This document shows positions 1-64,000 of a stretch of 64,000 bases of DNA, piece by piece (within the stretch, counting starts at the first letter, position 1; each line of letters begins with the position of its first letter). This DNA comes from Pseudomonadota bacterium (GTDB lineage: Bacteria > Pseudomonadota > Alphaproteobacteria > Micavibrionales > Micavibrionaceae), in the NCBI GenBank assembly GCA_029558635.1, contig JAKQEE010000052.1, forward strand, positions 204,860-268,859. The letters are read 5' to 3'. The notes under the pieces were generated by a model. It made no database searches and was not told the origin of the DNA. It saw only the letters and a program-made list of their open reading frames with translations. The position numbers were made by a program, and so were the translations under genes.

Positions 1-502
1 CGTGGGGAGAGGTCGGCATGTCCACAATTGAATATTTGTACGAAATGCAATCTTCAATCGAGAAAGAGACGTCGTGAAATCTGTTTTTGAGTTGATCTGC
101 CATCAAATTTTCACTGGAGCTTACAAATTTGATGAATTGGTCGAGATTGTTTTTAGGTATTCTTTCGATGCATTTTTCCCAAAACAGGGTTTGGAGCGGG
201 TTGACGTCAAAAAGAACGACATGGTCAGGTTTCAGTCTGGCGATGTAGCCGAAATTGATCATTCCGCCTACGCCGACATAAACCATTGGGCGCTTTCTTG
301 TTTTTCCGGACAGGAAATCCAGCGCTTTCATGTGGTTTCCTTCAGCAACCGGTGCCAAATGGATCTGGTCGGCATGGATAAACTCGCCTTTCAGATAGCC
401 GACACCACCCGGGATTGCGATGCTCAATCCCTCTGTCGGCTTGTACTTTAATTCTTCCAGACCGGGGGCGGCCTGTTTCAATATTGTTCTTTCCGCGTAC
501 AT
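1..502 (-). CDS. hypothetical protein, N-terminal part only (runs off the left edge)
   Basis: I translated the minus strand from the ATG at 502-500: MYAERTILKQAAPGLEEL...RPMVYVGVGGMINFGYIARLKPDHVVLFDVNP... The frame stays open for 167 codons down to position 1. It is absent from the ORF track because no stop lies in the window. The Gly-rich VGVGG followed by a strand ending in D weakly suggests a Rossmann or SAM-methyltransferase-like fold. The + ORF 74..451 is its antisense shadow. Confidence 0.5.
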   Translation of the reverse strand, partial: MYAERTILKQAAPGLEELKYKPTEGLSIAIPGGVGYLKGEFIHADQIHLAPVAEGNHMKALDFLSGKTRKRPMVYVGVGGMINFGYIARLKPDHVVLFDVNPLQTLFWEKCIERIPKNNLDQFIKFVSSSENLMADQLKNRFHDVSFSIEDCISYKYSIVDMPTSPH

Positions 503-663
503 GGGCGCGGACTATAGCAACTGGCATTGCATTTGTCATGCGTTCATGTATCTTATTGATATGGATAAGAAATTTTTGTTCAAGATCATTGCGGCCAAGG
601 TTGTTTTCCTGATTGTTGTGGCTGTGCTGGTTTGGGCGATGTGGCCCAGCCCAAGGTAGATTT

Positions 664-2490
664 ATGGCTTCTCGTGTTCTTCTCAGTGTTCAGGAGGCTC
701 TGGTCAGTTTTGGCGGAGCGCCTGTGTTTGAAAACCTCACCTTTCATATTCTGGAGGGGGATCGGACGTGTCTGGTCGGTAAGAACGGTGCGGGTAAATC
801 GACACTGATGAATATCATCCGTGGCCTAAAAGAATTGGACGATGGCGAGCGTTGGGTGCTGGCGGGAACCACCATCGGGTATTTGCAGCAGGATATTCCC
901 CTGAAGGCGGGGCAGACGGTCAAGGATTTTATCCTTGAGGATTTAAGTGAGGAAAACCAAACTGAAGCGTTTACGTACCGAATGGAAATGGTGGCTGAAC
1001 CTCTTCATATCAATCTCGATGACCGAATGGATCAATTGTCGGGCGGGCAGATGCGCCGCGCGGCGCTCGCACGCGCGTTGGTGGAGGAGCCGGATATTTT
1101 ATTACTCGACGAGCCGACCAACCATCTCGATCTGGATGTTATCCTTTGGCTGGAAAATTATTTGAAGGGCTATCGCGGGGCTTTTTTGTGCGTGAGCCAC
1201 GATCGCAAATTTCTAGAGAATATTTCAGATAAGGTTTTCTGGCTTGACCGTGGGAGCTTGCGCGTTTGCCCGCGGGGATATTCCTATTTCGAAGAGTGGT
1301 CGGGGGCATTGATCGAACAGGAGGAGCGCGAGCTTAAAAACCGCGAGAAGATGCTGGAAATCGAGGTGGAATGGGCATCACGCGGGGTTAAAGCGCGGAG
1401 AAAACGCAATGTGCGGCGGCTGTCCTTGATGAAAGAAGAGCGGGATCGGCTGAAGGCCGATAAATCAGCGTTCTTCAAGATGATGGCCAAAATCGAGATG
1501 GAGGGCGGAGGATTTGAGGGGTCTTCCAAGATCGTGGCCGAATTTATCAAGGTGCATAAAAGTTTCGAGGATAAGAAAATCCTCGATGGATTTTCTTTGC
1601 GGATTTTGCGCGGCGACCGGATCGGGATTCTGGGCAAAAACGGGTCTGGGAAATCGACCTTTCTGAAGTTACTGATTGGCGAGATGGACCCTGATGCTGG
1701 GAAAGTCAAGCGCAACAAGGAGATCGAGTTTTCCTATTTCGATCAGAGCCGCTCGACATTGAACCCCCAAGATTCTTTATGGCGGACATTGATTCCGTCA
1801 GGCGGGGATTATTTGACCGTGATGGGGAAAACGCGCCACGTATGCGGGTATTTGAAAGATTTCCTGTTTGATCCTGCGACGGCGCGGCATTCTGTATCTA
1901 CCCTGTCGGGCGGGCAGAAAAACAGGTTATTACTAGCCAAGGTTCTGGCCGATCCGAAATCGTTCCTAATTCTTGATGAACCTACCAATGATCTGGATAT
2001 GGATACGCTCGATGTTTTAGAGGAAATTTTGAGTGCCTATCAGGGCACGTTGATTGTGGTCAGTCACGACCGCGATTTTCTGGACCAGACCGTGTCCAAA
2101 ATTCTGGCGTTCGAAGGGGATGGGGTGATTGAGGGGTATATCGGCGGGTATTCCGATTATCTGGAGGCGCGGGTGCAGAAGGACAAGCCGCAAGCTACTG
2201 AGGAGAAGACTGGGAAATCGGTTTCACTGTCGGATGCGCCGGAAAAATCTGCGCCCAAAAAGATGTCTTACAAACTTCAATACGAACTCGAACACTTGCT
2301 GGACAAAATAGCGGGGTTGGAGAAGGAGATTGAAGACTTGTCCGTGGTTTTGGAAGATGCCGATCTTTATTCGCGTAATCCGTCGGTTTTTCATGCAACG
2401 TCCGAGCGGTTGGAGCAGGCTAGAGTCGATCTTGAGGCCGCGGAACATCGTTGGTTGGAACTGGACGAGATGAGTTCTTCTCTTAACTAA
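664..2490 (+). CDS. ABC-F family ATPase (Uup/EttA-like; two ABC domains, no membrane domain)
   Basis: ORF 613..2490. It has two Walker A motifs (GKNGAGKST, GKNGSGKST), two LSGGQ signatures, a charged inter-domain linker and a coiled-coil tail. I trimmed the start to the ATG at 664 (MASRVLLSVQEA). Confidence 0.9.
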   Translation: MASRVLLSVQEALVSFGGAPVFENLTFHILEGDRTCLVGKNGAGKSTLMNIIRGLKELDDGERWVLAGTTIGYLQQDIPLKAGQTVKDFILEDLSEENQTEAFTYRMEMVAEPLHINLDDRMDQLSGGQMRRAALARALVEEPDILLLDEPTNHLDLDVILWLENYLKGYRGAFLCVSHDRKFLENISDKVFWLDRGSLRVCPRGYSYFEEWSGALIEQEERELKNREKMLEIEVEWASRGVKARRKRNVRRLSLMKEERDRLKADKSAFFKMMAKIEMEGGGFEGSSKIVAEFIKVHKSFEDKKILDGFSLRILRGDRIGILGKNGSGKSTFLKLLIGEMDPDAGKVKRNKEIEFSYFDQSRSTLNPQDSLWRTLIPSGGDYLTVMGKTRHVCGYLKDFLFDPATARHSVSTLSGGQKNRLLLAKVLADPKSFLILDEPTNDLDMDTLDVLEEILSAYQGTLIVVSHDRDFLDQTVSKILAFEGDGVIEGYIGGYSDYLEARVQKDKPQATEEKTGKSVSLSDAPEKSAPKKMSYKLQYELEHLLDKIAGLEKEIEDLSVVLEDADLYSRNPSVFHATSERLEQARVDLEAAEHRWLELDEMSSSLN

Positions 2491-3439
2491 GGATGGCCAC
2501 TGCGCCGATGTAGACGGCATAGGCGCCAAGCATAAGCCCGCCTTCTATCCTTGAAATTTTGCGGTTCGAGTAGGCGAAGACGAGCAAGGCGACTGCGGCG
2601 GCCACGGCGACCCACAAATCGAAATGAAGGATTTCCCGTGGAACCGGAATGGGTTTGACCAGCGCGGTGATGCCCAGAATGGCCAAGATATTGAAGATGT
2701 TGCTGCCGATCACATTGCCCAACGCCACATCGGATTGACGTTTGAGTGCTGCCATGACCGAGGTGGCCAGTTCAGGGAGCGACGTACCCACGGCGACAAC
2801 GGTGAGACCTATCACAGTGTCGGATACGCCCAGACCTTTGGCCAGTTCCGTGGCTCCGCTCACCAGCAAATTGGCGCCGACTACCAAAATGGCCATACCG
2901 CCTACGGCAATCAGAAGGTTCAGAGGGATGGATTTAACCGGAGATGGCATTGCCTCTGATTCATGTTCATGCATTTCACTGGAGAGGTCTTTTTGTTTCC
3001 GTTCGATGTGAAACGTCATGGCGAGGTAAGAGATCAGGCCTAATAGAAAAATAAGCCCCATAACGCGTGATATGTCGCCCATAAAGCAGGCGAGAACCAG
3101 CAATGCGGTGGCGATGATCATGACTGTTCCATCGCGAGAGACGGCATCACGAGGGCAAAACATTGGTAAAATGACTGCGGAAATACCTATGATTAGCAAA
3201 ATATTTGCAATATTCGACCCAACGACGTTGCCGATGGCGATTCCCGATGCACCGGACAATGCGGCTTGAATCGAGGTCACGAGTTCGGGTGCGGAGGTTC
3301 CGAAGCCGACCAGGGTAAGACCGATCACGAGTTTGGAAACACCCATTTTTGTGGCAATGGCAACAGAGCCGCGCACGAGCGCTTCGCCACCCAGAAGGAG
3401 AAGAACAAAACCGGCAATAATCAATAATAGGGATGTCAT
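2483..3439 (-). CDS. Ca2+/Na+ antiporter, CaCA family (YrbG-like)
   Basis: 318 aa and polytopic. It carries the two alpha-repeat motifs GNVVGSNIANILLIIG and GNVIGSNIFNILAILG. Confidence 0.85.
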   Translation of the reverse strand: MTSLLLIIAGFVLLLLGGEALVRGSVAIATKMGVSKLVIGLTLVGFGTSAPELVTSIQAALSGASGIAIGNVVGSNIANILLIIGISAVILPMFCPRDAVSRDGTVMIIATALLVLACFMGDISRVMGLIFLLGLISYLAMTFHIERKQKDLSSEMHEHESEAMPSPVKSIPLNLLIAVGGMAILVVGANLLVSGATELAKGLGVSDTVIGLTVVAVGTSLPELATSVMAALKRQSDVALGNVIGSNIFNILAILGITALVKPIPVPREILHFDLWVAVAAAVALLVFAYSNRKISRIEGGLMLGAYAVYIGAVAILS

Positions 3440-4641
3440 GTTTCTATTTTTCCTGTTTTAAGAGTTTTGTCCACCTTTTCTGCCGCCCAGACGCCCATTG
3501 AGAAAGAAGCCTGAAGCAAATAACCGCCTGTGGGGGCTTCCCAGTCCAGCATTTCGCCGATGGCGAAGGTGTTTTTTTTCTTTTTCAGTTCGTAGTTTTC
3601 TGTGAGTTCGGAAAGCTTGATGCCACCTGCTGTCGAAATGGCGCGGTCCATCGGGAATGGCGCGGTGAAGGTGACGGGCAGGGTTTTGATTTGCGGGGCC
3701 AGTGGTTTTGTTTTGTCAGCGCATTCATAAAGAAGATTGATGGCAGCGGGGGGGAGACCTGTTTGTTTACGAAGGAAATTGGTTTGGGTGTCGCGGCCAC
3801 GCGGTTTGGCAAATTTTTGTTCGAGTTGGTCGAGTGATAGGTCCGGTTTTAGGTCGATATGAAGTGTGGCTGATCCGGTTTGTTCGATGGTAGTGCGTAA
3901 GGATTTGGACAGGGCGTAAATCAGGCCTCCTTCCAGACCATCTCTCGAGACCATTATTTCGCCTGTAATGGTTTTGCCGTTGTGCGTGGCGGTGATGGAT
4001 TTGATCGGAGTGCCCGCGAATTTATCTTTGAATATGTCCGACCATGCAACCTGAAAGCCGCAGTTCGCAGGACGGAGCGGGGATATTTCGATGTCTTCTT
4101 TCTCGAGAATTTTTGTCCATGTGCCATCGGAGCCGAGTTTGGGCCATGATGCGCCGCCCAAGGCGAGGATGGTGGCGTCGGCGGTTATGGTTTTTGGTTT
4201 CGGTGTTTTAAACAAAATATTCCCCTCATTGTCCCATCCGGTCCAGCGATGATTTAGATGAAAGGTCACGCCCAGATCATCGAGGCGGCGGAGCCATGCG
4301 CGCAGGAGGGGAGAGGCTTTGAAGCTTTTCGGGAAGATGCGGCCTGATGTGCCGACGAACGTTTCTTCGCCCAGTTCTGCGCACCAGTCACACAAATTTT
4401 GCGGTGTGAAATGTTTGAGGGCAGGTGCAAGGAAACCGGCGGCTTCGCCGTATTTTTTGACAAAACTATCGAATGGTTCGGAATGGGTGATGTTGAGGCC
4501 CCCGCGGCCCGCCATCAGGAATTTGCGGGCAGGGGAAGGTTTAGCGTCGTAAATATCGACTTTGTATCCTTTTCGGGCGAGGATTTCGGCGGCCATCAGG
4601 CCTGCCGGCCCTGCACCGATGATGGCAACGGACTTTCTCAT
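3436..4641 (-). CDS. NAD(P)/FAD-dependent oxidoreductase, HI0933/BaiN-like flavoprotein
   Basis: The N-terminus has the dinucleotide-binding motif VAIIGAGPAGLMAAEILARKG. At 401 aa its length and overall layout are typical of the HI0933 family. It overlaps the downstream antiporter gene by 4 nt. Confidence 0.8.
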   Translation of the reverse strand: MRKSVAIIGAGPAGLMAAEILARKGYKVDIYDAKPSPARKFLMAGRGGLNITHSEPFDSFVKKYGEAAGFLAPALKHFTPQNLCDWCAELGEETFVGTSGRIFPKSFKASPLLRAWLRRLDDLGVTFHLNHRWTGWDNEGNILFKTPKPKTITADATILALGGASWPKLGSDGTWTKILEKEDIEISPLRPANCGFQVAWSDIFKDKFAGTPIKSITATHNGKTITGEIMVSRDGLEGGLIYALSKSLRTTIEQTGSATLHIDLKPDLSLDQLEQKFAKPRGRDTQTNFLRKQTGLPPAAINLLYECADKTKPLAPQIKTLPVTFTAPFPMDRAISTAGGIKLSELTENYELKKKKNTFAIGEMLDWEAPTGGYLLQASFSMGVWAAEKVDKTLKTGKIET

Positions 4642-4777
4642 TTCTCTTTATTCTCGAGGGAAACCGCGCTGTTGGTTACTGTATTGATTGCGCGCATTTC
4701 TAAAAAATCCCTGTAAAGTTGCGGAATTCTTTTGTAGCATAGCCCCCTAAACCCAATCAATTGGAAAAGGTGAGGAC

Positions 4778-5464
4778 ATGACCTCTGCGGCAGTAAAGCT
4801 CGATCCCAGCTGGATGGATGTGGTGGGGGAGGAGTTCGAAAAGCCCTATATGCACAATTTGAAGGCGTTTTTGGTTCAGGAAAAGGTCGCCGGAAAAGTC
4901 GTGTATCCCAAGGGCGACGAGATTTTTAATGCGCTCAATACCACGCATTTCGACGATGTGCGGGTGGTGATTTTAGGGCAGGACCCGTATCACGGGCCAA
5001 ATCAGGCGCATGGGCTTTGCTTTTCGGTGAGGGACGGTGTTCCTCCGCCGCCGAGCCTTGTGAATATCTATAAGGAAATCGCTGCCGAATACGGGGTGGC
5101 TATACCCAAAACCGGCGATCTGACGTCGTGGGCGAAACAGGGTGTTTTGTTATTGAACGCTACTCTGACTGTTCAGCAGGCGATGGCCGGATCCCACCAG
5201 AACAAGGGATGGGAAGAGTTTACCGACGAGGTTGTGCGCGCCGTCAATGAAAAGCGTGTGCATGTGGTGTTTATGCTGTGGGGGTCATATGCGCAGAAAA
5301 AAGGCGCAATTATCGACCGCAAGAAACATCTGGTTCTGACCGCGCCGCACCCGTCGCCGTTGTCCGCGCATCGTGGTTTCCTCGGCTGCGGGCATTTCAA
5401 AAAAGCCAACGAGTATCTTACTGCGCACGGGTTTGCACCAATCAGGTGGGCGGAAGTGGCGTAG
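4778..5464 (+). CDS. ung: uracil-DNA glycosylase (family 1)
   Basis: Carries the GQDPYHG water-activating loop and the HPSPLS leucine-loop motif. 228 aa. Confidence 0.95.
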
Positions 5465-5465
5465 A

Positions 5466-5963
5466 TTACGCCGCTTGGTTCAGATTTTCAGCGGCTTTTT
5501 GACCCTGAACGTAGGTTTCATAGATGATTACGGAGATGTCGAGGTTGCCGAGATGTTTTTCGATCAGGGGCTCGACTTCGGCCCAGTCCATGCTGCCGAC
5601 GCCTGTCGCCAGGCGGGGCAGGGCGATGGATTTCAGATTTTCTTTTTGGGCGAGTTTAGCCAATTCTTTCAACGCATGATCGACGTTGTGGTGTGAGGCC
5701 GGACCGGGGTTGGCATTGTGGTCGTGTGCTTTTTCCTGAGTCATCAGGTTGATGATTACATGTTCGGGAGACGCCCACAACCATGCGTGTCCGGATTTGG
5801 GATGGGTCTGGTGGCACCAGCTACGAAAATCTTTGACCATTGCCGGAAAATGTTCCCTAAGTTGAAGGGCGAGACCGTGGTTGAAATGGTCATCGGGGGC
5901 CACGCCATGCGCGATCACTTGTGCATCTGTCAAAAGGATGTCGCCGCTGACTTTCGTAATCAT
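5466..5963 (-). CDS. macro domain-containing protein (ADP-ribose binding/hydrolase fold)
   Basis: 165 aa. The N-terminus VSGDILLTDAQVIAHGVAPDD and the later IALPRLATGVGSMDW resemble stand-alone macro domains. It is convergent with ung, with a 1-nt gap. Confidence 0.6.
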   Translation of the reverse strand: MITKVSGDILLTDAQVIAHGVAPDDHFNHGLALQLREHFPAMVKDFRSWCHQTHPKSGHAWLWASPEHVIINLMTQEKAHDHNANPGPASHHNVDHALKELAKLAQKENLKSIALPRLATGVGSMDWAEVEPLIEKHLGNLDISVIIYETYVQGQKAAENLNQAA

Positions 5964-6040
5964 TTTTATCTCCTTTGCTAATCGTTATACGATTATAGGC
6001 CTTCTACCCCATTTGTCTATCTGCTATTCCTGTGGCGTTT

Positions 6041-6928
6041 TTACGCGCAGATATCCTTGTTCTCAAGGAATAGGCTTGTGTTCTCAGACGTAATCCAGTT
6101 CTCGTTGTTGCTTTTCTCTCTTAACAAATTTTCCCACGATCCGATGTCGGTCCATTCCGGATCGCAGGGGATCACGGCGCGGTTTTGTGTTTTTTCCATG
6201 ATGGCGACATCAAACGGAATTTTCGGGATTTGAAAATAGGCCGATGGATCGTTCTGGCTTTGGCGAACGAGATTCAAAATGTCCGGCGCGTGTGTTTCAA
6301 ATTCGTCGAGGCCGGTTTGGATATTGAAGAGAAACATGCCGCTGTTCCACAGGAAGTCGCCTTGGTCGATGTAGCTTTGCGCGGTCTCCTGATCGGGTTT
6401 TTCGACGAAGCGTTTGACGTTGTATCCGTCGCCTTTCTGAATGTATCCGTATCCGGTCTCAGGGTGGGTGGGTGTAATGCCAAAGGTCACGATCAGATTT
6501 TCCTCTGCCGTTTCGAGTGCTTTTTCGTAAGCTCCGTTCAATGCGGTTTCGTCTTCGATTTTATGATCGGACGGAAGAATCCATAGGTCAGTATCCTTGC
6601 CAAAGTTTTCTTCGCAATAGAGGATCGCACGGGCGATGGCTGCGGCGGTGTTGCGTGCATCGGGTTCGGCAACGATATGGTGTGTGGCCTGTTCCGAGAT
6701 TTGAGAGAGTTGTTTGTGCGCATGTCCCGCGTATGTGGCTAGTGTGACGGTGACCAGACGCTCAGGAGGGCATCCGGTAATACCCAGAGCGCGACGGGCG
6801 GTATCCTGAAGCAGGGTTCGGGCGGTTGCTAGAGGGTCCAGAAATTGTTTTGGGGCTTCCTCACGGCTCAATGGCCAGAGTCGGGTTCCGGCACCGCCGC
6901 AGAGGATTACAGGGATGATTTCCGGCAT
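6041..6928 (-). CDS. mannose-1-phosphate guanylyltransferase-like nucleotidyltransferase (no C-terminal cupin/PMI domain)
   Basis: The N-terminus is VILCGGAGTRLWPLSR. At 295 aa it covers only the nucleotidyltransferase domain. Confidence 0.8.
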   Translation of the reverse strand: MPEIIPVILCGGAGTRLWPLSREEAPKQFLDPLATARTLLQDTARRALGITGCPPERLVTVTLATYAGHAHKQLSQISEQATHHIVAEPDARNTAAAIARAILYCEENFGKDTDLWILPSDHKIEDETALNGAYEKALETAEENLIVTFGITPTHPETGYGYIQKGDGYNVKRFVEKPDQETAQSYIDQGDFLWNSGMFLFNIQTGLDEFETHAPDILNLVRQSQNDPSAYFQIPKIPFDVAIMEKTQNRAVIPCDPEWTDIGSWENLLREKSNNENWITSENTSLFLENKDICA

Positions 6929-7143
6929 TTGCGCTCGCTCGGCCTTTCAGCGGGTTGGTGGCATCTATAGCTGGGGACGCAGGGGATTGATTTTGTTAAT
7001 CTAAAAATACCCCTGTATGCAACAGGTTCTTTTGGATAGAGAGGGGGTGGCGGCTTGTCGCATATGATTTTTTGTGGTTTTTCTTGAGAAATTGACAAAT
7101 TTTATGTATACAAATAGCAGGTTACTTAGCCAAGGAGGGTCAG

Positions 7144-7383
7144 ATGGAAAAAGTAAAACATTCGGATCATAGCGTAAGCCCAACAGTCATAGCCTTGACG
7201 GCTGCGTTTTTGTCACTCCCTGCGGGGGTTGCTGGTGCTTATACATATGGACCTGAGATCGGCTCGAAATTTTCCGATGCTGTACATACTGTCGTTGGGC
7301 CTTTGGCAAAAGGTATTCGTTCTGCTGCTGACTCAGTAAATCGTATGGATTTGCAAGGGACCCATCCGGCACGCAGATTCTAG
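7144..7383 (+). CDS. hypothetical small protein (79 aa)
   Basis: A strong Shine-Dalgarno AAGGAGGG lies 5 nt upstream. One hydrophobic segment is present. An intrinsic terminator follows immediately. Confidence 0.55.
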   Translation: MEKVKHSDHSVSPTVIALTAAFLSLPAGVAGAYTYGPEIGSKFSDAVHTVVGPLAKGIRSAADSVNRMDLQGTHPARRF

Positions 7384-7404
7384 CAATCTCATAATTTAGA
7401 ATCG

Positions 7405-7433
7405 AAAGGGCCCCGCAGGGCCCTTTTTTATTT
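7405..7433. terminator. rho-independent terminator (GC hairpin + T-run)
   Basis: aaaGGGCCCcgcaGGGCCCtttttt forms a 6-bp GC stem with a 4-nt loop and a T6 run. It lies right after 7144..7383 and abuts the stop of the minus-strand OMP fragment. Confidence 0.8.
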
Positions 7434-7622
7434 CTAATATTTGTATCCCACTCGCAGGTACGTCTGGTCTCGCGTGAAGTTGGCACTGGTGACCTTTGAG
7501 AGTCGTTCCTGATAACGGAAGTCGCCGGCTACGAACATGTTGTCGGTTATTGTATAGCGAAGGCCGATGCTACCTTCGTAATCGTCGTCCGAACGGGTGG
7601 TGTCCTGAAAGTGTTGTGTCGT
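7434..7622 (-). pseudogene. C-terminal remnant of an outer-membrane beta-barrel protein gene
   Basis: My minus-strand translation is TTQHFQDTTRSDDDYEGSIGLRYTITDNMFVAGDFRYQERLSKVTSANFTRDQTYLRVGYKY*. It has alternating-hydrophobic strands and a terminal aromatic beta-signal (YLRVGYKY). The frame is closed by a stop at 7623-7625 and has no start codon or signal peptide. Confidence 0.5.
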
Positions 7623-7694
7623 CTAAAGACATCTTTGAACCTATCTACTCACCAGCCTACTTATGAACTCTTTGGATTGTAAAAAACGTGTAAA

Positions 7695-7711
7695 TGGCGA
7701 CGGGAGGGATT
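7695..7711 (-). repeat. partial duplicate of the tRNA-Ser 3' end (att-like)
   Basis: tggcgacgggagggatt matches the tRNA 3' end at 7851-7869, tggcggaacgggagggatt, apart from a 2-nt deletion. A second piece, tcgaaccctc (7785-7794), matches the T-arm at 7869-7878. All are in the same orientation. Confidence 0.5.
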
Positions 7712-7825
7712 ACTTTGATGCGGTCGTTACACTCCCTGTCAAAGTTGCAAACGCTAAACTCACTTCCGTTCGTTAAGCTCTTTGTCGAACCCTCTTTCCG
7801 GGTTCTTTCCCGCCACCATAAAATA

Positions 7826-7848
7826 ACCCCCGCATGCGGGGGCTTTTT
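7826..7848. terminator. hairpin terminator downstream of tRNA-Ser
   Basis: aCCCCCgcatgcGGGGGc is flanked by A/T runs. It lies 3 nt beyond the tRNA 3' end on the minus strand. Confidence 0.65.
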
Positions 7849-7850
7849 AA

Positions 7851-7945
<95 letters not shown>

Positions 7946-8078
7946 ATACTTCGTTCGGATCGTTGGCCTCGCTTATCAGTTTGCACGCCTTCGTGCGCGG
8001 GGCCACCGTTCCATACGGAGACAATGTTTTACGGGGAAAGCCCCTAAAAAGCAATCCCGAAGTTGCTATCCACCTAAC

Positions 8079-8309
8079 TTATGTATTTGTGAGCTGGACG
8101 TACTGTACCGCGTTGAAATCGCCAATTTTGCAAAGAATGCAGTTTTGCTTGCATGCGGTTCCTTCGACCGAGATGCTGAATGTCGATGAAATGTTATCGG
8201 TTGGTTTGACCTCTACGACACCTTTGATTTGTTTCACGCTTGCTAGCGCTTCCTCGATTTGTTTGCGTGATGACGTGTCTCTAAATTTTACCACCAGATG
8301 TTTTAGCAT
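8079..8309 (-). CDS. small protein with a Dabb-like (stress-responsive alpha/beta barrel) N-terminus, possibly truncated
   Basis: MLKHLVVKFRDTSSRKQIEEALASVKQIKGVVEV resembles the first beta-alpha-beta of Dabb domains. At 76 aa it is shorter than typical family members. A GGAG Shine-Dalgarno lies upstream. Confidence 0.4.
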   Translation of the reverse strand: MLKHLVVKFRDTSSRKQIEEALASVKQIKGVVEVKPTDNISSTFSISVEGTACKQNCILCKIGDFNAVQYVQLTNT

Positions 8310-8405
8310 TGTCGATCTCCGTGATTATCGAAACAATCTAGCGAGGTTTTTCGACATAATCCAGTGAAATTTTAAGGAAAATAGCCTGGAATCAATGCCG
8401 AATTT

Positions 8406-9116
8406 CTATTTTGAGGCTGAAATCGCTTCTTTACAGACGGATTCCCAGTCGTCTTCGAAGGCACCTAGGCGGTCGGACCTTTCGGCCAGCCAATCGTCCC
8501 CTTTGCGGAAGATATGGAAGCTCAGGCAGGCGGTGGCGTCCTTTTGATTTTCTAGGAAGATCAGGGGGCTTTCCAACAGGGTTTTTTCCGTTTTGCTATC
8601 GGCAATTCTTATCCGCGGGCTGTCGATCTCGGCCAGAGTGAATTTACAATCGCTCTGAATCAGGAAGAAAAAGTGGGCGTAATCAGCGGGGACGTCGAGC
8701 GTGTGGATGTGGATTTGTTCGTCATCGGCGATGCCGCCTATACCGGTCGGGTTTTCACCGCTGTGATAGACGGTTCCGCTTTCGTTGATCAGATGTTCCG
8801 GATCAGGACCGATGGTTGCCTTGAGATTGCCATGATTGTCGAAAACAAGGCAGATCAGATCCAGATCGAAATAGTCGTATTCTTTTTCGCGGCCTGTTTC
8901 GTCCACTTTCTTGCGGTACACCCGTTGTGCTTTCCGGTCGTATCCGCTGCGGTTAAAGGGTGTGCGTGTCCATTTGTGGAACAGGGTTTTGAAGAAGGAT
9001 TTTTTCTCTTTTTCTGAAAGTTGGGGCGCGGTCAGAGGTTCCCATGACAAGCCGACGAGGAGTCTTCTTTTTCCGTCCGAGGAGATTGAAAGAGGAATTG
9101 CCGCGGTACTGGTCAT
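8406..9116 (-). CDS. TerD-domain protein
   Basis: The core DLDLICLVFDNHGNL...GTVYHSGENPTGIGGIADDEQIHIHTLDVPADYAHFFFLIQS matches the TerD/CABP1 pattern (DLD..., HSGDN.TG.G.GDDE.I.V.L..vp). The first beta-strand (LLVGLSWEP) is separated from the core by a basic insertion of about 55 aa. Confidence 0.7.
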   Translation of the reverse strand: MTSTAAIPLSISSDGKRRLLVGLSWEPLTAPQLSEKEKKSFFKTLFHKWTRTPFNRSGYDRKAQRVYRKKVDETGREKEYDYFDLDLICLVFDNHGNLKATIGPDPEHLINESGTVYHSGENPTGIGGIADDEQIHIHTLDVPADYAHFFFLIQSDCKFTLAEIDSPRIRIADSKTEKTLLESPLIFLENQKDATACLSFHIFRKGDDWLAERSDRLGAFEDDWESVCKEAISASK

Positions 9117-9129
9117 GTCCGTTCCCTTT

Positions 9130-10584
9130 TTACTGGTTCAGTTTGGCTTTGAGCAGGTCGTTGACGATATCGGGGTTAGCTTTGCCGCCGGATTTTTTCA
9201 TCACTTGCCCTACGAAGAAGCCGAAGAGTTTGTCTTTCCCGCCTCTGTAGGCTGCGACATTGTCGGGGTTTTCGGCAATCACTTCATCGACGATTTTTTC
9301 AATCGTGCCGGTGTCGGTAACTTGCTTCAGACCTTTTTCCTCGACAATGTCGGAGGGGTCTTTGCCCGAGTGCATCATTTCAGCAAAGACGTCCTTGGCA
9401 ATTTTACCAGAGATGGTGTTGTCCGAAATCAGGGCCACCAGATCTCCCAGTTGTTTCGCAGAGACAGGGCTTTCGGCAAGGGTTTTGCCGTCTTTATTCA
9501 GGCCGCCCAGCAATTCGTTGATAACCCAGTTCGCGGTCATTTTCGGATCATTGCCGTTGGCTGCGGTTTCGTAGTATTCCGCGCGGGCGCGTTCCATGAT
9601 GAGAACGGAGGAGTCGTAAGCGCCCAGACCATATTTTTGCATGAAACGGTGTTTCTTCTGGTCAGGGAGTTCGGGCAGGGTGCCTTTGATCTTTTCGACA
9701 AAAGATTGTTCGATGACCAGCGGCAGCAAATCGGGATCGGGGAAGTAGCGGTAGTCATGTGCTTCTTCCTTGGAGCGCATTGAGCGAGTTTCTCCCTTTG
9801 CGTTATCCCACAGGCGGGTTTCTTGTTTGATTTTCCCGCCGCCTTCGATAATTTGTACCTGACGCACGGATTCGTATTCGATGGCCATTTGCACGGCCTT
9901 GATCGAGTTGACGTTCTTGATTTCGCAGCGTGTGCCCAATTCACCGCCCGGTTTTCTGACCGAGACGTTGACGTCGGCGCGCATGGACCCTTCTTCAAGG
10001 TTGCCGTCGCAGGTTTCAAGGTAGCGCAGGATCATGCGCAGTTTGGTCAGATAGGCGGCAGCTTCTTCCGGTCCGCGCAAATCAGGCTCGGAGACGATTT
10101 CCATCAGGGCGCAGCCGGAGCGGTTGAGATCGACGAAGCTTTTCGACGGGTGCTGGTCGTGAATGGATTTACCGGCATCCTGTTCAAGGTGCAGGCGGGT
10201 GATGCCGATTTCCTTGGTTGTGCCATTGGGGAGGTCGATTTCGATGATGCCCTTGCCGACGATGGGGTGCAGGAATTGTGAAATCTGATAGCCTTGCGGC
10301 AGGTCGGGGTAGAAATAGTTTTTGCGTTCAAATACCGAATGCAGATTGATCGCAGCATTGAGGCCCAGTCCGGTGCGGACGGCCTGTTCGACGCAATGTT
10401 TGTTGAGGACGGGAAGCATGCCTGGCATGGCGGCGTCAACGAGGGATACTTGCGAGTTTGGGGCGGCGCCGAATTCGGTGGCCGCACCGGAGAAGAGTTT
10501 CGAGTTGGCGATAATCTGCGCATGAACTTCCATGCCGATTACGATTTCCCAGTCTCCGGTTTCGCCTTTGATAATTGCAGACAT
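9130..10584 (-). CDS. gatB: Asp/Glu-tRNA amidotransferase subunit B
   Basis: 484 aa with the typical motifs [12 protein letters not shown] and [14 protein letters not shown] and a C-terminal YqeY-like tail. Confidence 0.95.
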
Positions 10585-10601
10585 TTTTCTCCTCTTTTCA
10601 A

Positions 10602-11138
10602 TCAGTATTTCGGGTTCGAGATGCAGCTGGCCATGATGCTTTTCTCGGTTCTTTTGTATTCGTCGGTTTCCATGATCGCGCCCAGCGGATCATAAATATT
10701 CGGGTTCTTTTTTAGGATATCTGCCATCATCTGCTGTTCGCGGGTGGCGATGTATCCCGAGATGTTCTGAGACAGGCAGGCGCAAACTGCCGTGCTTTTT
10801 ACTTTAGACATACATTCGTTATAAACCAGATCGTGCAACGGATATTGCGTGCAGGGGGTGTTGACGTCGATCAGAACTTTGTTAACGGTGGCGCGGGCTG
10901 CCTGAGGGTCTTCACCGCTCATGGTTTTTAAATCTTCCTGCGTCATGTTGTTTTTCATCTGGTTGGCGGTGCAGAAGCAATAATTTTCGCGAGATTTCTC
11001 GCTCATCGTGCCTTCTTTTGCGGCATTCGCCAAGCAGTTATCGTAATATTTGAGAGCCATCTCTTCGGTGATTGGCGTTTGAGCGTGAGCGGGTGGGGCT
11101 AATAGAACGAGTAGAACCAGTGTCGTGAAAATTTTCAT
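10602..11138 (-). CDS. secreted cysteine-rich hypothetical protein (paralog A)
   Basis: The signal peptide is [19 protein letters not shown]. There are 8 Cys in the pattern C...CxC...C...C...CxC...C. It is a paralog of the adjacent 11141..11818. Confidence 0.7.
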
Positions 11139-11140
11139 GG

Positions 11141-11818
11141 TTACTGTCCTCCTGTAAACGGGTCGTAGCGCATGTAATAACCGATGCAGCGCTCGCGGAC
11201 GTCGTTTTTATTTCTGTTATATTCGGGGCTGTTCCATAGGGCTTCGAGCGGCGAGTCGTAATTTTTATTCGGGGTTCCCCATTCGATCATCAGTTCGGAT
11301 TCACCGAATTTTTTGACGTGTTCGCGGACGCCCACGCTGACGCATTTGCAATATTGGGGGATGCGGTTGATGCGCCAATCATTACCACGGTAAAGGATGC
11401 ACGACATAAACTCCATATCTTCGACGGGCATATCCAGGCAGGGGGCAACAACTTCACCGACGTATTTTTCAAATGCCTTGTTCCCGAGTTTCCAGCTTTT
11501 CTGAGATTGAATTCCCCTGAGCTCGCTCATCTTCATGGTGGCTACGGTGGCGGCGGACGTGCAGGCGCAGTAATTGTAATGCGCATCCGGCGTAAAATGG
11601 GGAGGGACTTTCGACAGGCAACGATCATAAAGTTTATCACCAATCTCGTTCGGGATTTTGTCTTCCGGTGTGTCAGTCAAATCGCTTTTCGGCAGGACCG
11701 GCATCACGTTGGACGGTTCGCCCCGCGCATTATTGAGGCCAATGGTCTGTGCCGTCGCCGTTACGGGGATGACGGTTGCAAGTGCCAGAGCCAGGAGGAG
11801 TGTCGCGCGGAGAGCCAT
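11141..11818 (-). CDS. secreted cysteine-rich hypothetical protein (paralog B)
   Basis: The signal peptide is MALRATLLLALALATVIPVTATA. It has the same 8-Cys pattern. Compare LYDRCL/YYDNCL, YNYCACT/ENYCFCT and YCKCVS/VCACLS. Confidence 0.7.
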   Translation of the reverse strand: MALRATLLLALALATVIPVTATAQTIGLNNARGEPSNVMPVLPKSDLTDTPEDKIPNEIGDKLYDRCLSKVPPHFTPDAHYNYCACTSAATVATMKMSELRGIQSQKSWKLGNKAFEKYVGEVVAPCLDMPVEDMEFMSCILYRGNDWRINRIPQYCKCVSVGVREHVKKFGESELMIEWGTPNKNYDSPLEALWNSPEYNRNKNDVRERCIGYYMRYDPFTGGQ

Positions 11819-11822
11819 GGTT

Positions 11823-13316
11823 CTAGGCAGCGTCCTTTATCAAAACGGGTTGGGTTGAAAAGGCTGCTTGTTGCTCGAGGGCATGGGCGGCTTTGAACAT
11901 TGTTACTTCATCCCATGCGCGGCCAATGATCTGAAGGCCCAACGGCAATCCTTGATCGTCGAGGCCTGCTGGAACAGATATCCCTGGCAATCCCGCCATT
12001 GATGCCGGAATGGTGAACACGTCGCCCAGATACATCTTGATCGGGTCGTCGGTGTTCTCGCCAATAGCAAAAGCCGATGACGGCGCGGTCGGGGTCAAGA
12101 TCACGTCGCAGTGTTCAAACGCCTTGGTAAAATCCTCAGAAATCAGGCGGCGGACTTTTTGCGCTTTGGTGTAGTAGGCGTCGTAATATCCTGCCGAGAG
12201 GCAGTAGGTGCCGATCATGATGCGGCGTTTGACTTCGGCGCCGAAGCCGGCAGCACGGGTGTTCTCGTAGGTGTCTTGCAAATCTTTGCCATCAACACGC
12301 AGCCCGTAACGCACGCCGTCATAGCGGGCGAGATTCGACGATGCTTCGGCGGGGGCAATGATGTAGTATGTCGGCACGGCGTATTTGGTGTGCGGCAGGG
12401 AGATATCGACAATTATTGCACCTGCATCTTTCAACATGGCAGCACCTTTTTCCCAGATGTCGATGATGTCTTGGGGCATGCCTTCGACGCGGTATTCTTT
12501 TGGAATGCCCACGCGCAGGCCTTTGACGTCTTGTTTTAGCAGAGCGGCAAAATCGGGAACGGGTTGCCCTGCGGATGTAGAATCTTTTGGATCGAAACCG
12601 GACATATGTTGGAGCAGCAGGGCTGAATCTTCCACCGTGCGTGCGAAGGCTCCGGCTTGGTCGAGGGAAGACGCAAACGCGATAATTCCCCAGCGCGAGC
12701 AGCGGCCATAGGTCGGTTTGACGCCGACGATGCCGCAGAAGCTTCCGGGTTGACGGGTTGATCCGCCGGTATCGGTTCCGGTCGCACCCATCGCCATGCC
12801 CGCAGCAACGGCTGCGGCAGAGCCGCCCGACGATCCGCCGGGGACCAGTTTTTTGTCGGGGTGTGTTTTGCTTTTCCACGGGTTTTCAACGGGGCCGTAG
12901 TAACTCGTGGTGTTCGATCCGCCCATGGCGAATTCGTCGAGGTTGGCTTTGCCGACAGTAATCGTTCCCGCGTCGAGCAATTTTTGTGACACGGTCGATT
13001 CATAGGGTGGAATGAAATCGTTCAGGATGTTGCTGGCGGCCGTGGTTCTGACACCTTTGGTGCAAAACAAATCTTTCATCGCAATCGGGATACCATCGAG
13101 CGGGAGGGATGTGCCGTTGGCAATCCGGCTGTCGCTGTTTTTGGCTTGGGCCAAGGCTTGCTCTGCCGTTTCGGTGATAAAGGCGTTGAGTGCGCGGCAA
13201 GACGGGCTTTGCATTTGATTGATGTGCGCGGTGACCAATTCGGTTGCCGTGAATTTTTTGGACTTCAGTCCGTTTAGAGCTTCGGTGATGGTCAGGGAAA
13301 TCAGATTATGGGACAT
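11823..13316 (-). CDS. gatA: Asp/Glu-tRNA amidotransferase subunit A
   Basis: Carries the amidase signature [13 protein letters not shown]. 497 aa. Confidence 0.95.
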
Positions 13317-13333
13317 GTTTTCGGTTCCGTATT

Positions 13334-13621
13334 CTATTCAACAATTTTGGTCACGACGAAGAAGCCTTCGACGGTTTCTGGGGCGTTTTGCAAAACCTCT
13401 TGCTGGATGCCGCCGTCATTGACCACGTCGTCGCGTAGACGTAAGGCAATTTCCGAGACGTTGGCCAGCGGTTCGACACCGTCGGTGTTTACTTCCTGAA
13501 GCTGCTCAACCCATTGCAGAATATTCTGGAGCTGGGGGGCGTAATAATTCAGGTCGTCTTCGGTGACTTTGATACGGGCCAGACCCGCAACTTTCGATAC
13601 AGTCGATTTATCAATGGACAT
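13334..13621 (-). CDS. gatC: Asp/Glu-tRNA amidotransferase subunit C
   Basis: ORF 13334..13681 trimmed to the internal ATG ([19 protein letters not shown]...), giving the typical 95 aa. It lies directly upstream of gatA. Confidence 0.9.
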
Positions 13622-13686
13622 TGGTGTTCTCTCGAATTTAATATAAGCCGAAGACTTAACATTCTGACGCGCGGTTCGCAAGACTT

Positions 13687-14184
13687 ATGGGCATTGTTAC
13701 ACTCGATCAATTTCGTCAAAATTTAGCTAGAGATTCCCGTGTTCTGGGGCTTGATGTCGGGACCAAGACCATCGGTGTGGCCTTTGGGTCGCTGATGGGC
13801 GGTATTTCGACCCCGCTCAAGGTCATTAACCGCACTAAAATTGCGCGTGATGCGGCGGATTTATCAAAGCTCATGGGGGAATATGGTTGTGCGGGGCTGG
13901 TGGTCGGGTGGCCGCTCAATGTCGATGGCACGGAAGGCAAGCGGTGTCAGGGAGTTCGGGATGTGATGCTGGAGCTGTTGAAGTATATTCCCGACGTTCC
14001 GGTGGTCTTTTACGACGAGCGGTTTTCGACTAACAGGGCCGAAAAGTTCATGATCGAGACTGTGGATATGTCACGGGGCAAGCGGGACAAGAAAGTGGAT
14101 AAAATGGCCGCGCAGATTATTCTGCAGGACTTTCTTGAGATGGAGCTAGGCTTTTCCCATAGCGGCCCAGATGGATCCCGTTAA
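13687..14184 (+). CDS. ruvX: Holliday-junction resolvase-like nuclease RuvX/YqgF
   Basis: Carries VLGLDVGTKTIGVA at the N-terminus and ERFST plus AAQIILQDFL at the C-terminus. Confidence 0.9.
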   Translation: MGIVTLDQFRQNLARDSRVLGLDVGTKTIGVAFGSLMGGISTPLKVINRTKIARDAADLSKLMGEYGCAGLVVGWPLNVDGTEGKRCQGVRDVMLELLKYIPDVPVVFYDERFSTNRAEKFMIETVDMSRGKRDKKVDKMAAQIILQDFLEMELGFSHSGPDGSR

Positions 14185-14839
14185 GGCGCATCCATTCCTT
14201 GCCTGTGGAATAGTCTGCGGACAGCCCTTCACATAATGCCCAGAATTTTTTGCTGTGGTCGGCGTGAGTCAGGTGGGCTGATTCGTGGGCGACCACGTAA
14301 TCAATGGCTTCGAGCGGAGCAAACAGCAGGCGCCACGAGAGGGTCATGCGACCGTCGGTCGAGCAGCTTCCCCAGCGGCTTTTCATGTCGCGAACGCAGA
14401 AAGAGGAGAGGGTGCGGTTCAGGGTGGCAGCTTTGATGTCCGCCAATTTCCTTAATTCTTTTTCGGCGTAGGAGCGCAGGAAGCGGGTGATGCGTTGGGA
14501 CGGATCATCAAGTTGTGTTTCTACCTGAATTTCATCTCCTATCATATTGATGGATGTGTACTTTTTGCCAGTTTTGATGATCCTGATTGTGTGGAGTTTT
14601 CCCAGCAGCGGGACGGACTGGCCATCAGTAAACGGGATAGGTTGAGGGAGGGCATTGATCTTGGTTTCAATCCAATGTTGGTTGGATTCTGCAAATTTGT
14701 AAGCCTTTTTCAGGCTGGCGCGTTCGGGGATGACCAGATCAATTCGACCCGCATGGGCATCGAGCCGCAGGGCCAGCCTTTTGGCTTTGGGGGATATGCG
14801 GACATTCAAGTGTGGTGAGATGGTTGAGAAATCGACCAT
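14117..14839 (-). CDS. YgjP-like (DUF45/M48-like) metal-dependent hydrolase
   Basis: The HExxH motif lies in VVAHESAHLTHADHSKKFW. 240 aa. It overlaps ruvX convergently by 68 nt. Confidence 0.8.
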   Translation of the reverse strand: MVDFSTISPHLNVRISPKAKRLALRLDAHAGRIDLVIPERASLKKAYKFAESNQHWIETKINALPQPIPFTDGQSVPLLGKLHTIRIIKTGKKYTSINMIGDEIQVETQLDDPSQRITRFLRSYAEKELRKLADIKAATLNRTLSSFCVRDMKSRWGSCSTDGRMTLSWRLLFAPLEAIDYVVAHESAHLTHADHSKKFWALCEGLSADYSTGKEWMRLNGIHLGRYGKSLAPSQESPAE

Positions 14840-14946
14840 TCGCTCATTGTGCTCCAGTTTCTTATAAGATCAAGTTAAATTTTTTCTTATTGAAAATAGA
14901 AAGGATATTCTTTATAACCTTTCCCATAACGCCACGAGGTTTTTTT

Positions 14947-15252
14947 ATGATCGTCAGCTACTCTACTTGTCGCTTCCCCGAGAAAAAGGATGCTCTCTCT
15001 AAAATTTTTGCTGATCCCATTCAGGCGGGTAGGGCGTTGGTTATCGATATGGGAGTTCTTGTTTATTCAGCCGGCGAATTTTCCCACGATCTCAGATTTA
15101 TTTATGTTCCGGTGGCGGAAGGTGCTGATATTCAGAAACTTCTAAAAACTATCAAAAAGATGCAGTGCGCTTCTGACGAGGTTGTCAGACTTCGTCAAAT
15201 TCACGACTTTTCCGTAGATGGTCCTTCTTGCGCTTGGGATATTAAGCCGTAA
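14947..15252 (+). CDS. hypothetical protein (101 aa)
   Basis: ORF 14812..15252 trimmed to the ATG at 14947 (MIVSYSTCRF...). I recognise no motif. Confidence 0.4.
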   Translation: MIVSYSTCRFPEKKDALSKIFADPIQAGRALVIDMGVLVYSAGEFSHDLRFIYVPVAEGADIQKLLKTIKKMQCASDEVVRLRQIHDFSVDGPSCAWDIKP

Positions 15253-16627
15253 TCCGTTCTTTTAGGAGACGGGCGTCGCGCTCTTTCAGCCAGCGGCGGA
15301 TGGCGACGATTCCGTGCTTGTCGCGGTCATAGCGGTCGGCGGCGAGGTCCGGAATACTTTGCAGGTCGATTTCCGGAATTTCCGAGCAATCCTTGTTGAA
15401 TTTGCGGATCACGTTGCGGATACGCGGCATGATCTGGTTGCGCCATTTGCTGCCGTTGAAAATACCGTAGTGACCGCATCCCAACTGGAAGTGATGGTAT
15501 TGTTTCGATTGGGCCAGTGAATAACACAGATCATGTGCCGCCGTGGTTTGTCCGCGGGCTGAAATATCGTCGAGTTCGCCTTCGATGGTGAGGAGAGCGG
15601 TGTGTTTGATTTTATTCGGCAGAACGTCGTGAAGATGTTCGGTCAATGGGTCACGCCATTTCATCTGGCCTTTCGGCAGCAAGTGGCGCTGGAATACTAC
15701 ATCGACGGTTTGCAGGTAAAACTCGGCAGGCAAATCCATGACAGCGAGATATTCATTATAAAATTTACGGTGGGATTCGGCCGAGTCTCCATCACCGATC
15801 ACCAGATGTTTGTAGAATTGCATATGTTGCCCGACATGGCGGTCGAGGTTCATCGACATAAAGCCGCCCAACTGGATAAAGCCCGGATAAACCTTGCGGT
15901 ACGCGCCGGGGTAATAGAATGGAACATCGGCAATGACCGATTGTTTGAACCATGACAGAGGGCGCTCTTCGGCTGTTTGCGTCACTTGGGTTTTTGAAAC
16001 GCGTGTGTCAATCGGTCCGCCCATCAGGGTCATCGTTGCAGGTTGGTTCGGGTCGTTTTCAGCGGCCATCAAGGAAACTGCGGCCAAGGTTGGCACAGCA
16101 GGCTGGCACACGGCGATGACGTTGGCATCGGGGCCTAACAGCGAGAGAAAGTGACGGACGTAATTGATGTAATCGTCGAGATCGAATTTTCCGACCGAGA
16201 GCGGGATCATTCGCGTATCCACCCAATCGGTGATATAGACATCATGGTGGGGCAGCAATGCTTCGACCGTACCGCGTAGCAGCGTTGCAAAGTGGCCAGA
16301 CATCGGCGCGACGATCAGAACTTTCGGATCCTTGCGGCGGATGGCGCGTTTGAAATGGAGCAGGTTGCAAAAGGGTTTTTCAACGATGAATTCTTCGGTA
16401 ATCGCGACTTCCTTGCCACCGATGGTGGTGAAAGGCAGGTCGAAGGACGGTTTCCCGAAGCGGCGTGTGACGCGTTCGAACATTTCGGCCCCTGCCGAGA
16501 TCGTGCGGCCCGCATGGGTATAGGAGAGCGGGTTGAGCGGGTTCTGGAAGCCGGTTTTGACCATTTCTGCCCCCAAACGTGCGGGGGTGAGGAGTGCGTG
16601 CTGGAGGTCATATAGATGATAGAGCAC
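15242..16627 (-). CDS. phaZ: intracellular polyhydroxyalkanoate depolymerase
   Basis: The N-terminus MLYHLYDLQHALLTPARL...FGKPSFDL and the 461-aa length match the intracellular PhaZ family. Confidence 0.85.
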   Translation of the reverse strand: MLYHLYDLQHALLTPARLGAEMVKTGFQNPLNPLSYTHAGRTISAGAEMFERVTRRFGKPSFDLPFTTIGGKEVAITEEFIVEKPFCNLLHFKRAIRRKDPKVLIVAPMSGHFATLLRGTVEALLPHHDVYITDWVDTRMIPLSVGKFDLDDYINYVRHFLSLLGPDANVIAVCQPAVPTLAAVSLMAAENDPNQPATMTLMGGPIDTRVSKTQVTQTAEERPLSWFKQSVIADVPFYYPGAYRKVYPGFIQLGGFMSMNLDRHVGQHMQFYKHLVIGDGDSAESHRKFYNEYLAVMDLPAEFYLQTVDVVFQRHLLPKGQMKWRDPLTEHLHDVLPNKIKHTALLTIEGELDDISARGQTTAAHDLCYSLAQSKQYHHFQLGCGHYGIFNGSKWRNQIMPRIRNVIRKFNKDCSEIPEIDLQSIPDLAADRYDRDKHGIVAIRRWLKERDARLLKERITA

Positions 16628-16761
16628 TTTTATTTATCCTTTTTCTGGGTAATACCAAATTTAGAGTAAATGTGTTAAAATTTAATGGAGGCAGCACGCA
16701 GGTAAAACCACAATCGGGTTGTCGCTGATTCTACTCTATTTTTTTCATTTGGTCTCGTCCC

Positions 16762-17784
16762 ATGTTCGATCTTTTCTTTTCCCATATTCTTTCTGTCGAC
16801 CGTTTCAATTCGGCGGCGGTCGCGATGGTGTTTGTGTCTTTGGTGGGGTTGATGACCGGCCCGTGCTGGGGGAATGCCAATCCGTGTCTTTGGATTTTGC
16901 TCGACAAGATTTGCGGGCGGCTGGTGTCCAAGACGTACAATGTTAACCGGTCGGTCACGTCTTTGCAGTTTCGCGGGGCGGTGATCCTCACCCTCTATTT
17001 ACTGATTACAGGGATTCTAGCAGCTGCAGCTTTGCTGCTCGAGCGGAAATTTGCTCTGGCCGGATTTATGGACCCGTTCCTGTTGGCGTTGACGCTGAGC
17101 GGTGGGGCAACGTGGTCGGCGCTGATCAAATTGCATCATGCGTTGCGCGGCAAGGAAGGTTTGTCGAAGGGGAGCTATTTTCAGGTTGCCGTTTCAACCA
17201 AAACCAATCTGAATTCTACCGATGATCACGGGATCATTCGTGTCGGTATCGGTTTTGTGGCGCGGTCATTTGACAAAGGTGTCGTTGCGCCCATCTTCTG
17301 GTATTTGCTGGGTGGGTTGCCAGGTGCTTTCTTTTACTGCGGAATGGCGGCGGCGCGATGGTCGCTTTCCAAGGACGGGTTTGCCAAGGGGATAGGAACG
17401 TTGGCCCTGAAGCTTGAAGAAGTGTTCGGGTTTTTGCCGCAGTTTTTCTCGGCCATTATTTTGTCGATGGCGGCGCTTATGACTCCGAAAGCCGGTATGG
17501 CACGCAGCTTTGTCGGGTTGTTCCGTTCTCAAGGGTATGCGCCCTATGCCGAGGGTGGGATGCCACTGACTTCTATGGCGTATGCGCTTAATGTTTCGCT
17601 CGGCGGTCCGGTCGATGATGCGGGGGGCAGCGTCTTAAAACGTTCATGGGTCGGGTCGCCCAGCAGTACAGCGCGGGTGGAGCGTCATCATTTGCGTCAG
17701 TCCATTTATATGGGGATTATGGCGTTTGTCTTGTTGTTCTTTTTTGTGGTTCTCGGAGCGTTGGCTTGGAAAATCCTGCAATAA
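16762..17784 (+). CDS. CobD/CbiB family membrane protein (divergent)
   Basis: Polytopic. It carries DKGVVAPIFWYLLGGLPGAFFY and YAEGGMPLTSMAYALNVSLGGP, which parallel conserved CobD blocks. The start is uncertain. Confidence 0.65.
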   Translation: MFDLFFSHILSVDRFNSAAVAMVFVSLVGLMTGPCWGNANPCLWILLDKICGRLVSKTYNVNRSVTSLQFRGAVILTLYLLITGILAAAALLLERKFALAGFMDPFLLALTLSGGATWSALIKLHHALRGKEGLSKGSYFQVAVSTKTNLNSTDDHGIIRVGIGFVARSFDKGVVAPIFWYLLGGLPGAFFYCGMAAARWSLSKDGFAKGIGTLALKLEEVFGFLPQFFSAIILSMAALMTPKAGMARSFVGLFRSQGYAPYAEGGMPLTSMAYALNVSLGGPVDDAGGSVLKRSWVGSPSSTARVERHHLRQSIYMGIMAFVLLFFFVVLGALAWKILQ

Positions 17785-17809
17785 GATATTTTGTAAAGAG
17801 GAGTTTTAT

Positions 17810-18235
17810 ATGAAGAAAATGCTATTTGTCGCGGTGTTATCGTTATTGGTTATGCCCCGACCTGCCGGAGCCATGATCCCACCCGTCCTTACTTTCGGCT
17901 GTGCGCCGTGGGACGGGCGGACGCTGGATATGAATATCGCTGCGCCTGATGCGCTCTATCGTATCCAGATTTGGGGCAAAGGATTTGAAGATCTGATGAA
18001 CGGTGAACGGACTATTGTCATCGATATTGACGGAGGCCAAGTTGATGGCGCCGGTCGGGCTAATGTTTTGCCAACGGCATTGGAAGGCGCCATAGGCAGC
18101 TCCATTGCTTTGACGGTGTACTTTGATGAACTGGATTTAAAAGATGGCGGCGTCGGGGCAGGGTATATCGAGGTGCATGACGGGTTCAGAATTCCGTTTC
18201 GCAGTACCATTACCGGTTCGCAACTTTGCGGTTAG
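17810..18235 (+). CDS. secreted hypothetical protein (141 aa)
   Basis: ORF trimmed to the ATG at 17810, preceded by an AAGAGGAG Shine-Dalgarno. The signal peptide is MKKMLFVAVLSLLVMPRPAGA. Confidence 0.6.
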   Translation: MKKMLFVAVLSLLVMPRPAGAMIPPVLTFGCAPWDGRTLDMNIAAPDALYRIQIWGKGFEDLMNGERTIVIDIDGGQVDGAGRANVLPTALEGAIGSSIALTVYFDELDLKDGGVGAGYIEVHDGFRIPFRSTITGSQLCG

Positions 18236-18255
18236 ATATTTTTCATGGAGAATAA

Positions 18256-18290
18256 GAAGCGGCCTTGTCCGATGACAAGGCCGCTTTTCT
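18256..18290. terminator. bidirectional rho-independent terminator
   Basis: aagcggccttgtc-cgatg-acaaggccgctt followed by a T-run. It lies between convergent genes. Confidence 0.8.
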
Positions 18291-18305
18291 GCATTCTAAT
18301 GATTC

Positions 18306-18878
18306 TTATTCCGCGGCCGGTGCTGCAGGTTCTGCTTTTCCTTCGTCTGCGGCAACAGTCATCTTGACGATTTTGTCAGGGTTTGCCGGTGGTTCGCCGC
18401 GTTTGATTTGATCGACGAATTGCATTCCTTCCATTACTTGGCCCCAAACTGTGTATTGTTTGTTGAGGAAGCTGCAATCATCGAAGCAGATGAAGAATTG
18501 CGAGTTGCCCGAGTTCGGGTCTTGCGAGCGGGCCATGCCGATCGTGCCGCGTCCGAAATTCGTGCTGTTGAATTCCGCAGGAAGGTCAGGCAGCTCCGAG
18601 CCACCCATGCCGGTTCCGGTCGGGTCGCCGGTTTGCGCCATGAAACCGTCAATCACGCGGTGGAATACGATGCCGTTATAAAATCCTTCACGAGTCAGGG
18701 TCTTGATGCGGTCGACGTGTTTCGGTGCAACGTCCGGCATCAGTTTAATGACAACCCGTCCGTAGGACAGATCCAGATAAATAGTGTTTTCAGGGTCGAT
18801 TTTCAGTTCGTCGGCCTGAGAAGGTGTCGTTGCGCTCATAATTAACAAACTCCCGAGTAAAAGTAACAAGTGACGCAT
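18306..18878 (-). CDS. peptidylprolyl isomerase, cyclophilin type, periplasmic
   Basis: Carries FHRVIDGFMAQTGDPTGTG. Trimmed to MRHLLLLLGSLLIMSATTPSQA, a signal peptide. Confidence 0.9.
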   Translation of the reverse strand: MRHLLLLLGSLLIMSATTPSQADELKIDPENTIYLDLSYGRVVIKLMPDVAPKHVDRIKTLTREGFYNGIVFHRVIDGFMAQTGDPTGTGMGGSELPDLPAEFNSTNFGRGTIGMARSQDPNSGNSQFFICFDDCSFLNKQYTVWGQVMEGMQFVDQIKRGEPPANPDKIVKMTVAADEGKAEPAAPAAE

Positions 18879-18949
18879 AGTGCTGGTCCTTTCGATTGAT
18901 AAGGAGGCCAGATTAGGGTCCCTTTTTCGGAATGGCAACAGGATATTTT

Positions 18950-19483
18950 CTATTTTCCCAGTGTGGCGTGGATCGTTTTGTCCGGATTATCCGGAGGGGT
19001 TCCGCGTTTCAGGCGGTCAACGAATTCCATGCCTTTTGTTACCTGCCCCCATGCTGTGTATTGGCCGGTCAGGTCTTTGCAGCCTTCGTCGCTCAGGCAA
19101 ATAAAAAACTGGGAGTTTGCAGAATCAGGATTATCCGAGCGGCCCATGCCCACCGTGCCGCGTTTGAATTTGTAGGATGAAAACTCGGCCGGAAGGTCGG
19201 GCAGGTGGGATTTGCCTTTTTCGCCTTTTTCACTGTCCAGAGGGTATCCGGTCTGGGCGATAAACCCCTCGATCACCCTGAACCAGCCGAGATCGTCATA
19301 AAATCCGTTGCTGGTCAGGGCTTTGATACGTTCAACGTGCTTGGGAGCGATTTTCGGCATCATTTTGATTTCCACATTTCCTGCGGGAAGCGCGATCAAA
19401 AGTGTGTCCTGACCTTTCGCTTGTGCATGGGTGGGGAGGTTGACAAGAAAAAAGGTTGCCGCAATTAAAAGGGAACGTATCAT
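18950..19483 (-). CDS. peptidylprolyl isomerase, cyclophilin type, second tandem copy with signal peptide
   Basis: Carries FRVIEGFIAQTGYP and SQFFICL. The N-terminal signal is MIRSLLIAATFFLVNLPTHA. Confidence 0.85.
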   Translation of the reverse strand: MIRSLLIAATFFLVNLPTHAQAKGQDTLLIALPAGNVEIKMMPKIAPKHVERIKALTSNGFYDDLGWFRVIEGFIAQTGYPLDSEKGEKGKSHLPDLPAEFSSYKFKRGTVGMGRSDNPDSANSQFFICLSDEGCKDLTGQYTAWGQVTKGMEFVDRLKRGTPPDNPDKTIHATLGK

Positions 19484-19548
19484 GGGGGCTCGCTGTTCGG
19501 TTTATGAAACAGCCTGTTTTGTATCATGTTTATAAGGTCGGAGTCGAG

Positions 19549-20679
19549 ATGTCGAAAGTTCCAGCGTTGTTATCTGTAATCGGTTTGTTGATGGTTGGTG
19601 GCAGCGCCGTGTGTCTGGCCGCCGAGACCACCCAGCCCGCGTTGGAAGTGGTGGCCCAACTGGACCAGCGTCCGGCCAATCTTGCGGTGACAAGTGACGG
19701 CGACATTATCGTTTCTCTTCATCCGTTTGATAATCCCTCCACCCAATTGCTGATGATCAAAAGTGACGGCACGCAAGATCCGTTTCCCAGCAAAGAATGG
19801 AACAGCGGCCAGCCTGATCTCAACGGTCTGGGGTTTGTCAATGTTATCGGGGTTCGTTGCACGCCTTCCGATGAAGTGATTGCTCTGGATATCGGTGATA
19901 AAGATCATGCGCCGCGAATGGTGTTTTTCAATCTCGGAGTCCAGCAGGCCACGCGCGAGGTTTATATTCCACGCGATTTTACAACCGACCAATCCTTCCT
20001 TCAGGATTTTGCCTATGACTGGGAAAAAGACCGTGCCTATATCGCAGATATGGGGCAGGCCGACTTATCCGCTCCGGCGCATCCGGCGTTGATCGACGTT
20101 GCGCCGTCTGCCGGATGGGTGCGACGCGTATTGCCGGATTTTGAAGAATTTATGCCACCGGAAAAACCTTTGGAGATTGGCGGCAAGGTTCTGAGGATTG
20201 AAAAAGACGGGAAGGAGATTCCGGTTCGGGCGGCGCTCAATTCGATTACGATTGACCCGCAAATGGATTGGCTTTATTTCGCGCCAATGGGTGAGGGGAA
20301 GCTTTACCGCGTGCCGATTTCTCGCGTGTCCGATATGACTTATTCAAAGGATGATATTTTGAAGCGTCTGGAAGTTGTTTCCGACAAGAAACCGGCGAGT
20401 GACGGGATTACGGTTGATTCTGCCGGTAATGTTTATGTGGCGGCCATCGGCAAAGGTGAGATCGGGGTGATAACGCCGGACGGCGAATATAAAACCTATA
20501 TCAAGGATGATCGTCTGGATTGGGTCGACGGGTTCTCATTCGGTCCGGATGGGTATTTGTATGCCACGGTCTCGCAACTTGACCGCGCGCCGTTTTTTAA
20601 CAAAGGCGAAGACAAAAGCCAGAAGCCGTTTCTGATCGTTAGGTTCAAGCCGTTGGCGGATGGCGTGATGGGGCGTTAA
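19549..20679 (+). CDS. secreted beta-propeller protein (SMP-30/gluconolactonase/LRE-like or MRJP/yellow-like)
   Basis: Trimmed to MSKVPALLSVIGLLMVGGSAVCLA, a signal peptide. Repeated blade-like strings are present (DGDIIVSLHP, DGITVDSAGNVYVA, GPDGYLYATVSQL). Confidence 0.5.
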   Translation: MSKVPALLSVIGLLMVGGSAVCLAAETTQPALEVVAQLDQRPANLAVTSDGDIIVSLHPFDNPSTQLLMIKSDGTQDPFPSKEWNSGQPDLNGLGFVNVIGVRCTPSDEVIALDIGDKDHAPRMVFFNLGVQQATREVYIPRDFTTDQSFLQDFAYDWEKDRAYIADMGQADLSAPAHPALIDVAPSAGWVRRVLPDFEEFMPPEKPLEIGGKVLRIEKDGKEIPVRAALNSITIDPQMDWLYFAPMGEGKLYRVPISRVSDMTYSKDDILKRLEVVSDKKPASDGITVDSAGNVYVAAIGKGEIGVITPDGEYKTYIKDDRLDWVDGFSFGPDGYLYATVSQLDRAPFFNKGEDKSQKPFLIVRFKPLADGVMGR

Positions 20680-21977
20680 GACGCTAGTGCGCGGTCGATA
20701 ATCGTTCCGGCGTGTTTGGTGTAAACGCTTAAATCGAAAATTTTATCGAGGGCGGATTTGTCGAGTTTTGATGTTACGTCTGTGTCTTGTTCGAGCATAT
20801 CGCGGAGCGATACTTTGCCGTCTGATTCCCAAACTTTCATCGCGCTGCGCTGGACAATGCGGTAGGCGTCTTCGCGCGAGATGCCGTTTTGCGTGAGGGC
20901 CAGCAAGGTGCGTTGGGAAAACACAAGGCCACCCATGCGGTCCAAATTCGATTTCATGCGGTCGGGGTAGACCAACAGATTTTCAATGACGTTTGCCATA
21001 CGGCCCAGTGCGAAGTCGAGGGCCACGGTTGTATCGGGCGCGATAAAGCGTTCGACCGAGGAATGCGAAATATCGCGTTCATGCCACAAGGCCACGTTTT
21101 CCATTGCGGGGATCACAGCCGAGCGGACCATACGGGCCAGACCCGTCAGATTTTCCGTGAGGATGGGATTGCGTTTATGCGGCATCGCGGAGGAGCCTTT
21201 TTGTTTTTCGGAGAAAAACTCTTCGGCTTCCCTTACTTCGGTGCGTTGCAGGTGGCGAATTTCAATCGCCAGATTTTCAATCGAAGACGCAATCACACCC
21301 ATAACGGCAAAGAACATTGCGTGGCGGTCGCGCGGGATAACCTGCGTCGAGACGGTTTCGGGGGTGAGGCCCAGTTTTTCTGCAACGTAGGATTCAATTT
21401 CGGGCGGGACGGTGGCGTAGGTTCCAACTGCGCCGGAGATCGCGCAGACGGCGACTTCTTTTTTTGCGTCCTGAAGGCGTTTTTTGGCACGGGCAAAGGC
21501 TGCGTAATGGCCTGCGAGCTTGACGCCGAAAGTTGTGGGCTCAGCGTGGATGCCGTGGCTTCGTCCGATGCAGATTGTGTCTTTATGTTCCAGCACGCGC
21601 TTTTTGAGGGCGGCCAAAACTTTATCAAGGTCAGTCAATAAAATATCTGCGGACTGGGTCAGTTGGACCGCAAAGGTGGTGTCGAGGACATCAGACGATG
21701 TCATGCCCTGATGCATGAAGCGGGCTTCTTCGCCGACATATTCGGCAACGTTGGTCAGGAAGGCGATGACGTCGTGTTTCACGTCGCGTTCGATTTCATC
21801 AATGCGGGCGGCGTTGAAATTTCCGCGTTCGCGCAGGGCTTTTGAGACGCCTTGCGGGATCGTGCCGTTTTGCTCCATCGCTTCGGCGGCGAGTGTTTCG
21901 ACTTCCAGCATGATGCGGAATTTATTATTGGCTTCCCAGATGGCAGCCATGTCGGGGCGGGTGTAGCGTGGGATCAT
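20676..21977 (-). CDS. purB: adenylosuccinate lyase
   Basis: Carries the fumarate-lyase signature GSSAMPHKRNP. 433 aa. Confidence 0.95.
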   Translation of the reverse strand: MIPRYTRPDMAAIWEANNKFRIMLEVETLAAEAMEQNGTIPQGVSKALRERGNFNAARIDEIERDVKHDVIAFLTNVAEYVGEEARFMHQGMTSSDVLDTTFAVQLTQSADILLTDLDKVLAALKKRVLEHKDTICIGRSHGIHAEPTTFGVKLAGHYAAFARAKKRLQDAKKEVAVCAISGAVGTYATVPPEIESYVAEKLGLTPETVSTQVIPRDRHAMFFAVMGVIASSIENLAIEIRHLQRTEVREAEEFFSEKQKGSSAMPHKRNPILTENLTGLARMVRSAVIPAMENVALWHERDISHSSVERFIAPDTTVALDFALGRMANVIENLLVYPDRMKSNLDRMGGLVFSQRTLLALTQNGISREDAYRIVQRSAMKVWESDGKVSLRDMLEQDTDVTSKLDKSALDKIFDLSVYTKHAGTIIDRALAS

Positions 21978-22696
21978 GATGGTAGCAGTCCTTTATTGCG
22001 CATGGAGGTTGTGCCGCTTTTCGATACAACAATATGGTCGTGGATGACAATCCCTAATGGCCCCGCGGCGGCGATTATCTGGGCGGTCATGTCGATGTCG
22101 GCCTTTGATGGGGTCGGGTCGCCGCTCGGGTGGTTGTGAACCAGAATAATGGCCGTGGCCGAAAGTTCCAGCGCGCGTTTCACGATTTCGCGCGGGTAGG
22201 CGGGGGTGTGGTCCACCGTGCCTGATTGCTGGGTTTCATCAGCAATCAGCTCGTTTTTCTTATTCAGAAAGAGCAAGCGGAAATGTTCTTTCTTCTCGAA
22301 GCCCATCGTGGCCTGAACGTAATCCATCAGGCGCGACCAACTGTTGAGGATGGGCTGGTTCAAAACTTCGTGTTTCATAAAGTGGAAGGCGGCGGCTTTG
22401 ATCGCGCGCAGTGCTGTAATGGATGTGTCGGTCAGGCCCATGCGCGAGAGATCGGCGTCGGATGCATGAAAGACCGCATTAAACGATCCAAATTGCGAGA
22501 GAAGGGCCTTGGCCAGCGGTTTGACGTCCTTGCGCGGGATCGCCATAAAGAGAATGAGTTCAAGGATTTCATAGTCGGCCAGAGCGTCCACGCCACCCCT
22601 TAAAAACCGTTCGCGCAGACGGTCGCGGTGGCCCGTATAGTGCGGGGCGGGAGTGTCGTCTTTTATCAAAGCAGGGTTATCGGCACTTTTGGGCAT
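21974..22696 (-). CDS. radC: RadC-family JAB-domain protein
   Basis: Carries HNHPSGDPTPSKADI (JAMM motif). It overlaps purB by 4 nt. Confidence 0.9.
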   Translation of the reverse strand: MPKSADNPALIKDDTPAPHYTGHRDRLRERFLRGGVDALADYEILELILFMAIPRKDVKPLAKALLSQFGSFNAVFHASDADLSRMGLTDTSITALRAIKAAAFHFMKHEVLNQPILNSWSRLMDYVQATMGFEKKEHFRLLFLNKKNELIADETQQSGTVDHTPAYPREIVKRALELSATAIILVHNHPSGDPTPSKADIDMTAQIIAAAGPLGIVIHDHIVVSKSGTTSMRNKGLLPS

Positions 22697-22736
22697 GAGG
22701 GCAGTATAGCAGCCTATTTCCGAAAGGCTAGGGTTG

Positions 22737-23474
22737 TTATCCTGATTGCCCGCTTTGCGGACTGCCCCCCATTTGGGGAGAGCTTGGTCCAGTTTGTGCC
22801 GCCATTTGCTCGGGGAATGGGGCGGGCTGGGGCCAGCCGTCCAGCCAGTCCATCGGTTGCTGTGGTTTCATTTGTTTTTGCCACAGTTTCAGTGTTGCCC
22901 TAAGTGTTTCGCCGTTGCTGAGGCGGGTTTCAAGCAGGTCGTAGCATCGTGCCGATTGCCCGAACCAATTCATCACCTTCAAGAGAAGTCCTCTCTTTTC
23001 TGTCTCGAATGTTGCGTATCTGCCGAAGAAGAAGGCGTTTTTTTTCAGGCGATCCAGAATGTAGTCAACCCTGCCTTCCGGAAAAAGGCACTCATAAAGG
23101 TTTCCAAGAAGCTTCGGGTGCTTGCGGAGGAGCGTATTTCCGAGGGTTGCATCGTCGAGGATGAATTGCTTCATAAACCACTGGTCGCTCTTTCCGATCT
23201 GTACAAGAAGACGTTTTATCGAGAACAGGTTGATCGGGTCAGCCAAACCGGGATCTGCGAGTATGTTGTTAAGGCCTACACGGACTTCGCTGTCCATCAT
23301 CCGTGCTTTGGCCGTTTGGATTTCGCTGTCGCTGAATCTAAGCTCCATATCTTTGGATGAAGGCAAAAGATTTCCTGAAGTTGAAAAGGCTTCAGTCAGT
23401 TCGGGGATGGGCATGGTGTTTCCGTAAAGAAAGTTACGTAAATATTGGAGGGGGGGATTCGTTCCTTCATTCAA
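22737..23474 (-). CDS. hypothetical protein with a Pro/Gln-rich C-terminal tail
   Basis: A 245-aa ORF with no recognisable motif. The tail is QPAPFPEQMAAQTGPSSPQMGGSPQSGQSG. Confidence 0.5.
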   Translation of the reverse strand: MNEGTNPPLQYLRNFLYGNTMPIPELTEAFSTSGNLLPSSKDMELRFSDSEIQTAKARMMDSEVRVGLNNILADPGLADPINLFSIKRLLVQIGKSDQWFMKQFILDDATLGNTLLRKHPKLLGNLYECLFPEGRVDYILDRLKKNAFFFGRYATFETEKRGLLLKVMNWFGQSARCYDLLETRLSNGETLRATLKLWQKQMKPQQPMDWLDGWPQPAPFPEQMAAQTGPSSPQMGGSPQSGQSG

Positions 23475-23605
23475 TCAAACTCTTCCTTATTGTGCGCGAC
23501 AAGATGCTTTTTTCTTTATTTCACCGGATATTTTGTTGTAGCGTTTTCATGCTTAACGAAATTTAATTATAAAATATATATCGTTTCTGGCCTCGGGAGG
23601 AAGAC

Positions 23606-24199
23606 ATGATGCCATTTTCGTCGAATGCTGCGTATTGTTCCGACTGGGTCCTCTCGCCGACAACGTTTATTACCGACGTGCGGGCGATGATGGATCTGCT
23701 TTCCACTTTAAAATTCGATCACGATATTTGCAATTGGCAGGCGGTGTTTGTCACCGATCCGCGGGTTTTGATGAAGATTCTACCGCAAGAGGTGAGAGCA
23801 GAAAGCGATTTTGCCGTAGTGTTTGGAGTCAATCTGTCGGCGTGGGACAAACCCCATCCGAATTTGTGGAGCAGAGCAACATACGAAGAGCGGTCGCGTT
23901 ATATTGATGACAGGCTGGCGATGATGCGTGGCGACGACCACCGGCAGCGTGACCGTGCGATGCGGGCTGTGGGAATGGCTGCAGGATTTCTGATCGCAAA
24001 GGCGCGGAATCTGAAATATGCGGTGAACTTCCTACATGATTTCGAAAGTGCCGAGATTGCGCACGAAGTCGGGTTGCCCGATTCCTATCAGGTCACGATG
24101 ATCGTGACCTTAAAGCGGGCGATGCAGCCCCTTCGGCGAGAGGGTGAAAATCTCGTACCCGTTTTCCGTGACGGCGAGGGAATGCTCAAACTGAGCTGA
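23606..24199 (+). CDS. hypothetical protein (weak nitroreductase-fold resemblance)
   Basis: 197 aa. The C-terminal AVGMAAGFLIAKARNLKYAVNFLHDFESAEIAHEVGLPDSYQVTMIVTL resembles the nitroreductase dimer-interface/FMN region. The last 90 nt overlap the convergent map gene. Confidence 0.4.
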   Translation: MMPFSSNAAYCSDWVLSPTTFITDVRAMMDLLSTLKFDHDICNWQAVFVTDPRVLMKILPQEVRAESDFAVVFGVNLSAWDKPHPNLWSRATYEERSRYIDDRLAMMRGDDHRQRDRAMRAVGMAAGFLIAKARNLKYAVNFLHDFESAEIAHEVGLPDSYQVTMIVTLKRAMQPLRREGENLVPVFRDGEGMLKLS

Positions 24200-24997
24200 G
24201 AGGCCTTTGTCGCGGGTGACGGCGGTCCATCCGTCTTGCAACACTTTCGTTTCAAAGGTTCCGGTGTTGATCATTGGTTCAATGGTGAAGAACATTCCGG
24301 GTTCGAGGATGAGGCTGTCGGACGAGGGGTTATAATAATGCAGAATTTGCGGTTCGGCGTGGAATGTCAGGCCCAGACCGTGGCCGCAGAAATCACGTAC
24401 CACTGAAAAACGATTGGGGAGGGCGACGGCTTCAATCGCTTTGCCAATGTCGCCCAATGTTGCGCCGGGTTTGACGACTTCGATCCCCGCCATCATCGCA
24501 TCGTATGTGACATCCACCAGTTTTTTTGCTTTCACGTTCGGCTTTCCGGCATAGTACATGCGGCTGGTGTCGCCGTGCCATCCATCCACGATCACGGTGA
24601 CGTCGATATTCACAATGTCGCCGTGCATCAATTTTTTAGGGCCCGGAATGCCGTGGCAGACGACGTGATTGATCGACGTGCAGATTGATTTCGGGAAGCC
24701 GCGATAGTTGAGCGGAGCCGGAATCGCGCCGTTTTTGGTGATGAATTCATGGCAGATGCGGTCGAGTTCTTCGGTGGTCACGCCGACATCGACATGCTCT
24801 GCGATCATATCAAGCGTTTCGGCGGCCAGTTTTCCGGCTTTTCTCATCCCTTCGAAATCGGCTTCGCTATGGAGCTCAATGCCTTGGGAAAACTTGTTTT
24901 TGGGCGCGGTCTGGGTCACTGTCTTTATCCTCTTTCCTCCTGTAATTAAAGCAAAAGGCCTGCTCTGTCCATAAAGCCAAAAGGAAAAGTTTGACAT
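24110..24997 (-). CDS. map: type I methionine aminopeptidase
   Basis: Metal-ligand blocks are present (DIVNIDVTVIVDGWHGDTSRMY, CGHGLGLTFH, FTIEPM, QFEHS). ORF 24110..25132 was trimmed to M46. The exact start is uncertain. Confidence 0.9.
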   Translation of the reverse strand: MSNFSFWLYGQSRPFALITGGKRIKTVTQTAPKNKFSQGIELHSEADFEGMRKAGKLAAETLDMIAEHVDVGVTTEELDRICHEFITKNGAIPAPLNYRGFPKSICTSINHVVCHGIPGPKKLMHGDIVNIDVTVIVDGWHGDTSRMYYAGKPNVKAKKLVDVTYDAMMAGIEVVKPGATLGDIGKAIEAVALPNRFSVVRDFCGHGLGLTFHAEPQILHYYNPSSDSLILEPGMFFTIEPMINTGTFETKVLQDGWTAVTRDKGLSAQFEHSLAVTENGYEIFTLSPKGLHRPL

Positions 24998-25228
24998 TTT
25001 TAAAATGAAAGTGTTAGCCTTTCTTTCATGCAAACCAAAAACTACCACGTTCTGGCCACGATGACGATGCGAATGATGCGCATGCGTAGCGGCAGGGCGT
25101 AAGGTTTCGGCGTAGTTTTTAAATTTCTCCATTCTTTATGATCGACCCCCTGCCAATCCAAGCGAATGTGGCGAGGTGAGCGCGTTCCGAATTTGTTTTT
25201 CAGCAATTTTTGGTTTTAGGAGATAAAA

Positions 25229-25477
25229 ATGACAGTACAATTTGGAGATGTTATCAGCGGGCTTTTGTTTGACGGCTTTACGGTGGCTGTTGACGATATA
25301 CCGGAAGTCTTTTCAGGGGTTCGGGGTGTTCGCCCCAGAAACAAAGAGGAGGATTGGGGTATTGTTGTCGATGTCGGCGGGGTCGAGTATGAGTTTGCAA
25401 CCATTCCCGATGCTGAAGGGGTTGGGAACAAAATTTACAATGCGGTCCATGTTTTGCGCAACTTTTGTTGCATTTAG
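25229..25477 (+). CDS. hypothetical small protein ending in ...NFCCI
   Basis: A strong Shine-Dalgarno is present (TAGGAGATAAAAATG). 82 aa. Confidence 0.5.
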   Translation: MTVQFGDVISGLLFDGFTVAVDDIPEVFSGVRGVRPRNKEEDWGIVVDVGGVEYEFATIPDAEGVGNKIYNAVHVLRNFCCI

Positions 25478-25513
25478 CCGCAGAAAATGTATTTTATATG
25501 AAGGAGATGAATT

Positions 25514-25864
25514 ATGGGCAGTTTTGAACATTTGAAAGAAGTGTTTTCCGGTGAAGGAGGGGCGTTGATTGGCCCAGTGGAGGGTTTGCATCCTGTTAAA
25601 GTTACGTGTGAGTTATCGCCGCAAAGCGGGGATGACGCTGCGTATTTTATATCGGCTGTCGATAAGGGAGGTCAATCTACTTTGGTCGGGTCTGTTCCGG
25701 CGGGCCTTTCTGGGATTACGACCCGATTGGAAGTTTTGAAAAATGTTCTGGTCGATTATTTTGGTGGAGCTTCCAAAGCGGAAACTTCTTTCCAACGACA
25801 AGTTGGGGTCCGTTCAATTGATAGGGGATTTTCTGTTCCGGTTGGTCATGGGTGTTGTGTCTAG
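25514..25864 (+). CDS. hypothetical small protein ending in ...GHGCCV
   Basis: The Shine-Dalgarno is GAAGGAGATGAATTATG. 116 aa. A terminator follows. Confidence 0.5.
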   Translation: MGSFEHLKEVFSGEGGALIGPVEGLHPVKVTCELSPQSGDDAAYFISAVDKGGQSTLVGSVPAGLSGITTRLEVLKNVLVDYFGGASKAETSFQRQVGVRSIDRGFSVPVGHGCCV

Positions 25865-25897
25865 GAAAGGGATATCTTTTCTGTTGTTATTTACTGG

Positions 25898-25929
25898 TCA
25901 AGGGGTGTTGGTGTCCCTTGATTTTTTTT
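25898..25929 (+). terminator. rho-independent terminator
   Basis: tcaagggg-tgttggtg-tcccttga followed by a T8 run. Confidence 0.7.
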
Positions 25930-25954
25930 GTGCCGACCTTTACTTTCTGATGAC

Positions 25955-26722
25955 ATGACAGACAAACTCACAGCAGCGCTTCTGGTTATCGGGAACGAAA
26001 TTCTTTCGGGCCGGACACAGGACACGAACACACCGTGGATCGCCGGAAAACTTAATCTGCGCGGGATACGTTTGATTGAAGTGCGTGTCGTTCCGGATGT
26101 TGAAGAGTGCATTGTCGAAGCCGTCAATGAATTGCGTTCCCGCGCGGCGTATCTGTTTACCACGGGCGGGATCGGCCCTACGCATGACGATATTACGACG
26201 GAGTCGATTGCCAAAGCTTTCGGCGTTGGGGCTATTGTGAATGAGGAGGCGCGTCTGGCGTTGCTCAACCATTACCGCAACGAAGCGGATCTCACTCCGG
26301 CAAGGATGAAGATGGCGCATATTCCTGATGGAGCTACGCTTATTCCCAATCCGGTGTCGGGTGCGCCGGGGTTTCAAATCGGAAATGTTTATGTGATGGC
26401 CGGTGTGCCGCGGATCATGCAGGCGATGCTCGATCATATCCTGCCGGAATTGGAGAAGGGGCATCCGATCCTATCCAACACGGTGACGTGCGATTTGCCC
26501 GAGAGTGTGGTTGCCGAAGGATTGACCGCGATCCAGAATAAATATGACAGCGTCGAAATCGGGTCCTATCCGCATTTTCGTATGGGGGAGCTGGGGCTTT
26601 CGGTTGTGCTGCGCTCAACCGAGAATAATCAGTTGCATGAAGCAACGCAGGACGTTGTATCGTTGATCGACAAGGTCGGCGGCAAGGCGTTTGCTGTTAG
26701 TGTGCAGTCAAACCCCTCATAA
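25955..26722 (+). CDS. CinA-like MoCF/molybdopterin-binding domain protein
   Basis: Carries AALLVIGNEILSGRTQDTN and LFTTGGIGPTHDDIT. Trimmed to the ATG at 25955. Confidence 0.8.
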   Translation: MTDKLTAALLVIGNEILSGRTQDTNTPWIAGKLNLRGIRLIEVRVVPDVEECIVEAVNELRSRAAYLFTTGGIGPTHDDITTESIAKAFGVGAIVNEEARLALLNHYRNEADLTPARMKMAHIPDGATLIPNPVSGAPGFQIGNVYVMAGVPRIMQAMLDHILPELEKGHPILSNTVTCDLPESVVAEGLTAIQNKYDSVEIGSYPHFRMGELGLSVVLRSTENNQLHEATQDVVSLIDKVGGKAFAVSVQSNPS

Positions 26723-26780
26723 GTTATGAGATGTCACAGTCGGAATTTGGGCCTGCGCGGTGCGCAGGCCTTGCCAATTT

Positions 26781-28766
26781 CTATGTCTGTGAAGTCGGTT
26801 CCGGCGGCAAGGCGTGAGATGTTATTTCCTCTTTCATTTTGATGAGGAATTCATCAGCCGTGAATGTTTCCTGAGTGTTGACCCCTAGGCGACGGACTGT
26901 GATTGTGCCGTCCTCTTGTTCTTTGTTGCCGATAATTCCGACATAGGTCACTTTTGCGTTCATGTGTTCGCGGATTTTATAGGAAATTTTCTCGTTCCGT
27001 TCATCATGTTTCGCGCGAATGCCTGCAAATTTCAGTTTTTCCGTCAGGGTGCGGGCGGCATAGTTGTTGGCTTCGGTCACGCCGGAAATCACGACTTGAA
27101 CCGGAGCCAGCCACAGGGGGAGGTTGCCGCCGGTGCTTTCGATCAGAAGACCGATAAAGCGTTCAAACGTTCCGAATACGGCGCGGTGGATCATGACAGG
27201 GGGATGTTTTTGGCCGTCGGCTCCCATGTAGGATGCGTCGAGACGTTCGGGCAGCATGAAGTCCAATTGGCATGTACCGCATTGCCATGAGCGGCCGATC
27301 GAGTCCACTAAATGGAATTCATATTTCGGGCCATAAAATGCACCGTCGCCAGGGGCGTATTCGAACGGTATATCGAGTTCGTGCAAAGCATCGGCCATAG
27401 CTTTTTCCGCTTTGTCCCACGTTTCATCTGATCCGACGCGTTTTTCCGGACGTGTGGCGAGGAAGAGTTTGATGTCAGTGAATCCAAAATCTTTATAGAC
27501 ATCTTTAAATAGGGCGACGAAGCGTTTGACCTCGTCACCGATTTGGTCTTCGCGGCAGAAGATATGTGCATCGTCTTGGGTCATTTGACGAACGCGCATC
27601 AGGCCGTGGAGGGCACCGTGCGCTTCGTTACGGTGACAGCATCCCATCTCCGCCATACGGATAGGCAGGTCGCGGTAGCTTTTGATCCCGTGTTTGAAAA
27701 TCTGGACGTGGGCCGGACAGTTCATGGGTTTCAGGGCCATAAACTCTTTCGGTTCGGTTTTAAAGATCGGTCCATCCAGTTCGATGTTTGGCACGACATC
27801 AGGCACAACGAACATGTTCTCGCGGTATTTGTCCCAGTGGCCCGAGGCTTCCCAGAATTTCGAGTGCATCAGTTGCGGGGTTTTGACCTCGACATAGCCA
27901 TCGGCATAAATTTTCTGGCGGATATAGTTTTCAAGTTCGCGATAAATTGTAAAGCCGTGCGGATGCCAGAAGACTGAGCCTTGGGCTTCTTCCTGCAAAT
28001 GGAACAAATCCATTTCCTTGCCGATTTTACGGTGGTCGCGTTTTTCAGCTTCTTCGATCTGGTGCAGGTATGCATCCAGTTCTTCCTGAGTGCGCCACGC
28101 CGTTCCGTAGACACGGGTCAGCATTTCATTCTGGCTGTTGCCGCGCCAATATGCACCGGCCAATTTCGTCAGTTTGAACGCGCCGATTTTGCCCAAAGAC
28201 GGCAGGTGTGGCCCGCGACACAAGTCGATAAAGGCTGTCTCGCCCTGATGATAAATCTGGAACGCGTCAGACTCCGGTGTGTCTTCGATGATTTTGACTT
28301 TGTAATCTTCGCCGCGTTCTTTGAACAAGGCAATCGCATCCGCGCGGTTGTAAACTTTCTTCTCGATCTTGTGACCTTCTTTTACGATGCGGTGCATCTC
28401 TTTCTCGATTTTTTCGAGATCATCGGACGAGATCGGCGTTTCAAACGCGATATCGTAGTAAAAACCGTCCTTGATCGTAGGTCCGATGGCCAGACGTGCG
28501 GAGGGGTAGAGGTTTTTGATTGCGCGTGCCAGAACCTGCGCGGCAATCGTATGGCGCATAATATCCAGACCGTCATCGTCATTGGATGTCAGAATGGCAA
28601 TTTGAGCGTTATCGGGTACGGGGTCGGAGAGATCGCGCAGTTCGCCGTTGACACGAACCGCGACGGCAGCTTTGGAGAGGCTAGTGCTGATGGTTTTCGC
28701 GACCTCAAGACCGTTCACTTCTGTCTCGAACTCTTTGAAAGACCCATCGGGCAGCACCACGCGCAT
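26781..28766 (-). CDS. thrS: threonine--tRNA ligase
   Basis: The TGS N-terminus is MRVVLPDGSFKEF. Class II motifs and the zinc site (CRGPH) are present. Trimmed from 28820 to the ATG at 28766. Confidence 0.95.
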   Translation of the reverse strand: MRVVLPDGSFKEFETEVNGLEVAKTISTSLSKAAVAVRVNGELRDLSDPVPDNAQIAILTSNDDDGLDIMRHTIAAQVLARAIKNLYPSARLAIGPTIKDGFYYDIAFETPISSDDLEKIEKEMHRIVKEGHKIEKKVYNRADAIALFKERGEDYKVKIIEDTPESDAFQIYHQGETAFIDLCRGPHLPSLGKIGAFKLTKLAGAYWRGNSQNEMLTRVYGTAWRTQEELDAYLHQIEEAEKRDHRKIGKEMDLFHLQEEAQGSVFWHPHGFTIYRELENYIRQKIYADGYVEVKTPQLMHSKFWEASGHWDKYRENMFVVPDVVPNIELDGPIFKTEPKEFMALKPMNCPAHVQIFKHGIKSYRDLPIRMAEMGCCHRNEAHGALHGLMRVRQMTQDDAHIFCREDQIGDEVKRFVALFKDVYKDFGFTDIKLFLATRPEKRVGSDETWDKAEKAMADALHELDIPFEYAPGDGAFYGPKYEFHLVDSIGRSWQCGTCQLDFMLPERLDASYMGADGQKHPPVMIHRAVFGTFERFIGLLIESTGGNLPLWLAPVQVVISGVTEANNYAARTLTEKLKFAGIRAKHDERNEKISYKIREHMNAKVTYVGIIGNKEQEDGTITVRRLGVNTQETFTADEFLIKMKEEITSHALPPEPTSQT

Positions 28767-28831
28767 AATATAAGCTCCTGTAAATGTTGTGATTTCAATG
28801 ATGTGTAACATTGATATCAAAAGAAAACAAC

Positions 28832-28850
28832 TGGTACGGGCGCGGAGATT
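28832..28850 (-). repeat. tRNA 3'-end-like 19-mer (att-like remnant) in the thrS upstream region
   Basis: The reverse complement is AATCTCC GCGCCCGT A CCA, that is T-stem 3' strand, acceptor 3' strand, discriminator and CCA. It matches the 3' end of the intact tRNA-Leu (31301-31319) at 15 of 19 positions, in the same orientation. Confidence 0.4.
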
Positions 28851-29009
28851 GGCTTGGACATTGTCGCTTATGTTTTTTGCAACTTATAAAATACATAACT
28901 AATAATTTGTAAAATCATAATTACGATACGCACCGTTAAGAATCTTTGCATTTTTCCCCGTTTTGGCCTATATTCATGAATAATTCCTTAACAGAATTGG
29001 GGGTTTATC

Positions 29010-29690
29010 ATGTCTCTCATGTCCGCATCATCTGCTCTGCGTAAAGCTGCTTATGCCTTGCCGCTGGCGTTTGCTTTGGCTGCGGGAACGGCGAGTGCCG
29101 GTGGGTTGGATGCAGGAACATGCTACAAGCGCCCAGTTGTTGCGAGCGTCATGGGTGATGAGTCCCAATCTATGCTTATGGCTGGGAATAGAGATGCATC
29201 GGAAGTAGAAAACCGCAACGCAAATGCGTTTTTTATGAATGATGATGGCTCAGGTTATGTGATTGAAGGGGGCGCGCCGTTGGGTGTCAAGCCATCGCCG
29301 GACAGCAAGTCTTGCGTAGCCTACGCTTTTAATCATGGACACGCATACAACCCTAATGATCCTATGCCTGCGTGGGCAAAGAAGATTAAAGCTGTTGGTA
29401 GTGCTGATATTCAGAAATCATACAAGAATGGGGCGCGTATTATTTTTGGGGCACGAACCTACTCCGTGGGAATGGATGGGAAAGAGGTTCCTGGGAAGCA
29501 TCTGGTTGTGTTGAAGGCTGGTTCTGAGGCCTTTGTATGGACAGTTGATCCTGAAGGTATCCCAGGTGTGGGGTTTGAAATGAAAGATGTTCAAATTTTG
29601 CCCAAGATGGCTGAGTTGATGAACAAACCTCCGGCAGTATCTTCTGTCGCGGGCGACACGGTTGCTATGGCATCTCCCACAGTCAGATAG
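29010..29690 (+). CDS. secreted hypothetical protein
   Basis: Signal peptide ...ALPLAFALAAGTASA. 226 aa with no recognisable motif. Confidence 0.55.
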   Translation: MSLMSASSALRKAAYALPLAFALAAGTASAGGLDAGTCYKRPVVASVMGDESQSMLMAGNRDASEVENRNANAFFMNDDGSGYVIEGGAPLGVKPSPDSKSCVAYAFNHGHAYNPNDPMPAWAKKIKAVGSADIQKSYKNGARIIFGARTYSVGMDGKEVPGKHLVVLKAGSEAFVWTVDPEGIPGVGFEMKDVQILPKMAELMNKPPAVSSVAGDTVAMASPTVR

Positions 29691-29700
29691 TGTTTTGAGA

Positions 29701-30807
29701 TTAGAAAAAAGCGGACTGCATTGAAGCAACGTTTGTTGTGTTGGCGGCCACTTGGCGGTTTGATATGGGCGTTTGATTGAGTTGTGGGGGGGGCTCTGAA
29801 TTGGATTTGATTCCCGAGTGTTGGTTGAAGGATTTTGTCGGGTTTTGGTCGGCTGTGATCTCGCAAGATGCACTCATGGCAAATTGTGGTGAGTTACTGG
29901 TGTTGGCGCAGGGCAACTTTGCATCATCTGCTCTTTCAGATGTTGAGTCTTTTTGAGAGCCGTTGCGTTGTGTTATGTTTTCAGATGTTAGAGTTTGGAT
30001 GTGTCCGGATTCTTCATTTTCTGCCCGATGATCCAACCAATTCACTTGGTCTTGTGTTAACAATCCATCGTGGATCATTTGTTCGCGTTGTCTTTGTTTT
30101 TCTGCTTCGCTAAGGCTGGGGTCGGCCATCATGTTGCGGTAGCGGAGCATGTTTTTATAGAGTTTCTTCTTATCCTTTGGATCGGCAATGCCTTGATCGA
30201 CCATATCGTCGAACGTGTTGTCCCAGTTATCAAGCATATTGTCCAAGCTATCGACGATGTCCAGAACAGAGAGGCTTCTACCATCTGCCGTTCTAATACG
30301 CTGATTGCTCAATATATCCCGATCTTGCTGGCTTAGTTCTTTCCGCTGTTGTTCCATTTTTTCTTCGTGGGCGTCGATCATGGCTTCGGCGAGGGAGGCT
30401 TCGAGTCTCTTTTGTTTCTTTTCTTCTTCGCTCAGGCCTGCGAATTCGTCGAACAGGTCGTCGAGATAGCTAAAATAATTGTTGGTGCGGTTTTCAACTG
30501 CGTAGCCGTTGATGGTCGGGTCGTTGGCCTGAACCAATTGGTCGGGATTATATTGTTCGTAAATTCGTTCGGCTGCACGGTTGCTGTTAGGGGAGAATGT
30601 GCTCAACACTTCTCCGACAGACATATTTGCAATCGAGGGATCTTCGCCTTTGGGTGACGGTTCGGGAGCTGCGGCGGTTGTTTCAACTCCGAGCTCCAGA
30701 TTCTCATCGGTCGCATTATCCGCGACCGGATTGTTCCGTTCTAAGACTGCCATTTTCTCCCCCCGGAGAAGTCTTGTTATTTTGAAGTCCATAGAGCGTT
30801 GGCCCAT
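29701..30807 (-). CDS. hypothetical acidic coiled-coil protein
   Basis: A 368-aa ORF rich in D/E/Q/N with coiled-coil-like stretches (EEEKKQKRLEASLAEAMIDAHEEKMEQQRKEL). A likelier start is M19 at 30753, which follows GGGGGAGAAA. Confidence 0.55.
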   Translation of the reverse strand: MGQRSMDFKITRLLRGEKMAVLERNNPVADNATDENLELGVETTAAAPEPSPKGEDPSIANMSVGEVLSTFSPNSNRAAERIYEQYNPDQLVQANDPTINGYAVENRTNNYFSYLDDLFDEFAGLSEEEKKQKRLEASLAEAMIDAHEEKMEQQRKELSQQDRDILSNQRIRTADGRSLSVLDIVDSLDNMLDNWDNTFDDMVDQGIADPKDKKKLYKNMLRYRNMMADPSLSEAEKQRQREQMIHDGLLTQDQVNWLDHRAENEESGHIQTLTSENITQRNGSQKDSTSERADDAKLPCANTSNSPQFAMSASCEITADQNPTKSFNQHSGIKSNSEPPPQLNQTPISNRQVAANTTNVASMQSAFF

Positions 30808-31300
30808 AAGATCTTCTTACAGGTTATTTATATATGAAAAATATTGATGACAAATTAAGATTGGACAGAATCCAATATATTTTTATGAAAATATATTGGG
30901 AGTCCGTCTCTATAAGGGGCTGAGAAACAGCCTACATATTTATAATATATCAATAGTTGATAGATTGCAATATATTTTTGCATCTCTATCCTATTGATAT
31001 TCAATAAAATATCAAAAAAGATTGATTGAAATATGTGCGGCTCGTTGGATTTTTGGCAAAAAAGGATCAGCATTTTCATGTTGGGTTACGGTTGGCAGCA
31101 GATGGCTGTTCTTGACAATGTGACCGGACTGACAGATGAGGCTGCTTTGAAAACCAGTGGAAATTTGGTTGTATAGCCTTGGAAATAGATGGTTTGCGCA
31201 TTTGGGGATAGAATGGGCCTAATAGAATCCTCCAAAGTGATAATGTACTTTACGAATGGTTCTTATCAGAAAAAGCGAACATAAGGCTGGGCCTATTAAG

Positions 31301-31632
31301 TGGTGCGGGCGGGGGGACTTGAACCCCCACAGGCCTTGCGGCCCTACGGATTTTCTTACCATCTACGGCTTTCGCCGCGCTCGTGAGTCACGAGTTTGTG
31401 GTCTGGACTATCCCTTCACCGTTGCAAAGTTCTTTGCTCTAGGTGCTGCCCGTCTAGTCTCTACACCTTCCTTTAGCCCGTTAGGGCTTTAGGCTTGGCT
31501 CGGGATTGCCATGGGCTGCTCGCCAGCCTGTAAGGTTTCCCCGAATTTGAGCAGTTCTGCATCAAAGGTTTCCCGATGAGCACTCAATATTTTGTCTAAG
31601 TCCGTTGCGTCTACCGATTTCGCCACGCCCGC
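31301..31632 (-). tRNA. tRNA-Leu(UAA) interrupted by a group I intron
   Basis: The 5' exon runs 31632->31598: GCGGGCGTGGCGAAATCGGTAGACGCAACGGACTT. The 3' exon runs 31354->31301: AAAATCCGTAGGGCCGCAAGGCCTGTGGGGGTTCAAGTCCCCCCGCCCGCACCA. Joined, they give a canonical 89-nt class II tRNA. The acceptor stem is GCGGGCG/CGCCCGC, the anticodon stem is ACGGA/TCCGT, the loop is CUUAAAA, and the variable arm carries a GCAA loop. Confidence 0.9.
31355..31597 (-). ncRNA. group I intron (IC3-like), 243 nt, no ORF
   Basis: Core blocks on the minus strand are CAAATTCGGGGAAACC (31549-31534), ATGGCAATCCCGAGCCAAGCC (31512-31492), GAAGGTGTAGAGACTAGACGGGCAGCACCT (31470-31441) and GGGATAGTCCAGACC (31414-31400). 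GACTA/TAGTC forms P7. A GCGGC-GAAA-GCCGT hairpin and a terminal G are also present. Confidence 0.85.
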
Positions 31633-31688
31633 TTATATTTTGAGGCATTATCTATAACCTCTAATTGACTTTGGGCCAAGAGTAAATT

Positions 31689-32876
31689 TCAGGTATCTGA
31701 TTGTTTTTGCGTGTCATTTTTTACAGGATTTACTCTGCGAACATTGATTGCGGCGGCATTAATACTTGTCTTGATGTGGGAAGCGTAGAAATTCTCGATC
31801 ATTTCGACGCTGGTTCGGCAGTTTTTAGCTATCTGGTAAATATCGGCTCCCTCCATCAGGCGAAGGCAGATATAGGTATGCCTGAGGCTGTAGGCTGTCC
31901 GGCGGCGGCCCTCGCGGTCAAATTTCAAATTTTCCTCTGTGAGGATGGCGTTGAACAGCTCCCGATGGGTCTTAGGGAAGATCAGGTCTGTTTTTTGCGG
32001 ATTGTTTCTCTCAATAAGGCGTTTGAATGGGAGGACTGCTCCCGTCATGCTTTTGCAATAGCCAACCCCTCGTTTACCTCTCACGCTAATTTCAAGAATT
32101 GTCTCGCCTGTGTCCAAGTCCTCGACAATTTCTACGTCACGATATTCGAGGCGTGACGCTTCGTCAGGGCGCAGTCCGGTATTCGCCATGAACAATACAT
32201 AGTCATGTAATTGCTCCGATTCCCATTTGTAACGGGGGCGGGTAGGGTGATGCGCTCTTTTCCGCGTGGCTTCATAGAGCTGCTTATATTCTTCGGGGGA
32301 AAACCATGCGCGGTGAGAGATTTTGGCTGAGGCACGGTATGGCTCCGAAAAATCCGGAAGATGATCCAGCCAGTCATGCCGTAGGGCCGTTTTGAGAATC
32401 TGCCGTAAGGCGACGATTTCTTGGTGGATGGTATTTCTCGCGGGAGGCTTCCCCCATTTTGCCATGGCTTTTTCGCGGCGATGGATTCTGTATTCCTGAA
32501 TAAGGCCCGCTGTGATCTCGGTCAGTCCCTTATTCCCGAAAAAGGGAAGAAGGTGATTTTTGATTCGAAGGTTTTGTTGTTCGACGTGGCGCTTGCTGCG
32601 CTGACCTTCGGTTATCAATTCGTATTCCCGTACAAAAAGGTCGGCGGCTTTTTTGAAGGTCTTTTCGTTCTTCAATTCTCCGCTGCGTTTCTTGTTGTGG
32701 AGATCAAGGAACCAGTCTTCGGCAAAGTCTTTTGCTTTGGCGAGACTTTCTTCTTTTGTACTGGTGCGCCAGTTCTTTCCGTTCAGATATGTAGAGCACT
32801 GCCAACAGGTGCTGTTCTCTCTTTTATAAACATGGAGCTTTCCGCCCATGAGGGAGTGTTTTGCTGTGTATGCCAT
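31689..32876 (-). CDS. int: tyrosine-type site-specific integrase
   Basis: 395 aa. The catalytic pattern is TGLRPDEASRL (Arg), AYSLRHTYICLRL (HxxR) and the terminal NFYASH (Tyr). It lies adjacent to a tRNA gene. Confidence 0.9.
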   Translation of the reverse strand: MAYTAKHSLMGGKLHVYKRENSTCWQCSTYLNGKNWRTSTKEESLAKAKDFAEDWFLDLHNKKRSGELKNEKTFKKAADLFVREYELITEGQRSKRHVEQQNLRIKNHLLPFFGNKGLTEITAGLIQEYRIHRREKAMAKWGKPPARNTIHQEIVALRQILKTALRHDWLDHLPDFSEPYRASAKISHRAWFSPEEYKQLYEATRKRAHHPTRPRYKWESEQLHDYVLFMANTGLRPDEASRLEYRDVEIVEDLDTGETILEISVRGKRGVGYCKSMTGAVLPFKRLIERNNPQKTDLIFPKTHRELFNAILTEENLKFDREGRRRTAYSLRHTYICLRLMEGADIYQIAKNCRTSVEMIENFYASHIKTSINAAAINVRRVNPVKNDTQKQSDT

Positions 32877-33003
32877 AATTCGCCCCTATGTGTCATTTTG
32901 TGTAAGACTTGTGTAAGTCTAAAATAGGGTGAATTTCATGTCAAATTTGATGCTAAATATTTGAATTCATTATATTTATAAATTATGTATTTTTGTTCTT
33001 TTA

Positions 33004-33045
33004 AGATTTTAAGTCTGCTGCGTCTACCTGTTTCGCCACGGGGCC
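33004..33045 (-). pseudogene. intronless 5'-half fragment of a second tRNA-Leu(UAA)
   Basis: The reverse complement is GGCCCCGTGGCGAAACAGGTAGACGCAGCAGACTTAAAATCT. This covers the acceptor 5' strand, the D arm, anticodon stem GCAGA, an uninterrupted loop CTTAAAA and the first 3 nt of the return strand, after which homology stops. It matches the spliced form of the intact gene at 33 of 41 positions. Confidence 0.7.
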
Positions 33046-33089
33046 AAAAGTCTGAATCTTTTAGCGGTAAAAGGTCGGGGTTTCAAGTG

Positions 33090-33422
33090 TCATAGCACCG
33101 CGAGAATGTTGTTTAGAGCTTCGCGGCCTTTATCGGTCAGAAAAAGTTCCTTTTTGCGGCGTTCGGTCTCGGAAATCTTCATCGTGATGAATTCATAAGG
33201 AATCCCTTTCTGGCGGTAGCTTGAAAGGGCGCCGACTATCCTTGAAACCGTCGAGAGGGCCAGCCCCGTTTTTTCAGAGAGATCGGTTAAGGAGCAGCCT
33301 TCGTTGCGGGCGATTTCGGATAGGCAAATGGCGTATTGGATTGGGAATTCGGCGTCAATTCTCTGCAACTGGGAGAGAAGGGCTAACAGAGTCTCATTCT
33401 TCTTTGTATCGAGTTGTGTCAT
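33090..33422 (-). CDS. MarR-like winged-helix transcriptional regulator
   Basis: 110 aa. The segment CSLTDLSEKTGLALSTVSRIVGAL followed by a wing (ISETERRKKELFLTDKGREAL) fits the MarR wHTH layout. Confidence 0.7.
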   Translation of the reverse strand: MTQLDTKKNETLLALLSQLQRIDAEFPIQYAICLSEIARNEGCSLTDLSEKTGLALSTVSRIVGALSSYRQKGIPYEFITMKISETERRKKELFLTDKGREALNNILAVL

Positions 33423-33779
33423 CAGGGGGTGTTGCGTTTTTTCGGGTTTCGTCCCGGAGAACCGACCACGGAGTCCAGATGATCTGTGTTTTCGGCAAAT
33501 CCAGTATTACCTCTTTATTCCATTTATTGATAGATGGCAACAGTTTTGAATCGAAAAATGTTGATATTTCGATATAGAGTGCCCCCACTCTGTTCATTCT
33601 GATGTACATAGCCCACTCAATTCCTTGTAAAACCCAATACCGCAGCCTTAAGCATGTATCTTCTCAAGAGATTGTTAATTTTTTGATAAATTTAAATGCA
33701 CCTATACAACTAAAGGTTATATATCCTAAAGTGATATATGTTGAGGTTGCTTTTATCTATTCGGCTCTATCCCATTTTT

Positions 33780-34361
33780 TTATATAGTAATTATTGATTT
33801 GTGGTAAGAAATATTATTTTCATAATTTAGCATTTTTGCGCATATTACAAGTTCGTTAAGGTTTTTTATTACAATCGGTGGGTGTGAAATCACTTTCTTT
33901 CCCTGAGGGGTCTGTAGCACAATACAGGATAGGCTGTGGGCTGATTCCAGAGATAGGGTCAGGCAAGCCTGCGGCAAAAAAGCCGATCCGTCGAGCCGCG
34001 CCATAGAGATGTCGGTCGCTCCAAACGTGGTGTCCAGAAAATTGCAGCCCAGAAGGTCGGAGTAGCAGAGGCAAGTGTCGATCATTCGGGCGCCGGAAAA
34101 ATTGCAGTGTTTGAGGACGCTTTCCGACATATTGGCGCCGGTCAGGTCGGCGTTTGTAAAGTTGGCGTGCATGATGTGGGCGTTGTCAAGATTGGCCCCT
34201 TTGAGACTTGCGCCGGTCAGGTCGATTCCGTCGAGTATAATCCCTTCCTGAATAGCTGTTTCCAAGGCGGCGCGAAGGGTCGGATGCTCTCCGGCATAGA
34301 GAAGTACACCCGTGCGGGTGGTTAGTTTTTGTTCCATTTCTTTCTCCCAGTTAGGTTTCAC
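33780..34361 (-). CDS. pentapeptide-repeat protein
   Basis: The tandem A(D/N)LXX repeats are easily read: IDLTGASLKGANLDNAHIMHANFTNADLTGANMSESVLKHCNFSGARMIDTCLCYSDLLGCNFLDTTF. 193 aa. Confidence 0.85.
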   Translation of the reverse strand: MKPNWEKEMEQKLTTRTGVLLYAGEHPTLRAALETAIQEGIILDGIDLTGASLKGANLDNAHIMHANFTNADLTGANMSESVLKHCNFSGARMIDTCLCYSDLLGCNFLDTTFGATDISMARLDGSAFLPQACLTLSLESAHSLSCIVLQTPQGKKVISHPPIVIKNLNELVICAKMLNYENNISYHKSIITI

Positions 34362-34640
34362 GGTGGACGCGGGCTGCCAGCCTGGTCTGCTGGACAGCGT
34401 CGCGTTCCTCCACTATAGTCTTTCAAATTTGTGCTTGGACGTCGTTGTTTCTCTCCTAGCTTAGGTTTACTAGGCGTCGTCGCTTACGTCCGGTCCAAAC
34501 GCAAATTTATTTGACTATATTTTTTCTCATGTATTGCTCTTCCCCAGAAGATTTTTAGTATCAATACATGATATATATCAAGTTTCTATAAAGAGACTTT
34601 ATCAATATGTCAACTTTTTTTGTGAAAATGGCTGTTTTCT

Positions 34641-36479
34641 ATGGCTGAGGAGCCTCTACCGGCGATGTTTCAGGAAGGTGTTGCGGTGATCCGTGCCGAA
34701 GTTGCGCGGATCGGCGGCGGGCCGGGCGTTTACCGGATGATCGGCGAGGCGGGGGATGTGTTGTATGTCGGTAAAGCCAAATCGCTTAACAAGCGGGTAG
34801 TGAGTTATACGCGGCCTTTGATGTTGCCGATCCGCTTGCAACGGATGATTGCGGCGACGCGGTCGATGGAATTTATCACGACCCAAACCGAGTCGGATGC
34901 GTTATTGCTCGAAGCCAATCTGATCAAAACATTGAAGCCGAAATATAATGTTTTGCTCAAGGATGATAAATCCTACCCTTATATTCTGATGACGGATGGA
35001 GAGTTTCCGCAGATTTTGAAATTTCGTGGGCGGCCTGCGAAAGACGGAACTTATTTCGGGCCGTTTGCCAGCGGGTTGGCGGTCAATGAAACTCTGGCAG
35101 TATTGCAACGTGTGTTCCGGTTGCGGAATTGTACGGATGCTTATTTCTCTGCGCGGAAGACTCCGTGTCTTCAGTATCATATCAAGCGGTGCACGGCACC
35201 TTGTGTCGGGAAAGTCTCGGCGGACGAGTATATGCGGCAGGTGAGTGATGCTCGCGATTTCCTCAAAGGTAAGTCGCGCGAGATTCAGGAGCGGCTTCAA
35301 AAGGAAATGATTACGGCCAGTGTGGATGAAAATTTTGAATGGGCGGCGTATTTGCGCGACCAGATTAAAATGCTCACGCAGATTCAGGGGCGGCAGGGGC
35401 CGGATGGCGTGTCTGTCGGAGATGCGGATGTGGTTGCGCTGGTGGTGCGGGAGGGGCAGGTTTGCGTTCAGGTTTTCTTTTATCGCGGAGGACAGAGTTT
35501 CGGCAACCGCGCTTTCTTTTTCGAAGCGGTCGATGGAAGCGGCGATGCTGAAATTCTCTCAGGCTTTATGGCGCAATATTACGAGGGAAGGCCTGTTCCG
35601 CCTGTTGTTTATTGTTCGTTGAAGCCGAAAGAATCTGCTCTTTTGCAGGAGGGGTTCGGGTTTGATGTGAAAGTGCCGCAACGCGGGGCGCGGGCCGGGC
35701 TGGTAGCGTGGGCGGTTCAAAACGCGGAGGAAGCACTGATACGGCATTTGCTTCAGAGGGGAAGTATTGCCAAAACGATGCGTGGCGTGGCCGATTTGTT
35801 CGGGCTGGACGATATTCCGCAGCGGATTGAAATCTATGATAACTCGCACAGCGGCGGGACGAATATGGTCGGGGCGTTTGTGGTGGCGTCGCCCGAAGGG
35901 TTCGAGAAAAAAGCGTACCGCAAATTCAATATCAAGCAGGCGGCTGCGTCGGACGATTACGGGATGATGCGCGAAGTTATGCTAAGACGGTTTGCTAAAA
36001 TTGATCCCGATCATATTGAAGAGGTTAGGGAAACTTGGCCGGACTTGTTGTTGATCGACGGCGGTGCGGGGCAGTTGGGTGCCGTTCTTGAAGTGTTGGA
36101 TGAGTTGGGGTTGTCCGATCACCTTACTGTGGTCGGTATTGCCAAGGGCGAAAAACGAAATGCCGGGCGCGAGAAATTTTTTATGCGCGGGCGCGAGATG
36201 TTTCAACTTCCCGTCAATGACCCTGTTCTTCACTATCTGCAGAGGTTACGCGACGAAGCGCATCGTTTTGCCATCGGGTCGCATCGTGCGCGACGGGATA
36301 AGGTGGCGGTGGGGAGTAGGCTCGATGAGATCCCCGGAATTGGCGGGAAACGCAAGAAAGCTTTGCTTCTCCATTTCGGGTCAGTCGAGGCGATTATGGG
36401 CGCGCGGGCCCAAGACCTTGAAAAGGTTGAAGGTATTTCAAAGGCTTTGGCTGAGCAGATTTACTGGTTTTTTCATTAG
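34641..36479 (+). CDS. uvrC: excinuclease ABC subunit C
   Basis: The GIY-YIG N-terminus is GVYRMIGEAGDVLYVGKAKSLNKRV. A UVR domain, endonuclease V-like domain and (HhH)2 C-terminus follow. 612 aa. Confidence 0.95.
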   Translation: MAEEPLPAMFQEGVAVIRAEVARIGGGPGVYRMIGEAGDVLYVGKAKSLNKRVVSYTRPLMLPIRLQRMIAATRSMEFITTQTESDALLLEANLIKTLKPKYNVLLKDDKSYPYILMTDGEFPQILKFRGRPAKDGTYFGPFASGLAVNETLAVLQRVFRLRNCTDAYFSARKTPCLQYHIKRCTAPCVGKVSADEYMRQVSDARDFLKGKSREIQERLQKEMITASVDENFEWAAYLRDQIKMLTQIQGRQGPDGVSVGDADVVALVVREGQVCVQVFFYRGGQSFGNRAFFFEAVDGSGDAEILSGFMAQYYEGRPVPPVVYCSLKPKESALLQEGFGFDVKVPQRGARAGLVAWAVQNAEEALIRHLLQRGSIAKTMRGVADLFGLDDIPQRIEIYDNSHSGGTNMVGAFVVASPEGFEKKAYRKFNIKQAAASDDYGMMREVMLRRFAKIDPDHIEEVRETWPDLLLIDGGAGQLGAVLEVLDELGLSDHLTVVGIAKGEKRNAGREKFFMRGREMFQLPVNDPVLHYLQRLRDEAHRFAIGSHRARRDKVAVGSRLDEIPGIGGKRKKALLLHFGSVEAIMGARAQDLEKVEGISKALAEQIYWFFH

Positions 36480-36629
36480 GGGAAAAGCCGTAAAAAATCT
36501 TAATTAAACTCTTGCGCGGGTTTTGGCGAGCGTGCTAGGGTTCGCTTAGTCCACTAGGCTTTCCGAGTTGTTTTTCTCTGGAATTATCCAGCGAAGACAA
36601 TGGGTTGCCGAGTTAATCTAGAAAGGTAG

Positions 36630-37352
36630 ATGAACCCAATGTTTCACCGTCCTGCAACACCCAATAGCCCAACTTCCGAGCAAGAGGAAAAAGAGAATAT
36701 GAGCCAAGCTCCACAAAATCCACAGGCTTCTGAGTCCGCTGAGGCTCAAGCCGACCGTTCCGTTGATATTCCAGCCAGCCCGTTCCAACGTCCTGGTCAA
36801 CCAGCTGCTGCTGCCCCTAATGCCCCGCGTGCTGCGGCTCCTGCTTACAGCGCTTATCCGAGCGCCTATGGCGTTAGTCCTGCTTCTTCGGCTGCTACGG
36901 ATCCGAAAGGCCGCCGCCTGATCATCGGTCAAGGTATCACCATGTCCGGTGAGATCGAGTCGTGCGATCTTTTGGTCGTTGAAGGTACTGTCGAAGCTGC
37001 CCTGAAAGGTGCCAGCGTTCTTGAAATTGCCGAAACCGGTATGTTCTACGGCACCGTTGAAATCAACGAAGCCACCATCGCCGGTAAGTTTGAGGGCGAC
37101 CTGACTGTTAACGGTCGTCTGACGGTTCGTGCCAGCGGTTCGATCACCGGTGCGATTTCCTACAAGGAACTGGCTGTTGAGGCTGGCGCCACCATCGACG
37201 GTAAATTGTCGCCAGTAGGAGGCAAAGGAGCCTCCTCTGAAAAAAAGTCGCATAGGGGGCAGTCGGTAGACTCCCCCGCAAAAAAGGCGGTGGAACAGAT
37301 TTCTCCCGAGGAAGATGATCTGCCAATTTTGCAGCGTGCGGCTGGAAGATAA
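36630..37352 (+). CDS. bactofilin family cytoskeletal protein
   Basis: The beta-helical core is IIGQGITMSGEIESCDLLVVEGTVEA...GKFEGDLTVNGRLTVRASGSITGAISYKELAVEAGATIDGKL, flanked by Pro/Ala-rich tails. Confidence 0.85.
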   Translation: MNPMFHRPATPNSPTSEQEEKENMSQAPQNPQASESAEAQADRSVDIPASPFQRPGQPAAAAPNAPRAAAPAYSAYPSAYGVSPASSAATDPKGRRLIIGQGITMSGEIESCDLLVVEGTVEAALKGASVLEIAETGMFYGTVEINEATIAGKFEGDLTVNGRLTVRASGSITGAISYKELAVEAGATIDGKLSPVGGKGASSEKKSHRGQSVDSPAKKAVEQISPEEDDLPILQRAAGR

Positions 37353-37361
37353 GAGATTTTA

Positions 37362-37395
37362 AAAAAAACCGGATCAAACGATCCGGTTTTTTGTT
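37362..37395. terminator. bidirectional rho-independent terminator
   Basis: aaaaaaaaccggatc-aaac-gatccggtttttt lies between convergent genes. Confidence 0.85.
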
Positions 37396-37409
37396 GTTCG
37401 GTTCCTTGC

Positions 37410-37769
37410 CTAGACGACGGGAGGTCCAAAGCGGTTTTCGCCAAGGTTGCCCTTCATGCAATACCAGATAATCAGGATGATCGGTCCGATCAGAGGGATC
37501 AGGACCAGCAATTGCCACCAGCCGCTCTTATTGATGTCATGCAGACGGCGCGCGCCGATTGACAGACTTGGGGCAAGTAGAGCGAGGCTGATCAGAACAG
37601 ACAGGAGTCCTAGGCTGAGTGCAATGTCGATAACAATCGCCCCTGCATAGGCCAGCATATAAAACAGCCACCACCACCAGTATTCGGATCTGGAGGCGCG
37701 GCCTTCGAAGTTGATGTAGTTGTCAAAGCCGGATTTAACGGCGTCTGGAAAATTCATGTGATCCCTCAC
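37410..37769 (-). CDS. DUF805-family inner-membrane protein
   Basis: Carries GRASRSEYWWWWLF and ARRLHDINKSGWWQLL, which are characteristic of the YhaH/DUF805 family. Confidence 0.8.
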   Translation of the reverse strand: MRDHMNFPDAVKSGFDNYINFEGRASRSEYWWWWLFYMLAYAGAIVIDIALSLGLLSVLISLALLAPSLSIGARRLHDINKSGWWQLLVLIPLIGPIILIIWYCMKGNLGENRFGPPVV

Positions 37770-37818
37770 AGGTTAGGTTAACAGAATTAATTGCCGAATC
37801 GTATCATGCTAGAGCATG

Positions 37819-39711
37819 TTAGGCTAGAGCGTGGCGGGCGATATGGACGGCGGAGAGGCCGGCTTCGTCATATTGGGATTGCTGAGTGTTGTGGTCTTGA
37901 TAGATATCCGGCAGGTGCAGGGTGCGGACTTTTAATCCCGATCCCAGCAGATCGTTATTGGCGAGGTAATCCAGAACCAGTGCTCCGAAACCGCCGCTCG
38001 ATCCTTCCTCGACGGTCACGAGAGTTTTGTGAGAGGTGGCGAGTTTCTTGATGAGGTCGGTATCAAGCGGTTTTGCAAAACGCGCATCGGCGATTGTCAC
38101 CGAATATCCTTTTCCTTCGAGTATTTCTGCAGCCATTTTTGCATCGGCTAAGCGTGTGCCGTAGGAAAGAATAGCGATGTCTTCACCTTTTTGGATGATG
38201 CGGCCTTTGCCGATTTTGAGCGGTGTGCCGTGTGCGGGAAGATCAAGTCCCACACCTTCGCCGCGCGGGTAACGAAACGCAATTGGTCCATCGTTATAGG
38301 CGGCGGCGGTTGCAACCATATCGATTAGTTCGCGTTCGTCACTTGGGGCCATTAAAACCATGTTTGGCAGGCAACCGAGATAGGCGATGTCGAACGATCC
38401 GGCGTGGGTGGCTCCGTCTGCGCCGACCAATCCCGCGCGGTCAATGGCAAAGCGCACGGGAAGTTTCTGAATAGCTACATCATGCACGATCTGGTCATAG
38501 GCGCGTTGCAGGAAGGTCGAGTAAATCGCGACGAAGGGTTTCATTCCTTCTGCGGCCAAACCTGCCGCGAATGTCACGGCGTGTTGTTCGGCAATTCCGA
38601 CATCGAATGTCCGGTCGGGGAATTGCTCGGCAAACAGATCAAGTCCTGTGCCAGATGGCATGGCTGCGGTGATGGCCACGATTTTTTTGTCATGCGCGGC
38701 TTCGTCGATTAAGGCATTCGCAAAAACTTTTGTATAAGACGGTGTGGCGGATTTTGTTTTCTTTTGTGTGCCTGAAATCACGTCGAATTTGACCACGCCG
38801 TGCATTTTATCGGGGGCGTCTTCGGCGGGGGCGTAGCCCTTGCCTTTTTGGGTGATGGCGTGGATCAGGATGGGGCCGTTATGCTCGCTGTCTTTGATAT
38901 TTTTCAAGATCGGGACAAGTTGGTCGAGATTGTGGCCGTCGACGGGGCCAATGTAATAGAAGCCGAGTTCTTCGAACAATGTGCCTCCGCCGATGGCGGC
39001 GCGGGCTGTTTCTTCGGCGCGTTTGGCGGCTTCACGCAGGGGCGCGGGGAGAAAGTGTTTCGCGAATTCGCGTGCGCCCATATATTGTTTGCTTGAAACC
39101 AGTTTGCTCAGATATTTGCTCATTGCGCCGACGGGTGGAGCAATCGACATTTCATTGTCGTTGAGGATGACGATCAGTCGGCTGCCCAGTACGCCCGCAT
39201 TGTTCATCGCTTCGTAGGCCATGCCTGCGGAGATTGATCCGTCGCCGATTACGGCAATCACATGATTGCTTTTATTTTGGAGGTCGCGGGCGACGGCCAT
39301 GCCAAGACCTGCGGAGATTGAAGTCGAGCTATGCCCTGCGCCAAATGGGTCATATTTGCTTTCGGCTCTTTTGGTAAAACCGGAGAGGCCGCCCGCTTGA
39401 CGGATGGTGTGAATCTGATCGCGGCGGCCCGTCAACATTTTATGTGGATAGGCCTGATGTCCCACGTCCCAAATCAATTTATCGGTTGGTGTATCGAAGA
39501 CGGCGTGAAGCGCAACGGTGAGTTCGACAACGCCCAAACTTGCGCCCAGATGTCCGCCGGTTTTCGAGACGGCATGGATCAAATCGGCGCGAAGTTCGTC
39601 GGCCACATTTTTCAATTGGTCGATTGATAGGTCTTTCAAATCGGCGGGGTCGTCGATTTTTGAATTGCGCAGGTCAGGATGTGGCACTGATTTCAGGGGC
39701 ATAAGGGCCAT
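37819..39711 (-). CDS. dxs: 1-deoxy-D-xylulose-5-phosphate synthase
   Basis: 630 aa with the TPP-binding [18 protein letters not shown] and GHQAYPHK. Confidence 0.95.
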
Positions 39712-39831
39712 GTTTAATAGTTTTTTTTTCGAATGTCACGAAGTGGTTTATTGTCATAATATAACAATGCTCTTTCCTGACTTTTTGTTACGAGGAGTAT
39801 GATAATATTCGGCTTGAGCGGAGGAAATGGT

Positions 39832-40311
39832 ATGTCGGCTTATTCTTTGGATTCCATCCGGGTTGTCGATTTTGATGAAAGCCGGATGGTGGATTTTAAA
39901 AACCATCTGGCTGATTGTGTCGTGGTAACGCGAGACAGTAAAATCCTGATGCAGCAGCGGCCCGCGAATTGGGGGCGGCATGCCGGAGTTCTCAATCTAT
40001 TCGGTGGTCATGTCGAAGATGGTGAGACGATTGTTCAGGGCCTTATACGCGAATTGAATGAAGAGTTGGGGGCTATCGTCAAGCCGGAAGATTTAATGTT
40101 CATTGGTGCGGTGAGCGAGGATTGGACAGATCATACAGAATTGGTCCATGTCTATTTCTGGCGGGATGTCGAAGGAACCATCACCGGATGCTATGAAGCG
40201 GAATCCAGAGAATACGAGTCTGTTGACGCAATTTTGACTCATCCGAAGCTGATGGACTACGCTGCGTGGGCTTTGTTGGAATGTCGGAAACGCAGTTTGT
40301 TGCCGTTGTAA
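39832..40311 (+). CDS. NUDIX hydrolase
   Basis: The Nudix box is GGHVEDGETIVQGLIRELNEELG. The start was moved to the ATG at 39832, which follows a GGAGG Shine-Dalgarno. Confidence 0.8.
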   Translation: MSAYSLDSIRVVDFDESRMVDFKNHLADCVVVTRDSKILMQQRPANWGRHAGVLNLFGGHVEDGETIVQGLIRELNEELGAIVKPEDLMFIGAVSEDWTDHTELVHVYFWRDVEGTITGCYEAESREYESVDAILTHPKLMDYAAWALLECRKRSLLPL

Positions 40312-41226
40312 TTACGCGCGGCGTCTCAGCACATAGTACGCCAGTTCTTCGAGCATTTTGGCGCGGCCTTGGAAGACGTGAAGGTGGCGGATTGCCTGTT
40401 CGGCGAGCATTTCGGCACGTTGTCTGGCTTGTTCCTTCCCCATCGTGGACACAAAGGTCGATTTGCCAGCCTTGTCGTCTTGATTGGCGGGTTTGCCGCT
40501 TTCGTTCGGGTCGGCTTCGACATCCAGAATATCGTCGGTTACTTGGAACGCCAATCCGAGATCATAAGCGTAAGAGGTGAGGGCGCGGCGGTACATGTCG
40601 CCAGCTTTGCCGAGGATTGCACCTGCTTCGCAGGAGAAGGCCATCAGCTTTCCGGTTTTCATGCGTTGCATGCGGCTGATCGACCCCAAATCAAATTCTG
40701 TGGTTTCGCCGATCAGGTCGAGCATTTGTCCGCCCACCATCCCGTGCGGTCCGGCGGCGTCGGCCAGAGCTGCCACCAATGCACAACGTACATACGGATC
40801 TTCATGCGTTTCAGGTTCGGTGAGAATCTGGAACGCCATGGTGAGCAATCCGTCACCAGCCAAAATTGCTGTGGCTTCGTCATAGGCGCGGTGAACGGTG
40901 AGTTTGCCGCGGCGCATATCGGAATTGTCCATCGCGGGCAAATCGTCGTGAATGAGAGAATAGGCGTGTACCAGTTCAATCGCGGCGGCGACACGTTTGG
41001 CGCGGGCGGGATCGACGTTGAACAGTTTGGCCGATTGCATCACCATAAAGGGGCGCAAACGTTTTCCACCTGCGAGTGTGCCATAGCGCATGGCGTCATA
41101 GAGTTGAGCTTCGGCAAGATCCGTTTCAGGCAGAAGACGGCCAATGGCCTTGTCCACCATCTGGACGGTGTCCTCTAAAGCTTCTTTCAGTTCGGGGCTG
41201 GTCTCGCGTGGGGACGGGGCCATCAA
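40312..41226 (-). CDS. ispA: farnesyl/geranyl diphosphate synthase (polyprenyl synthetase)
   Basis: FARM is IHDDLPAMDNSDMRRG and SARM is VTDDILD. It sits in an xseB-ispA-dxs context. Confidence 0.9.
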   Translation of the reverse strand: MMAPSPRETSPELKEALEDTVQMVDKAIGRLLPETDLAEAQLYDAMRYGTLAGGKRLRPFMVMQSAKLFNVDPARAKRVAAAIELVHAYSLIHDDLPAMDNSDMRRGKLTVHRAYDEATAILAGDGLLTMAFQILTEPETHEDPYVRCALVAALADAAGPHGMVGGQMLDLIGETTEFDLGSISRMQRMKTGKLMAFSCEAGAILGKAGDMYRRALTSYAYDLGLAFQVTDDILDVEADPNESGKPANQDDKAGKSTFVSTMGKEQARQRAEMLAEQAIRHLHVFQGRAKMLEELAYYVLRRRA

Positions 41227-41250
41227 ATTCTCCTTGGGCTTTTTATCTGT

Positions 41251-41496
41251 TTATTCTTCATCGAGCGGGGCGGTTTTTAGGGAACCATCCGGTGCGACCA
41301 TGATTTTTTCGATCTTCATTCGTGCATCGCGCAGTTTGGATTCGCAATGATTCTTCAGGGCAACACCGCGCTCGTAAGCTTCGATTGAATCTTCAAGAGA
41401 GATTTTTCCTGTCTCAAGGTTGCGGACGATCGTATCTAGCTCCTCAAGTGCGGATTCAAAGCTCAGTTTCTCGACGGCGGCATTTTTTGCGGTCAT
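41251..41496 (-). CDS. xseB: exodeoxyribonuclease VII small subunit
   Basis: 81 aa. Carries SFESALEELDTIVRNLETGKISLEDSIEAYERG. Confidence 0.9.
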   Translation of the reverse strand: MTAKNAAVEKLSFESALEELDTIVRNLETGKISLEDSIEAYERGVALKNHCESKLRDARMKIEKIMVAPDGSLKTAPLDEE

Positions 41497-41605
41497 AGCG
41501 GGCGATTTCAGATCGGGTGTTATCCGGTTGTTATATCTTTATTATTGTGTGGAGGGGAGTTTAGGTCAGGACGGGGCGTTTCTCAACCTAAATGTTTAAT
41601 GTTCC

Positions 41606-42244
41606 TTATTTGTTCTGTATTTTAAAGGCAGATTTGCACAGGCTGCTGATAATGCAATTGTCGCAATTCGGGTTGCGCGCTTTGCAGACATAGCGGCCAT
41701 GCAAAATCAGCCAGTGATGCGCGTGGCGTTTGAAATCTTCGGGGATGGCTTTTTCGAGTTTTCGTTCGACGATTTCGACTGTGTCGCCATTGGCGAGACC
41801 CGTGCGGTTCGAGACGCGAAAAACATGTGTATCAACGGCGATGGTTGGATGACCGAAGGCGATATTCAAAACGACATTCGCTGTTTTTCGCCCGACGCCG
41901 GGGAGGGCGGTCAATTCTTCCATTGTTGCTGGGACCTCGCCGCCGTGCCGCGAGATCAGGAGTTTCGACATATCAATGACGTTGGCGGCTTTGGAATTAT
42001 AAAGGCCGATGGTTTTGATATGTTCCTTTAATCCTTCCAATCCCAGTTTTACCATTTTTTCCGGTGTGTCGACGATTTGGAACAATTTTTCCGTGGCTTT
42101 GTTGACTCCCACGTCGGTGGCCTGAGCCGATAAAATCACCGCGACCAACAGGGTGTAGGTGTTGACCGATTTCAGTTCGCCTTTGGGTTCAGGATCAAAG
42201 TCCTGAAATATTTCGAACATTTTGTGGATGTTTTCTTTTTTCAT
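41606..42244 (-). CDS. nth: endonuclease III
   Basis: Carries HhH-GPD (LPGVGRKTANVVL) and the C-terminal 4Fe-4S cluster CKARNPNCDNCIISSLC. Confidence 0.95.
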   Translation of the reverse strand: MKKENIHKMFEIFQDFDPEPKGELKSVNTYTLLVAVILSAQATDVGVNKATEKLFQIVDTPEKMVKLGLEGLKEHIKTIGLYNSKAANVIDMSKLLISRHGGEVPATMEELTALPGVGRKTANVVLNIAFGHPTIAVDTHVFRVSNRTGLANGDTVEIVERKLEKAIPEDFKRHAHHWLILHGRYVCKARNPNCDNCIISSLCKSAFKIQNK

Positions 42245-42279
42245 GGTCGTGTTATATCCTGTTTATCGGGAGAAATCAC

Positions 42280-42897
42280 ATGAAATTCGACCAGTTGGGA
42301 TTGGTATTTGACGATGAATTGTCTGTGCGCGGCAAGAATGTTCGGGTGGTGGATTCCGGTGTTCCCGATATTCTGGAGTTTGGCACTGTTACGACATCGC
42401 TTGGTTTGATGACGCTGGTATGGTGTAAGAGTGGGCTTTGTTATCTGGGGTTTGAGGCAGCTCGGTCACTGGAGAAGGCGCAAAAATTTTTTCCATCGGT
42501 ATCTTTTTTACCAAATCAGAAAATGGCCGCGCGTTATACGGGTGAGGTCCTGAACGCGTGGCGAGGCGAGGGTGTTGTTGATCTGGTTGCTTGTGGCACG
42601 GTGTTTCAGAAAAGTGTATGGGAGGCGTTGTTGCGCATTCCAGTCGGACATGTGGTGAGTTACGGATCTGTCGCCGAGTATATCGGGAGCCCCAAAGCTG
42701 TGCGTGCGGTCGGGTCAGCTGTCGGGGCTAATCCGGTTTCGCTTTTGATCCCGTGTCACCGTGTGATCCAGCAGAATGGTTCCGTTTGCAATTACGGATG
42801 GGGTGACGAGATGAAGCGGAAAATTTTGAAAGAGGAAGCTCTGGTTAATCGAGTTTCAGGAAATCCTGCATCCCGTAAAATCCGGCGGGCTGGGTGA
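42280..42897 (+). CDS. ogt: methylated-DNA--protein-cysteine methyltransferase
   Basis: The active site is IPCHRV, preceded by VVSYGSVAEYIGSPKAVRAVGSAVGANP. Confidence 0.9.
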   Translation: MKFDQLGLVFDDELSVRGKNVRVVDSGVPDILEFGTVTTSLGLMTLVWCKSGLCYLGFEAARSLEKAQKFFPSVSFLPNQKMAARYTGEVLNAWRGEGVVDLVACGTVFQKSVWEALLRIPVGHVVSYGSVAEYIGSPKAVRAVGSAVGANPVSLLIPCHRVIQQNGSVCNYGWGDEMKRKILKEEALVNRVSGNPASRKIRRAG

Positions 42898-43609
42898 TTA
42901 GCCACCTTGCCGCTTGCAGTGCGCCGCGGGCAAAAAGGGCGCGGTCGGTGGCGCGGTGGGTAAGCTCAAGCCGCTCGCCAGATCCCAGAAAGAAAACCGT
43001 GTGTTCACCAATAACATCACCACCGCGGATCACGGAGAAGCCGATTTCGTCCTTTGTCCGCGCTCCGGTTTGGCCGTGACGGTCATAAACGGCTTTGTTC
43101 GCAAAACTGACCCCGCGACCTTCGGCTGCGGATTTACCCAAGGCGAGGGCGGTTCCGGATGGCGCGTCCACCTTCTTGCCGTGGTGGGCTTCCAAAATTT
43201 CAATGGCGAATTCCGGCCCCAGTGTGCCTGCCACTTTTTTGACAAGCGACATCATCAAATTAACTCCGAGACTTGCGTTCGGAGTGTAGAGGATCGGAGC
43301 GTTTTTGGAAGCTTCTTTGATGTCGGCCATTTGCGATTCCGAAATGCCGGTGGTGCCGATGACCAGAGGTTTTTTAGTGCTGGCGGCAACGCGGGCATGG
43401 CGGACGCTGGCTTCGGGGGCGGTGAAATCAATCACGAGGTCCGAGACGGCAAAGAGGTCTTCGTCGTCGATCAGGATCGGAACATTGGTTGGAAGATTCC
43501 CCTTATCCCGTGTGACGCCGCCCGCCAGATAGAGATCCTGAGTGGCAAGGATTTCTTTGACCAGCATCTGGCCCATTCTGCCTGTGCAGCCTGCAATTCC
43601 GATTTTCAT
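42845..43609 (-). CDS. dapB: 4-hydroxy-tetrahydrodipicolinate reductase
   Basis: Carries MKIGIAGCTGRMG at the N-terminus and EAHHGKKVDAPSGTA. Confidence 0.95.
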   Translation of the reverse strand: MKIGIAGCTGRMGQMLVKEILATQDLYLAGGVTRDKGNLPTNVPILIDDEDLFAVSDLVIDFTAPEASVRHARVAASTKKPLVIGTTGISESQMADIKEASKNAPILYTPNASLGVNLMMSLVKKVAGTLGPEFAIEILEAHHGKKVDAPSGTALALGKSAAEGRGVSFANKAVYDRHGQTGARTKDEIGFSVIRGGDVIGEHTVFFLGSGERLELTHRATDRALFARGALQAARWLITQPAGFYGMQDFLKLD

Positions 43610-43613
43610 TCTT

Positions 43614-44759
43614 TTAATCCCTTATGTCGTCCCAGAGTTCTTTCATCTTTTTGAAAAAGCCTTCGCTTTCGGGGGAGTGTTTTTGTCCCGATTTCTGAAG
43701 GGTTTCATCAAGCTGTTTCATCAGGTCGGTTTGTTTCTTGTCGAGGTTGACCGGCGTCTCGACGAAAATTTCGATGTAGAGGTCGCCGCGTGTTTCAGAG
43801 CGCATGACATTCATGCCCTTGCCTTTGACGCGGATTTGCTGTCCGGTCTGGGTTCCGGACGGAATCTTGATGCTGCTTTTTTCGCCGTCAATGGTCGGGA
43901 CCTCAATATGGCCGCCCAGCGCCGCGGTGGTCATCGGTACCGGAATGCGGCAATGAAGGTTGCTCCCGTCGCGTTTGAAGAAAGGGTGAGGTTTGATGCC
44001 GATCAGAACATAGAGGTCACCTTTTTCGCCGCCGCGAATACCGGCTTCGCCTTCACCAGCGAGTCGGACGCGCTGGCCTTCCATGATGCCGGCGGGGATC
44101 GAAATCTTGACGGTTTTTTCACCATGGACGCGGCCGGCGCCGCCGCATTTTGGGCAAGGCGATTTGATAACCGAGCCGTTGCCACCGCAAGTTCCGCAGG
44201 TGCGTTCGATGGTGAAGAAGCCTTGTTGGGCGCGTACACGTCCTGCACCGCCACAGGTTTGACAGGTTTCGGGCTTGCCGCCGTCGGCCGAACCGGAGCC
44301 GTGACATTTTTCACAAGATTCAACGGTCGGAATTTTGAGCTTGGCGTCTTTGCCTTTGAAAGCGTCTTCGAGCGAGATGTCAAGTGTGAATTGGACGTCG
44401 GAGCCGCGCATCGGGCCGCCGCGGTTTTTGCCGCGTCCACCGCCCCCCATGATGTCGCCAAACATGTCTTCAAAGATATCGGTGAAGGCTGCGCCAAATC
44501 CTGCGCCGCCAAATCCGCCGGCGCCCATTCCCTGAGGCCCTGCTGCGCCGAACTGGTCATAGGCTGCGCGTTTTTGCGGGTCTTTCAGGACGTCATAGGC
44601 CTGATTGACTTCCTTGAATTTTTCTTCCGCTTCGGTCGGGTTTTCCTTGTTGCGGTCGGGGTGATATTGCATCGCCAGTTTGCGATAGGCTTTTTTCAGG
44701 TCCTCGTCGCTGGCGTTTTTTTCGACGCCAAGGATTTTGTAGAAGTCTTTTTCACTCAT
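43614..44759 (-). CDS. dnaJ: molecular chaperone DnaJ
   Basis: A J domain with HPD, a G/F region and four CxxCxGxG zinc-finger repeats. Confidence 0.95.
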
Positions 44760-45103
44760 TTGTTGTTGCTTTCATTCATTATCAGCCAGCGCCAGAATTT
44801 GTCCCACTTCGTTGCCGTCTCAATACGGGATGCTTTTTGCTGAAGCTTCAAGACCTGATTGTAACGGTCTCGCGTCTGGCGTGTTTTTAAATTGCTGTAT
44901 GCCTCGTTTATCAGTTTCAGTTGGTGTTCGGATATATGCCGTTCATGGGTCCCCAAATCGGGATGCCAGTACGACACAAGTTTCCGGTATGCGTCTTTTA
45001 TTTCCTGTTCCTGTGCGTCCGGAGAGATCTCCAGAATTTCGTAGTAGGTTTTCTGCGAAGAATGGTTAGCCATGACCCCAATAAAGCCTGTAAACGGTGA
45101 CAC
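44756..45103 (-). CDS. small J-domain-only protein
   Basis: 115 aa. The J domain is [31 protein letters not shown]...INEAYSNLK. It has no G/F region or zinc finger. Its stop overlaps the dnaJ start by 4 nt. Confidence 0.75.
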
Positions 45104-45158
45104 CCTATACGCAGAAGACCGGAGGGAATTCAGTCCCCTCCGGCTGAAATTTCAAGCC

Positions 45159-47117
45159 TTAGGCGTTTGTGCCGTCCTTGCCTTTTTTGTCGTCCTCATC
45201 CTCTTCGAACTGCATATTGGTGAAGTCCGCGTCGATGACGTCATCGGACCCTTCCGATGGGGATGATGATGACGATGACTTTTCGCTGTCTGCTGCTCCG
45301 GCTTCTTTTTCCTGAGCCTTGCGGTAGGCGATTTCACCGATTTTCATCGCGGCTTGTTGCAGATCGTTGATCTTGGAGGTGATGGCGTCGGCATCGTCAC
45401 CGTCCATGATGGCTTTGAGTTCGGCAATCGCTTTTTCCGTTGCTTCTCTATCCGCAGCGGGAAGGTCAGCCCCCACTTCTTCCAATGACTTCTCGGTCTG
45501 GTGGATGGCAGCTTCGGCATGGTTTCTTGCTTCGACGGCCGCGCGCTTTTTCTTGTCTATTTCGGCGTTGGCTTCGGCGTCTTTCACCATTTTCTCGATG
45601 TCGGCATCCGACAAGCCGCCAGAGGCCTGGATACGGATATTCTGTTCCTTGCTGGTGGCTTTGTCCTTGGCTGTCACATGGACGATCCCGTTTGCGTCGA
45701 TGTCGAATATGACCTCGATTTGTGGGACGCCGCGCGGGGCAGGGGGAATCCCAACCAGATCGAATTGACCGAGCAATTTGTTATCAGCCGCCATTTCGCG
45801 TTCGCCCTGGAAGACGCGGATGGTTACCGCGTTCTGGTTGTCCTCGGCGGTCGAGAAAGTTTGCGACTGCTTGGTCGGGATGGTGGTGTTGCGGTTGATG
45901 AGACGCGTGAACACGCCGCCCAACGTTTCAATGCCAAGCGAAAGCGGGGTGACGTCGAGCAGAAGAACGTCTTTCACGTCGCCTTGCAGTACACCACCCT
46001 GAATGGCTGCGCCGTCGGCAACAACTTCGTCAGGGTTTACGCCTTTATGTGGTTCCTTGCCGAAGAGTTCTTTCACCGTTTCGATGATTTTCGGCATACG
46101 GGTCATTCCGCCAACCAGCACGACTTCGTCGATTTCGGACGGTTTCAGACCGGCGTCTTTCAGCGCCGCTTTACAGGGCTCAATCGTACGGCGGACGAGA
46201 TCGTCCACAAGGGATTCGAGTTTTGCGCGGCTCAGTTTGACGTTGAGGTGTTTCGGTCCCGCTGCGTCGGCTGTGATGAAGGGCAGGTTAACTTCGGTCT
46301 GCGTCGTCGAAGACAGTTCGATTTTCGCTTTTTCTGCGGCTTCTTTCAGGCGTTGCAATGCAAGTTTATCATTACGCAGGTCGATGCCTTGGTCTTTTTT
46401 GAATTCATCGGCTAGATAGTCGATGATGCGGGCGTCAAAATCTTCCCCGCCGAGGAAGGTATCCCCGTTGGTGGATTTTACCATGAAGAGTTCGTCACTG
46501 ATTTCCAAAATGGACACGTCGAATGTCCCGCCACCCAAGTCATAGACCGCGATGGTGCCTTGGTTCTTTTTGTCAAGACCGTAGGCCAGTGCGGCGGCAG
46601 TCGGTTCGTTGATGATCCGCAGAACTTCAAGGCCCGCGATCTTGCCGGCATCTTTCGTTGCCTGACGTTGCGCGTCGTTGAAGTAAGCCGGAACGGTGAT
46701 AACCGCCTGATCGACGGTCGTGCCCAAAAAGCTTTCGGCGGTTTCCTTCATTTTCTTCAGGACCATGGCTGAAATTTGCGAAGGGGCATATCTCTCGCCG
46801 TCAATTTCGACCCATGCATCGCCATTGTCGCCTTCAATAATTTTGAAGGGGGCGTGTTGTTTCATTTTCTGAACCTGAGGGTCGTCGAAGCGGCGTCCGA
46901 TCAGGCGCTTAATTCCATACAGGGTGTTGTCAGGGTTGGTAACTGCCTGACGTTTTGCGGGTTGGCCGACCAAACGTTCGCCATCTTTGGTGAAGGCAAT
47001 CATGGAAGGGGTGGTGCGCGTGCCTTCCGAATTTTCTACGACGCGTGGCTCTTTGCCGTCCATGATGGCGACGCAGGAGTTGGTCGTTCCCAAATCAATA
47101 CCGATTACTTTTGACAT
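45159..47117 (-). CDS. dnaK: molecular chaperone DnaK (Hsp70)
   Basis: Carries [21 protein letters not shown] and the rest of the Hsp70 pattern. 652 aa. Confidence 0.97.
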
Positions 47118-47295
47118 TTTTTATACCTCTTTTTTAAGTTGGCAAATCATGCGCGACCTCACCATGAGCGTCACGACATATCCCCTCAGGAGGTTACCAT
47201 TTCATAGTAACCCCTTGTCAGGTATCACATATAGCGCAGTGGGCTCCAAATGGACACCCCGTTATATGCGGTAGATCACAAGAATCTACAGTTTA

Positions 47296-47329
47296 ATTAT
47301 TGGGATTAAATTCCTAAAAGTCAAGGGGT
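47296..47329 (-). promoter_or_regulatory. candidate sigma-32 (RpoH) heat-shock promoter upstream of dnaK
   Basis: The minus strand reads CCCCTTGAC-N15-CCCAATAAT, against my recollection of the consensus CCCTTGAA-N13-17-CCCCATNT. It lies about 180 nt upstream of the dnaK ATG. Confidence 0.4.
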
Positions 47330-47334
47330 TTTTG

Positions 47335-47931
47335 TTATCTCGGAGCCGAGCGTCGCAAGGGAAACGTTTCAAAAGTCCATGTATCTCGTTCTTTAAATTG
47401 CGCTTTGAATTCTCCCCTCATTTTGAAGATTAGAGGACGAATCCAGCGGTTACCGGGGTCCTTGAATTCGTTGATGACAATTTCGGTGATTTCCGGACGA
47501 TCGGTATTTAGGTAGTCCTTCATTTGGTGGAGTAAACGGCTGGCCAGTCCAAAATCTTGATAGTTTGTATGGACCGAAATCTGGGACAGTTCGATTTGAT
47601 GTTTTTCCGGTTGGGGGTAGAGGGTCAGGCTGGCTACGATCCGGTTGGCGTTGTCGGAAATGATAAAATAGGTTCCATCTCTTCTGGCCATGTATAGAAA
47701 TTCTGGGAAGTGGGGGCTGCGTCCGGTGTTTTTTGAAATATTATCGTTGTAAGGGTTCAGCTCTACCATTTCTTGAAGGGTGATTTCATCCACAATGTGG
47801 ACGGGCTGGTGCGCCAGAACGGGACAATTGTAAGCTACGGCAAGGAAAACGTGCTTCAAGGGAGGTCTTGGTTCGTCAAGATTCAGAAACAGGCGGTTCG
47901 TCAAATGGGTGAGGGAGCCTCTTAAACGCAT
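47335..47931 (-). CDS. hypothetical protein, possible GNAT-fold acetyltransferase
   Basis: 198 aa. ELSQISVHTNYQDFGLASRLLHQMKDYL resembles GNAT motif A (weak). It lies between grpE and dnaK. Confidence 0.4.
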   Translation of the reverse strand: MRLRGSLTHLTNRLFLNLDEPRPPLKHVFLAVAYNCPVLAHQPVHIVDEITLQEMVELNPYNDNISKNTGRSPHFPEFLYMARRDGTYFIISDNANRIVASLTLYPQPEKHQIELSQISVHTNYQDFGLASRLLHQMKDYLNTDRPEITEIVINEFKDPGNRWIRPLIFKMRGEFKAQFKERDTWTFETFPLRRSAPR

Positions 47932-47975
47932 TCGGCTTTATAGCAAATATCTTCTGGCGAGTGCAAAGAATATCT

Positions 47976-48644
47976 TTAAGCCTGTGTATCTACGTTATGA
48001 GCGTCGCTGGCGCCGACGGTTTTGGCCACGCCGACGCGCGCGGGGCGGAGCAGGCGGTCGTGGAGCATGTATCCCGGTTCGATGATCTGGATAATTGTTC
48101 CGTTCTGCTTGTCGGGGATCGGGGCCTCGAACATCACTTCGTGGAAGTTCGGGTTGAAGATTTCGTCGAGTGGTTCGATCTTTTTAATACCGTTTTTCTC
48201 GAAACACGAGAGAAAAACCCGCTCTGTTGCTTCAATTCCCTGAATGAGGGGGAGGATTTTATCATCAGTACGCAGTTCCTCCGGAATGGAGACCAAAGCA
48301 CGACGGAATGTGTCAGCCACATCCAGCAGATCGCGGGCAAATCCGGAAACGGCAAACTTGCTAGCATCTTCGCGTTCTCTGGCAGCACGTTTGCGCAGGT
48401 TTTCCATGTCCGCCACAGTGCGGATCAATTGGTCTTTGGCTTCTGCCAGAGCTTTTTCCAACTGGACTATCTGTTCGTCGTTATGGGGAGCTCCAAGCTC
48501 CAAAGCTTCCGCGGCTTGTTCTTCAGCTGCTGTTTGTTGTTTCATCTGAGCCTTGAACGCTGCCGGACCCGTCAAGTCGGTAAAACCCGATGGTTTTTCC
48601 GGTTCCGGTTGCTCGTTCTGATTCTGGTTATCTTGCGTTGTCAT
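47976..48644 (-). CDS. grpE: nucleotide exchange factor GrpE
   Basis: Carries RTVADMENLRKRAARE and the C-terminal GYMLHDRLLRPARVGVAK. Confidence 0.95.
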   Translation of the reverse strand: MTTQDNQNQNEQPEPEKPSGFTDLTGPAAFKAQMKQQTAAEEQAAEALELGAPHNDEQIVQLEKALAEAKDQLIRTVADMENLRKRAAREREDASKFAVSGFARDLLDVADTFRRALVSIPEELRTDDKILPLIQGIEATERVFLSCFEKNGIKKIEPLDEIFNPNFHEVMFEAPIPDKQNGTIIQIIEPGYMLHDRLLRPARVGVAKTVGASDAHNVDTQA

Positions 48645-48692
48645 GCTCCAGAGAATAACAACCCATTCGGGAAAATCAACAGGGGATCGGCG

Positions 48693-49724
48693 TTATTGGA
48701 CGTGAATCCCCAATATCCGTTCCATGAACAGCGTGGTGTAATCGACAATCTGGACGATTTGGCCGTAGTTGAGCCGTGTCGGGCCGATGATGCCCGTGGC
48801 GCCGATGACCCGCCCGTTCTGGTCGTGGTAGCCTTTAATAATGGTCGACCAGCCGGGATGCTGGAGAATCGGATTTTCGCTGCCGATAAATATCTGTACG
48901 CCTTCACCATTTTCAATCGCCGACATGATTTGCAGCATGTTTTTCTTTTCATCGAGAAAAGTCATCAATCGGCGGATTTCATCCAACTTTTGCTGGGCGG
49001 TCGGATCTTCGAACAATTTGGCCTGACCTTGAATAAAGATATGTCCTTCTTCGAGAGAGGAGAGCGGGTGAATGATACCCTTGTCAATCAGGTTCTGGGT
49101 CAGGCCTTTGAGTTGCAATTCCTTCTGGATTGTTTCCGCTTTCAGTTGGCCTTCGAATTCAGGGAGTGTTTTTCCTGCAATTTGTTCGTTGAGATAATTG
49201 GTCAGCCGATCCAGTTCGAATTGCGGTATGGGTTTGTCCGTGTGGATGATGCGGTTTTCAACCTGACCGTCCTGCAAAATCAGTACCGTCAGGACACGAT
49301 GGGGTTCGAGCGCAAGGAACTGGATTTGTTTAACCGGCTTGTTGGTTTTGGGGGCGATCACCATCCCCACACAGGAGGACAATCCGGATAGCAGGGAACT
49401 GGTTCCTTCAAAAATTCCGCTGATGCTCTTGGCCGAACTTGCCAGTTGGCTTTCAATTGCTTTTCTCTGGTTCAGCGGCAGGGCATTGACCGTCATCAGA
49501 TTATCAACGAACAGGCGCAGCCCTTTTTCTGTCGGTTGGCGGCCGGCCGAGATGTGCGGTGCAAAAAGAAGTTCTTCTTCTTCCAGACGCGCCATGACAT
49601 TGCGGATGGTGGCGGGGGACAACTCCACTCCTGCTGATTGCAGGGTCTTTGATCCTACCGGCGTGCCATGTTCCAGATACTCCTCAACTATCAGTCGGAA
49701 TATATTTTTAGCGCGATCATCCAT
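48693..49724 (-). CDS. hrcA: heat-inducible transcriptional repressor HrcA
   Basis: The N-terminal wHTH is RAKNIFRLIVEEYLEHGTPVGSKTL. 343 aa, directly upstream of grpE. Confidence 0.95.
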   Translation of the reverse strand: MDDRAKNIFRLIVEEYLEHGTPVGSKTLQSAGVELSPATIRNVMARLEEEELLFAPHISAGRQPTEKGLRLFVDNLMTVNALPLNQRKAIESQLASSAKSISGIFEGTSSLLSGLSSCVGMVIAPKTNKPVKQIQFLALEPHRVLTVLILQDGQVENRIIHTDKPIPQFELDRLTNYLNEQIAGKTLPEFEGQLKAETIQKELQLKGLTQNLIDKGIIHPLSSLEEGHIFIQGQAKLFEDPTAQQKLDEIRRLMTFLDEKKNMLQIMSAIENGEGVQIFIGSENPILQHPGWSTIIKGYHDQNGRVIGATGIIGPTRLNYGQIVQIVDYTTLFMERILGIHVQ

Positions 49725-49825
49725 GTCCGCTATTTCAGCATAAAATGCATCTAAAATCCAAGCTATCTTTAGCAGTGTTTTAAACGAGATTTTCTAAAAT
49801 TGGTTATACTAGGACAGGTGTAGAG

Positions 49826-50017
49826 ATGGGAGATCTGTTTGACTATTCGCCGCTGGATATGAGTGCCGCCGATTTTTGGACTTTGATCGGTGTGATTGCA
49901 TTTTTGATCGGGATCAAACTTGCGGCTGACGATTCACCCGCCTTTCCATCCTACTATGGACTGATTTTCTCGTTGTCTTCAAGTCTGTTCGTTATGTGGG
50001 TCAGGTTTTATCACTAA
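49826..50017 (+). CDS. hypothetical small membrane protein (63 aa)
   Basis: Two hydrophobic segments are present. It occupies the hrcA/rph divergent spacer. Coding status is uncertain. Confidence 0.3.
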   Translation: MGDLFDYSPLDMSAADFWTLIGVIAFLIGIKLAADDSPAFPSYYGLIFSLSSSLFVMWVRFYH

Positions 50018-50088
50018 TCCCGTAAATCCGGTTTGACTTTTGCCATTTCCTTCGTTTTGATAGGGCCTCAAGCGAAAGAGAAAGATTT

Positions 50089-50820
50089 ATGGGTCAAGGC
50101 AATGCTCGTCCGTCGGGACGCAATTCCAATCAGTTAAGAAGTATCGAGATGATTTGCGGCGTGTCCAAACATGCCGAAGGCTCGTGTCTGGTCAAATTCG
50201 GCGATACGCATGTTTTGTGTACTGCTACGGTTGAAGAATCCGTTCCCGGCTGGATGAAGAATTCCGGCAAGGGGTGGGTGACGGCTGAATATGGAATGTT
50301 GCCGCGTGCCACTGAGAAGCGGACCGATCGTGAAGCCGCCAAAGGTAAGCAAACGGGGCGGACGCAGGAGATCCAGCGTTTGATTGGTCGCGCGCTTCGT
50401 GCTGTGGTTGATGTCGAGCGCATGGGCGAGCGTCAGGTGCGTCTTGATTGTGATGTGCTTCAGGCGGACGGCGGGACACGCACGGCGGCCATTACCGGAA
50501 GTTATGTCGCCATGATGAAGGCATTCGAATATCTGATGAGCATCGGGTTGCTCAAGGAAATGCCGGTGAAAGACAGTGTGGCTGCGATTTCGGTCGGGAT
50601 ATTCGAAGGGGCTCCGGTTCTCGATCTTGATTACGCCGAAGATTCCAATGCCGAGACGGATGCGAATTTCGTGATTACCGGTAAAGGCGGGATTGTCGAG
50701 ATTCAAGGCACGGCTGAGAAAGACCCGTTTTCGGAAGAGCAGTTTCTGGAGTTGCTGTCACTGGCCAAGCAGGGATGTACGGAGTTGGCAGATCTTCAGA
50801 AAAAGGCGATCAAAGGATAA
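50089..50820 (+). CDS. rph: ribonuclease PH
   Basis: Carries [16 protein letters not shown] and [18 protein letters not shown]. Confidence 0.95.
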
Positions 50821-51398
50821 TGTTTTCCAAGCTTGTACTTGCTACGCACAATCAGGGAAAGGTCGCGGAGATGTCTGATCTGCTGCGGTCTTTTGAGGTC
50901 GAGGTCGTTTCCGCCAAGGATTTCGGTCTCTCTGCTCCTGATGAAACTGAAGATAGTTTCGCAGGCAATGCTCTGATCAAGGCGCGCTATGTCTCGGCGA
51001 AAACGGGATTGCCTGCGCTGGCTGACGATAGCGGGTTATGTGTGAAGGCGCTTCACGGCGCACCGGGGGTGTATTCCGCCGATTGGGCGGGACCCGAGAA
51101 AGATTTTGGTAAGGCCATGGATCTGGTTTATGAGAAAATGGATGGGGCGGAAGACCATTCGGCGTGTTTCATATCCGTGTTTGCTTTGGTGACGCCGGAT
51201 GAGCAGGAGCGGGTGTTTGAAGGGCGTTGCGAAGGTAAGCTTGTCTGGCCCCCGCGCGGAACGGGCGGGTTCGGGTATGATCCGATGTTTGTTCCTGCGG
51301 GTGAAGCGCGGACCTTCGGTGAGATGACAATGGACGAGAAAAAGAAATATTCCCATCGCGCCAAGGCGTTTGCCGAGTTTAAAAAGATTTTCACGTGA
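50820..51398 (+). CDS. rdgB: dITP/XTP pyrophosphatase (RdgB/HAM1)
   Basis: Trimmed to the ATG at 50820 (TAATG overlap with rph). Carries LVLATHNQGKVAEM, FGYDPMF and SHRAKA. Confidence 0.9.
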   Translation: MFSKLVLATHNQGKVAEMSDLLRSFEVEVVSAKDFGLSAPDETEDSFAGNALIKARYVSAKTGLPALADDSGLCVKALHGAPGVYSADWAGPEKDFGKAMDLVYEKMDGAEDHSACFISVFALVTPDEQERVFEGRCEGKLVWPPRGTGGFGYDPMFVPAGEARTFGEMTMDEKKKYSHRAKAFAEFKKIFT

Positions 51399-52585
51399 TG
51401 TCGTTCGGCATTTATATTCATTGGCCGTTTTGCAAATCGAAATGTCCGTATTGCGATTTCAATTCGCATGTGGCGGAACGGATCGACCATAAGCGGTGGA
51501 GGGACGCGTATTTAAGGTCTTTGGGGCATTGGTTCGGGCAAACAAAAGACCGCGCCGTTGAAACTGTTTTCTTTGGTGGTGGGACGCCGTCACTCATGGA
51601 GCCGCAAACAGTTGCGGATATCATTTCTTTTATCAAAGATCATTGGGATGTTGCGCCGAATGTTGAAGTGACATTGGAGGTCAACCCGACGTCATTTGAA
51701 ATTCCGAAATTCGAAGCATTTCGCATGGGTGGCGTGAACCGTGTGTCAATAGGCGTTCAATCTTTGCGGGCGGATGATTTAAAGTTTCTGGGGCGGGAAC
51801 ATAACCCTGATCAGGCGAAAGAGGCCATTCGTGCTGCCGCGCAAATTTTTGATCGGACTTCGTTCGATCTGATTTATGCGCGGCCCCACCAGAGCATTGA
51901 CGATTGGCGTTCTGAATTGGATGAGGCGCTGGGGATGGCGGGTGGTCATCTTTCTTTGTATCAACTGACCATCGAACAGGGGACGCCGTTTTATACGCGG
52001 CACGCACGCGGAGAGTTTCATGTTCCCGAACAGGATACGGCGGCAGATTTTTATGATGTGACGCAGGATGTTCTGGAGGCGGCGGGGCTTCCCGCCTATG
52101 AGGTATCCAATCATGCGCGCGTGGGCGAAGAGTCGCGGCATAATCTGATTTACTGGCGGTATGGGGATTATATCGGCATCGGGCCGGGGGCGCATGGACG
52201 TGTGACTCTTGAGGATAAGAAGTTTGCTACACGAGATCACCGCGCGCCGGATGTCTGGTTGGCGCGTATCGAAGGGACTGGCACGGGCGGGGATGCTCCG
52301 GAGCTGGTTGACCTCTATGCACGGTTTCAGGAATGTCTGATGATGGGATTGCGCTTGCGTGAGGGGGTTCCCTTTGCGCGTTTAGGGCAGGCCTTGGGTA
52401 GTGATGTTTGGGATGTCATGGACCGATCGCGGCTGAAGTCACTGATTGATGCGGGAATGATCGAGGACGATCAAAAAACCCTGCGAACAACGCCGCAGGG
52501 TTTCAAATGTCTGAATGCCGTTCTGGGCTATTTACTGGGGAGCTCCCGTGTTGGTAGCCATGGGGGCTCCGCCCATCATAGATGA
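51395..52585 (+). CDS. hemW: radical SAM heme chaperone HemW (HemN-like)
   Basis: Carries the CxxxCxxC motif HWPFCKSKCPYCDF. 396 aa. The 3' end overlaps the convergent gene by 54 nt. Confidence 0.9.
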   Translation: MMSFGIYIHWPFCKSKCPYCDFNSHVAERIDHKRWRDAYLRSLGHWFGQTKDRAVETVFFGGGTPSLMEPQTVADIISFIKDHWDVAPNVEVTLEVNPTSFEIPKFEAFRMGGVNRVSIGVQSLRADDLKFLGREHNPDQAKEAIRAAAQIFDRTSFDLIYARPHQSIDDWRSELDEALGMAGGHLSLYQLTIEQGTPFYTRHARGEFHVPEQDTAADFYDVTQDVLEAAGLPAYEVSNHARVGEESRHNLIYWRYGDYIGIGPGAHGRVTLEDKKFATRDHRAPDVWLARIEGTGTGGDAPELVDLYARFQECLMMGLRLREGVPFARLGQALGSDVWDVMDRSRLKSLIDAGMIEDDQKTLRTTPQGFKCLNAVLGYLLGSSRVGSHGGSAHHR

Positions 52586-54103
52586 CATGTCGGCGCCGTT
52601 CATGGTCACTTTACCCTGTTCATCTACAACGAGGTGGTAGGTTCGCAAGGCCGGGTTATCCTTGTCCTGTTGTCCCATCATTTGCAACATGGCCAGCGGA
52701 CCTGCGGCTTGTTTCATGTTAGGATCTGCCGCGGCGTGTTGGTTCAGTTCCGCAATGACGGCATCCAGTCCCTCGATTTCAAGATTCTGGTCGGCTACAA
52801 CCCCCATCGGGCTGGTGGTGCTGGCCTTGGCTTCGCCGGAACCGTTTACTTTATAGGCGGGCGCCGAGATTTTGAGTGCATGGGTTACGCGGCTTCCGGC
52901 TTGGGCCAGTATGGCCGGAAAATTCGGCGGGGTTGGTGCTACGGCTGCTTGGTCGGTTGTTTGGCTTTGGCCGAGTTGTGCCGTCGCCTGATCTTTTCCG
53001 ATTTTGATGATTTCAGCCATCGGGAAATCGTGGACTTTGATGTCCAGATCAAACTGTTCGGGGATGAATTTGACGAATTCGGCATCATTGGTTTTTAGGC
53101 CGTTCATTCCAATCGAGAATCCCATGCCCGATTTGGGAGGGGTACTCTGGTTGAAACTCATGCCCCAGTATCCGGTGGCCAAAGAGAAGTTGACCGGATG
53201 TCCGTTCGAGGCCTTGGCGGATGTGTTGACGGCGAGTCCCTTGATGCTGAATTTGGCCGAGGCTTCGCCCATTTGCGATTCAAACATCGAGCCCATAACG
53301 TCGAAGATTTTCAGAATTTGTTGAGGGTTGTTCTGGATGTTGGCCATGTTTTCTCCGGAACCGCCCATTTGTTTGAACTGGTTGCGCAGGGACTGCATCG
53401 CCGCGGCGTCAAGGCCGCTGATCATGTAATCGACATCCGCTTCGCCGATTGTGGCAAAGGTTTCGGTTTCTGTACCGATGACGATGTTCTGTGCCATGCC
53501 GTGAATGGGGCCGGACCATTTCTGGGTGGTTGGATCAATGCTGAAATTCTGATCCAGTGAAACGGCTTTGATGGTGCCTTTGGTTGGTTGTTGGTCGGGT
53601 TCCGCAGAGGCGAGGAATTCGATATTTTGATAAGCTGCTTTGAGTTTCGACGTGTATCCCAGTTTCGTGTTCCATACGCCCCCTGTTTTTTGATTGCCCA
53701 GCGTTACTTTCATGACATCTTTGCTGTCCGGTCCGGTGAGGCTGATCGGCGAGGGAAGGGTGTATGAGAATTTCCATTCTTCGGGGCTGTCGGTCGGCAT
53801 GACATTGATGGCGATTTTGCCCAGATCGTAGGTCATATTGTTGGGGTAGAGCGCCTTGATATGCGGGGTGACGATTTCGTAATATTTGTCTTTCGGCGTG
53901 ATGATCAGGTCGCCTTCGGTGGTGAGGGTCGATCCGCCGACGGAGGCAATTTGTTTTTGTTCGTCGATATAACCTTGTATTGCGGATTTCAGTTGTTCGG
54001 CGCCCTCAGCGTCAACAGCAGCGTCGGCCCCGTGAGGCATGAAGACCAAAAGGGCAGTGGTGGCAGTCAGGTACGCAGTCAAAGGCAGGGAGCGGAGCAT
54101 CAT
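52532..54103 (-). CDS. secreted hypothetical protein (possibly DUF2125 family)
   Basis: ORF 52532..54334 trimmed to the ATG at 54103 (MMLRSLPLTAYLTATTALLVFMPHGADA, a signal peptide). The family name comes from memory of this synteny and was not verified. Confidence 0.5.
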   Translation of the reverse strand: MMLRSLPLTAYLTATTALLVFMPHGADAAVDAEGAEQLKSAIQGYIDEQKQIASVGGSTLTTEGDLIITPKDKYYEIVTPHIKALYPNNMTYDLGKIAINVMPTDSPEEWKFSYTLPSPISLTGPDSKDVMKVTLGNQKTGGVWNTKLGYTSKLKAAYQNIEFLASAEPDQQPTKGTIKAVSLDQNFSIDPTTQKWSGPIHGMAQNIVIGTETETFATIGEADVDYMISGLDAAAMQSLRNQFKQMGGSGENMANIQNNPQQILKIFDVMGSMFESQMGEASAKFSIKGLAVNTSAKASNGHPVNFSLATGYWGMSFNQSTPPKSGMGFSIGMNGLKTNDAEFVKFIPEQFDLDIKVHDFPMAEIIKIGKDQATAQLGQSQTTDQAAVAPTPPNFPAILAQAGSRVTHALKISAPAYKVNGSGEAKASTTSPMGVVADQNLEIEGLDAVIAELNQHAAADPNMKQAAGPLAMLQMMGQQDKDNPALRTYHLVVDEQGKVTMNGADMSSMMGGAPMATNTGAPQ

Positions 54104-54296
54104 GGCGCAAATCCTTGGGGCTAAGTTCGGGTTGGTCGATGGCAGTTTAACAGCATGAAACGGGGATGTTCCAGAGCAAAAATCGCCTTTATCCCTGATA
54201 TAATTCGCCCAAAATGTTGTTTTTGTCTTGGAGAGTGGCGCGTTTGGGGCTATAAATTCGGGCTGTTTCCACTTTTTTACGGTGTATGACGACCCC

Positions 54297-55514
54297 ATGA
54301 TTTTATCTGCTATCTCGAAACAATTTACCCTCAAAGACGACGGGCAAATTTATTTTCAACCTGACTCTACCAATCCGCTGCCCGGTGAGCCGCTGGCTGT
54401 TGTCCGCAAAGGCGAGATGTTGTTGCAGCCGATGATCGAGATTTTGGCGACACGTGATCTAGGTGCGGAAGATAGGAATGCGGTAACCGAGCATGTGGCG
54501 ACATGGCTCAAGGCTCATATCTATACCGTGCTTGAGCCGTTATTTGCGTTGGTTGTCGATGAAACATTGCCGGAGCCGGTAAGGGAAATTGCGCTTAAGC
54601 TTTTTGCCGGTGTGGGGATTGTTCCGCGTGGTGATGTCGAGGAGCCGATTTCAAAACTTGATGCAGAAATGCGCAAAGTGCTGCGTGACAAAAAAGTTCG
54701 TCTTGGGCCTTTGCTGATTTTTATTCCCGACTTGAACAAGCCTGCTGCGGTTCATTTGCGCGCATTGTTGTGGAGTCTTTATAACGATGTGGTATTGCCC
54801 GCGCCTGTGCCGCGTGATGGGGCGATGTCGGTCACGGTCGAAACGGAAGGTGCCAATCCTGATTTTTACCGTGCGATCGGATATCCTTTGTATGGGCCGC
54901 GTGCGGTGCGGATTGATATGCTCGACCGTGTGATCAATGCAGTTTATGACGGGGCCAAGGATGGCAAGTTCCAAGCCCAGCATTCGATGGCCGAATGGAT
55001 GGGCTGCCCAATTGCCGATTTATACGGCGTTCTGGAGGCTATGGGGCATAAGCGAATTGAAACGCCTGTTGCCGAAGTTCCTGTCGAAGTAGCTCCGGTT
55101 GTTGAGGACTCTCCTAAAGAGGAAGCCGCTCCGCAAGAGCAGCCCGCTGAAGCGACGACGGAAGTTGTTGCCGAGGAGAAAAAACAGGAACAGAAAAAGC
55201 CCGATCTGGATTTCTTTATTCTTCGTCGCGGCAAGGCACATGGCGAGCGCAAGGAACGACCACCGCGTGCCGAGCATCATCATGCGCCGGCCGACAAGCC
55301 TGCGTTCCCTAAAGAGCGGTATGCGCCCAAGGGGGTCAAGAAAACCGATCGCAAGTCAGATGACGAGGATGGCGAACACAAAAAATTCAAAAAGAAAAAA
55401 TTTGACGACCGCAAGAAAGACCGCGAGGCTCGTAACGAACCGCGTGTCTATAAAGCCGAAGCCGCCGATCACGACAACCCGTTTGCGGTACTGCAGAATT
55501 TAAAGCTGAAATAG
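54297..55514 (+). CDS. hypothetical protein with an extremely charged Lys/Arg/Glu/Asp C-terminal tail
   Basis: ORF 54228..55514, where position 54228 is a TTG. The first ATG is at 54297. The tail is KKQEQKKPD...KKFKKKKFDDRKKDREARNEPRVYKAEAADHDNPFAVLQNLKLK. Confidence 0.55.
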   Translation: MILSAISKQFTLKDDGQIYFQPDSTNPLPGEPLAVVRKGEMLLQPMIEILATRDLGAEDRNAVTEHVATWLKAHIYTVLEPLFALVVDETLPEPVREIALKLFAGVGIVPRGDVEEPISKLDAEMRKVLRDKKVRLGPLLIFIPDLNKPAAVHLRALLWSLYNDVVLPAPVPRDGAMSVTVETEGANPDFYRAIGYPLYGPRAVRIDMLDRVINAVYDGAKDGKFQAQHSMAEWMGCPIADLYGVLEAMGHKRIETPVAEVPVEVAPVVEDSPKEEAAPQEQPAEATTEVVAEEKKQEQKKPDLDFFILRRGKAHGERKERPPRAEHHHAPADKPAFPKERYAPKGVKKTDRKSDDEDGEHKKFKKKKFDDRKKDREARNEPRVYKAEAADHDNPFAVLQNLKLK

Positions 55515-55859
55515 TATCATTCCCCACACCATGGAGGCGTTGAAGAGGGAGAGGAGAACGGCGGCGGAGCCGAGGTCCTTGACCTTTTTCGAAGCTTCAT
55601 GCCAGTCGTTTGAAATCCGCTCAATCACATATTCCAGAGACGTGTTGATGAGTTCGGTAATCAGGACCAGAAACAAACTGGCGATCATCAGAATGCGCTC
55701 TATGGTGGTGACATCAAGCCAGAAGGCGAGCGGGACGCCGATAAAAAACAGAGCCAGTTCCTGACGAAAGGCGGCTTCGGAATGGATGGCGGTTTTCAGT
55801 CCGTCGATGGAATAGCCAAAGGCTTTGACGATCCGCTTAAGTCCGGTGTTTTTCTGCAT
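55500..55859 (-). CDS. dgkA: diacylglycerol kinase (prokaryotic DgkA type)
   Basis: Trimmed to MQKNTGLKRIVKAFGYSIDGLKTAIHSEAAFRQEL. At 119 aa the size is typical. It overlaps the dxr 3' end by 23 nt. Confidence 0.85.
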   Translation of the reverse strand: MQKNTGLKRIVKAFGYSIDGLKTAIHSEAAFRQELALFFIGVPLAFWLDVTTIERILMIASLFLVLITELINTSLEYVIERISNDWHEASKKVKDLGSAAVLLSLFNASMVWGMILFQL

Positions 55860-56994
55860 ATAAATTTTTCCTGATCTCAAGGTCGAGGGCCACAATGTTG
55901 TCCAGTGTGTCAGGATTCTTGTCTTTTGCCAATTCGATTCCCTGTTCAACCAAGGGGATAATGTCGCCAAAGCGAATGTGGCCGTTCAGGAATTTATCGA
56001 CGGCGACTTCGTTTGCGGCATTAAGGGCGATGCAGGCGGCGGGCCCAGCGGCGAGGCACTCATAGGCCAAGCGGATCGAGGGGAATTTATCCGTATCCGG
56101 CTGTTCGAAGTCGAGGGTTTTCAAGGTTTTCCAGTCGAGCGTTCTGCCTGTGGTCGTCATGCGGTCGGGATGGGCCAACGCATAGGCAATGGGCGTGCGC
56201 ATATCGGGCGCACCGAGCTGCGCGAGGACGGAGCCATCCATATATTCCACCATCGAATGAATGACCGATTGTGGATGGATGAGGACGTCGATTTTTTTTG
56301 GGGGCATATTGAAGAGATAATGCGCCTCGATAATCTCCAGTGCTTTGTTCATCATGGATGCGCTATCGACCGAGATTTTGCGGCCCATGGTCCAGTTGGG
56401 GTGATTGACTGCCTGTTCCGGTGTGGCGGTGGCCATTTGATCCTTTGTCCATGTGCGGAACGGTCCGCCGGAGGCAGTGAGGATCAGTTTTTTGATCTGG
56501 TCGCGGTTGTGGTTTTCAAAGACCTGAAAAATCGCATTATGTTCGCTGTCCACGGGGAGAATTTTGACGCCGTGTTTCTTTGCGGCCTCTATCACAATGG
56601 GGCCAGCGGCGACGAGGGGTTCCTTATTGGCAATCGCAATGGATTTGGTGTGGGCGATGGCCGTCATCACGGGTTCCAACCCCGCAATCCCCACAATGGC
56701 GGCCATGGTGAGGTCGGTTTTGAGGGTGGCGGCTTCAAGGATCGCGGAACGCCCTGCGCCGGTTTTGATGTTTGTACCTGATAGAGCGTCTTTGAGTTTT
56801 GGGTACTGGCTTTCATCATAGATCGCGACAAATTCGGGGCGGAGTTTGAGGGATTGTTCGATCAACAGATCGACATTTTTTCCAGCGGTGAGGGCGCGGA
56901 TTTTGAACTGGTCGGGGTTGGCCGCGATCAAATCAATTGTGCTGGTTCCTATCGATCCGGTCGAGCCGAGAATGGTGATGGTTTTTGGGGTCAT
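55837..56994 (-). CDS. dxr: 1-deoxy-D-xylulose-5-phosphate reductoisomerase
   Basis: Carries ITILGSTGSIGTST, LPVDSEHNAIFQ and NHPNWTMGRKISVDSA. Confidence 0.95.
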   Translation of the reverse strand: MTPKTITILGSTGSIGTSTIDLIAANPDQFKIRALTAGKNVDLLIEQSLKLRPEFVAIYDESQYPKLKDALSGTNIKTGAGRSAILEAATLKTDLTMAAIVGIAGLEPVMTAIAHTKSIAIANKEPLVAAGPIVIEAAKKHGVKILPVDSEHNAIFQVFENHNRDQIKKLILTASGGPFRTWTKDQMATATPEQAVNHPNWTMGRKISVDSASMMNKALEIIEAHYLFNMPPKKIDVLIHPQSVIHSMVEYMDGSVLAQLGAPDMRTPIAYALAHPDRMTTTGRTLDWKTLKTLDFEQPDTDKFPSIRLAYECLAAGPAACIALNAANEVAVDKFLNGHIRFGDIIPLVEQGIELAKDKNPDTLDNIVALDLEIRKNLYAEKHRT

Positions 56995-57269
56995 GCCGCT
57001 TTATCCTTATAGATAAATCCGGCTATATCCCCCTCAGAATACCCAAGAAGTTTTCCAATTACGCCAGTTCTGGGGTGTATAAATTCTTTTTGTCTGCGGA
57101 TGATTTGTCCGGCTTGGACGTGGGGGGCGAAGGCTCGGTCGGGGATGATTTTTTCCGCTATTGTGCCGTTCTTTGGAGCGATGTCATGGAAGATGGCAAG
57201 GTGTTTCTTTGACGCGAGCATCAATTCCAGTTCTTTGCCTTCGTGTGGGCCAATCATGCGCATCCTCAC
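56991..57269 (-). CDS. hypothetical protein (92 aa) translationally coupled between cdsA and dxr
   Basis: It has 4-nt overlaps at both ends (with the cdsA stop and the dxr start). I recognise no motif. Confidence 0.5.
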   Translation of the reverse strand: MRMRMIGPHEGKELELMLASKKHLAIFHDIAPKNGTIAEKIIPDRAFAPHVQAGQIIRRQKEFIHPRTGVIGKLLGYSEGDIAGFIYKDKAA

Positions 57270-57937
57270 GGCATATTTATAATTGTTAGATAGGCGTAGA
57301 ACACCGGAATGACGAGGAGGAGGGCGTCGATGCGGTCGAGGATGCCGCCGTGTCCGGGGATCAGGTTGCCTGTGTCTTTGAGGCCTGCTTTGCGTTTAGT
57401 GAAGGAGATCAGCAAATCACCCGACTGTCCGACGATACCTAGAATGGCTCCCGCGACAAAGGTAATCGGGAGGGGCGGGGCGTCTTCGGCGGAGAAAAAT
57501 TCCATGCACAGGCTCAGGGTGATGGCGGGGCCGAGCAATGCTCCGGCATAGCCGCTCCATGTTTTGTTGGGGCTGACGGTCGGGGTCATTTTCGGGCCGC
57601 CGATATTTTTGCCGAAAATATAGGCCAGCGTGTCGCTCGACCAGATGCACAGGAAGAGGGTGAGAATCCAGAACGCGCCGTCAGGGAAATTGAGGCGGAT
57701 GTCGGCCATGTTATAGAACGCCAAGGCGAGATAGAGAAAGCCGATCACAAAAATGGCCGCGCGTTTGGTGGTCGAAGTTACGGCATGTGCGGCCAAATTC
57801 ACCCATTCGGCAAATGCAATTCCAATGCAGACGGCCAGAAAAATACCAAAGGCCCATCCCCCCCACCAAATCATTCCGAAAACGACAGGTATGAGAATGA
57901 TTGAGGACAGAAGGCGTTTCATCAAGGCGGAGGACAT
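57266..57937 (-). CDS. cdsA: phosphatidate cytidylyltransferase
   Basis: Polytopic. The C-terminal signature is SFTKRKAGLKDTGNLIPGHGGILDRID. Confidence 0.9.
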   Translation of the reverse strand: MSSALMKRLLSSIILIPVVFGMIWWGGWAFGIFLAVCIGIAFAEWVNLAAHAVTSTTKRAAIFVIGFLYLALAFYNMADIRLNFPDGAFWILTLFLCIWSSDTLAYIFGKNIGGPKMTPTVSPNKTWSGYAGALLGPAITLSLCMEFFSAEDAPPLPITFVAGAILGIVGQSGDLLISFTKRKAGLKDTGNLIPGHGGILDRIDALLLVIPVFYAYLTIINMP

Positions 57938-57955
57938 GAAGGTTCCGGCTCTTTA

Positions 57956-58675
57956 TCAGCTTTTGGAGGTTTTGACGCCACCATAGCGGCGGTCACGGCG
58001 GGCAAATTCCCCGATGGCTTTTTCGAGTTCGGCTTTATCAAAGTCGGGCCAGAGTGTCTCGGTGAACACGAATTCGGTGTAAGCGCAGGGCCAGAGCAAG
58101 AAGTTGGAAATGCGTTGTTCGCCACTGGTGCGGATCATCAGATCGGGGTCGGGGATTCCGGCCGTCATCAGAAATTGCGGGAAGAGAGCAGAGACTTCTT
58201 CTTCGGAAAGTTTGCGTTTCTCACGGTGGGCGTAATCGGCCAACAGGCTTGCGGCGTGGACAAGGTCTTGGCGTCCACCGTAGTTGAGTGCCATGACCAA
58301 TGTCACGCCTGTATTGTCGGCTGTGAGGTTTTCGGCATTGTCGATCAGTTCGATAATATCGCAGTCGAAGGCGCGGCGGTCACCGATGACGCGCAGGCGG
58401 ATATTGTTTTTATGAAGGTCGGCGGTTTCCGAACGCAAATAGGCGCGCAGCAGGCGCATCAGCTCTTTCACTTCGCTTTCAGGGCGTGACCAGTTTTCGG
58501 ACGAGAAGCCGAAGAGGGTCAGGTATTTAACACCCAGTTCGCCTGCGGCCTTGACGGTGCGTTTGACAGCTTCGGAGCCGCGCTGGTGTCCGGCGGTGCG
58601 CGGTAGGCCGCGTGCGTTCGCCCAGCGGCCATTGCCGTCCATAATGATTGCGATATGTTTTGGCGTTGTCGTCAA
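57956..58675 (-). CDS. uppS: ditrans,polycis-undecaprenyl-diphosphate synthase
   Basis: Carries HIAIIMDGNGRWA and FSSENWSRP. Confidence 0.95.
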   Translation of the reverse strand: MTTTPKHIAIIMDGNGRWANARGLPRTAGHQRGSEAVKRTVKAAGELGVKYLTLFGFSSENWSRPESEVKELMRLLRAYLRSETADLHKNNIRLRVIGDRRAFDCDIIELIDNAENLTADNTGVTLVMALNYGGRQDLVHAASLLADYAHREKRKLSEEEVSALFPQFLMTAGIPDPDLMIRTSGEQRISNFLLWPCAYTEFVFTETLWPDFDKAELEKAIGEFARRDRRYGGVKTSKS

Positions 58676-58678
58676 AGC

Positions 58679-59233
58679 TTATACCTTCATTACGTCTTCT
58701 TCTTTTTTCGCCAGATGGTCATCGACGTTCTTGATGAACTGGTCGGTGAGTTTCTGGACTTCGTCTGACATGCGCTTATGTTCGTCTTCGGAAATCTCGT
58801 TATCTTTCTCTGCTTTTTTCAGCGTGTCCATTCCGTCGCGGCGAATGTTGCGAATGGCAATACGGGCCTGTTCGGCGTATTTGCCGGCAACTTTTTGCAG
58901 TTCGGTGCGGCGTTCGGTCGAGAGTTCAGGAACAGGAACGCGGATCAGCGAGCCTTCAGCTTGCGGGTTCAAACCCAGACCGGAATCGCGGATCGCTTTT
59001 TCAACGGCTTTGGTATTGCTCATGTCCCAGACCTGAACGGCCAGAAGGCGGGATTCAGGCACGCTCACGGTGGCGACCTGATTGAGCGGCATTTTCGTAC
59101 CGTACACTTCAACGACGACGGGTTCCAGCATGTTGACTGAAGCACGTCCGGTGCGCAGGCCCGAAAATTCTTTCTCCAGCATTTCAACCGTATTGGTCAT
59201 ACGGCTTCTGAGGTCGTTCATATCGAGTGCCAT
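58679..59233 (-). CDS. frr: ribosome recycling factor
   Basis: 184 aa. Carries [15 protein letters not shown] and NIRRDGMD. Confidence 0.95.
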
Positions 59234-59248
59234 ATTCGTGTCCTTTTC

Positions 59249-60019
59249 CTATTTATCGCTTACAATCGTGTACTCGCCGTCACCTTTGATGACTTTGGCG
59301 AAGTTGCCCGGTTCGCGGATCGAGAAGACCATCACCGGAATTTTGTTTTCGCGTGCCAGCGAAACTGCTGTTGCGTCCATAACTTTCAAATCTTTGGTCA
59401 GGATGTCCATATAGCCTAACTGGTCGTATTTCTGGGCGGTCGGGTCTTTGTGCGGGTCGGCGGTATAGATGCCGTTAACTTTGGTTCCTTTGGCGAGCAG
59501 GTCGCAGTTCATCTCGGACGCACGCAGCGCCGCGCCTGTATCCGATGTGAAGTAGGGGTTGCCGGTTCCAGCTGCGAAAATGACCACGCGGCCTTTTTCC
59601 ATGTGGCGCATGGCTTTGCGGCGGATATAGGGCTCGCAAACCTGATCCATTTGGATGGCAGACTGAACACGGGTTTTAACGCCGACATTTTCCAGAGCGT
59701 TTTGCATGCACAAGGCGTTGATGACGATTCCCAACATGCCCATATGGTCGGCGGTGGTGCGGTCCATGCCGTTTGATGCGCCAGAGACGCCGCGGAAGAT
59801 ATTGCCTGCGCCGACGACGATACAGACTTCGACACCCATATCGACGACGTCCTTGACGTCTTGCGCAATTCTGGCGACGGTTTCGGGATCAAGACCGAAT
59901 TCCTTTGGTCCCATCAGAGCCTCACCCGACATTTTTAATAATACACGCTTATATTTAGGTTTGGCAGAGGCGGCGGGCTGGTCTTTTTCTATATCTTTCA
60001 TGGCGGTCACAACACTCAT
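59249..60019 (-). CDS. pyrH: UMP kinase
   Basis: Carries [23 protein letters not shown] and [16 protein letters not shown]. Confidence 0.95.
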
Positions 60020-60171
60020 TTTCTATCCCTTTTTTGATTTCCCGTTACTCATACCACCGAAGGACAAAAATGCAAGAATTTCAGGGTGAATGGCCGAAGA
60101 AAAGTATTTACATAAATTTTCATTTATGATAACTGTGTCAGCGAAATTACATTCTGTCTGATCATAGATTA

Positions 60172-60615
60172 ATGAAGGGTAGGGCTATGGCGTTAAATAG
60201 TAAGCCAACGATGAATACATGGCATCGTCTTGGGTATGTCCCTGGGCATGCGAGTGGTGGAAAGGCTCGCCCTGCCAGTCGATCCTATAAGAATTATATT
60301 GACCGTGCGGATCATGCACTGATCAGCATAGCTCATTTTGTCGCGAATATAGTAAGTTATTCCCGAATGGTAGGGGTTGGGGAGAAGAAATATTTTGTTC
60401 TGACGGAAGATGGACAGCCTGTCGCAAGATTTGTCCCTTGGCGTAGTGATGACGCGGAGCCATCAATCCAGTTTCACTTTAAACCTAAGGCTGCAAGTGG
60501 GGATTTGGTGAGCTCCTTTACGGGTGTGGCACGAATGGCGATCTCGCCGATAGGCATTTTACGTGGGCATAGCAGGGTCGGGATGGTGCTTCCTTTGCCT
60601 GATGGTCCAGTTTAG
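60172..60615 (+). CDS. hypothetical protein with a Phd/YefM-antitoxin-like core (paralog 1)
   Basis: ISIAHFVANIVSYSRMVGVGEKKYFVLTEDGQPVARFVPW fits the Phd/YefM N-domain pattern (helix, then x-V-I/L-T-x-x-G-x-P-V-A/V-x-hydrophobic-V). An alternative start is the ATG at 60187. Confidence 0.45.
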   Translation: MKGRAMALNSKPTMNTWHRLGYVPGHASGGKARPASRSYKNYIDRADHALISIAHFVANIVSYSRMVGVGEKKYFVLTEDGQPVARFVPWRSDDAEPSIQFHFKPKAASGDLVSSFTGVARMAISPIGILRGHSRVGMVLPLPDGPV

Positions 60616-60677
60616 TGCCAGTGTTAGAATACACGTTGTTAATCAGGGTAACTTAGCGTCCATAAGAGAGCCGTTCT

Positions 60678-61106
60678 ATGAAATCACTTTTTCATCTTTG
60701 TCATTTAAAAGCCGATGGGGCAGGGTTTGATCCATCCACCATGCCATCGTCTGTAGGCCGTGGGCATTCTGGAAGATGCCAAAGAGTTGAAGGACCAAGT
60801 TTTACGTTGACCGATGTGGCGAGGTGTCTTTTTGGTATTCGTGATGCCCTTCAGGTTAAGGGAAATGATTCCTTTGTAATCACAAGTTTCGGCAAGCCTG
60901 TCGTTACTGTTAAATTTCATGATGCAGATGTGATGCCGGAAGGAGACAACCCGTCTATCAGATGTATTTTTGAAGGATCAGAATTGTCTGTTATCAGGGA
61001 GGCAGTCAATACATGTCTGGATTTGAGAAAGCCGACAGAATTGGTTTTTCGCGAGGGTAGAGGAAAAAATAAAAAGTATCTGGGGGCTACTGTTTTCCCC
61101 ATATAG
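60678..61106 (+). CDS. hypothetical protein with a Phd/YefM-antitoxin-like core (paralog 2)
   Basis: FTLTDVARCLFGIRDALQVKGNDSFVITSFGKPVVTVKFH shows the same pattern. It also shares PSIRCIF with PSIQFHF in the upstream gene. Confidence 0.45.
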   Translation: MKSLFHLCHLKADGAGFDPSTMPSSVGRGHSGRCQRVEGPSFTLTDVARCLFGIRDALQVKGNDSFVITSFGKPVVTVKFHDADVMPEGDNPSIRCIFEGSELSVIREAVNTCLDLRKPTELVFREGRGKNKKYLGATVFPI

Positions 61107-61115
61107 ACCACACCA

Positions 61116-61880
61116 TCATTTCATAACCGGTTGATATGTAGGAAGGTGATGTTGAGGCCACGTGACTGGTGATACATCCTTCATGGTCAGGTTATTGTTG
61201 CCGTTTATTATTCTGAAATACTCCAGAAAGCTTAGCTTCATACCGGTGGCTTTTCTTGTTTGTTCGATGTTTTTAAAATTTTCCGTTTCAAATGGTTGCC
61301 AGAGTCCGCTCTCCATTATCCGGCCTTGGGTGGCGTAGCGCTGGGGGCGGCTTTTGCGGCTGTCGAGAATTCCGTCCGGTGTGTAGGCAATACACGTTCT
61401 GTCGTGTAGATGGGCATATCCATCGGTTGCGCTTATGTCAGGGGACCGATAATGCTTTTCCAGCTTTTGCAAAATTTCTTTTTGAAATTCTTTGTCATGG
61501 TCGGCGTGAATAATAATCGTCAGAGCTATATCGTTCAGTTTCCGTCCAAAAACGGGGATGGTGATCCAGTCGTGAAATCTTAAAATTTCCTTGAGGCCTC
61601 TAGTGTTTTCATGGTCACTCCCCCATTTCTGGATAAAAATGTGATAGAAGAATTCTTTTTTATGTGCGGGATTTGATGCGCTGTAAAAAGTCCTACAGGC
61701 TTGGTCTATCATTATCATCATCTTGAGTTTCGTGGTTACCCAATTGACATCTCGGGGTCCCTCGGGAAAGCGGCCTAATATAAATTCCCCTTTTCTTAGA
61801 AAAGCATCCAATCTGCGAAAACGTTTGACGGCTTGCGAAAAATCCGGAAGAGACGCAGTGTGGTTGAATGTGGGGAGCAT
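61116..61880 (-). CDS. hypothetical protein (orphan, about 254-266 aa)
   Basis: ORF 61116..61916 begins at a TTG, and the first ATG is at 61880. It is convergent with the two small genes, with a 9-nt gap. It contains His-rich strings (IIHADHDKEF, GYAHLHDR). Confidence 0.5.
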   Translation of the reverse strand: MLPTFNHTASLPDFSQAVKRFRRLDAFLRKGEFILGRFPEGPRDVNWVTTKLKMMIMIDQACRTFYSASNPAHKKEFFYHIFIQKWGSDHENTRGLKEILRFHDWITIPVFGRKLNDIALTIIIHADHDKEFQKEILQKLEKHYRSPDISATDGYAHLHDRTCIAYTPDGILDSRKSRPQRYATQGRIMESGLWQPFETENFKNIEQTRKATGMKLSFLEYFRIINGNNNLTMKDVSPVTWPQHHLPTYQPVMK

Positions 61881-61920
61881 TGGGCCATCGTAATTCAAGC
61901 AAGGTAGAGAATGCAAATTT

Positions 61921-61951
61921 TAACAAAAAAGCCGGACGATGTGTCCGGCTT
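61921..61951 (-). terminator. rho-independent terminator of tsf
   Basis: The minus strand reads AGCCGGAC-acatc-GTCCGGCT followed by TTTTTTGTTA. It starts 24 nt after the tsf stop. Confidence 0.8.
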
Positions 61952-61974
61952 TTGAATTTTTTGTAGGCGAAGAA

Positions 61975-62904
61975 TTAGGCGCCGACGGCTGCAGCCACTT
62001 CGGCGGCGAAGTCAGTTTCTTCTTTTTCGATGCCTTCACCCAGAACGTAACGGGAAAATGCAGCGAGCTTGATCGGACTGCCTGCTTCTTTTCCGGCCTT
62101 GTCGAGAAGGGCGGAGATTTTGGTATCTGGGTCCATGATGAAGGCTTGTTCCATCAGGCAGACCTCCTCGTAATATTTACGCACGCGGCCTTCGAGCATT
62201 TTTTCGACGATTTCGGCGGGTTTGCCGGAAGCCAGGGCAATTTCGCGTTGAACATTTTTCTCACGCTCAATGGCAGCAGGATCAACGCTGGCGACATCCA
62301 GAAATTCTGGAGAAGCGGCGGCGACGTGCATGGCGAGTTGTTTGCCGAGTTCTTGCAGTTTTTCTGCCGGGGCTGCGGATTCAAGAGCAACCAGAACGCC
62401 GATTTTGCCGAGGTTCGGAGCAATCGCGCCGTGAATGTAGGTGGCTACATAGCCTTGGGAAACACTCAGTTTCGCCGAGCGGCGCAGGGACATGTTTTCA
62501 CCAATCGTGGCGATCAGGGCGGTTAGCGAGTCAGCAGTGTTTTTGCCGTCTGCGAAAGGTGCGGCAGCCAGAGACTCGGTTGCTCCATCGGTGGTCAAAG
62601 CGACATCAGCGGCTTTGCGCACGAAGGATTGAAATTGTTCGTTACGGGCCACGAAGTCGGTTTCGGCGTTGATTTCAACGAGGGCGGCGCTCATGCCATT
62701 TGCGGAAGCTGCGACAGCAACCAAACCTTCGGCGGCGGTGCGACCAGATTTCTTGGCGGCTTTTGCCAGACCTTTTTTACGCAGCCAGTCGACTGCCTCT
62801 TCCATGTTGCCCTTGCATTCGACCAAAGCGTTTTTTGCGTCCATCATGCCGGCGCCGGTTTTTTCGCGAAGGTCTTTGACCATTGATGCTGTAATGTCAG
62901 CCAT
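61975..62904 (-). CDS. tsf: translation elongation factor Ts
   Basis: Carries [24 protein letters not shown] (UBA-like N-domain). 309 aa. Confidence 0.95.
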
Positions 62905-62974
62905 ATTCTATATCTCCTGATAGTCGGGTTTTTGAAAGGTTGATCCTCCCCATGTTCGGGGAGGATCGAATTAG

Positions 62975-63772
62975 TTATGCGTTGGCAGCGGCTTTTGCCG
63001 CTTCGCCTGCGGCTTCGTTGGCCGCTGCAGGGAGTTCAACGGCTACGGTTTCGGCTTCGCCCAGATCTTTACCGGAAGACGTAACTTCGGCTTGAATACC
63101 GTCGAGGATCGCGGACGAGATCAGTTCGCAGTACAGTTCGATAGCGCGCAGGGCGTCGTCGTTACCGGGGATCGGGAAGTCGATACCTTTTGGAGAGCTG
63201 TTGCTGTCGATGACCGCGATCACGGGAATGCCCAGTTTGTTGGCTTCTTTAACAGCGATGTCTTCTTTGTTGGTGTCGATCACAAAAATGGCGTCAGGTT
63301 GACCAGCCATATCCTTGATCCCGCCGATGGAGAGCTCCAGTTTCTCTCTTTCGCGTTTCAGCATCAGGGCTTCTTTTTTGGTGAAGCCGGTTTTTTCCTG
63401 AGCGAAAACGGTTTCGAGTTCTTTCAGGCGGTTGATCGAGTTGGTGACCGTTTTCCAGTTGGTCATCATACCACCCAACCAGCGGTGGTTGACGTAGTAT
63501 TGACCGCAACGCTTGGCGGCGTTGGCGACAGTGTCTTGTGCTTGACGCTTGGTGCCGACGAACAGAACGCGGCCGCCGTTGGCGGTGATTTCGCGAACAG
63601 TGCGCAGAGCCTGATCCAGCATCGGAACGGTTTGTTGAAGGTCGAGAATGTGAACGCCGTTACGCACACCGAAAATAAACGGGCGCATTTCAGGATTCCA
63701 GCGACGGGTGTTGTGACCAAAGTGAACGCCTGCTTCGAGCAATTGGCGCATGGTGAATTCGGGCATTGCCAT
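62975..63772 (-). CDS. rpsB: 30S ribosomal protein S2
   Basis: Carries [20 protein letters not shown]. An acidic/Ala-rich C-terminal tail is present. Confidence 0.95.
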
Positions 63773-64000
63773 GAGTAATCTCCTTTTCCGGTTTAGCCTC
63801 TACGGAGCTTGTGACGACGGACCATCCGCCGCACCGGTAGGGAAAATAAGATTTGTCTGCCTTATCCGCCCGACTCCGTATGTGAATTGAGGCCGTTTAT
63901 AGGGATTTCCGGCCGCCTTTGCAAGGAAAAAGGGGGCTAAAAATGCAAAAAAAACGGCCCTGCAGCCGTGTTTTGTACAATTTTATGGCGAAACCGCTAA

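What the first reader, a model, noticed from the sequence alone, without database searches (positions are those of the whole stretch)
31301..31632. tRNA-Leu(UAA) gene split by a 243-nt group I intron at the cyanobacterial/plastid position, in an alphaproteobacterium-like genome
On the minus strand, 31632->31598 is a perfect tRNA 5' half: the acceptor strand, the D arm, stem ACGGA and loop bases CUU. 31354->31301 is the matching 3' half. It reads AAAA, stem UCCGU, a long variable arm with a GCAA loop, T arm GGGGG/UUCAAGU/CCCCC, acceptor CGCCCGC, then A and CCA. Between U34 and A35 lie 243 nt that carry the group I catalytic core. The blocks are CAAAUUCGGGGAAACC, AUGGCAAUCCCGAGCCAAGCC, GAAGGUGUAGAGACUAGACGGGCAGCACCU and GGGAUAGUCCAGACC, with GACUA/UAGUC forming P7. 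A GCGGC-GAAA-GCCGU hairpin and a terminal G are also present. Intron nt 13-16 (GAGU) can pair with the exon end ACUU, which puts the canonical U.G wobble at the 5' splice site. These blocks closely match what I remember of the Azoarcus tRNA-Ile and Anabaena/plastid tRNA-Leu(UAA) IC3 introns. The insertion point is the one used by the cyanobacterial/plastid intron. As far as I recall, the tRNA introns described in alphaproteobacteria are in tRNA-Arg(CCU), so this host-intron combination would be unusual and suggests horizontal acquisition. This fits its position beside an integrase. ORF-based annotation shows only a spurious 78-aa ORF (31256..31492). Intron-naive tRNA scanners would miss what may be the only tRNA-Leu(UAA).
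Basis: partly seen in the sequence, partly recalled or inferred. Interest (0 to 1): 0.85.

Follow-up and report, generated by a model that had tools for sequence, protein, structure and literature searches.

The report
Intron-split tRNA-Leu carried beside an integrase
The window really does hold a leucine tRNA gene interrupted by a self-splicing group I intron, which is common in this bacterial class, but here it probably replaces the cell's own leucine tRNA gene, which the neighbouring integrase element cut in half.

Summary
On the minus strand, 31632..31301 is a tRNA-Leu(UAA) gene split after U34 by a 243-nt group I intron. Support comes from Rfam Intron_gpI (55.5 bits), ARAGORN in intron mode, and P1-P9 covariation across 58 homologues.

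The claim of rarity is not supported. A truncated scan of species genomes returned 58 tRNA-Leu(UAA) genes split at the same site. Many are in named Alphaproteobacteria and Acidobacteriota. The window's intron is 77-83% identical to these and only 57% identical to a cyanobacterial one.

The integrase link is real and specific.
- A truncated, intronless copy (positions 1-41) of a different tRNA-Leu(UAA) lies at 33045..33005, just beyond the integrase.
- That type is intact next to homologous integrases in Micavibrio and L123.
- Integrase homologues (at least 7,308 proteins) usually show the same order: fragment, integrase, complete tRNA-Leu. That tRNA is intron-split in 40 of 68 loci.
- One close relative (L215) has the same tRNA without the intron.

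The best reading is a proteobacterial and acidobacterial counterpart of mycobacteriophage "tRNA-dependent lysogeny". The element disrupts the host tRNA and supplies a replacement, which here carries an intron. The far end of the island was not found.

The parts
31598..31632 (-). tRNA-Leu(UAA) 5' exon (positions 1-35: acceptor GCGGGCG, D arm, anticodon stem ACGGA, loop CUU)
   Evidence: Sequence; ARAGORN with intron search and on the spliced sequence.
31355..31597 (-). 243-nt group I intron (P1-P9; omega-G at 31355)
   Evidence: Rfam Intron_gpI at 55.5 bits, above the gathering score of 50. Explicit helix model. Covariation on 58 homologues. Matches 125 of 126 columns that are at least 90% conserved.
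31301..31354 (-). tRNA-Leu(UAA) 3' exon (AAAA, stem UCCGU, long variable arm, T arm, acceptor CGCCCGC, A73, encoded CCA)
31582..31601 (-). P1 helix (31601..31596 with 31587..31582). The U.G wobble pairs U-1 (31598) with G (31585).
   Evidence: The U.G pair is present in 58 of 58 homologues and helix 1 is 98% paired.
31406..31554 (-). Catalytic core. P3 is 31554-31549 with 31451-31446. P4 is 31544-31539 with 31505-31500. P6 is 31499-31497 with 31467-31465. P7 is 31459-31455 with 31410-31406 (pseudoknot with P3). P8 is 31445-31442 with 31420-31417.
   Evidence: P3, P4, P6 and P7 are 100% paired and P8 99.6% paired, with compensatory changes in P3, P4, P5, P6a and P8a.
31358..31402 (-). P9.0/P9a/P9b domain, with the GAAA tetraloop hairpin GCGGC-GAAA-GCCGU
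   Evidence: P9b 99.6% paired with compensatory changes; P9.0 94.8% paired.
31689..32876 (-). Tyrosine integrase (395 aa), same strand as the tRNA, with its stop codon 56 nt upstream of the tRNA start
   Evidence: PHROG integrase family, E = 2.5e-33. Weak Pfam Phage_integrase and SAM-like hits. NCBI name 'site-specific integrase'. At least 7,308 homologues at E <= 1e-30. The family sits beside tRNA-Leu genes.
32877..33004 (-). AT-rich arm between the tRNA fragment and the integrase start. It holds two CTTACACA repeats (32917-32910 and 32906-32899) and a promoter-like site (32944..32916).
   Evidence: The repeats are conserved in L215, L216, Micavibrio and L123.
33005..33045 (-). Truncated, intronless 5' part (positions 1-41) of a different, native-type tRNA-Leu(UAA): GGCCCCGUGGCGAAACAGGUAGACGCAGCAGACUUAAAAUC. 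Inferred to be the attL side of the integrase element.
   Evidence: It is 90% identical to positions 1-41 of the intact tRNA upstream of the integrase in L123.
29010..31300 (.). Possible island cargo. Three ORFs with no family match (30855-31079 on the minus strand, 29701-30807 on the minus strand, 29010-29690 on the plus strand) lie in a lower-GC stretch between the tRNA and thrS. Low confidence; no distal att repeat was found.
   Evidence: The downstream content differs in relatives L215 and L216.
31256..31492 (+). Spurious 78-aa ORF on the strand opposite the intron
   Evidence: No Pfam family. A gene caller called it in L211.

Best explanation
SHOWN IN SILICO. Window 31632..31301 (minus strand) is a tRNA-Leu(UAA) gene whose anticodon loop is interrupted between U34 and A35 by a 243-nt group I intron of the bacterial tRNA (IC3-like) family.

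EXPECTED MECHANISM (established group I chemistry, not tested here). The pre-tRNA folds P1-P9. An exogenous guanosine bound in P7 attacks the phosphate after the U of the U.G wobble in P1. The terminal G (31355) then takes the G site, and the freed 3'-OH of exon 1 attacks the 3' splice site. This ligates the exons into an 89-nt tRNA-Leu(UAA).

INFERRED (about 0.6). This split gene is not the lineage's original tRNA-Leu(UAA). It is the replacement tRNA of an integrase element. The tyrosine integrase directly upstream belongs to a family that recombines in the anticodon loop of tRNA-Leu genes.
- In Micavibrio and L123, the element carries the tRNA's 3' part and rebuilds the native gene.
- In the window, L215 and L216, the similarity stops at position 41. 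The native gene is left as a dead 1-41 stump at 33045..33005.
- A complete tRNA-Leu(UAA) of foreign type (acceptor GCGGGCG/CGCCCGC) sits just after the integrase and supplies the function.

This is the logic of 'tRNA-dependent lysogeny' described for actinobacteriophages, here with an intron in the replacement tRNA. The intron is not obligatory for the module, because close relative L215 has the same tRNA without it.
For: Intron and tRNA:
- ARAGORN, Rfam, fold z-score, covariation and conservation support both.

Family context:
- 58 of 120 genome hits are tRNA-Leu(UAA) split at the same site.
- The nearest introns are 77-83% identical and are proteobacterial, acidobacterial or metagenomic.

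Integrase module:
- Full-length homologues (49-68% aa) lie directly 5' of split tRNA-Leu genes in nine labelled genome loci, most of them Alphaproteobacteria plus some Acidobacteriota.
- In 80 loci picked by integrase homology alone, an intronless tRNA-Leu 1-41 fragment lies 125-155 nt upstream of the integrase in nearly all.
- A complete tRNA-Leu follows the integrase. It is split in 40 of the 68 loci with enough sequence.
- The fragments have diverse acceptor strands. The downstream tRNA nearly always has GCGGGCG/CGCCCGC.
- In the window the fragment cannot pair with the resident 3' half. Acceptor pairing is 3 of 7, and the anticodon stem GCAGA does not match UCCGU.

Classical relatives:
- Micavibrio aeruginosavorus has an intact GGCCCCG-type tRNA, then the integrase (78% aa), about 9 kb of cargo, and a repeat of tRNA positions 32-87.
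- L123 has the same intact tRNA upstream of its integrase.
- The alignment shows the window, L215 and L216 diverging exactly after position 41.

Cargo:
- DNA downstream of the tRNA is variable. It holds defence or restriction-modification genes in L216 and L218-L220.
- L178 and L193 share the upstream flank and the module but not the downstream DNA.

Known analogue:
- Guerrero-Bustamante and Hatfull 2024, PMC10865867. Related integrases have either a 43-bp core that rebuilds the tRNA or an 8-10-bp core that does not, and the phage then carries its own tRNA.
Against: - No splicing data exist; activity is inferred.
- The predicted distal junction (short core plus native tRNA positions 42-87) was not found. 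It is absent from the window's 31 kb downstream, from 10 kb downstream in L216 and L218-L220, and from 2.5 kb downstream in the metagenome loci.
- In the window, thrS starts only about 2.5 kb beyond the tRNA, so the island must be small or eroded.
- All sampled strains of this population carry the module, so no empty site was seen.
- Some loci fit ordinary reconstruction without any replacement. These are L174, L101, L122 and L084, where fragment and resident tRNA are fully compatible.
- Most split tRNA-Leu genes in the intron-selected sample have no integrase nearby. Only 13 of 86 loci with enough upstream sequence had an integrase hit.
- Host assignments for the metagenome loci are inferred, not known.
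Confidence: 0.7

Rival explanations
1. The split tRNA-Leu(UAA) is the host's own, vertically inherited gene. The integrase is an ordinary tRNA-targeting island integrase that rebuilt the gene on integration, and the upstream 1-41 piece is simply the displaced 5' fragment of that same gene.
For: L174 shows exactly this arrangement for an intronless tRNA-Leu(CAA), with identical 42-nt repeats. In L101, L122 and L084 the fragment is fully compatible with the resident tRNA. Most split tRNA-Leu genes have no integrase nearby. The GCGGGCG type is common in Alphaproteobacteria.
Against: In the window the fragment's acceptor strand (GGCCCCG) and anticodon stem (GCAGA) cannot pair with the resident 3' half (CGCCCGC, UCCGU). 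The fragment's type is the intact tRNA of the relatives Micavibrio and L123. In L175 and L192 the fragment has anticodon CAA while the resident tRNA has UAA. A single reciprocal exchange cannot produce these pairs.
Confidence: 0.2
2. The intron was recently transferred from a cyanobacterium or plastid-type tRNA-Leu(UAA) gene into an alphaproteobacterium, as the shared insertion site suggested to the first reader.
For: The insertion site (CUU/AAAA) and the conserved IC3-type core blocks are the same.
Against: The intron is only 57% identical to the Synechococcus Leu.3Ug seed. That is lower than to the Azoarcus Ile intron (62%) or an alphaproteobacterial Arg intron (63%). It is 77-83% identical to non-cyanobacterial tRNA-Leu introns. 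Those introns are widespread in Alphaproteobacteria and Acidobacteriota.
Confidence: 0.03
3. The intron or the tRNA is a decaying, non-functional relic, and another gene supplies tRNA-Leu(UAA).
For: P2 has two mismatches (U.U and C.U) in the family register. There are no expression data. The rest of the genome was not searched.
Against: The window matches 125 of 126 columns that are at least 90% conserved. All core helices are intact. The cloverleaf is perfect, with A73 and CCA. The only other tRNA-Leu(UAA) sequence at the locus is truncated at position 41. P2 has an alternative 7-bp register (read from the sequence).
Confidence: 0.05
4. The intron is kept in the replacement tRNA because it splits the anticodon-loop DNA that the integrase recognises. 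The replacement gene is then not itself an att site, which prevents deletion of the integrase or re-targeting.
For: The att similarity ends at tRNA position 41, and the Micavibrio repeat starts at position 32, so the core spans the anticodon loop. The intron sits at 34/35, inside it. 40 of the 47 tRNAs found within 400 nt after the integrase are split.
Against: L215 keeps the fragment, the integrase and an intronless copy of the same tRNA side by side. Nine loci have an intronless tRNA-Leu(CAA) next to the integrase, seven of them among the 68 loci with enough downstream sequence. The sample is biased towards relatives of intron-bearing loci. No biochemistry was done.
Confidence: 0.1

Closest known systems
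Leu.3Ug class of bacterial tRNA group I introns (Williams 2020, bioRxiv 10.1101/2020.01.27.920355), including the non-cyanobacterial seed 'Ncf2.Leu.3Ug'
   Same: Same tRNA, same insertion point (CUU/a...g/AAAA), same U-1 and omega-G, and the same P1-P9 layout with GAAA loops in P2 and P9. The window is 78% identical to Ncf2.
   Different: Nothing essential differs. The window has a P5a insertion hairpin found in only a subset, and two mismatches in P2.
Cyanobacterial and plastid tRNA-Leu(UAA) intron (Anabaena and Synechococcus type)
   Same: Same host gene and splice site, and homologous core blocks (P3, P4, P6, P7).
   Different: Only 57% identical to the Synechococcus seed. The core reads GGUGUAGAGACUAGACGG here, against GGUGCAGAGACU... 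in the cyanobacterial seed. The peripheral helices differ.
Azoarcus tRNA-Ile(CAU) IC3 intron, and the alphaproteobacterial tRNA-Arg(CCU) introns (Agrobacterium; Bartonella BbgpI, PMC7717549)
   Same: Same compact IC3-like architecture and near-identical P3-P7 core sequence. BbgpI and the Azoarcus intron self-splice in vitro (the Azoarcus result is from my own knowledge).
   Different: They sit in different tRNAs and at different loop positions (after position 5 of the loop rather than 3). Overall identity is 62-63%.
tRNA-dependent lysogeny of actinobacteriophages (Guerrero-Bustamante and Hatfull 2024, PMC10865867), e.g. Fionnbharth (tRNA-Lys) and Gaia (tRNA-Leu-CAA)
   Same: [quoted passage not shown] Closely related integrases with a long core rebuild the tRNA instead. 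Boilgate versus Fionnbharth there corresponds to Micavibrio/L123 versus the window/L215/L216 here.
   Different: These hosts are Alphaproteobacteria, Acidobacteriota and other Gram-negative lineages. No phage genes were seen, and the cargo is defence, restriction-modification or unknown genes. The replacement tRNA sits directly after the integrase and usually carries a group I intron. The distal junction was not observed and nothing was tested experimentally.
Classical tRNA-gene genomic islands (Islander/TIGER concept, PMC4383910)
   Same: Integrase next to a tRNA gene, a displaced tRNA fragment as a boundary marker, and variable cargo. The Micavibrio island (L213) and L174 fit the concept fully.
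   Different: In the window the tRNA at the junction is not regenerated. Only one boundary (the 1-41 fragment) is visible.

Membership tests
Group I intron (Rfam RF00028) | Covariance-model score at or above the curated threshold | tested here: met
   55.5 bits against a gathering score of 50, E = 2.2e-11, full model 1-253.
Group I intron (Rfam RF00028) | P1 helix containing the 5' splice site, with a U.G wobble at U-1 | tested here: met
   ACUU|AG pairs with UUGAGU. The U.G pair is present in 58 of 58 homologues and the helix is 98% paired.
Group I intron (Rfam RF00028) | Terminal guanosine (omega-G) before the 3' splice site | tested here: met
   G at 31355. The column is invariant in alignment A1.
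Group I intron (Rfam RF00028) | Conserved core helices P3-P8, including the P3/P7 pseudoknot, supported by covariation | tested here: met
   P3, P4, P5, P6 and P7 are 100% paired and P8 99.6% paired. Changes on both sides occur in P3, P4, P5, P6a and P8a. Overall 90.6% of cells are paired against at most 47% in slid controls. P6, P7 and P8 never vary, so they neither support nor contradict the model by covariation.
Group I intron (Rfam RF00028) | Self-splicing with guanosine and Mg2+ | not testable with these tools
   Needs in vitro transcription and splicing, or RNA-seq.
IC3 subgroup (bacterial tRNA introns) | Homology to the reference IC3 introns (Azoarcus Ile, Anabaena Leu); compact form with GAAA tetraloops on P2 and P9 | tested here: met
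   The window aligns over its whole length with the Azoarcus (62%), Arg (63%) and Leu seeds. GAAA loops in P2 and P9b are nearly invariant. Williams 2020 reports that a group I intron database assigns the four classical tRNA intron types to subgroup IC3. Tetraloop receptors were not examined.
tRNA-Leu (type II tRNA) | Cloverleaf with a long variable arm, anticodon UAA, discriminator A73 and a 3' CCA | tested here: met
   ARAGORN on the spliced 89-mer. All stems are Watson-Crick apart from one G-U pair at the base of the variable arm.
Tyrosine recombinase / phage integrase | Sequence-profile match and conserved catalytic-domain motifs | tested here: met
   PHROG phrog_1 integrase, E = 2.5e-33. 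Pfam Phage_integrase scores 22.8 bits, below its 27.1 cut-off, while Phage_int_SAM_5 and SAM_3 score above theirs. Invariant LRPDE, SLRH.Y and Y..H motifs in alignment A3. No solved structure matches by sequence.
Integrated genomic island at a tRNA gene | Two att junctions (direct repeats of part of the tRNA) bounding the element | tested here: not met
   Only the 1-41 fragment at 33045..33005 was found. No repeat of positions 32/42-87 occurs anywhere in the window. The feature is met in relatives L213 (Micavibrio) and L174.
tRNA-dependent integration ('tRNA-dependent lysogeny') | [quoted passage not shown] | tested here: inconclusive
   The upstream junction is not rebuilt: similarity stops at position 41 while relatives continue to position 87. 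The other junction was not found, and attP and attB were not observed directly.
tRNA-dependent integration ('tRNA-dependent lysogeny') | [quoted passage not shown] | tested here: inconclusive
   A complete tRNA-Leu(UAA) of a different sequence type follows the integrase in the window and in most family members. That it belongs to the element and is required is inferred, not shown.

The most novel reading that the evidence does not exclude
Group I introns of bacterial tRNA-Leu genes lack homing endonucleases. They may spread between phyla mainly by riding inside replacement tRNA genes carried by a very large family of anticodon-loop-targeting integrase islands. The island destroys the resident intronless tRNA-Leu and installs an intron-bearing one. 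This would explain the long-debated sporadic distribution of these introns. A stronger version holds that the intron is selected because it breaks the integrase's own att core within the replacement gene.
Probability: 0.3. Interest if true: 0.75.

Novelty: new variant of a known kind. Interest (0 to 1): 0.45.

Why it matters
The intron itself is one more member of a large, already catalogued class. Its practical value is for annotation. The gene is missed by default tRNA scanners and overlaid with spurious ORFs. It may be this organism's only working tRNA-Leu(UAA), but that was not tested.

The context is more interesting. The split tRNA appears to be a replacement gene delivered by an integrase that cuts the native tRNA-Leu in two. 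The same fragment-integrase-tRNA module recurs across Alphaproteobacteria, Acidobacteriota and other phyla, often with defence-gene cargo.

If that holds, three things follow.
- tRNA-dependent integration, so far shown only in actinobacteriophages, would extend to a very large family of elements in Gram-negative lineages.
- There would be a concrete, testable vehicle for horizontal spread of endonuclease-less tRNA introns.
- The window and L215 would provide natural intron-plus and intron-minus alleles of one gene for experiments.

Tried and rejected
1. A cyanobacterial host was considered because a pentapeptide-repeat protein matched HetL and Alr5209 models. It was rejected because NCBI labels the window's exact UvrC and integrase proteins as Alphaproteobacteria and because of Micavibrio synteny.

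2. Model A: the element carries exon 1 plus the intron and recombines at positions 36-41, so exon 2 is host DNA. It was rejected because exon 2 always pairs with the resident exon 1 and never with the upstream fragment, in both acceptor and anticodon stems.

3. Model C: ordinary 5'-type reconstruction into an already split host gene. It was rejected for the window and most metagenome loci for the same reason. It still fits L174, L101, L122 and L084.

4. A search for the native tRNA's 3' remainder found nothing except in Micavibrio and L174. It covered the window, 2.5-kb flanks of about 70 loci and 10-kb flanks of L216 and L218-L220.

5. A search for an empty site using exact flanking proteins showed that all strains of the population carry the module.

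6. Some apparent 'fragments' turned out to be neighbouring complete tRNA genes (L113, L010) and were discarded.

7. Literature:
- Searches found no paper linking integrase islands with group-I-split tRNA genes.
- Paquin 1999 and Vepritskiy 2002 are not held in the library. The Vepritskiy report of a gammaproteobacterial tRNA-Leu(UAA) intron is cited from memory only.
- The phylum table of Williams 2020 is an image and could not be read.

8. ARAGORN mis-places some splice sites, calling Ser(aga) or Phe(aaa). This was corrected with a U-1/omega-G rule for most loci. About 20 'k=0 CG' calls remain unresolved and were not counted as Leu(UAA).
Full report
**1. The observation**

- Exon 1, GCGGGCGTGGCGAAATCGGTAGACGCAACGGACTT, is 31632..31598.
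- A 243-nt insert is 31597..31355.
- Exon 2, AAAATCCGTAGGGCCGCAAGGCCTGTGGGGGTTCAAGTCCCCCCGCCCGCACCA, is 31354..31301.

Default ARAGORN finds only a tRNA-Ser in the whole window. With intron search it calls tRNA-Leu(taa)i(36,243). The spliced 89-mer folds as a flawless type-II cloverleaf with A73 and an encoded CCA.

Rfam's Intron_gpI model matches 31607..31389 over its full length at 55.5 bits (gathering score 50, E = 2.2e-11). This is the only such hit in 64 kb.

The pseudoknot-free minimum-energy fold recovers P1, P4/P5/P5a, P6a/b, P7, P8/P8a and P9a/b. Its z-score is -3.5, and none of 200 shuffles folds as well.

The 78-aa ORF at 31256..31492 exists on the opposite strand and has no family match. 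Public gene callers placed small spurious ORFs there.

**2. Structure test with relatives**

I scanned one genome per species with the core pattern GGTGTAGAGACTAGACGGNNNNCACC, which excludes the classical cyanobacterial trnL introns.

I ran ARAGORN with intron search and refined the splice site by requiring U-1 and omega-G. This classified 58 loci as tRNA-Leu(UAA) split CUU/AAAA, exactly as in the window. Another 10 were Arg(CCU), 11 were Met or fMet at loop position 2, and 4 were CAU at position 5, with a few other types.

I aligned the window with 57 of the Leu introns. I then wrote an explicit P1-P9 model on the window sequence, with P7 as a pseudoknot. Pair counting gave the following.
- 90.6% of cells form standard pairs, against 27.6-47.0% when partners are slid.
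- 41 pairs change on both sides.
- No shuffle of 500 reaches any observed measure.
- P1 is 98% paired, with the splice-site U.G in 58 of 58 sequences.
- P3, P4, P5, P6 and P7 are 100% paired. P8 and P9b are 99.6% paired.
- Compensatory changes occur in P2, P3, P4, P5, P6a, P8a, P9.0 and P9b.
- The poorly paired helices lie in length-variable loops, where the alignment is unreliable.

The window agrees with the family at 125 of 126 columns that are at least 90% conserved. I conclude that this is a bona fide, apparently intact group I intron. Splicing itself was not tested.

**3. Is the host-intron combination unusual?**

It is not. NCBI names the window's exact UvrC and integrase proteins 'MAG TPA ... 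[Alphaproteobacteria bacterium]'. The window is part of a 780-kb JGI contig.

The 58 identically split tRNA-Leu(UAA) genes include named Alphaproteobacteria:
- Reyranella soli
- two Azospirillum
- Rhizobium
- Sphingobium cupriresistens
- Sphingomonas
- Bradyrhizobium
- Methylocella
- Poseidonocella pacifica
- Novosphingobium
- Devosiaceae
- Caulobacteraceae

They also include Beta- and Gammaproteobacteria, many Acidobacteriota, Binatia and a Chitinophagaceae.

Williams (2020, bioRxiv 10.1101/2020.01.27.920355) reported 5,292 group-I-split bacterial tRNA genes of 21 types. His seed alignment contains a Leu.3Ug intron (Ncf2) that is 78% identical to the window's.

That literature is incomplete relative to the genome data.

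The window's intron is most similar to introns of Rhizobiaceae, Bradyrhizobium, Rhizobium, Sphingomonas and Reyranella (77-81%) and to several metagenomic ones (up to 83%). It is only 57% identical to the Synechococcus Leu intron, less than to the Azoarcus Ile (62%) or Arg(CCU) (63%) seeds. A recent cyanobacterial origin is therefore unlikely.

**4. The integrase is not a bystander**

The ORF at 32876..31689 lies on the same strand as the tRNA and stops 56 nt before it. It is a tyrosine recombinase: PHROG integrase, E = 2.5e-33, with weak Pfam hits.

A 41-nt copy of a tRNA-Leu(UAA) 5' part lies at 33045..33005, 128 nt upstream of the integrase start. It reads GGCCCCGTGGCGAAACAGGTAGACGCAGCAGACTTAAAATC.

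It crosses the anticodon loop without an intron and stops at tRNA position 41. Its acceptor strand and anticodon stem cannot pair with the resident 3' exon.

The pattern recurs widely.
- Full-length integrase homologues (49-68% aa) lie directly 5' of split tRNA-Leu genes in nine of the intron-selected loci (L021, L033, L054, L080, L084, L101, L103, L104, L122). Several others carry partial or deleted copies.
- I sampled 80 metagenome loci by integrase homology alone; at least 574 relatives exist. Nearly all have an intronless tRNA-Leu fragment (positions 1 to about 41, anticodon UAA or CAA) 125-155 nt upstream of the integrase.
- Of the 68 loci with enough downstream sequence, 40 have a split tRNA within 400 nt after the integrase. 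Seven have an intronless tRNA-Leu(CAA). Among the other 21, five have a split tRNA-Leu(UAA) after 1-1.6 kb of cargo, and L174 and L202 have an intronless tRNA-Leu more than 2 kb downstream. The rest have deletions or nothing.
- The fragments carry diverse acceptor strands (GCCCGGA, GCCGGGA, GCGGACG, GGCCCCG and others). The tRNA after the integrase nearly always has GCGGGCG/CGCCCGC.
- In L175 and L192 the fragment has anticodon CAA while the resident tRNA has UAA.

**5. How the integrase works, from relatives**

The family is huge: at least 7,308 proteins at E <= 1e-30. Four relatives with long flanks are informative.

Micavibrio aeruginosavorus ARL-13 (L213; integrase 78% aa):
- An intact, intronless GGCCCCG-type tRNA-Leu(UAA) is followed by the integrase and about 9 kb of cargo.
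- A direct repeat of tRNA positions 32-87 then closes the island. This is a classical island with crossover in the anticodon loop.
- NCBI files Micavibrio under Bdellovibrionota. From my own knowledge, genome phylogeny places it in the Alphaproteobacteria.
- The window's CinA is 60% identical to Micavibrio's, and map-cinA adjacency is shared.

L123 (77% aa) has the same intact tRNA upstream of the integrase.

L216 (76% aa, a Rhodospirillales MAG):
- It shares the window's left flank: uvrC, pentapeptide-repeat protein, HTH protein.
- It has the same native-type tRNA truncated at position 41, then a GCGGGCG-type tRNA after the integrase.
- That tRNA is split by a 229-nt intron that is 78% identical to the window's.

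L215 (85% aa):
- It has the same left flank and the same truncated native tRNA.
- Its tRNA after the integrase is intronless and 95.5% identical to the window's spliced tRNA. The intron is precisely absent.

The alignment of the five upstream regions shows common sequence through ...GACTTAAAATC. Micavibrio and L123 continue with the tRNA 3' part. The window, L215 and L216 continue with unrelated AT-rich DNA. Homology then returns in an arm that holds two CTTACACA repeats.

L174 shows that the family can also regenerate a tRNA from the 5' side, with identical 42-nt repeats around the integrase and two cargo ORFs.

**6. Interpretation**

The closest described mechanism is tRNA-dependent lysogeny (Guerrero-Bustamante and Hatfull 2024, PMC10865867).
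- Related integrases either share a long core with the tRNA and rebuild it, or share only 8-10 bp, destroy the tRNA and carry their own tRNA of the same isotype.
- One of their examples targets tRNA-Leu-CAA.

The contrast between Micavibrio/L123 and the window/L215/L216 has the same form.

Further support for a conserved left end (arm, integrase, replacement tRNA) followed by variable cargo:
- DNA downstream of the tRNA differs among relatives. It often encodes restriction-modification or abortive-infection genes.
- L178 and L193 share the upstream flank and the module but not the downstream DNA.
- Simple reciprocal models in which part of the split tRNA is host DNA fail. The exons always match each other and not the fragment.

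I therefore read the window's split tRNA-Leu(UAA) as a horizontally delivered replacement gene. The native gene is the stump at 33045..33005. I put this at about 0.6.

Weak points:
- The predicted distal junction was never seen for this class.
- No empty site was found.
- In the window, thrS lies only 2.5 kb beyond the tRNA.
- Some loci fit ordinary reconstruction.

The intron is frequent but not obligatory in the module. Whether it was gained in the window's lineage or lost in L215 cannot be decided.

**7. Novelty and scoring**

The intron is a new member of a well-known and already catalogued class. On its own the original claim of rarity deserves a low score.

The recurrent fragment-integrase-split-tRNA module is, as far as I could search, undescribed. 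It resembles a new variant of tRNA-dependent integration.

It also offers a plausible vehicle for spreading endonuclease-less tRNA introns across phyla. The same GCGGGCG-type split tRNA occurs in Acidobacteriota, Alphaproteobacteria, Binatia and a gammaproteobacterium.

Overall interest is 0.45.

**8. Caveats**

- The genome pattern excluded cyanobacterial cores by design.
- The integrase-based sample is enriched for relatives of the query alignment.
- The taxonomy of the metagenome loci is unknown.
- About 20 intron-selected loci have unresolved splice-site calls.
- All functional statements are inferences from sequence.

Noticed in passing
window 33005-33045 (minus strand): Truncated, intronless 5' part (positions 1-41) of a second, different tRNA-Leu(UAA) with acceptor GGCCCCG. 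It lies 128 nt upstream of the integrase start. The same type is intact beside homologous integrases in Micavibrio and L123.
   Followed up: yes
L215:11256-11343 (Logan SRR33317124 contig; integrase 85% aa to the window's): An intron-minus allele of the window's tRNA-Leu(UAA). It is 95.5% identical to the spliced window tRNA and sits in the same fragment-integrase-tRNA module with the same left synteny. This is a natural intron-plus/intron-minus pair.
   Followed up: partly
L213:9820-20091 (Micavibrio aeruginosavorus ARL-13, CP002382.1): A classical island of about 10 kb. An intact tRNA-Leu(UAA) is followed by the integrase (78% aa), a 1,809-aa RTX-like protein and other cargo, then a direct repeat of tRNA positions 32-87.
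   Followed up: partly
L216:11601-21188; L218:11712-12308; L219:13185-21206; L220:12263-21185: Cargo downstream of the integrase and split tRNA is rich in defence genes. It includes GmrSD/HNH, Abi_C, SLFN/AlbA_2, MmeI-like methyltransferase, PLD-SNF2 helicase, type I restriction-modification, and DUF499/DUF1156. The module may mark a defence-island hotspot.
   Followed up: no
L012:2967-3442 (Acetobacteraceae MAG): The same architecture for another tRNA. An intronless tRNA-Thr(GGU) fragment (positions 2-41, 100% identical) lies 152 nt upstream of a group-I-split tRNA-Thr, with no integrase between them.
   Followed up: no
window 32899-32917 (minus strand); also L215, L216, L213 and L123 just upstream of the integrase start: Two conserved CTTACACA repeats (ACTTACACAAGNCTTACACA) about 25-40 nt before the integrase start codon. 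They are candidate arm-type integrase binding sites or an operator. A promoter-like TTGACA-17-TAGACT lies at 32944..32916.
   Followed up: partly
L193, L196, L189, L178, L180, L184, L186, L191 and L199, about 10-40 nt after the tRNA or after the integrase: A perfect palindrome, GCCAGGATGGAACCATCCTGGC, followed by GGGGCCGGAACCGGCCC-type hairpins. It is conserved just downstream of the split tRNA, and it remains where the tRNA is deleted. It could be a terminator, a REP-like element or a recombination site.
   Followed up: no
L074:2102-2468; L179 and L180 downstream of the integrase: A decay series of the module. L074 has an internal deletion that fuses the integrase N- and C-terminal remnants. 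L179 and L180 have deletions that remove exon 1 and the intron and leave only the 3' part of the GCGGGCG-type tRNA.
   Followed up: partly
L080, L120, L149, L151, L154 and L172: tRNA-Leu(CAA) genes split at the same loop position, some with C rather than U at -1 (CTC|AAAA). This matches the 'Leu.3Cg' class that Williams 2020 flagged as needing a splicing test. Several lie beside the same integrase family.
   Followed up: no
window 33090-33422 and 33780-34361 (minus strand): A small winged-helix (IclR/MarR-like) regulator and a pentapeptide-repeat protein lie between uvrC and the tRNA fragment. This arrangement is conserved in L215 and L216. The regulator matches a PHROG transcriptional-regulator family (E = 5e-14). 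In Micavibrio an HTH_IclR-like gene lies just beyond the far end of the island.
   Followed up: partly
window 1-64000: GC skew is positive in every 2-kb bin across the whole window, and GC drops to 0.45 at 30-34 kb around the integrase-tRNA module.
   Followed up: no

Follow-up and report, generated by a model that had tools for sequence, protein, structure and literature searches.

A tyrosine integrase gene between a disrupted resident tRNA-Leu(UAA) and an intron-bearing replacement tRNA-Leu: probable left end of an integrative element from a cross-phylum family

Islands that target tRNA genes reportedly fall into sublocation classes, and crossover in the anticodon loop is said to be among those that Williams distinguished in 2002. 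The locus described here shares with classic tRNA-targeting islands, as collected in the Islander database (PMC4383910), a tyrosine integrase gene that adjoins attL and a crossover in the symmetric anticodon stem-loop. It differs from them in that the element brings no matching 3' half, so that integration would destroy the target, which a separate, complete gene replaces. Experimental proof of integration that destroys a tRNA gene and brings its own has so far come only from actinobacteriophages, in which tRNA-dependent lysogeny was described (Fionnbharth/K4 and Cluster L; Guerrero-Bustamante and Hatfull, mBio 2024, PMC10865867), with an earlier hint from the Lactobacillus prophage Lj965 (PMC10865867). 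Common to those phages and the present family are a tyrosine integrase with arm-type sites, a core of about 10 bp in a host tRNA gene, and a tRNA rebuilt at neither junction. The present carriers differ in lacking phage genes and in carrying defense genes or a relaxase as cargo, in their hosts (Acidobacteriota, Alphaproteobacteria, and others), in a crossover located in the tRNA-Leu anticodon loop, and in a replacement that is split by an intron or substituted in the core at the crossover site. Further differences are that the tRNA requirement is a predicted one here and that the copy described lacks a right end. The present family would therefore represent the mechanism of tRNA-dependent lysogeny in a different kind of carrier.

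Two further bodies of work bear on the intron in the replacement gene. Group I introns of the Leu.3Ug type (subgroup IC3, cyanobacteria and plastids) and the Leu.3Cg type (Proteobacteria) have been described (Williams 2020, bioRxiv 10.1101/2020.01.27.920355), and the present intron agrees with them in its insertion point (CUU/AAAA, or CUC/AAAA in the CAA type), its P1 pairing with U(-1).G (C-G in the CAA type), its omega G, and its Rfam family (RF00028). Unlike them, it lies in a gene carried on an integrative element beside the element's integrase gene; the literature searched gave no link between intron-bearing tRNA-Leu genes and integrases or islands. The Randau-Soll hypothesis, as summarized in Sugahara et al. 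2012 (PMC3293823), holds that introns and splits at att sites shield archaeal tRNA genes, and Sugahara et al. (PMC3293823) noted that an element-borne intron could protect an integrated element. The idea is common to both settings: placed in the attachment sequence, an intron would abolish the site of recombination without altering the RNA product. The archaeal introns are spliced by a protein endonuclease and lie in chromosomal genes, whereas the intron predicted here is a bacterial self-splicing one in the element's own replacement gene.

The stretch of DNA analyzed (referred to as the window) comprises 64 kb of an alphaproteobacterial contig. The integrase gene, the intron-bearing tRNA-Leu, and the partial tRNA-Leu copy named in the original prediction were all found, each at or within 1 nt of its predicted position; the intact tRNA gene was present as predicted but starts at position 31632 rather than 31633. 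The integrase open reading frame (ORF; positions 31689..32876, reverse strand) encodes 395 amino acids and matched PHROG family phrog_1, "integrase" (E = 2.5e-33). Pfam SAM-like N-terminal domains (Phage_int_SAM_5 and SAM_3) scored above their cutoffs, and the Pfam catalytic domain reached 22.8 bits, under its cutoff of 27.1. A sequence-profile search of the PDB with the integrase alignment returned no match. An AF2 model had a pLDDT of 69 overall and >80 at residues 190 to 350 (the catalytic domain), and the best 50 Foldseek matches to this model in the PDB were all tyrosine recombinases, each with a probability of 1.00 (XerA, Cre, lambda Int, Tn1549 Int, XerH, and IntI among them). The protein is thus predicted, from its model, to have the two-domain tyrosine-recombinase fold. 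Candidate catalytic residues R236 (TGLRPDE), K268, R332 (SLRHT), and Y364 were invariant in the integrase alignment; both catalytic His positions were noncanonical, with Y329 at one and no clear His or Trp ahead of Y364. More than 7,000 homologues were found, the best 120 of which spanned 72 to 98% identity, and dN/dS values of 0.02 to 0.05 indicated strong purifying selection on the integrase.

The left arm of the element (positions 32877..33003, reverse strand) contained a predicted sigma70-like promoter (TTGACA-17-TAGACT, 32944..32916) and a putative pair of arm-type integrase sites (TTACACA-AGTC-TTACACA, 32916..32899). The paired motif TTRCACA-N4-5-TTRCACA occurred ≤120 nt upstream of the integrase gene in 65 of 85 loci, and a second pair was found only beside the identified attR cores of loci L001, L007, and L025, 70 to 85 nt before the core. 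By this arrangement, the paired repeats are putative arm-type sites such as those used by lambda-type integrases.

Beyond the left arm, positions 33045..33004 (reverse strand) read GGCCCCGTGGCGAAACAGGTAGACGCAGCAGACTTAAAATCT and then continue into unrelated sequence. This fragment spans the acceptor strand, the D arm, the 5' strand of the anticodon stem, and the whole anticodon loop plus 2 to 3 nt. It was detected as a repeat of the 5' exon of the window's tRNA (87% over 31 nt), and direct comparison with the spliced intact gene gave 33 of 41 identical positions, the figure originally given for this 42-nt copy of a tRNA-Leu(UAA) 5' half. The fragment and the intact gene differ in the acceptor strand (GGCCCCG versus GCGGGCG) and the anticodon stem (GCAGA versus ACGGA), and a chimera of the fragment and the 3' exon of the intact gene was not recognized as a tRNA by ARAGORN, in agreement with the earlier view that the two cannot pair. 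The different tRNA-Leu(UAA) allele from which the fragment had been thought to derive proved to be the resident one, since over 43 nt the fragment showed 100% identity with the 5' part of intact, intronless tRNA-Leu(UAA) genes at the syntenic site of related contigs, L106 among them. It occurred once in the window, and the suggestion that it might belong to a longer repeat family was not borne out. Judged by this identity, the fragment (33004..33045) is no chance match; it represents the resident allele's 5' half, which remains at attL from the disrupted target gene.

The candidate att core, GACTTAAAATC, lies at positions 33005..33015 (reverse strand; tRNA positions ~30 to 40), its sole copy in the window, and the crossover is placed inside it; tRNA homology in the window stopped 1 nt past the core. 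Directly upstream of the disrupted tRNA is a gene for a MarR/IclR-type winged helix-turn-helix (HTH) protein (33090..33422, reverse strand), which belongs to the host flank outside the element. Its orthologues lie upstream of an intact tRNA gene in empty-site contigs and in Micavibrio ARL-13.

Empty sites, which had been proposed as a check in related genomes, were found in three related metagenome contigs without the integrase (L106, L149, and L152). In each, an intact tRNA-Leu(UAA) without an intron came after uvrC, a pentapeptide-repeat gene, and the HTH gene, and the 5' half of this tRNA gene equals the window fragment. An occupied contig (L087) and an empty one (L106) were 80% identical at the nucleotide level over 7.2 kb, with homology ending exactly at the end of GACTTAAAATC. 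The order fragment, integrase gene, tRNA recurred at this uvrC-pentapeptide-HTH location in three related lineages besides that of the window, represented by L072, L087, and L088/L089. Between the window and L072, synonymous divergence (pS) was 0.41 for the integrase gene, compared with 0.68 for uvrC and 0.67 for the HTH gene, and a nucleotide match running from the fragment into the integrase gene was 90.7% identical, compared with 70 to 76% in the flanks. The module of left arm, integrase gene, and tRNA was 92.9% identical between the window and L214, and homology ended exactly at the 3' end of the tRNA. These comparisons support a horizontal arrival of the integrase-tRNA module, and the identities of 72 to 98% among listed homologues in several phyla imply that horizontal spread is ongoing.

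The intact gene downstream of the integrase consists of a 5' exon ending at U34 (..GGACTT; positions 31598..31632), a 243-nt group I intron between U34 and A35 (31355..31597), and a 3' exon (AAAATCCGT...CGCCCGCACCA; 31301..31354), all on the reverse strand, for a precursor of 332 nt. ARAGORN overlooked the interrupted gene and called the spliced form tRNA-Leu(taa) of 89 nt, with a canonical cloverleaf and a long variable arm. The intron matched the full-length Rfam model RF00028 at 55.5 bits (gathering score, 50). Its P1 is formed by ACUU/AG (the splice site between them) and UUGAGU, with a U(-1).G wobble, and its omega G lies at 31355, ahead of the AAAATCC exon. In an alignment of 44 intron sequences, P1 was paired in all, and compensatory changes were present in 28 of 81 predicted pairs of an RNAalifold structure that cannot depict the P3/P7 pseudoknot. 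The intron would be expected to self-splice and yield a working tRNA. By sequence, it interrupts the replacement gene exactly where the resident tRNA-Leu(UAA) was cut.

Taken together, the window most plausibly contains an integrative element's left end, from a large family that spans phyla, cuts its tRNA target, and brings its own intron-bearing tRNA-Leu (probability roughly 0.8). This reading draws on identification of the target, on a mapped left boundary, on the empty sites, on the joint travel of the integrase gene and the replacement tRNA, and on the presence of both ends in two relatives, and it accords with the original suggestion that an element with an integrase gene and its own intron-containing tRNA replaced a resident intronless gene. 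In the proposed mechanism, the tyrosine integrase would recombine a short core, GGACTTAAAAT(C), comprising the anticodon loop and flanking bases, with the chromosomal tRNA-Leu(UAA). Integration would destroy the resident gene, leaving its 5' half beside the integrase gene (33045..33004) and, in complete elements, displacing its 3' half to the far end. The loss would be compensated by the complete tRNA-Leu with the same anticodon just downstream of the integrase gene (31632..31301), in which the group I intron between U34 and A35 would leave the element's copy of the target without the core at the DNA level. Because UUA is read by tRNA-Leu(UAA) alone, the element's tRNA would be required for host survival after integration.

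Homologous integrase loci bore out this arrangement across phyla. A complete tRNA-Leu with a group I intron was located 50 to 190 nt downstream of the integrase gene in approximately 48 of 86 loci, and loci with both components spanned Acidobacteriota, Binatia, Gemmatimonadaceae, and Alphaproteobacteria. In most related loci, the 5' half of a host-type tRNA-Leu lay upstream of the integrase gene and broke off just after the anticodon loop. The acceptor stems of the upstream fragments were host specific, and that of the intron-bearing tRNA (GCGGGCG/CGCCCGC) was nearly invariant across phyla, a pattern indicating that the integrase gene and the intron-bearing tRNA-Leu(UAA) travel together. The isoacceptor type of the target agreed with that of the replacement in all 40 UAA loci and all 19 CAA loci compared; these loci are phylogenetically nonindependent, so that such counts overstate the number of events. 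All 40 UAA-targeting loci had a replacement, and none was present within 8 to 10 kb in 6 CAA-targeting loci, which agrees with UUA having no reader other than the UAA isoacceptor. A UAA-type locus on a viral contig (L217) had no replacement in the 2.2 kb available, and an Rfam search for a replacement tRNA or intron found none in L014, L015, L020, L060, L061, L047, or L055. A fragment resembling tRNA-Arg(CCU) adjoins the L047 integrase gene and may mark a parallel system.

Both ends of the element were recovered in L007 (Bryobacteraceae ASF_22; 10,538 bp) and L025 (Methyloceanibacter; 11,032 bp), each with a host 3' half at the far end. These 3' halves matched the upstream fragments and not the intron-bearing tRNA, and the fused halves formed ARAGORN-valid tRNA-Leu(UAA) genes. 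In the two loci, attL and attR had in common the identity block GGACTTAAAAT(C), a core of 11 to 12 bp. In these loci and in the window, attL consists of the 5' half followed by non-tRNA DNA; attR, in L007 and L025, consists of non-tRNA DNA followed by the 3' half, and a tRNA was rebuilt at neither junction. The cargo of the two complete elements comprised defense genes (SoFic-like, nSTAND3/Mrr, and LmuB-like) or ArdC and a MobA/MobL relaxase. Phage structural genes were absent from both, so that neither qualifies as a temperate-phage carrier. IMG/VR yielded no more than 3 close relatives, and blastn of the locus against a phage database gave weak intron-like matches only.

In the 64-kb window, searches found no host 3' half (expected ..TCTGCTATCTGG...CGGGGCCACCA), no second core, and no second pair of arm-type sites. 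The 3' half was sought with the core allowing 1 mismatch, with a T-arm plus acceptor pattern, with blastn-short using the host-type tRNA as the query, and with a generic T-arm regular expression. The intergenic regions between thrS and cinA and between thrS and a 226-aa ORF contained no tRNA remnant, and assigning thrS to the element would still leave attR missing. Conserved host genes begin approximately 2.5 kb past the replacement tRNA, and no attR was present in the 31 kb downstream. Three ORFs without family matches, possibly residual cargo, lie in this interval and encode 74 aa (30855..31079, reverse strand), 368 aa (29701..30807, reverse strand), and 226 aa (29010..29690, forward strand); the ORFs of 29010..31079 had no Pfam, NCBIfam, or PHROG matches, and no attR lay beyond them. 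For the 368-aa protein, a search of the protein database gave just 6 homologues, including one (70% identity) in a different accessory context (L210). An ORF of L087 also labeled 368 aa was rejected as its counterpart on finding that the two are not homologous. No relationship was seen among the right flanks of five contigs (the window, L087, L088, L214, and L106, the last an empty site), and those of the empty-site contigs had no homology to the window or L087, so that the right boundary cannot be mapped by comparison. ENA samples ERZ27257465, ERZ27257442, and ERZ27257434 contain the window locus, and look-ups of its integrase retrieved the same organism only.

Only the attL junction is thus present in the window copy, of the two junctions needed for an excisable element. 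Without attR, the host 3' half, or a second pair of arm-type sites, a complete element is not demonstrated there, and the copy is most likely stranded, given the absence of the right end. The host cell probably relies on the intron-bearing tRNA that the element brought in.

The missing attR would also fit a stable, vertically inherited relic, in which the integrase-tRNA module was fixed long ago, is immobile, and retains the integrase for a host function. Two observations point the same way: the identical arrangement in L072, L087, and L088/L089 could partly reflect vertical inheritance, and purifying selection on the integrase is strong also in the comparison of L087 with L088 (dN/dS, 0.023). 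An ancient fixed arrangement without empty sites had been named in advance as contrary evidence; the arrangement did recur in four related lineages, but empty sites exist, including L106, which is 80% identical to L087 up to the core. Because of these sites and the lower synonymous divergence of the integrase gene relative to its flanks (0.41 versus 0.67 to 0.68), the shared arrangement is no refutation of integration. The 93%-identical module in L214, with unrelated DNA directly after the tRNA, and the 72 to 98% identity among listed homologues in several phyla also argue against a relic, which is considered unlikely. Far less probable is a truly reversed polarity, with attP carrying a 5' half, the element either occupying the ~1.4 kb that separates the 5' halves or reaching further upstream, and the intact gene combining the element's 5' half with the host's 3' half. 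The physical order of 5' half, integrase gene, and complete tRNA suggests it, as does L027, in which both the fragment and the complete gene have a host-type acceptor stem. On that model, however, the GGCCCCG strand of the fragment ought to pair with the intact 3' strand, CGCCCGC, which it cannot do, and the chimera is not a tRNA; the halves of the intact gene pair with each other and scarcely vary from phylum to phylum, the empty-site contigs show the DNA upstream of the fragment to be syntenic host DNA, and the far-end 3' halves of L007 and L025 match the fragments. Since the intact tRNA is cargo and the fragment is the target, the reversal that had been predicted is only apparent; the integrase gene lies directly 3' of the crossover in the targeted gene, as in classic islands. 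The lowest probability of all attaches to local duplication and decay, with the fragment as a pseudogene of a tandem tRNA-Leu and an unrelated integrase gene inserted between the copies. The 33 of 41 matching positions between the fragment and the 5' exon would suit such an origin, but the fragment is identical to the host-type gene of related genomes and not to its neighbor, and most related loci, from several phyla, are broken at one and the same nucleotide, just past the anticodon loop.

Within the preferred reading of an integrated element with its own tRNA, the role of the intron was considered from the replacement genes themselves. Of the 40 UAA replacements, 38 contained the intron, as did 5 to 6 CAA replacements, with P1 differing by type (U.G in UAA versus C-G in CAA). 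Intronless CAA replacements carried changes in the core: an identical copy with A31G in 10 fragment-bearing loci (14 loci in all), C32U in L064, L065, and L218, and G30C/C40G in L058. The comparative pattern is consistent with the original idea of recombination being blocked by an intron that divides the core, and the intron, or the point changes in intronless variants, may keep the replacement from being a substrate of its own or related integrases. Exceptions to this pattern were the intronless element-type replacement of L087/L088, with an intact core beside an intact integrase gene, and the host-like replacement of L027, also with an intact core.

The intron could instead be a neutral passenger, captured along with a tRNA-Leu that already held a classical Leu.3Ug intron and without a protective role. 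This view, for which the odds are somewhat short of even, is favored by the intact cores of L087/L088 and by the host-like intact tRNA downstream of the L027 integrase gene; the 38 intron-bearing UAA loci may also stem from a single capture, and the position is one where group I introns have a long history and a wide distribution (Williams 2020, bioRxiv 10.1101/2020.01.27.920355). Weighing against a passenger are the nearly constant alteration of the 11- to 12-nt core in intronless replacements, by at least three kinds of change (A31G, C32U, and G30C/C40G), and the fact that UAA as well as CAA replacements contain introns, each type with a P1 to match (U.G versus C-G). In addition, a circular element with attP and an intact copy of attB is expected, from general knowledge of lambda-type integrases, to recombine with itself. 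A broader proposal is put forward tentatively: the intron may be an anti-self-targeting device that allows an element to carry a complete, functional copy of its integrase's own target gene, the integrase family may be a major spreader of Leu.3Ug and Leu.3Cg introns among noncyanobacterial phyla, and loss of the right end may fix intron and integrase through host dependence.

The finding would extend integration that destroys a tRNA and brings its own to a very large family of nonphage islands with defense and mobilization genes, hosted by Acidobacteriota, Alphaproteobacteria, Binatia, and Gemmatimonadaceae. A self-splicing intron tied to a mobile DNA carrier offers a testable route for the patchy distribution of noncyanobacterial tRNA-Leu group I introns, and the long-standing proposal that tRNA genes are shielded from integrases by their introns gains a test case in bacteria. 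Such loci are probably underannotated, since they are missed by standard tRNA finders and by island finders that expect a restored tRNA together with a 3' repeat. A family member with 78% identity in Micavibrio aeruginosavorus ARL-13 behaves classically, with an intact tRNA-Leu(UAA) followed by the integrase gene, a 10.2-kb island, and a 3'-half repeat.

The window carried, on its minus strand, a 42-nt tRNA-Leu(UAA) 5' half (33045..33004; GGCCCCGTGGCGAAACAGGTAGACGCAGCAGACTTAAAATCT), at the end of which tRNA homology stopped; this was followed by a 127-nt spacer, an open reading frame (ORF) of 395 amino acids (32876..31689), a 56-nt gap, and a complete tRNA-Leu(UAA) gene (5' exon, 31632..31598; 3' exon, 31354..31301) interrupted between U34 and A35 of the anticodon loop by a 243-nt group I intron (31597..31355). 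The ORF was identified as an integrase gene based on its match to PHROG phrog_1 (E value, 2.5e-33), Pfam SAM-like domains above threshold, and an AF2 model whose PDB matches were tyrosine recombinases only. The interrupted tRNA gene was not called by ARAGORN on the window; its spliced sequence was a canonical 89-nt tRNA-Leu(taa). The arrangement in the original prediction was thus confirmed as a whole, with one coordinate corrected (the intact tRNA gene starts at 31632, not 31633). As also predicted, the fragment matched the spliced intact gene at 33 of 41 positions, differed from it in acceptor strand and anticodon stem, and was unable to pair with its 3' half; a chimera of the fragment and the 3' exon yielded no tRNA.

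Metagenome contigs were scanned with the anticodon arm of the fragment extended into the expected 3' stem. Three contigs (L106, L149, and L152) were syntenic with the left flank of the window (uvrC, a pentapeptide protein, and a MarR/IclR-type helix-turn-helix [HTH] protein), lacked an integrase, and contained an intact intronless tRNA-Leu(UAA) gene at the position of the fragment, the first 41 to 43 nt of which were identical to the fragment. By sequence comparison, the fragment corresponds to the resident tRNA-Leu(UAA) gene and these contigs to the empty sites sought in the original prediction, which puts the left insertion boundary inside the anticodon loop. Empty L106 and an occupied locus (L087) shared 80% nucleotide identity over 7.2 kb, with homology ending exactly at the end of GACTTAAAATC.

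More than 7,000 database homologs of the integrase were found, and the top homologs listed were 72 to 98% identical and came from Micavibrio, Rhodospirillales, and Bryobacteraceae. In an integrase scan with one genome per species, 80 loci were obtained; their sources included Acidobacteriota, Binatia, and Gemmatimonadaceae as well as many Alphaproteobacteria and a Methylococcaceae genome. About 48 loci contained a complete tRNA-Leu gene with a group I intron 50 to 190 nt downstream of the integrase on the same strand (occasionally 1.3 to 2.4 kb from it), with an acceptor stem (GCGGGCG/CGCCCGC) nearly invariant across phyla. Upstream of the integrase, most loci contained a tRNA-Leu 5' half that had a host-specific acceptor stem and broke right after the anticodon loop (ending in GACTTAAAATC, GACTCAAAATC, or CTTAAAAGC). 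Integrase and intron-bearing tRNA-Leu thus travel together. Paired TTRCACA repeats, plausibly arm-type sites, were found 30 to 45 nt before the integrase in 65 of 85 loci, and a second pair, 70 to 85 nt ahead of the attR core, was confined to the three loci in which attR was found. The main reading of the original prediction, that an element with its own intron-bearing tRNA-Leu replaced a resident tRNA-Leu(UAA), was supported by the empty sites, the boundary, two loci with both element ends, and this co-travel; the "reversed polarity" ascribed to the integrase vanished once the fragment, rather than the intact gene, was taken as the target.

Both element ends lay within the fetched DNA in two loci, L007 (Bryobacteraceae) and L025 (Methyloceanibacter), where the host 3' half lay 10,538 bp and 11,032 bp downstream, respectively, with the core in front of it. 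The joined 5' and 3' halves of each formed an ARAGORN-valid tRNA-Leu(UAA). Cargo included SoFic-like, nSTAND3/Mrr, and LmuB-like defense genes in L007 and ArdC, Fic, a second integrase, and a MobA/MobL relaxase in L025. Micavibrio aeruginosavorus ARL-13, with a 78%-identical integrase, had the classical arrangement of an intact tRNA-Leu(UAA), the integrase, a 10.2-kb island, and a 52-nt 3'-half repeat.

The anticodon of the element tRNA was that of the disrupted gene in 40/40 UAA loci and 19/19 CAA loci. A replacement was present in every UAA-targeting locus with downstream sequence, versus none within 8 to 10 kb in six CAA-targeting loci (hypergeometric probability of about 0.002, for loci that are not independent). 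UUA is read by tRNA-Leu(UAA) alone and tRNA-Leu(CAA) is dispensable, so this pattern is as decoding predicts; together with the anticodon match, it supports the second tRNA as a putative functional replacement. The intron is intact, and its structure is under selection: it was above the Rfam gathering score and contained the omega G, P1 had a U(-1).G wobble (C-G for the CAA type), and compensatory changes were seen at 28 of 81 predicted pairs (44 sequences).

On one view, an element with a complete attB copy of its own must make this copy unusable for recombination. The identity block common to attL and attR, GGACTTAAAAT(C), was split by the intron at the DNA level in 38 of 40 UAA replacements and in 5 to 6 CAA replacements. 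Within the block, at least three kinds of change set intronless CAA replacements apart from their targets: A31G, in an 87-nt gene identical across 14 Acidobacteria loci; C32U, in L064, L065, and L218; and G30C/C40G, in L058. Disabling of the attB copy by the intron or by core changes fits these data and is plausible, with exceptions, namely L027, with a host-like intact gene, and L087 and L088/L089, syntenic relatives of the window with an element-type tRNA that lacks the intron and retains an intact core. The same exceptions favor the intron as a neutral passenger with no shielding role, to which somewhat less than an even chance is given; the alterations inside the block of intronless CAA replacements argue against it. 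The main exception to shielding is the L087 copy (11256-11345; same region in L088 and L089), a tRNA-Leu(UAA) with the GCGGGCG acceptor and precisely no intron, next to an integrase 85% identical in amino acids; these copies represent either intron loss or a preintron state. The 87-nt tRNA-Leu(CAA) (GGCGGGCTGGCGG...GACGGCTCAAAATCGTC...), with G31 where targets have A31, followed the integrase in L008, L009, L011 to L013, L017 to L019, L021, L037, L078, L080, and L081 (Acidobacteriota; opposite strand for L081, a truncated locus), and the host fragments of such loci had differing acceptor stems.

The element in the window probably arrived horizontally, as its integrase was less diverged than its flanks. 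Compared with L072, the integrase differed at 41% of synonymous sites and the flanking HTH and uvrC genes at 67 to 68%; the nucleotide match from fragment into integrase was 90.7% identical and the flanks were 70 to 76% identical. The left-arm-integrase-tRNA module of contig L214 was likewise 93% identical to that of the window and diverged exactly after the tRNA 3' end, indicating a conserved 1.67-kb head followed by variable cargo. No host 3' half, second core, or second arm-site pair was found in the 31 kb downstream within the window, and three unannotated ORFs (29010..31079) were followed by thrS, cinA, M24 peptidase, radC, and purB; apart from thrS, these genes flank tRNA-Leu(UAA) in ARL-13 as well. 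The right end is therefore lost or displaced, and the window copy is predicted to be unable to excise canonically. Its integrase ORF was intact, and the family was strongly constrained (dN/dS, 0.02 to 0.05).

In tRNA-dependent lysogeny (PMC10865867), as in the window family, a short core lies inside a tRNA gene that is not rebuilt, and a tRNA sharing its isotype compensates. The window family differs in its nonphage carriers, its target in the anticodon loop of tRNA-Leu, and a compensating gene whose crossover site is occupied by a group I intron. The intron type is already known, Leu.3Ug being classical and Leu.3Cg reported in Proteobacteria (Williams 2020, 10.1101/2020.01.27.920355), and protection of att sites by introns is an idea of Randau and Soll for archaea, as cited in PMC3293823. 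A literature search found no paper tying tRNA-Leu group I introns to an integrase family; the finding matters for the breadth of the family and for providing these introns with a mobile carrier.

Several minor features were also observed. The sole tRNA reported by ARAGORN in the window was an ordinary tRNA-Ser(GCU) gene (7851-7945, minus strand), unrelated to the finding. The window intron contained an extra ~20-nt hairpin (31500-31525, minus strand; GGCTGGCGAGCAGCC) that the other 43 introns of the alignment lacked, and the introns of L039 and L075 had a different ~45-nt insertion at a neighboring position. AT-rich direct repeats of about 44 nt (72 to 75% identical) were located downstream of the replacement tRNA (30841-30979) and in or near the upstream region of the HTH gene (33516-33547). 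In ARL-13 (L001; CP002382) and the window (20676-33422), the tRNA-Leu(UAA) and integrase lay between orthologous cinA (60% amino acid identity) and HTH (58%) genes but in opposite orientations; the tRNA adjoins cinA in ARL-13 but HTH in the window and empty-site contigs, which suggests that the whole tRNA-plus-island segment was inverted in one lineage. About 200 nt downstream of its intron-bearing tRNA, L214 contained a tRNA-like 3' portion (~1830-1900) with a long variable arm, T arm, and acceptor strand (..GGTATGGGTGCAAGCCCATCGAGGGTTCTTAATCCCTCACTGCCCGCCA), which may be a remnant of another attachment site. The family may target other tRNAs too: an apparent tRNA-Arg(CCU) 5' half (..CAGATTCCTAATC), with its break at the position seen in the tRNA-Leu halves, was upstream of a 67%-identical integrase in L047 (1-180; Methylococcaceae UBA2778), with no replacement tRNA or intron detected within 10 kb, and L050 and L216 contained a complete tRNA-Met and a tRNA-Lys 3' part, respectively. 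Many metagenome contigs, including L004, L005, L006, L214, L215, and L072, broke about 90 to 160 nt upstream of the integrase, where the left arm or tRNA fragment lies, or else within the integrase or just past it, as would be expected if a 1.7-kb head module common to several genomes per sample collapses assemblies.
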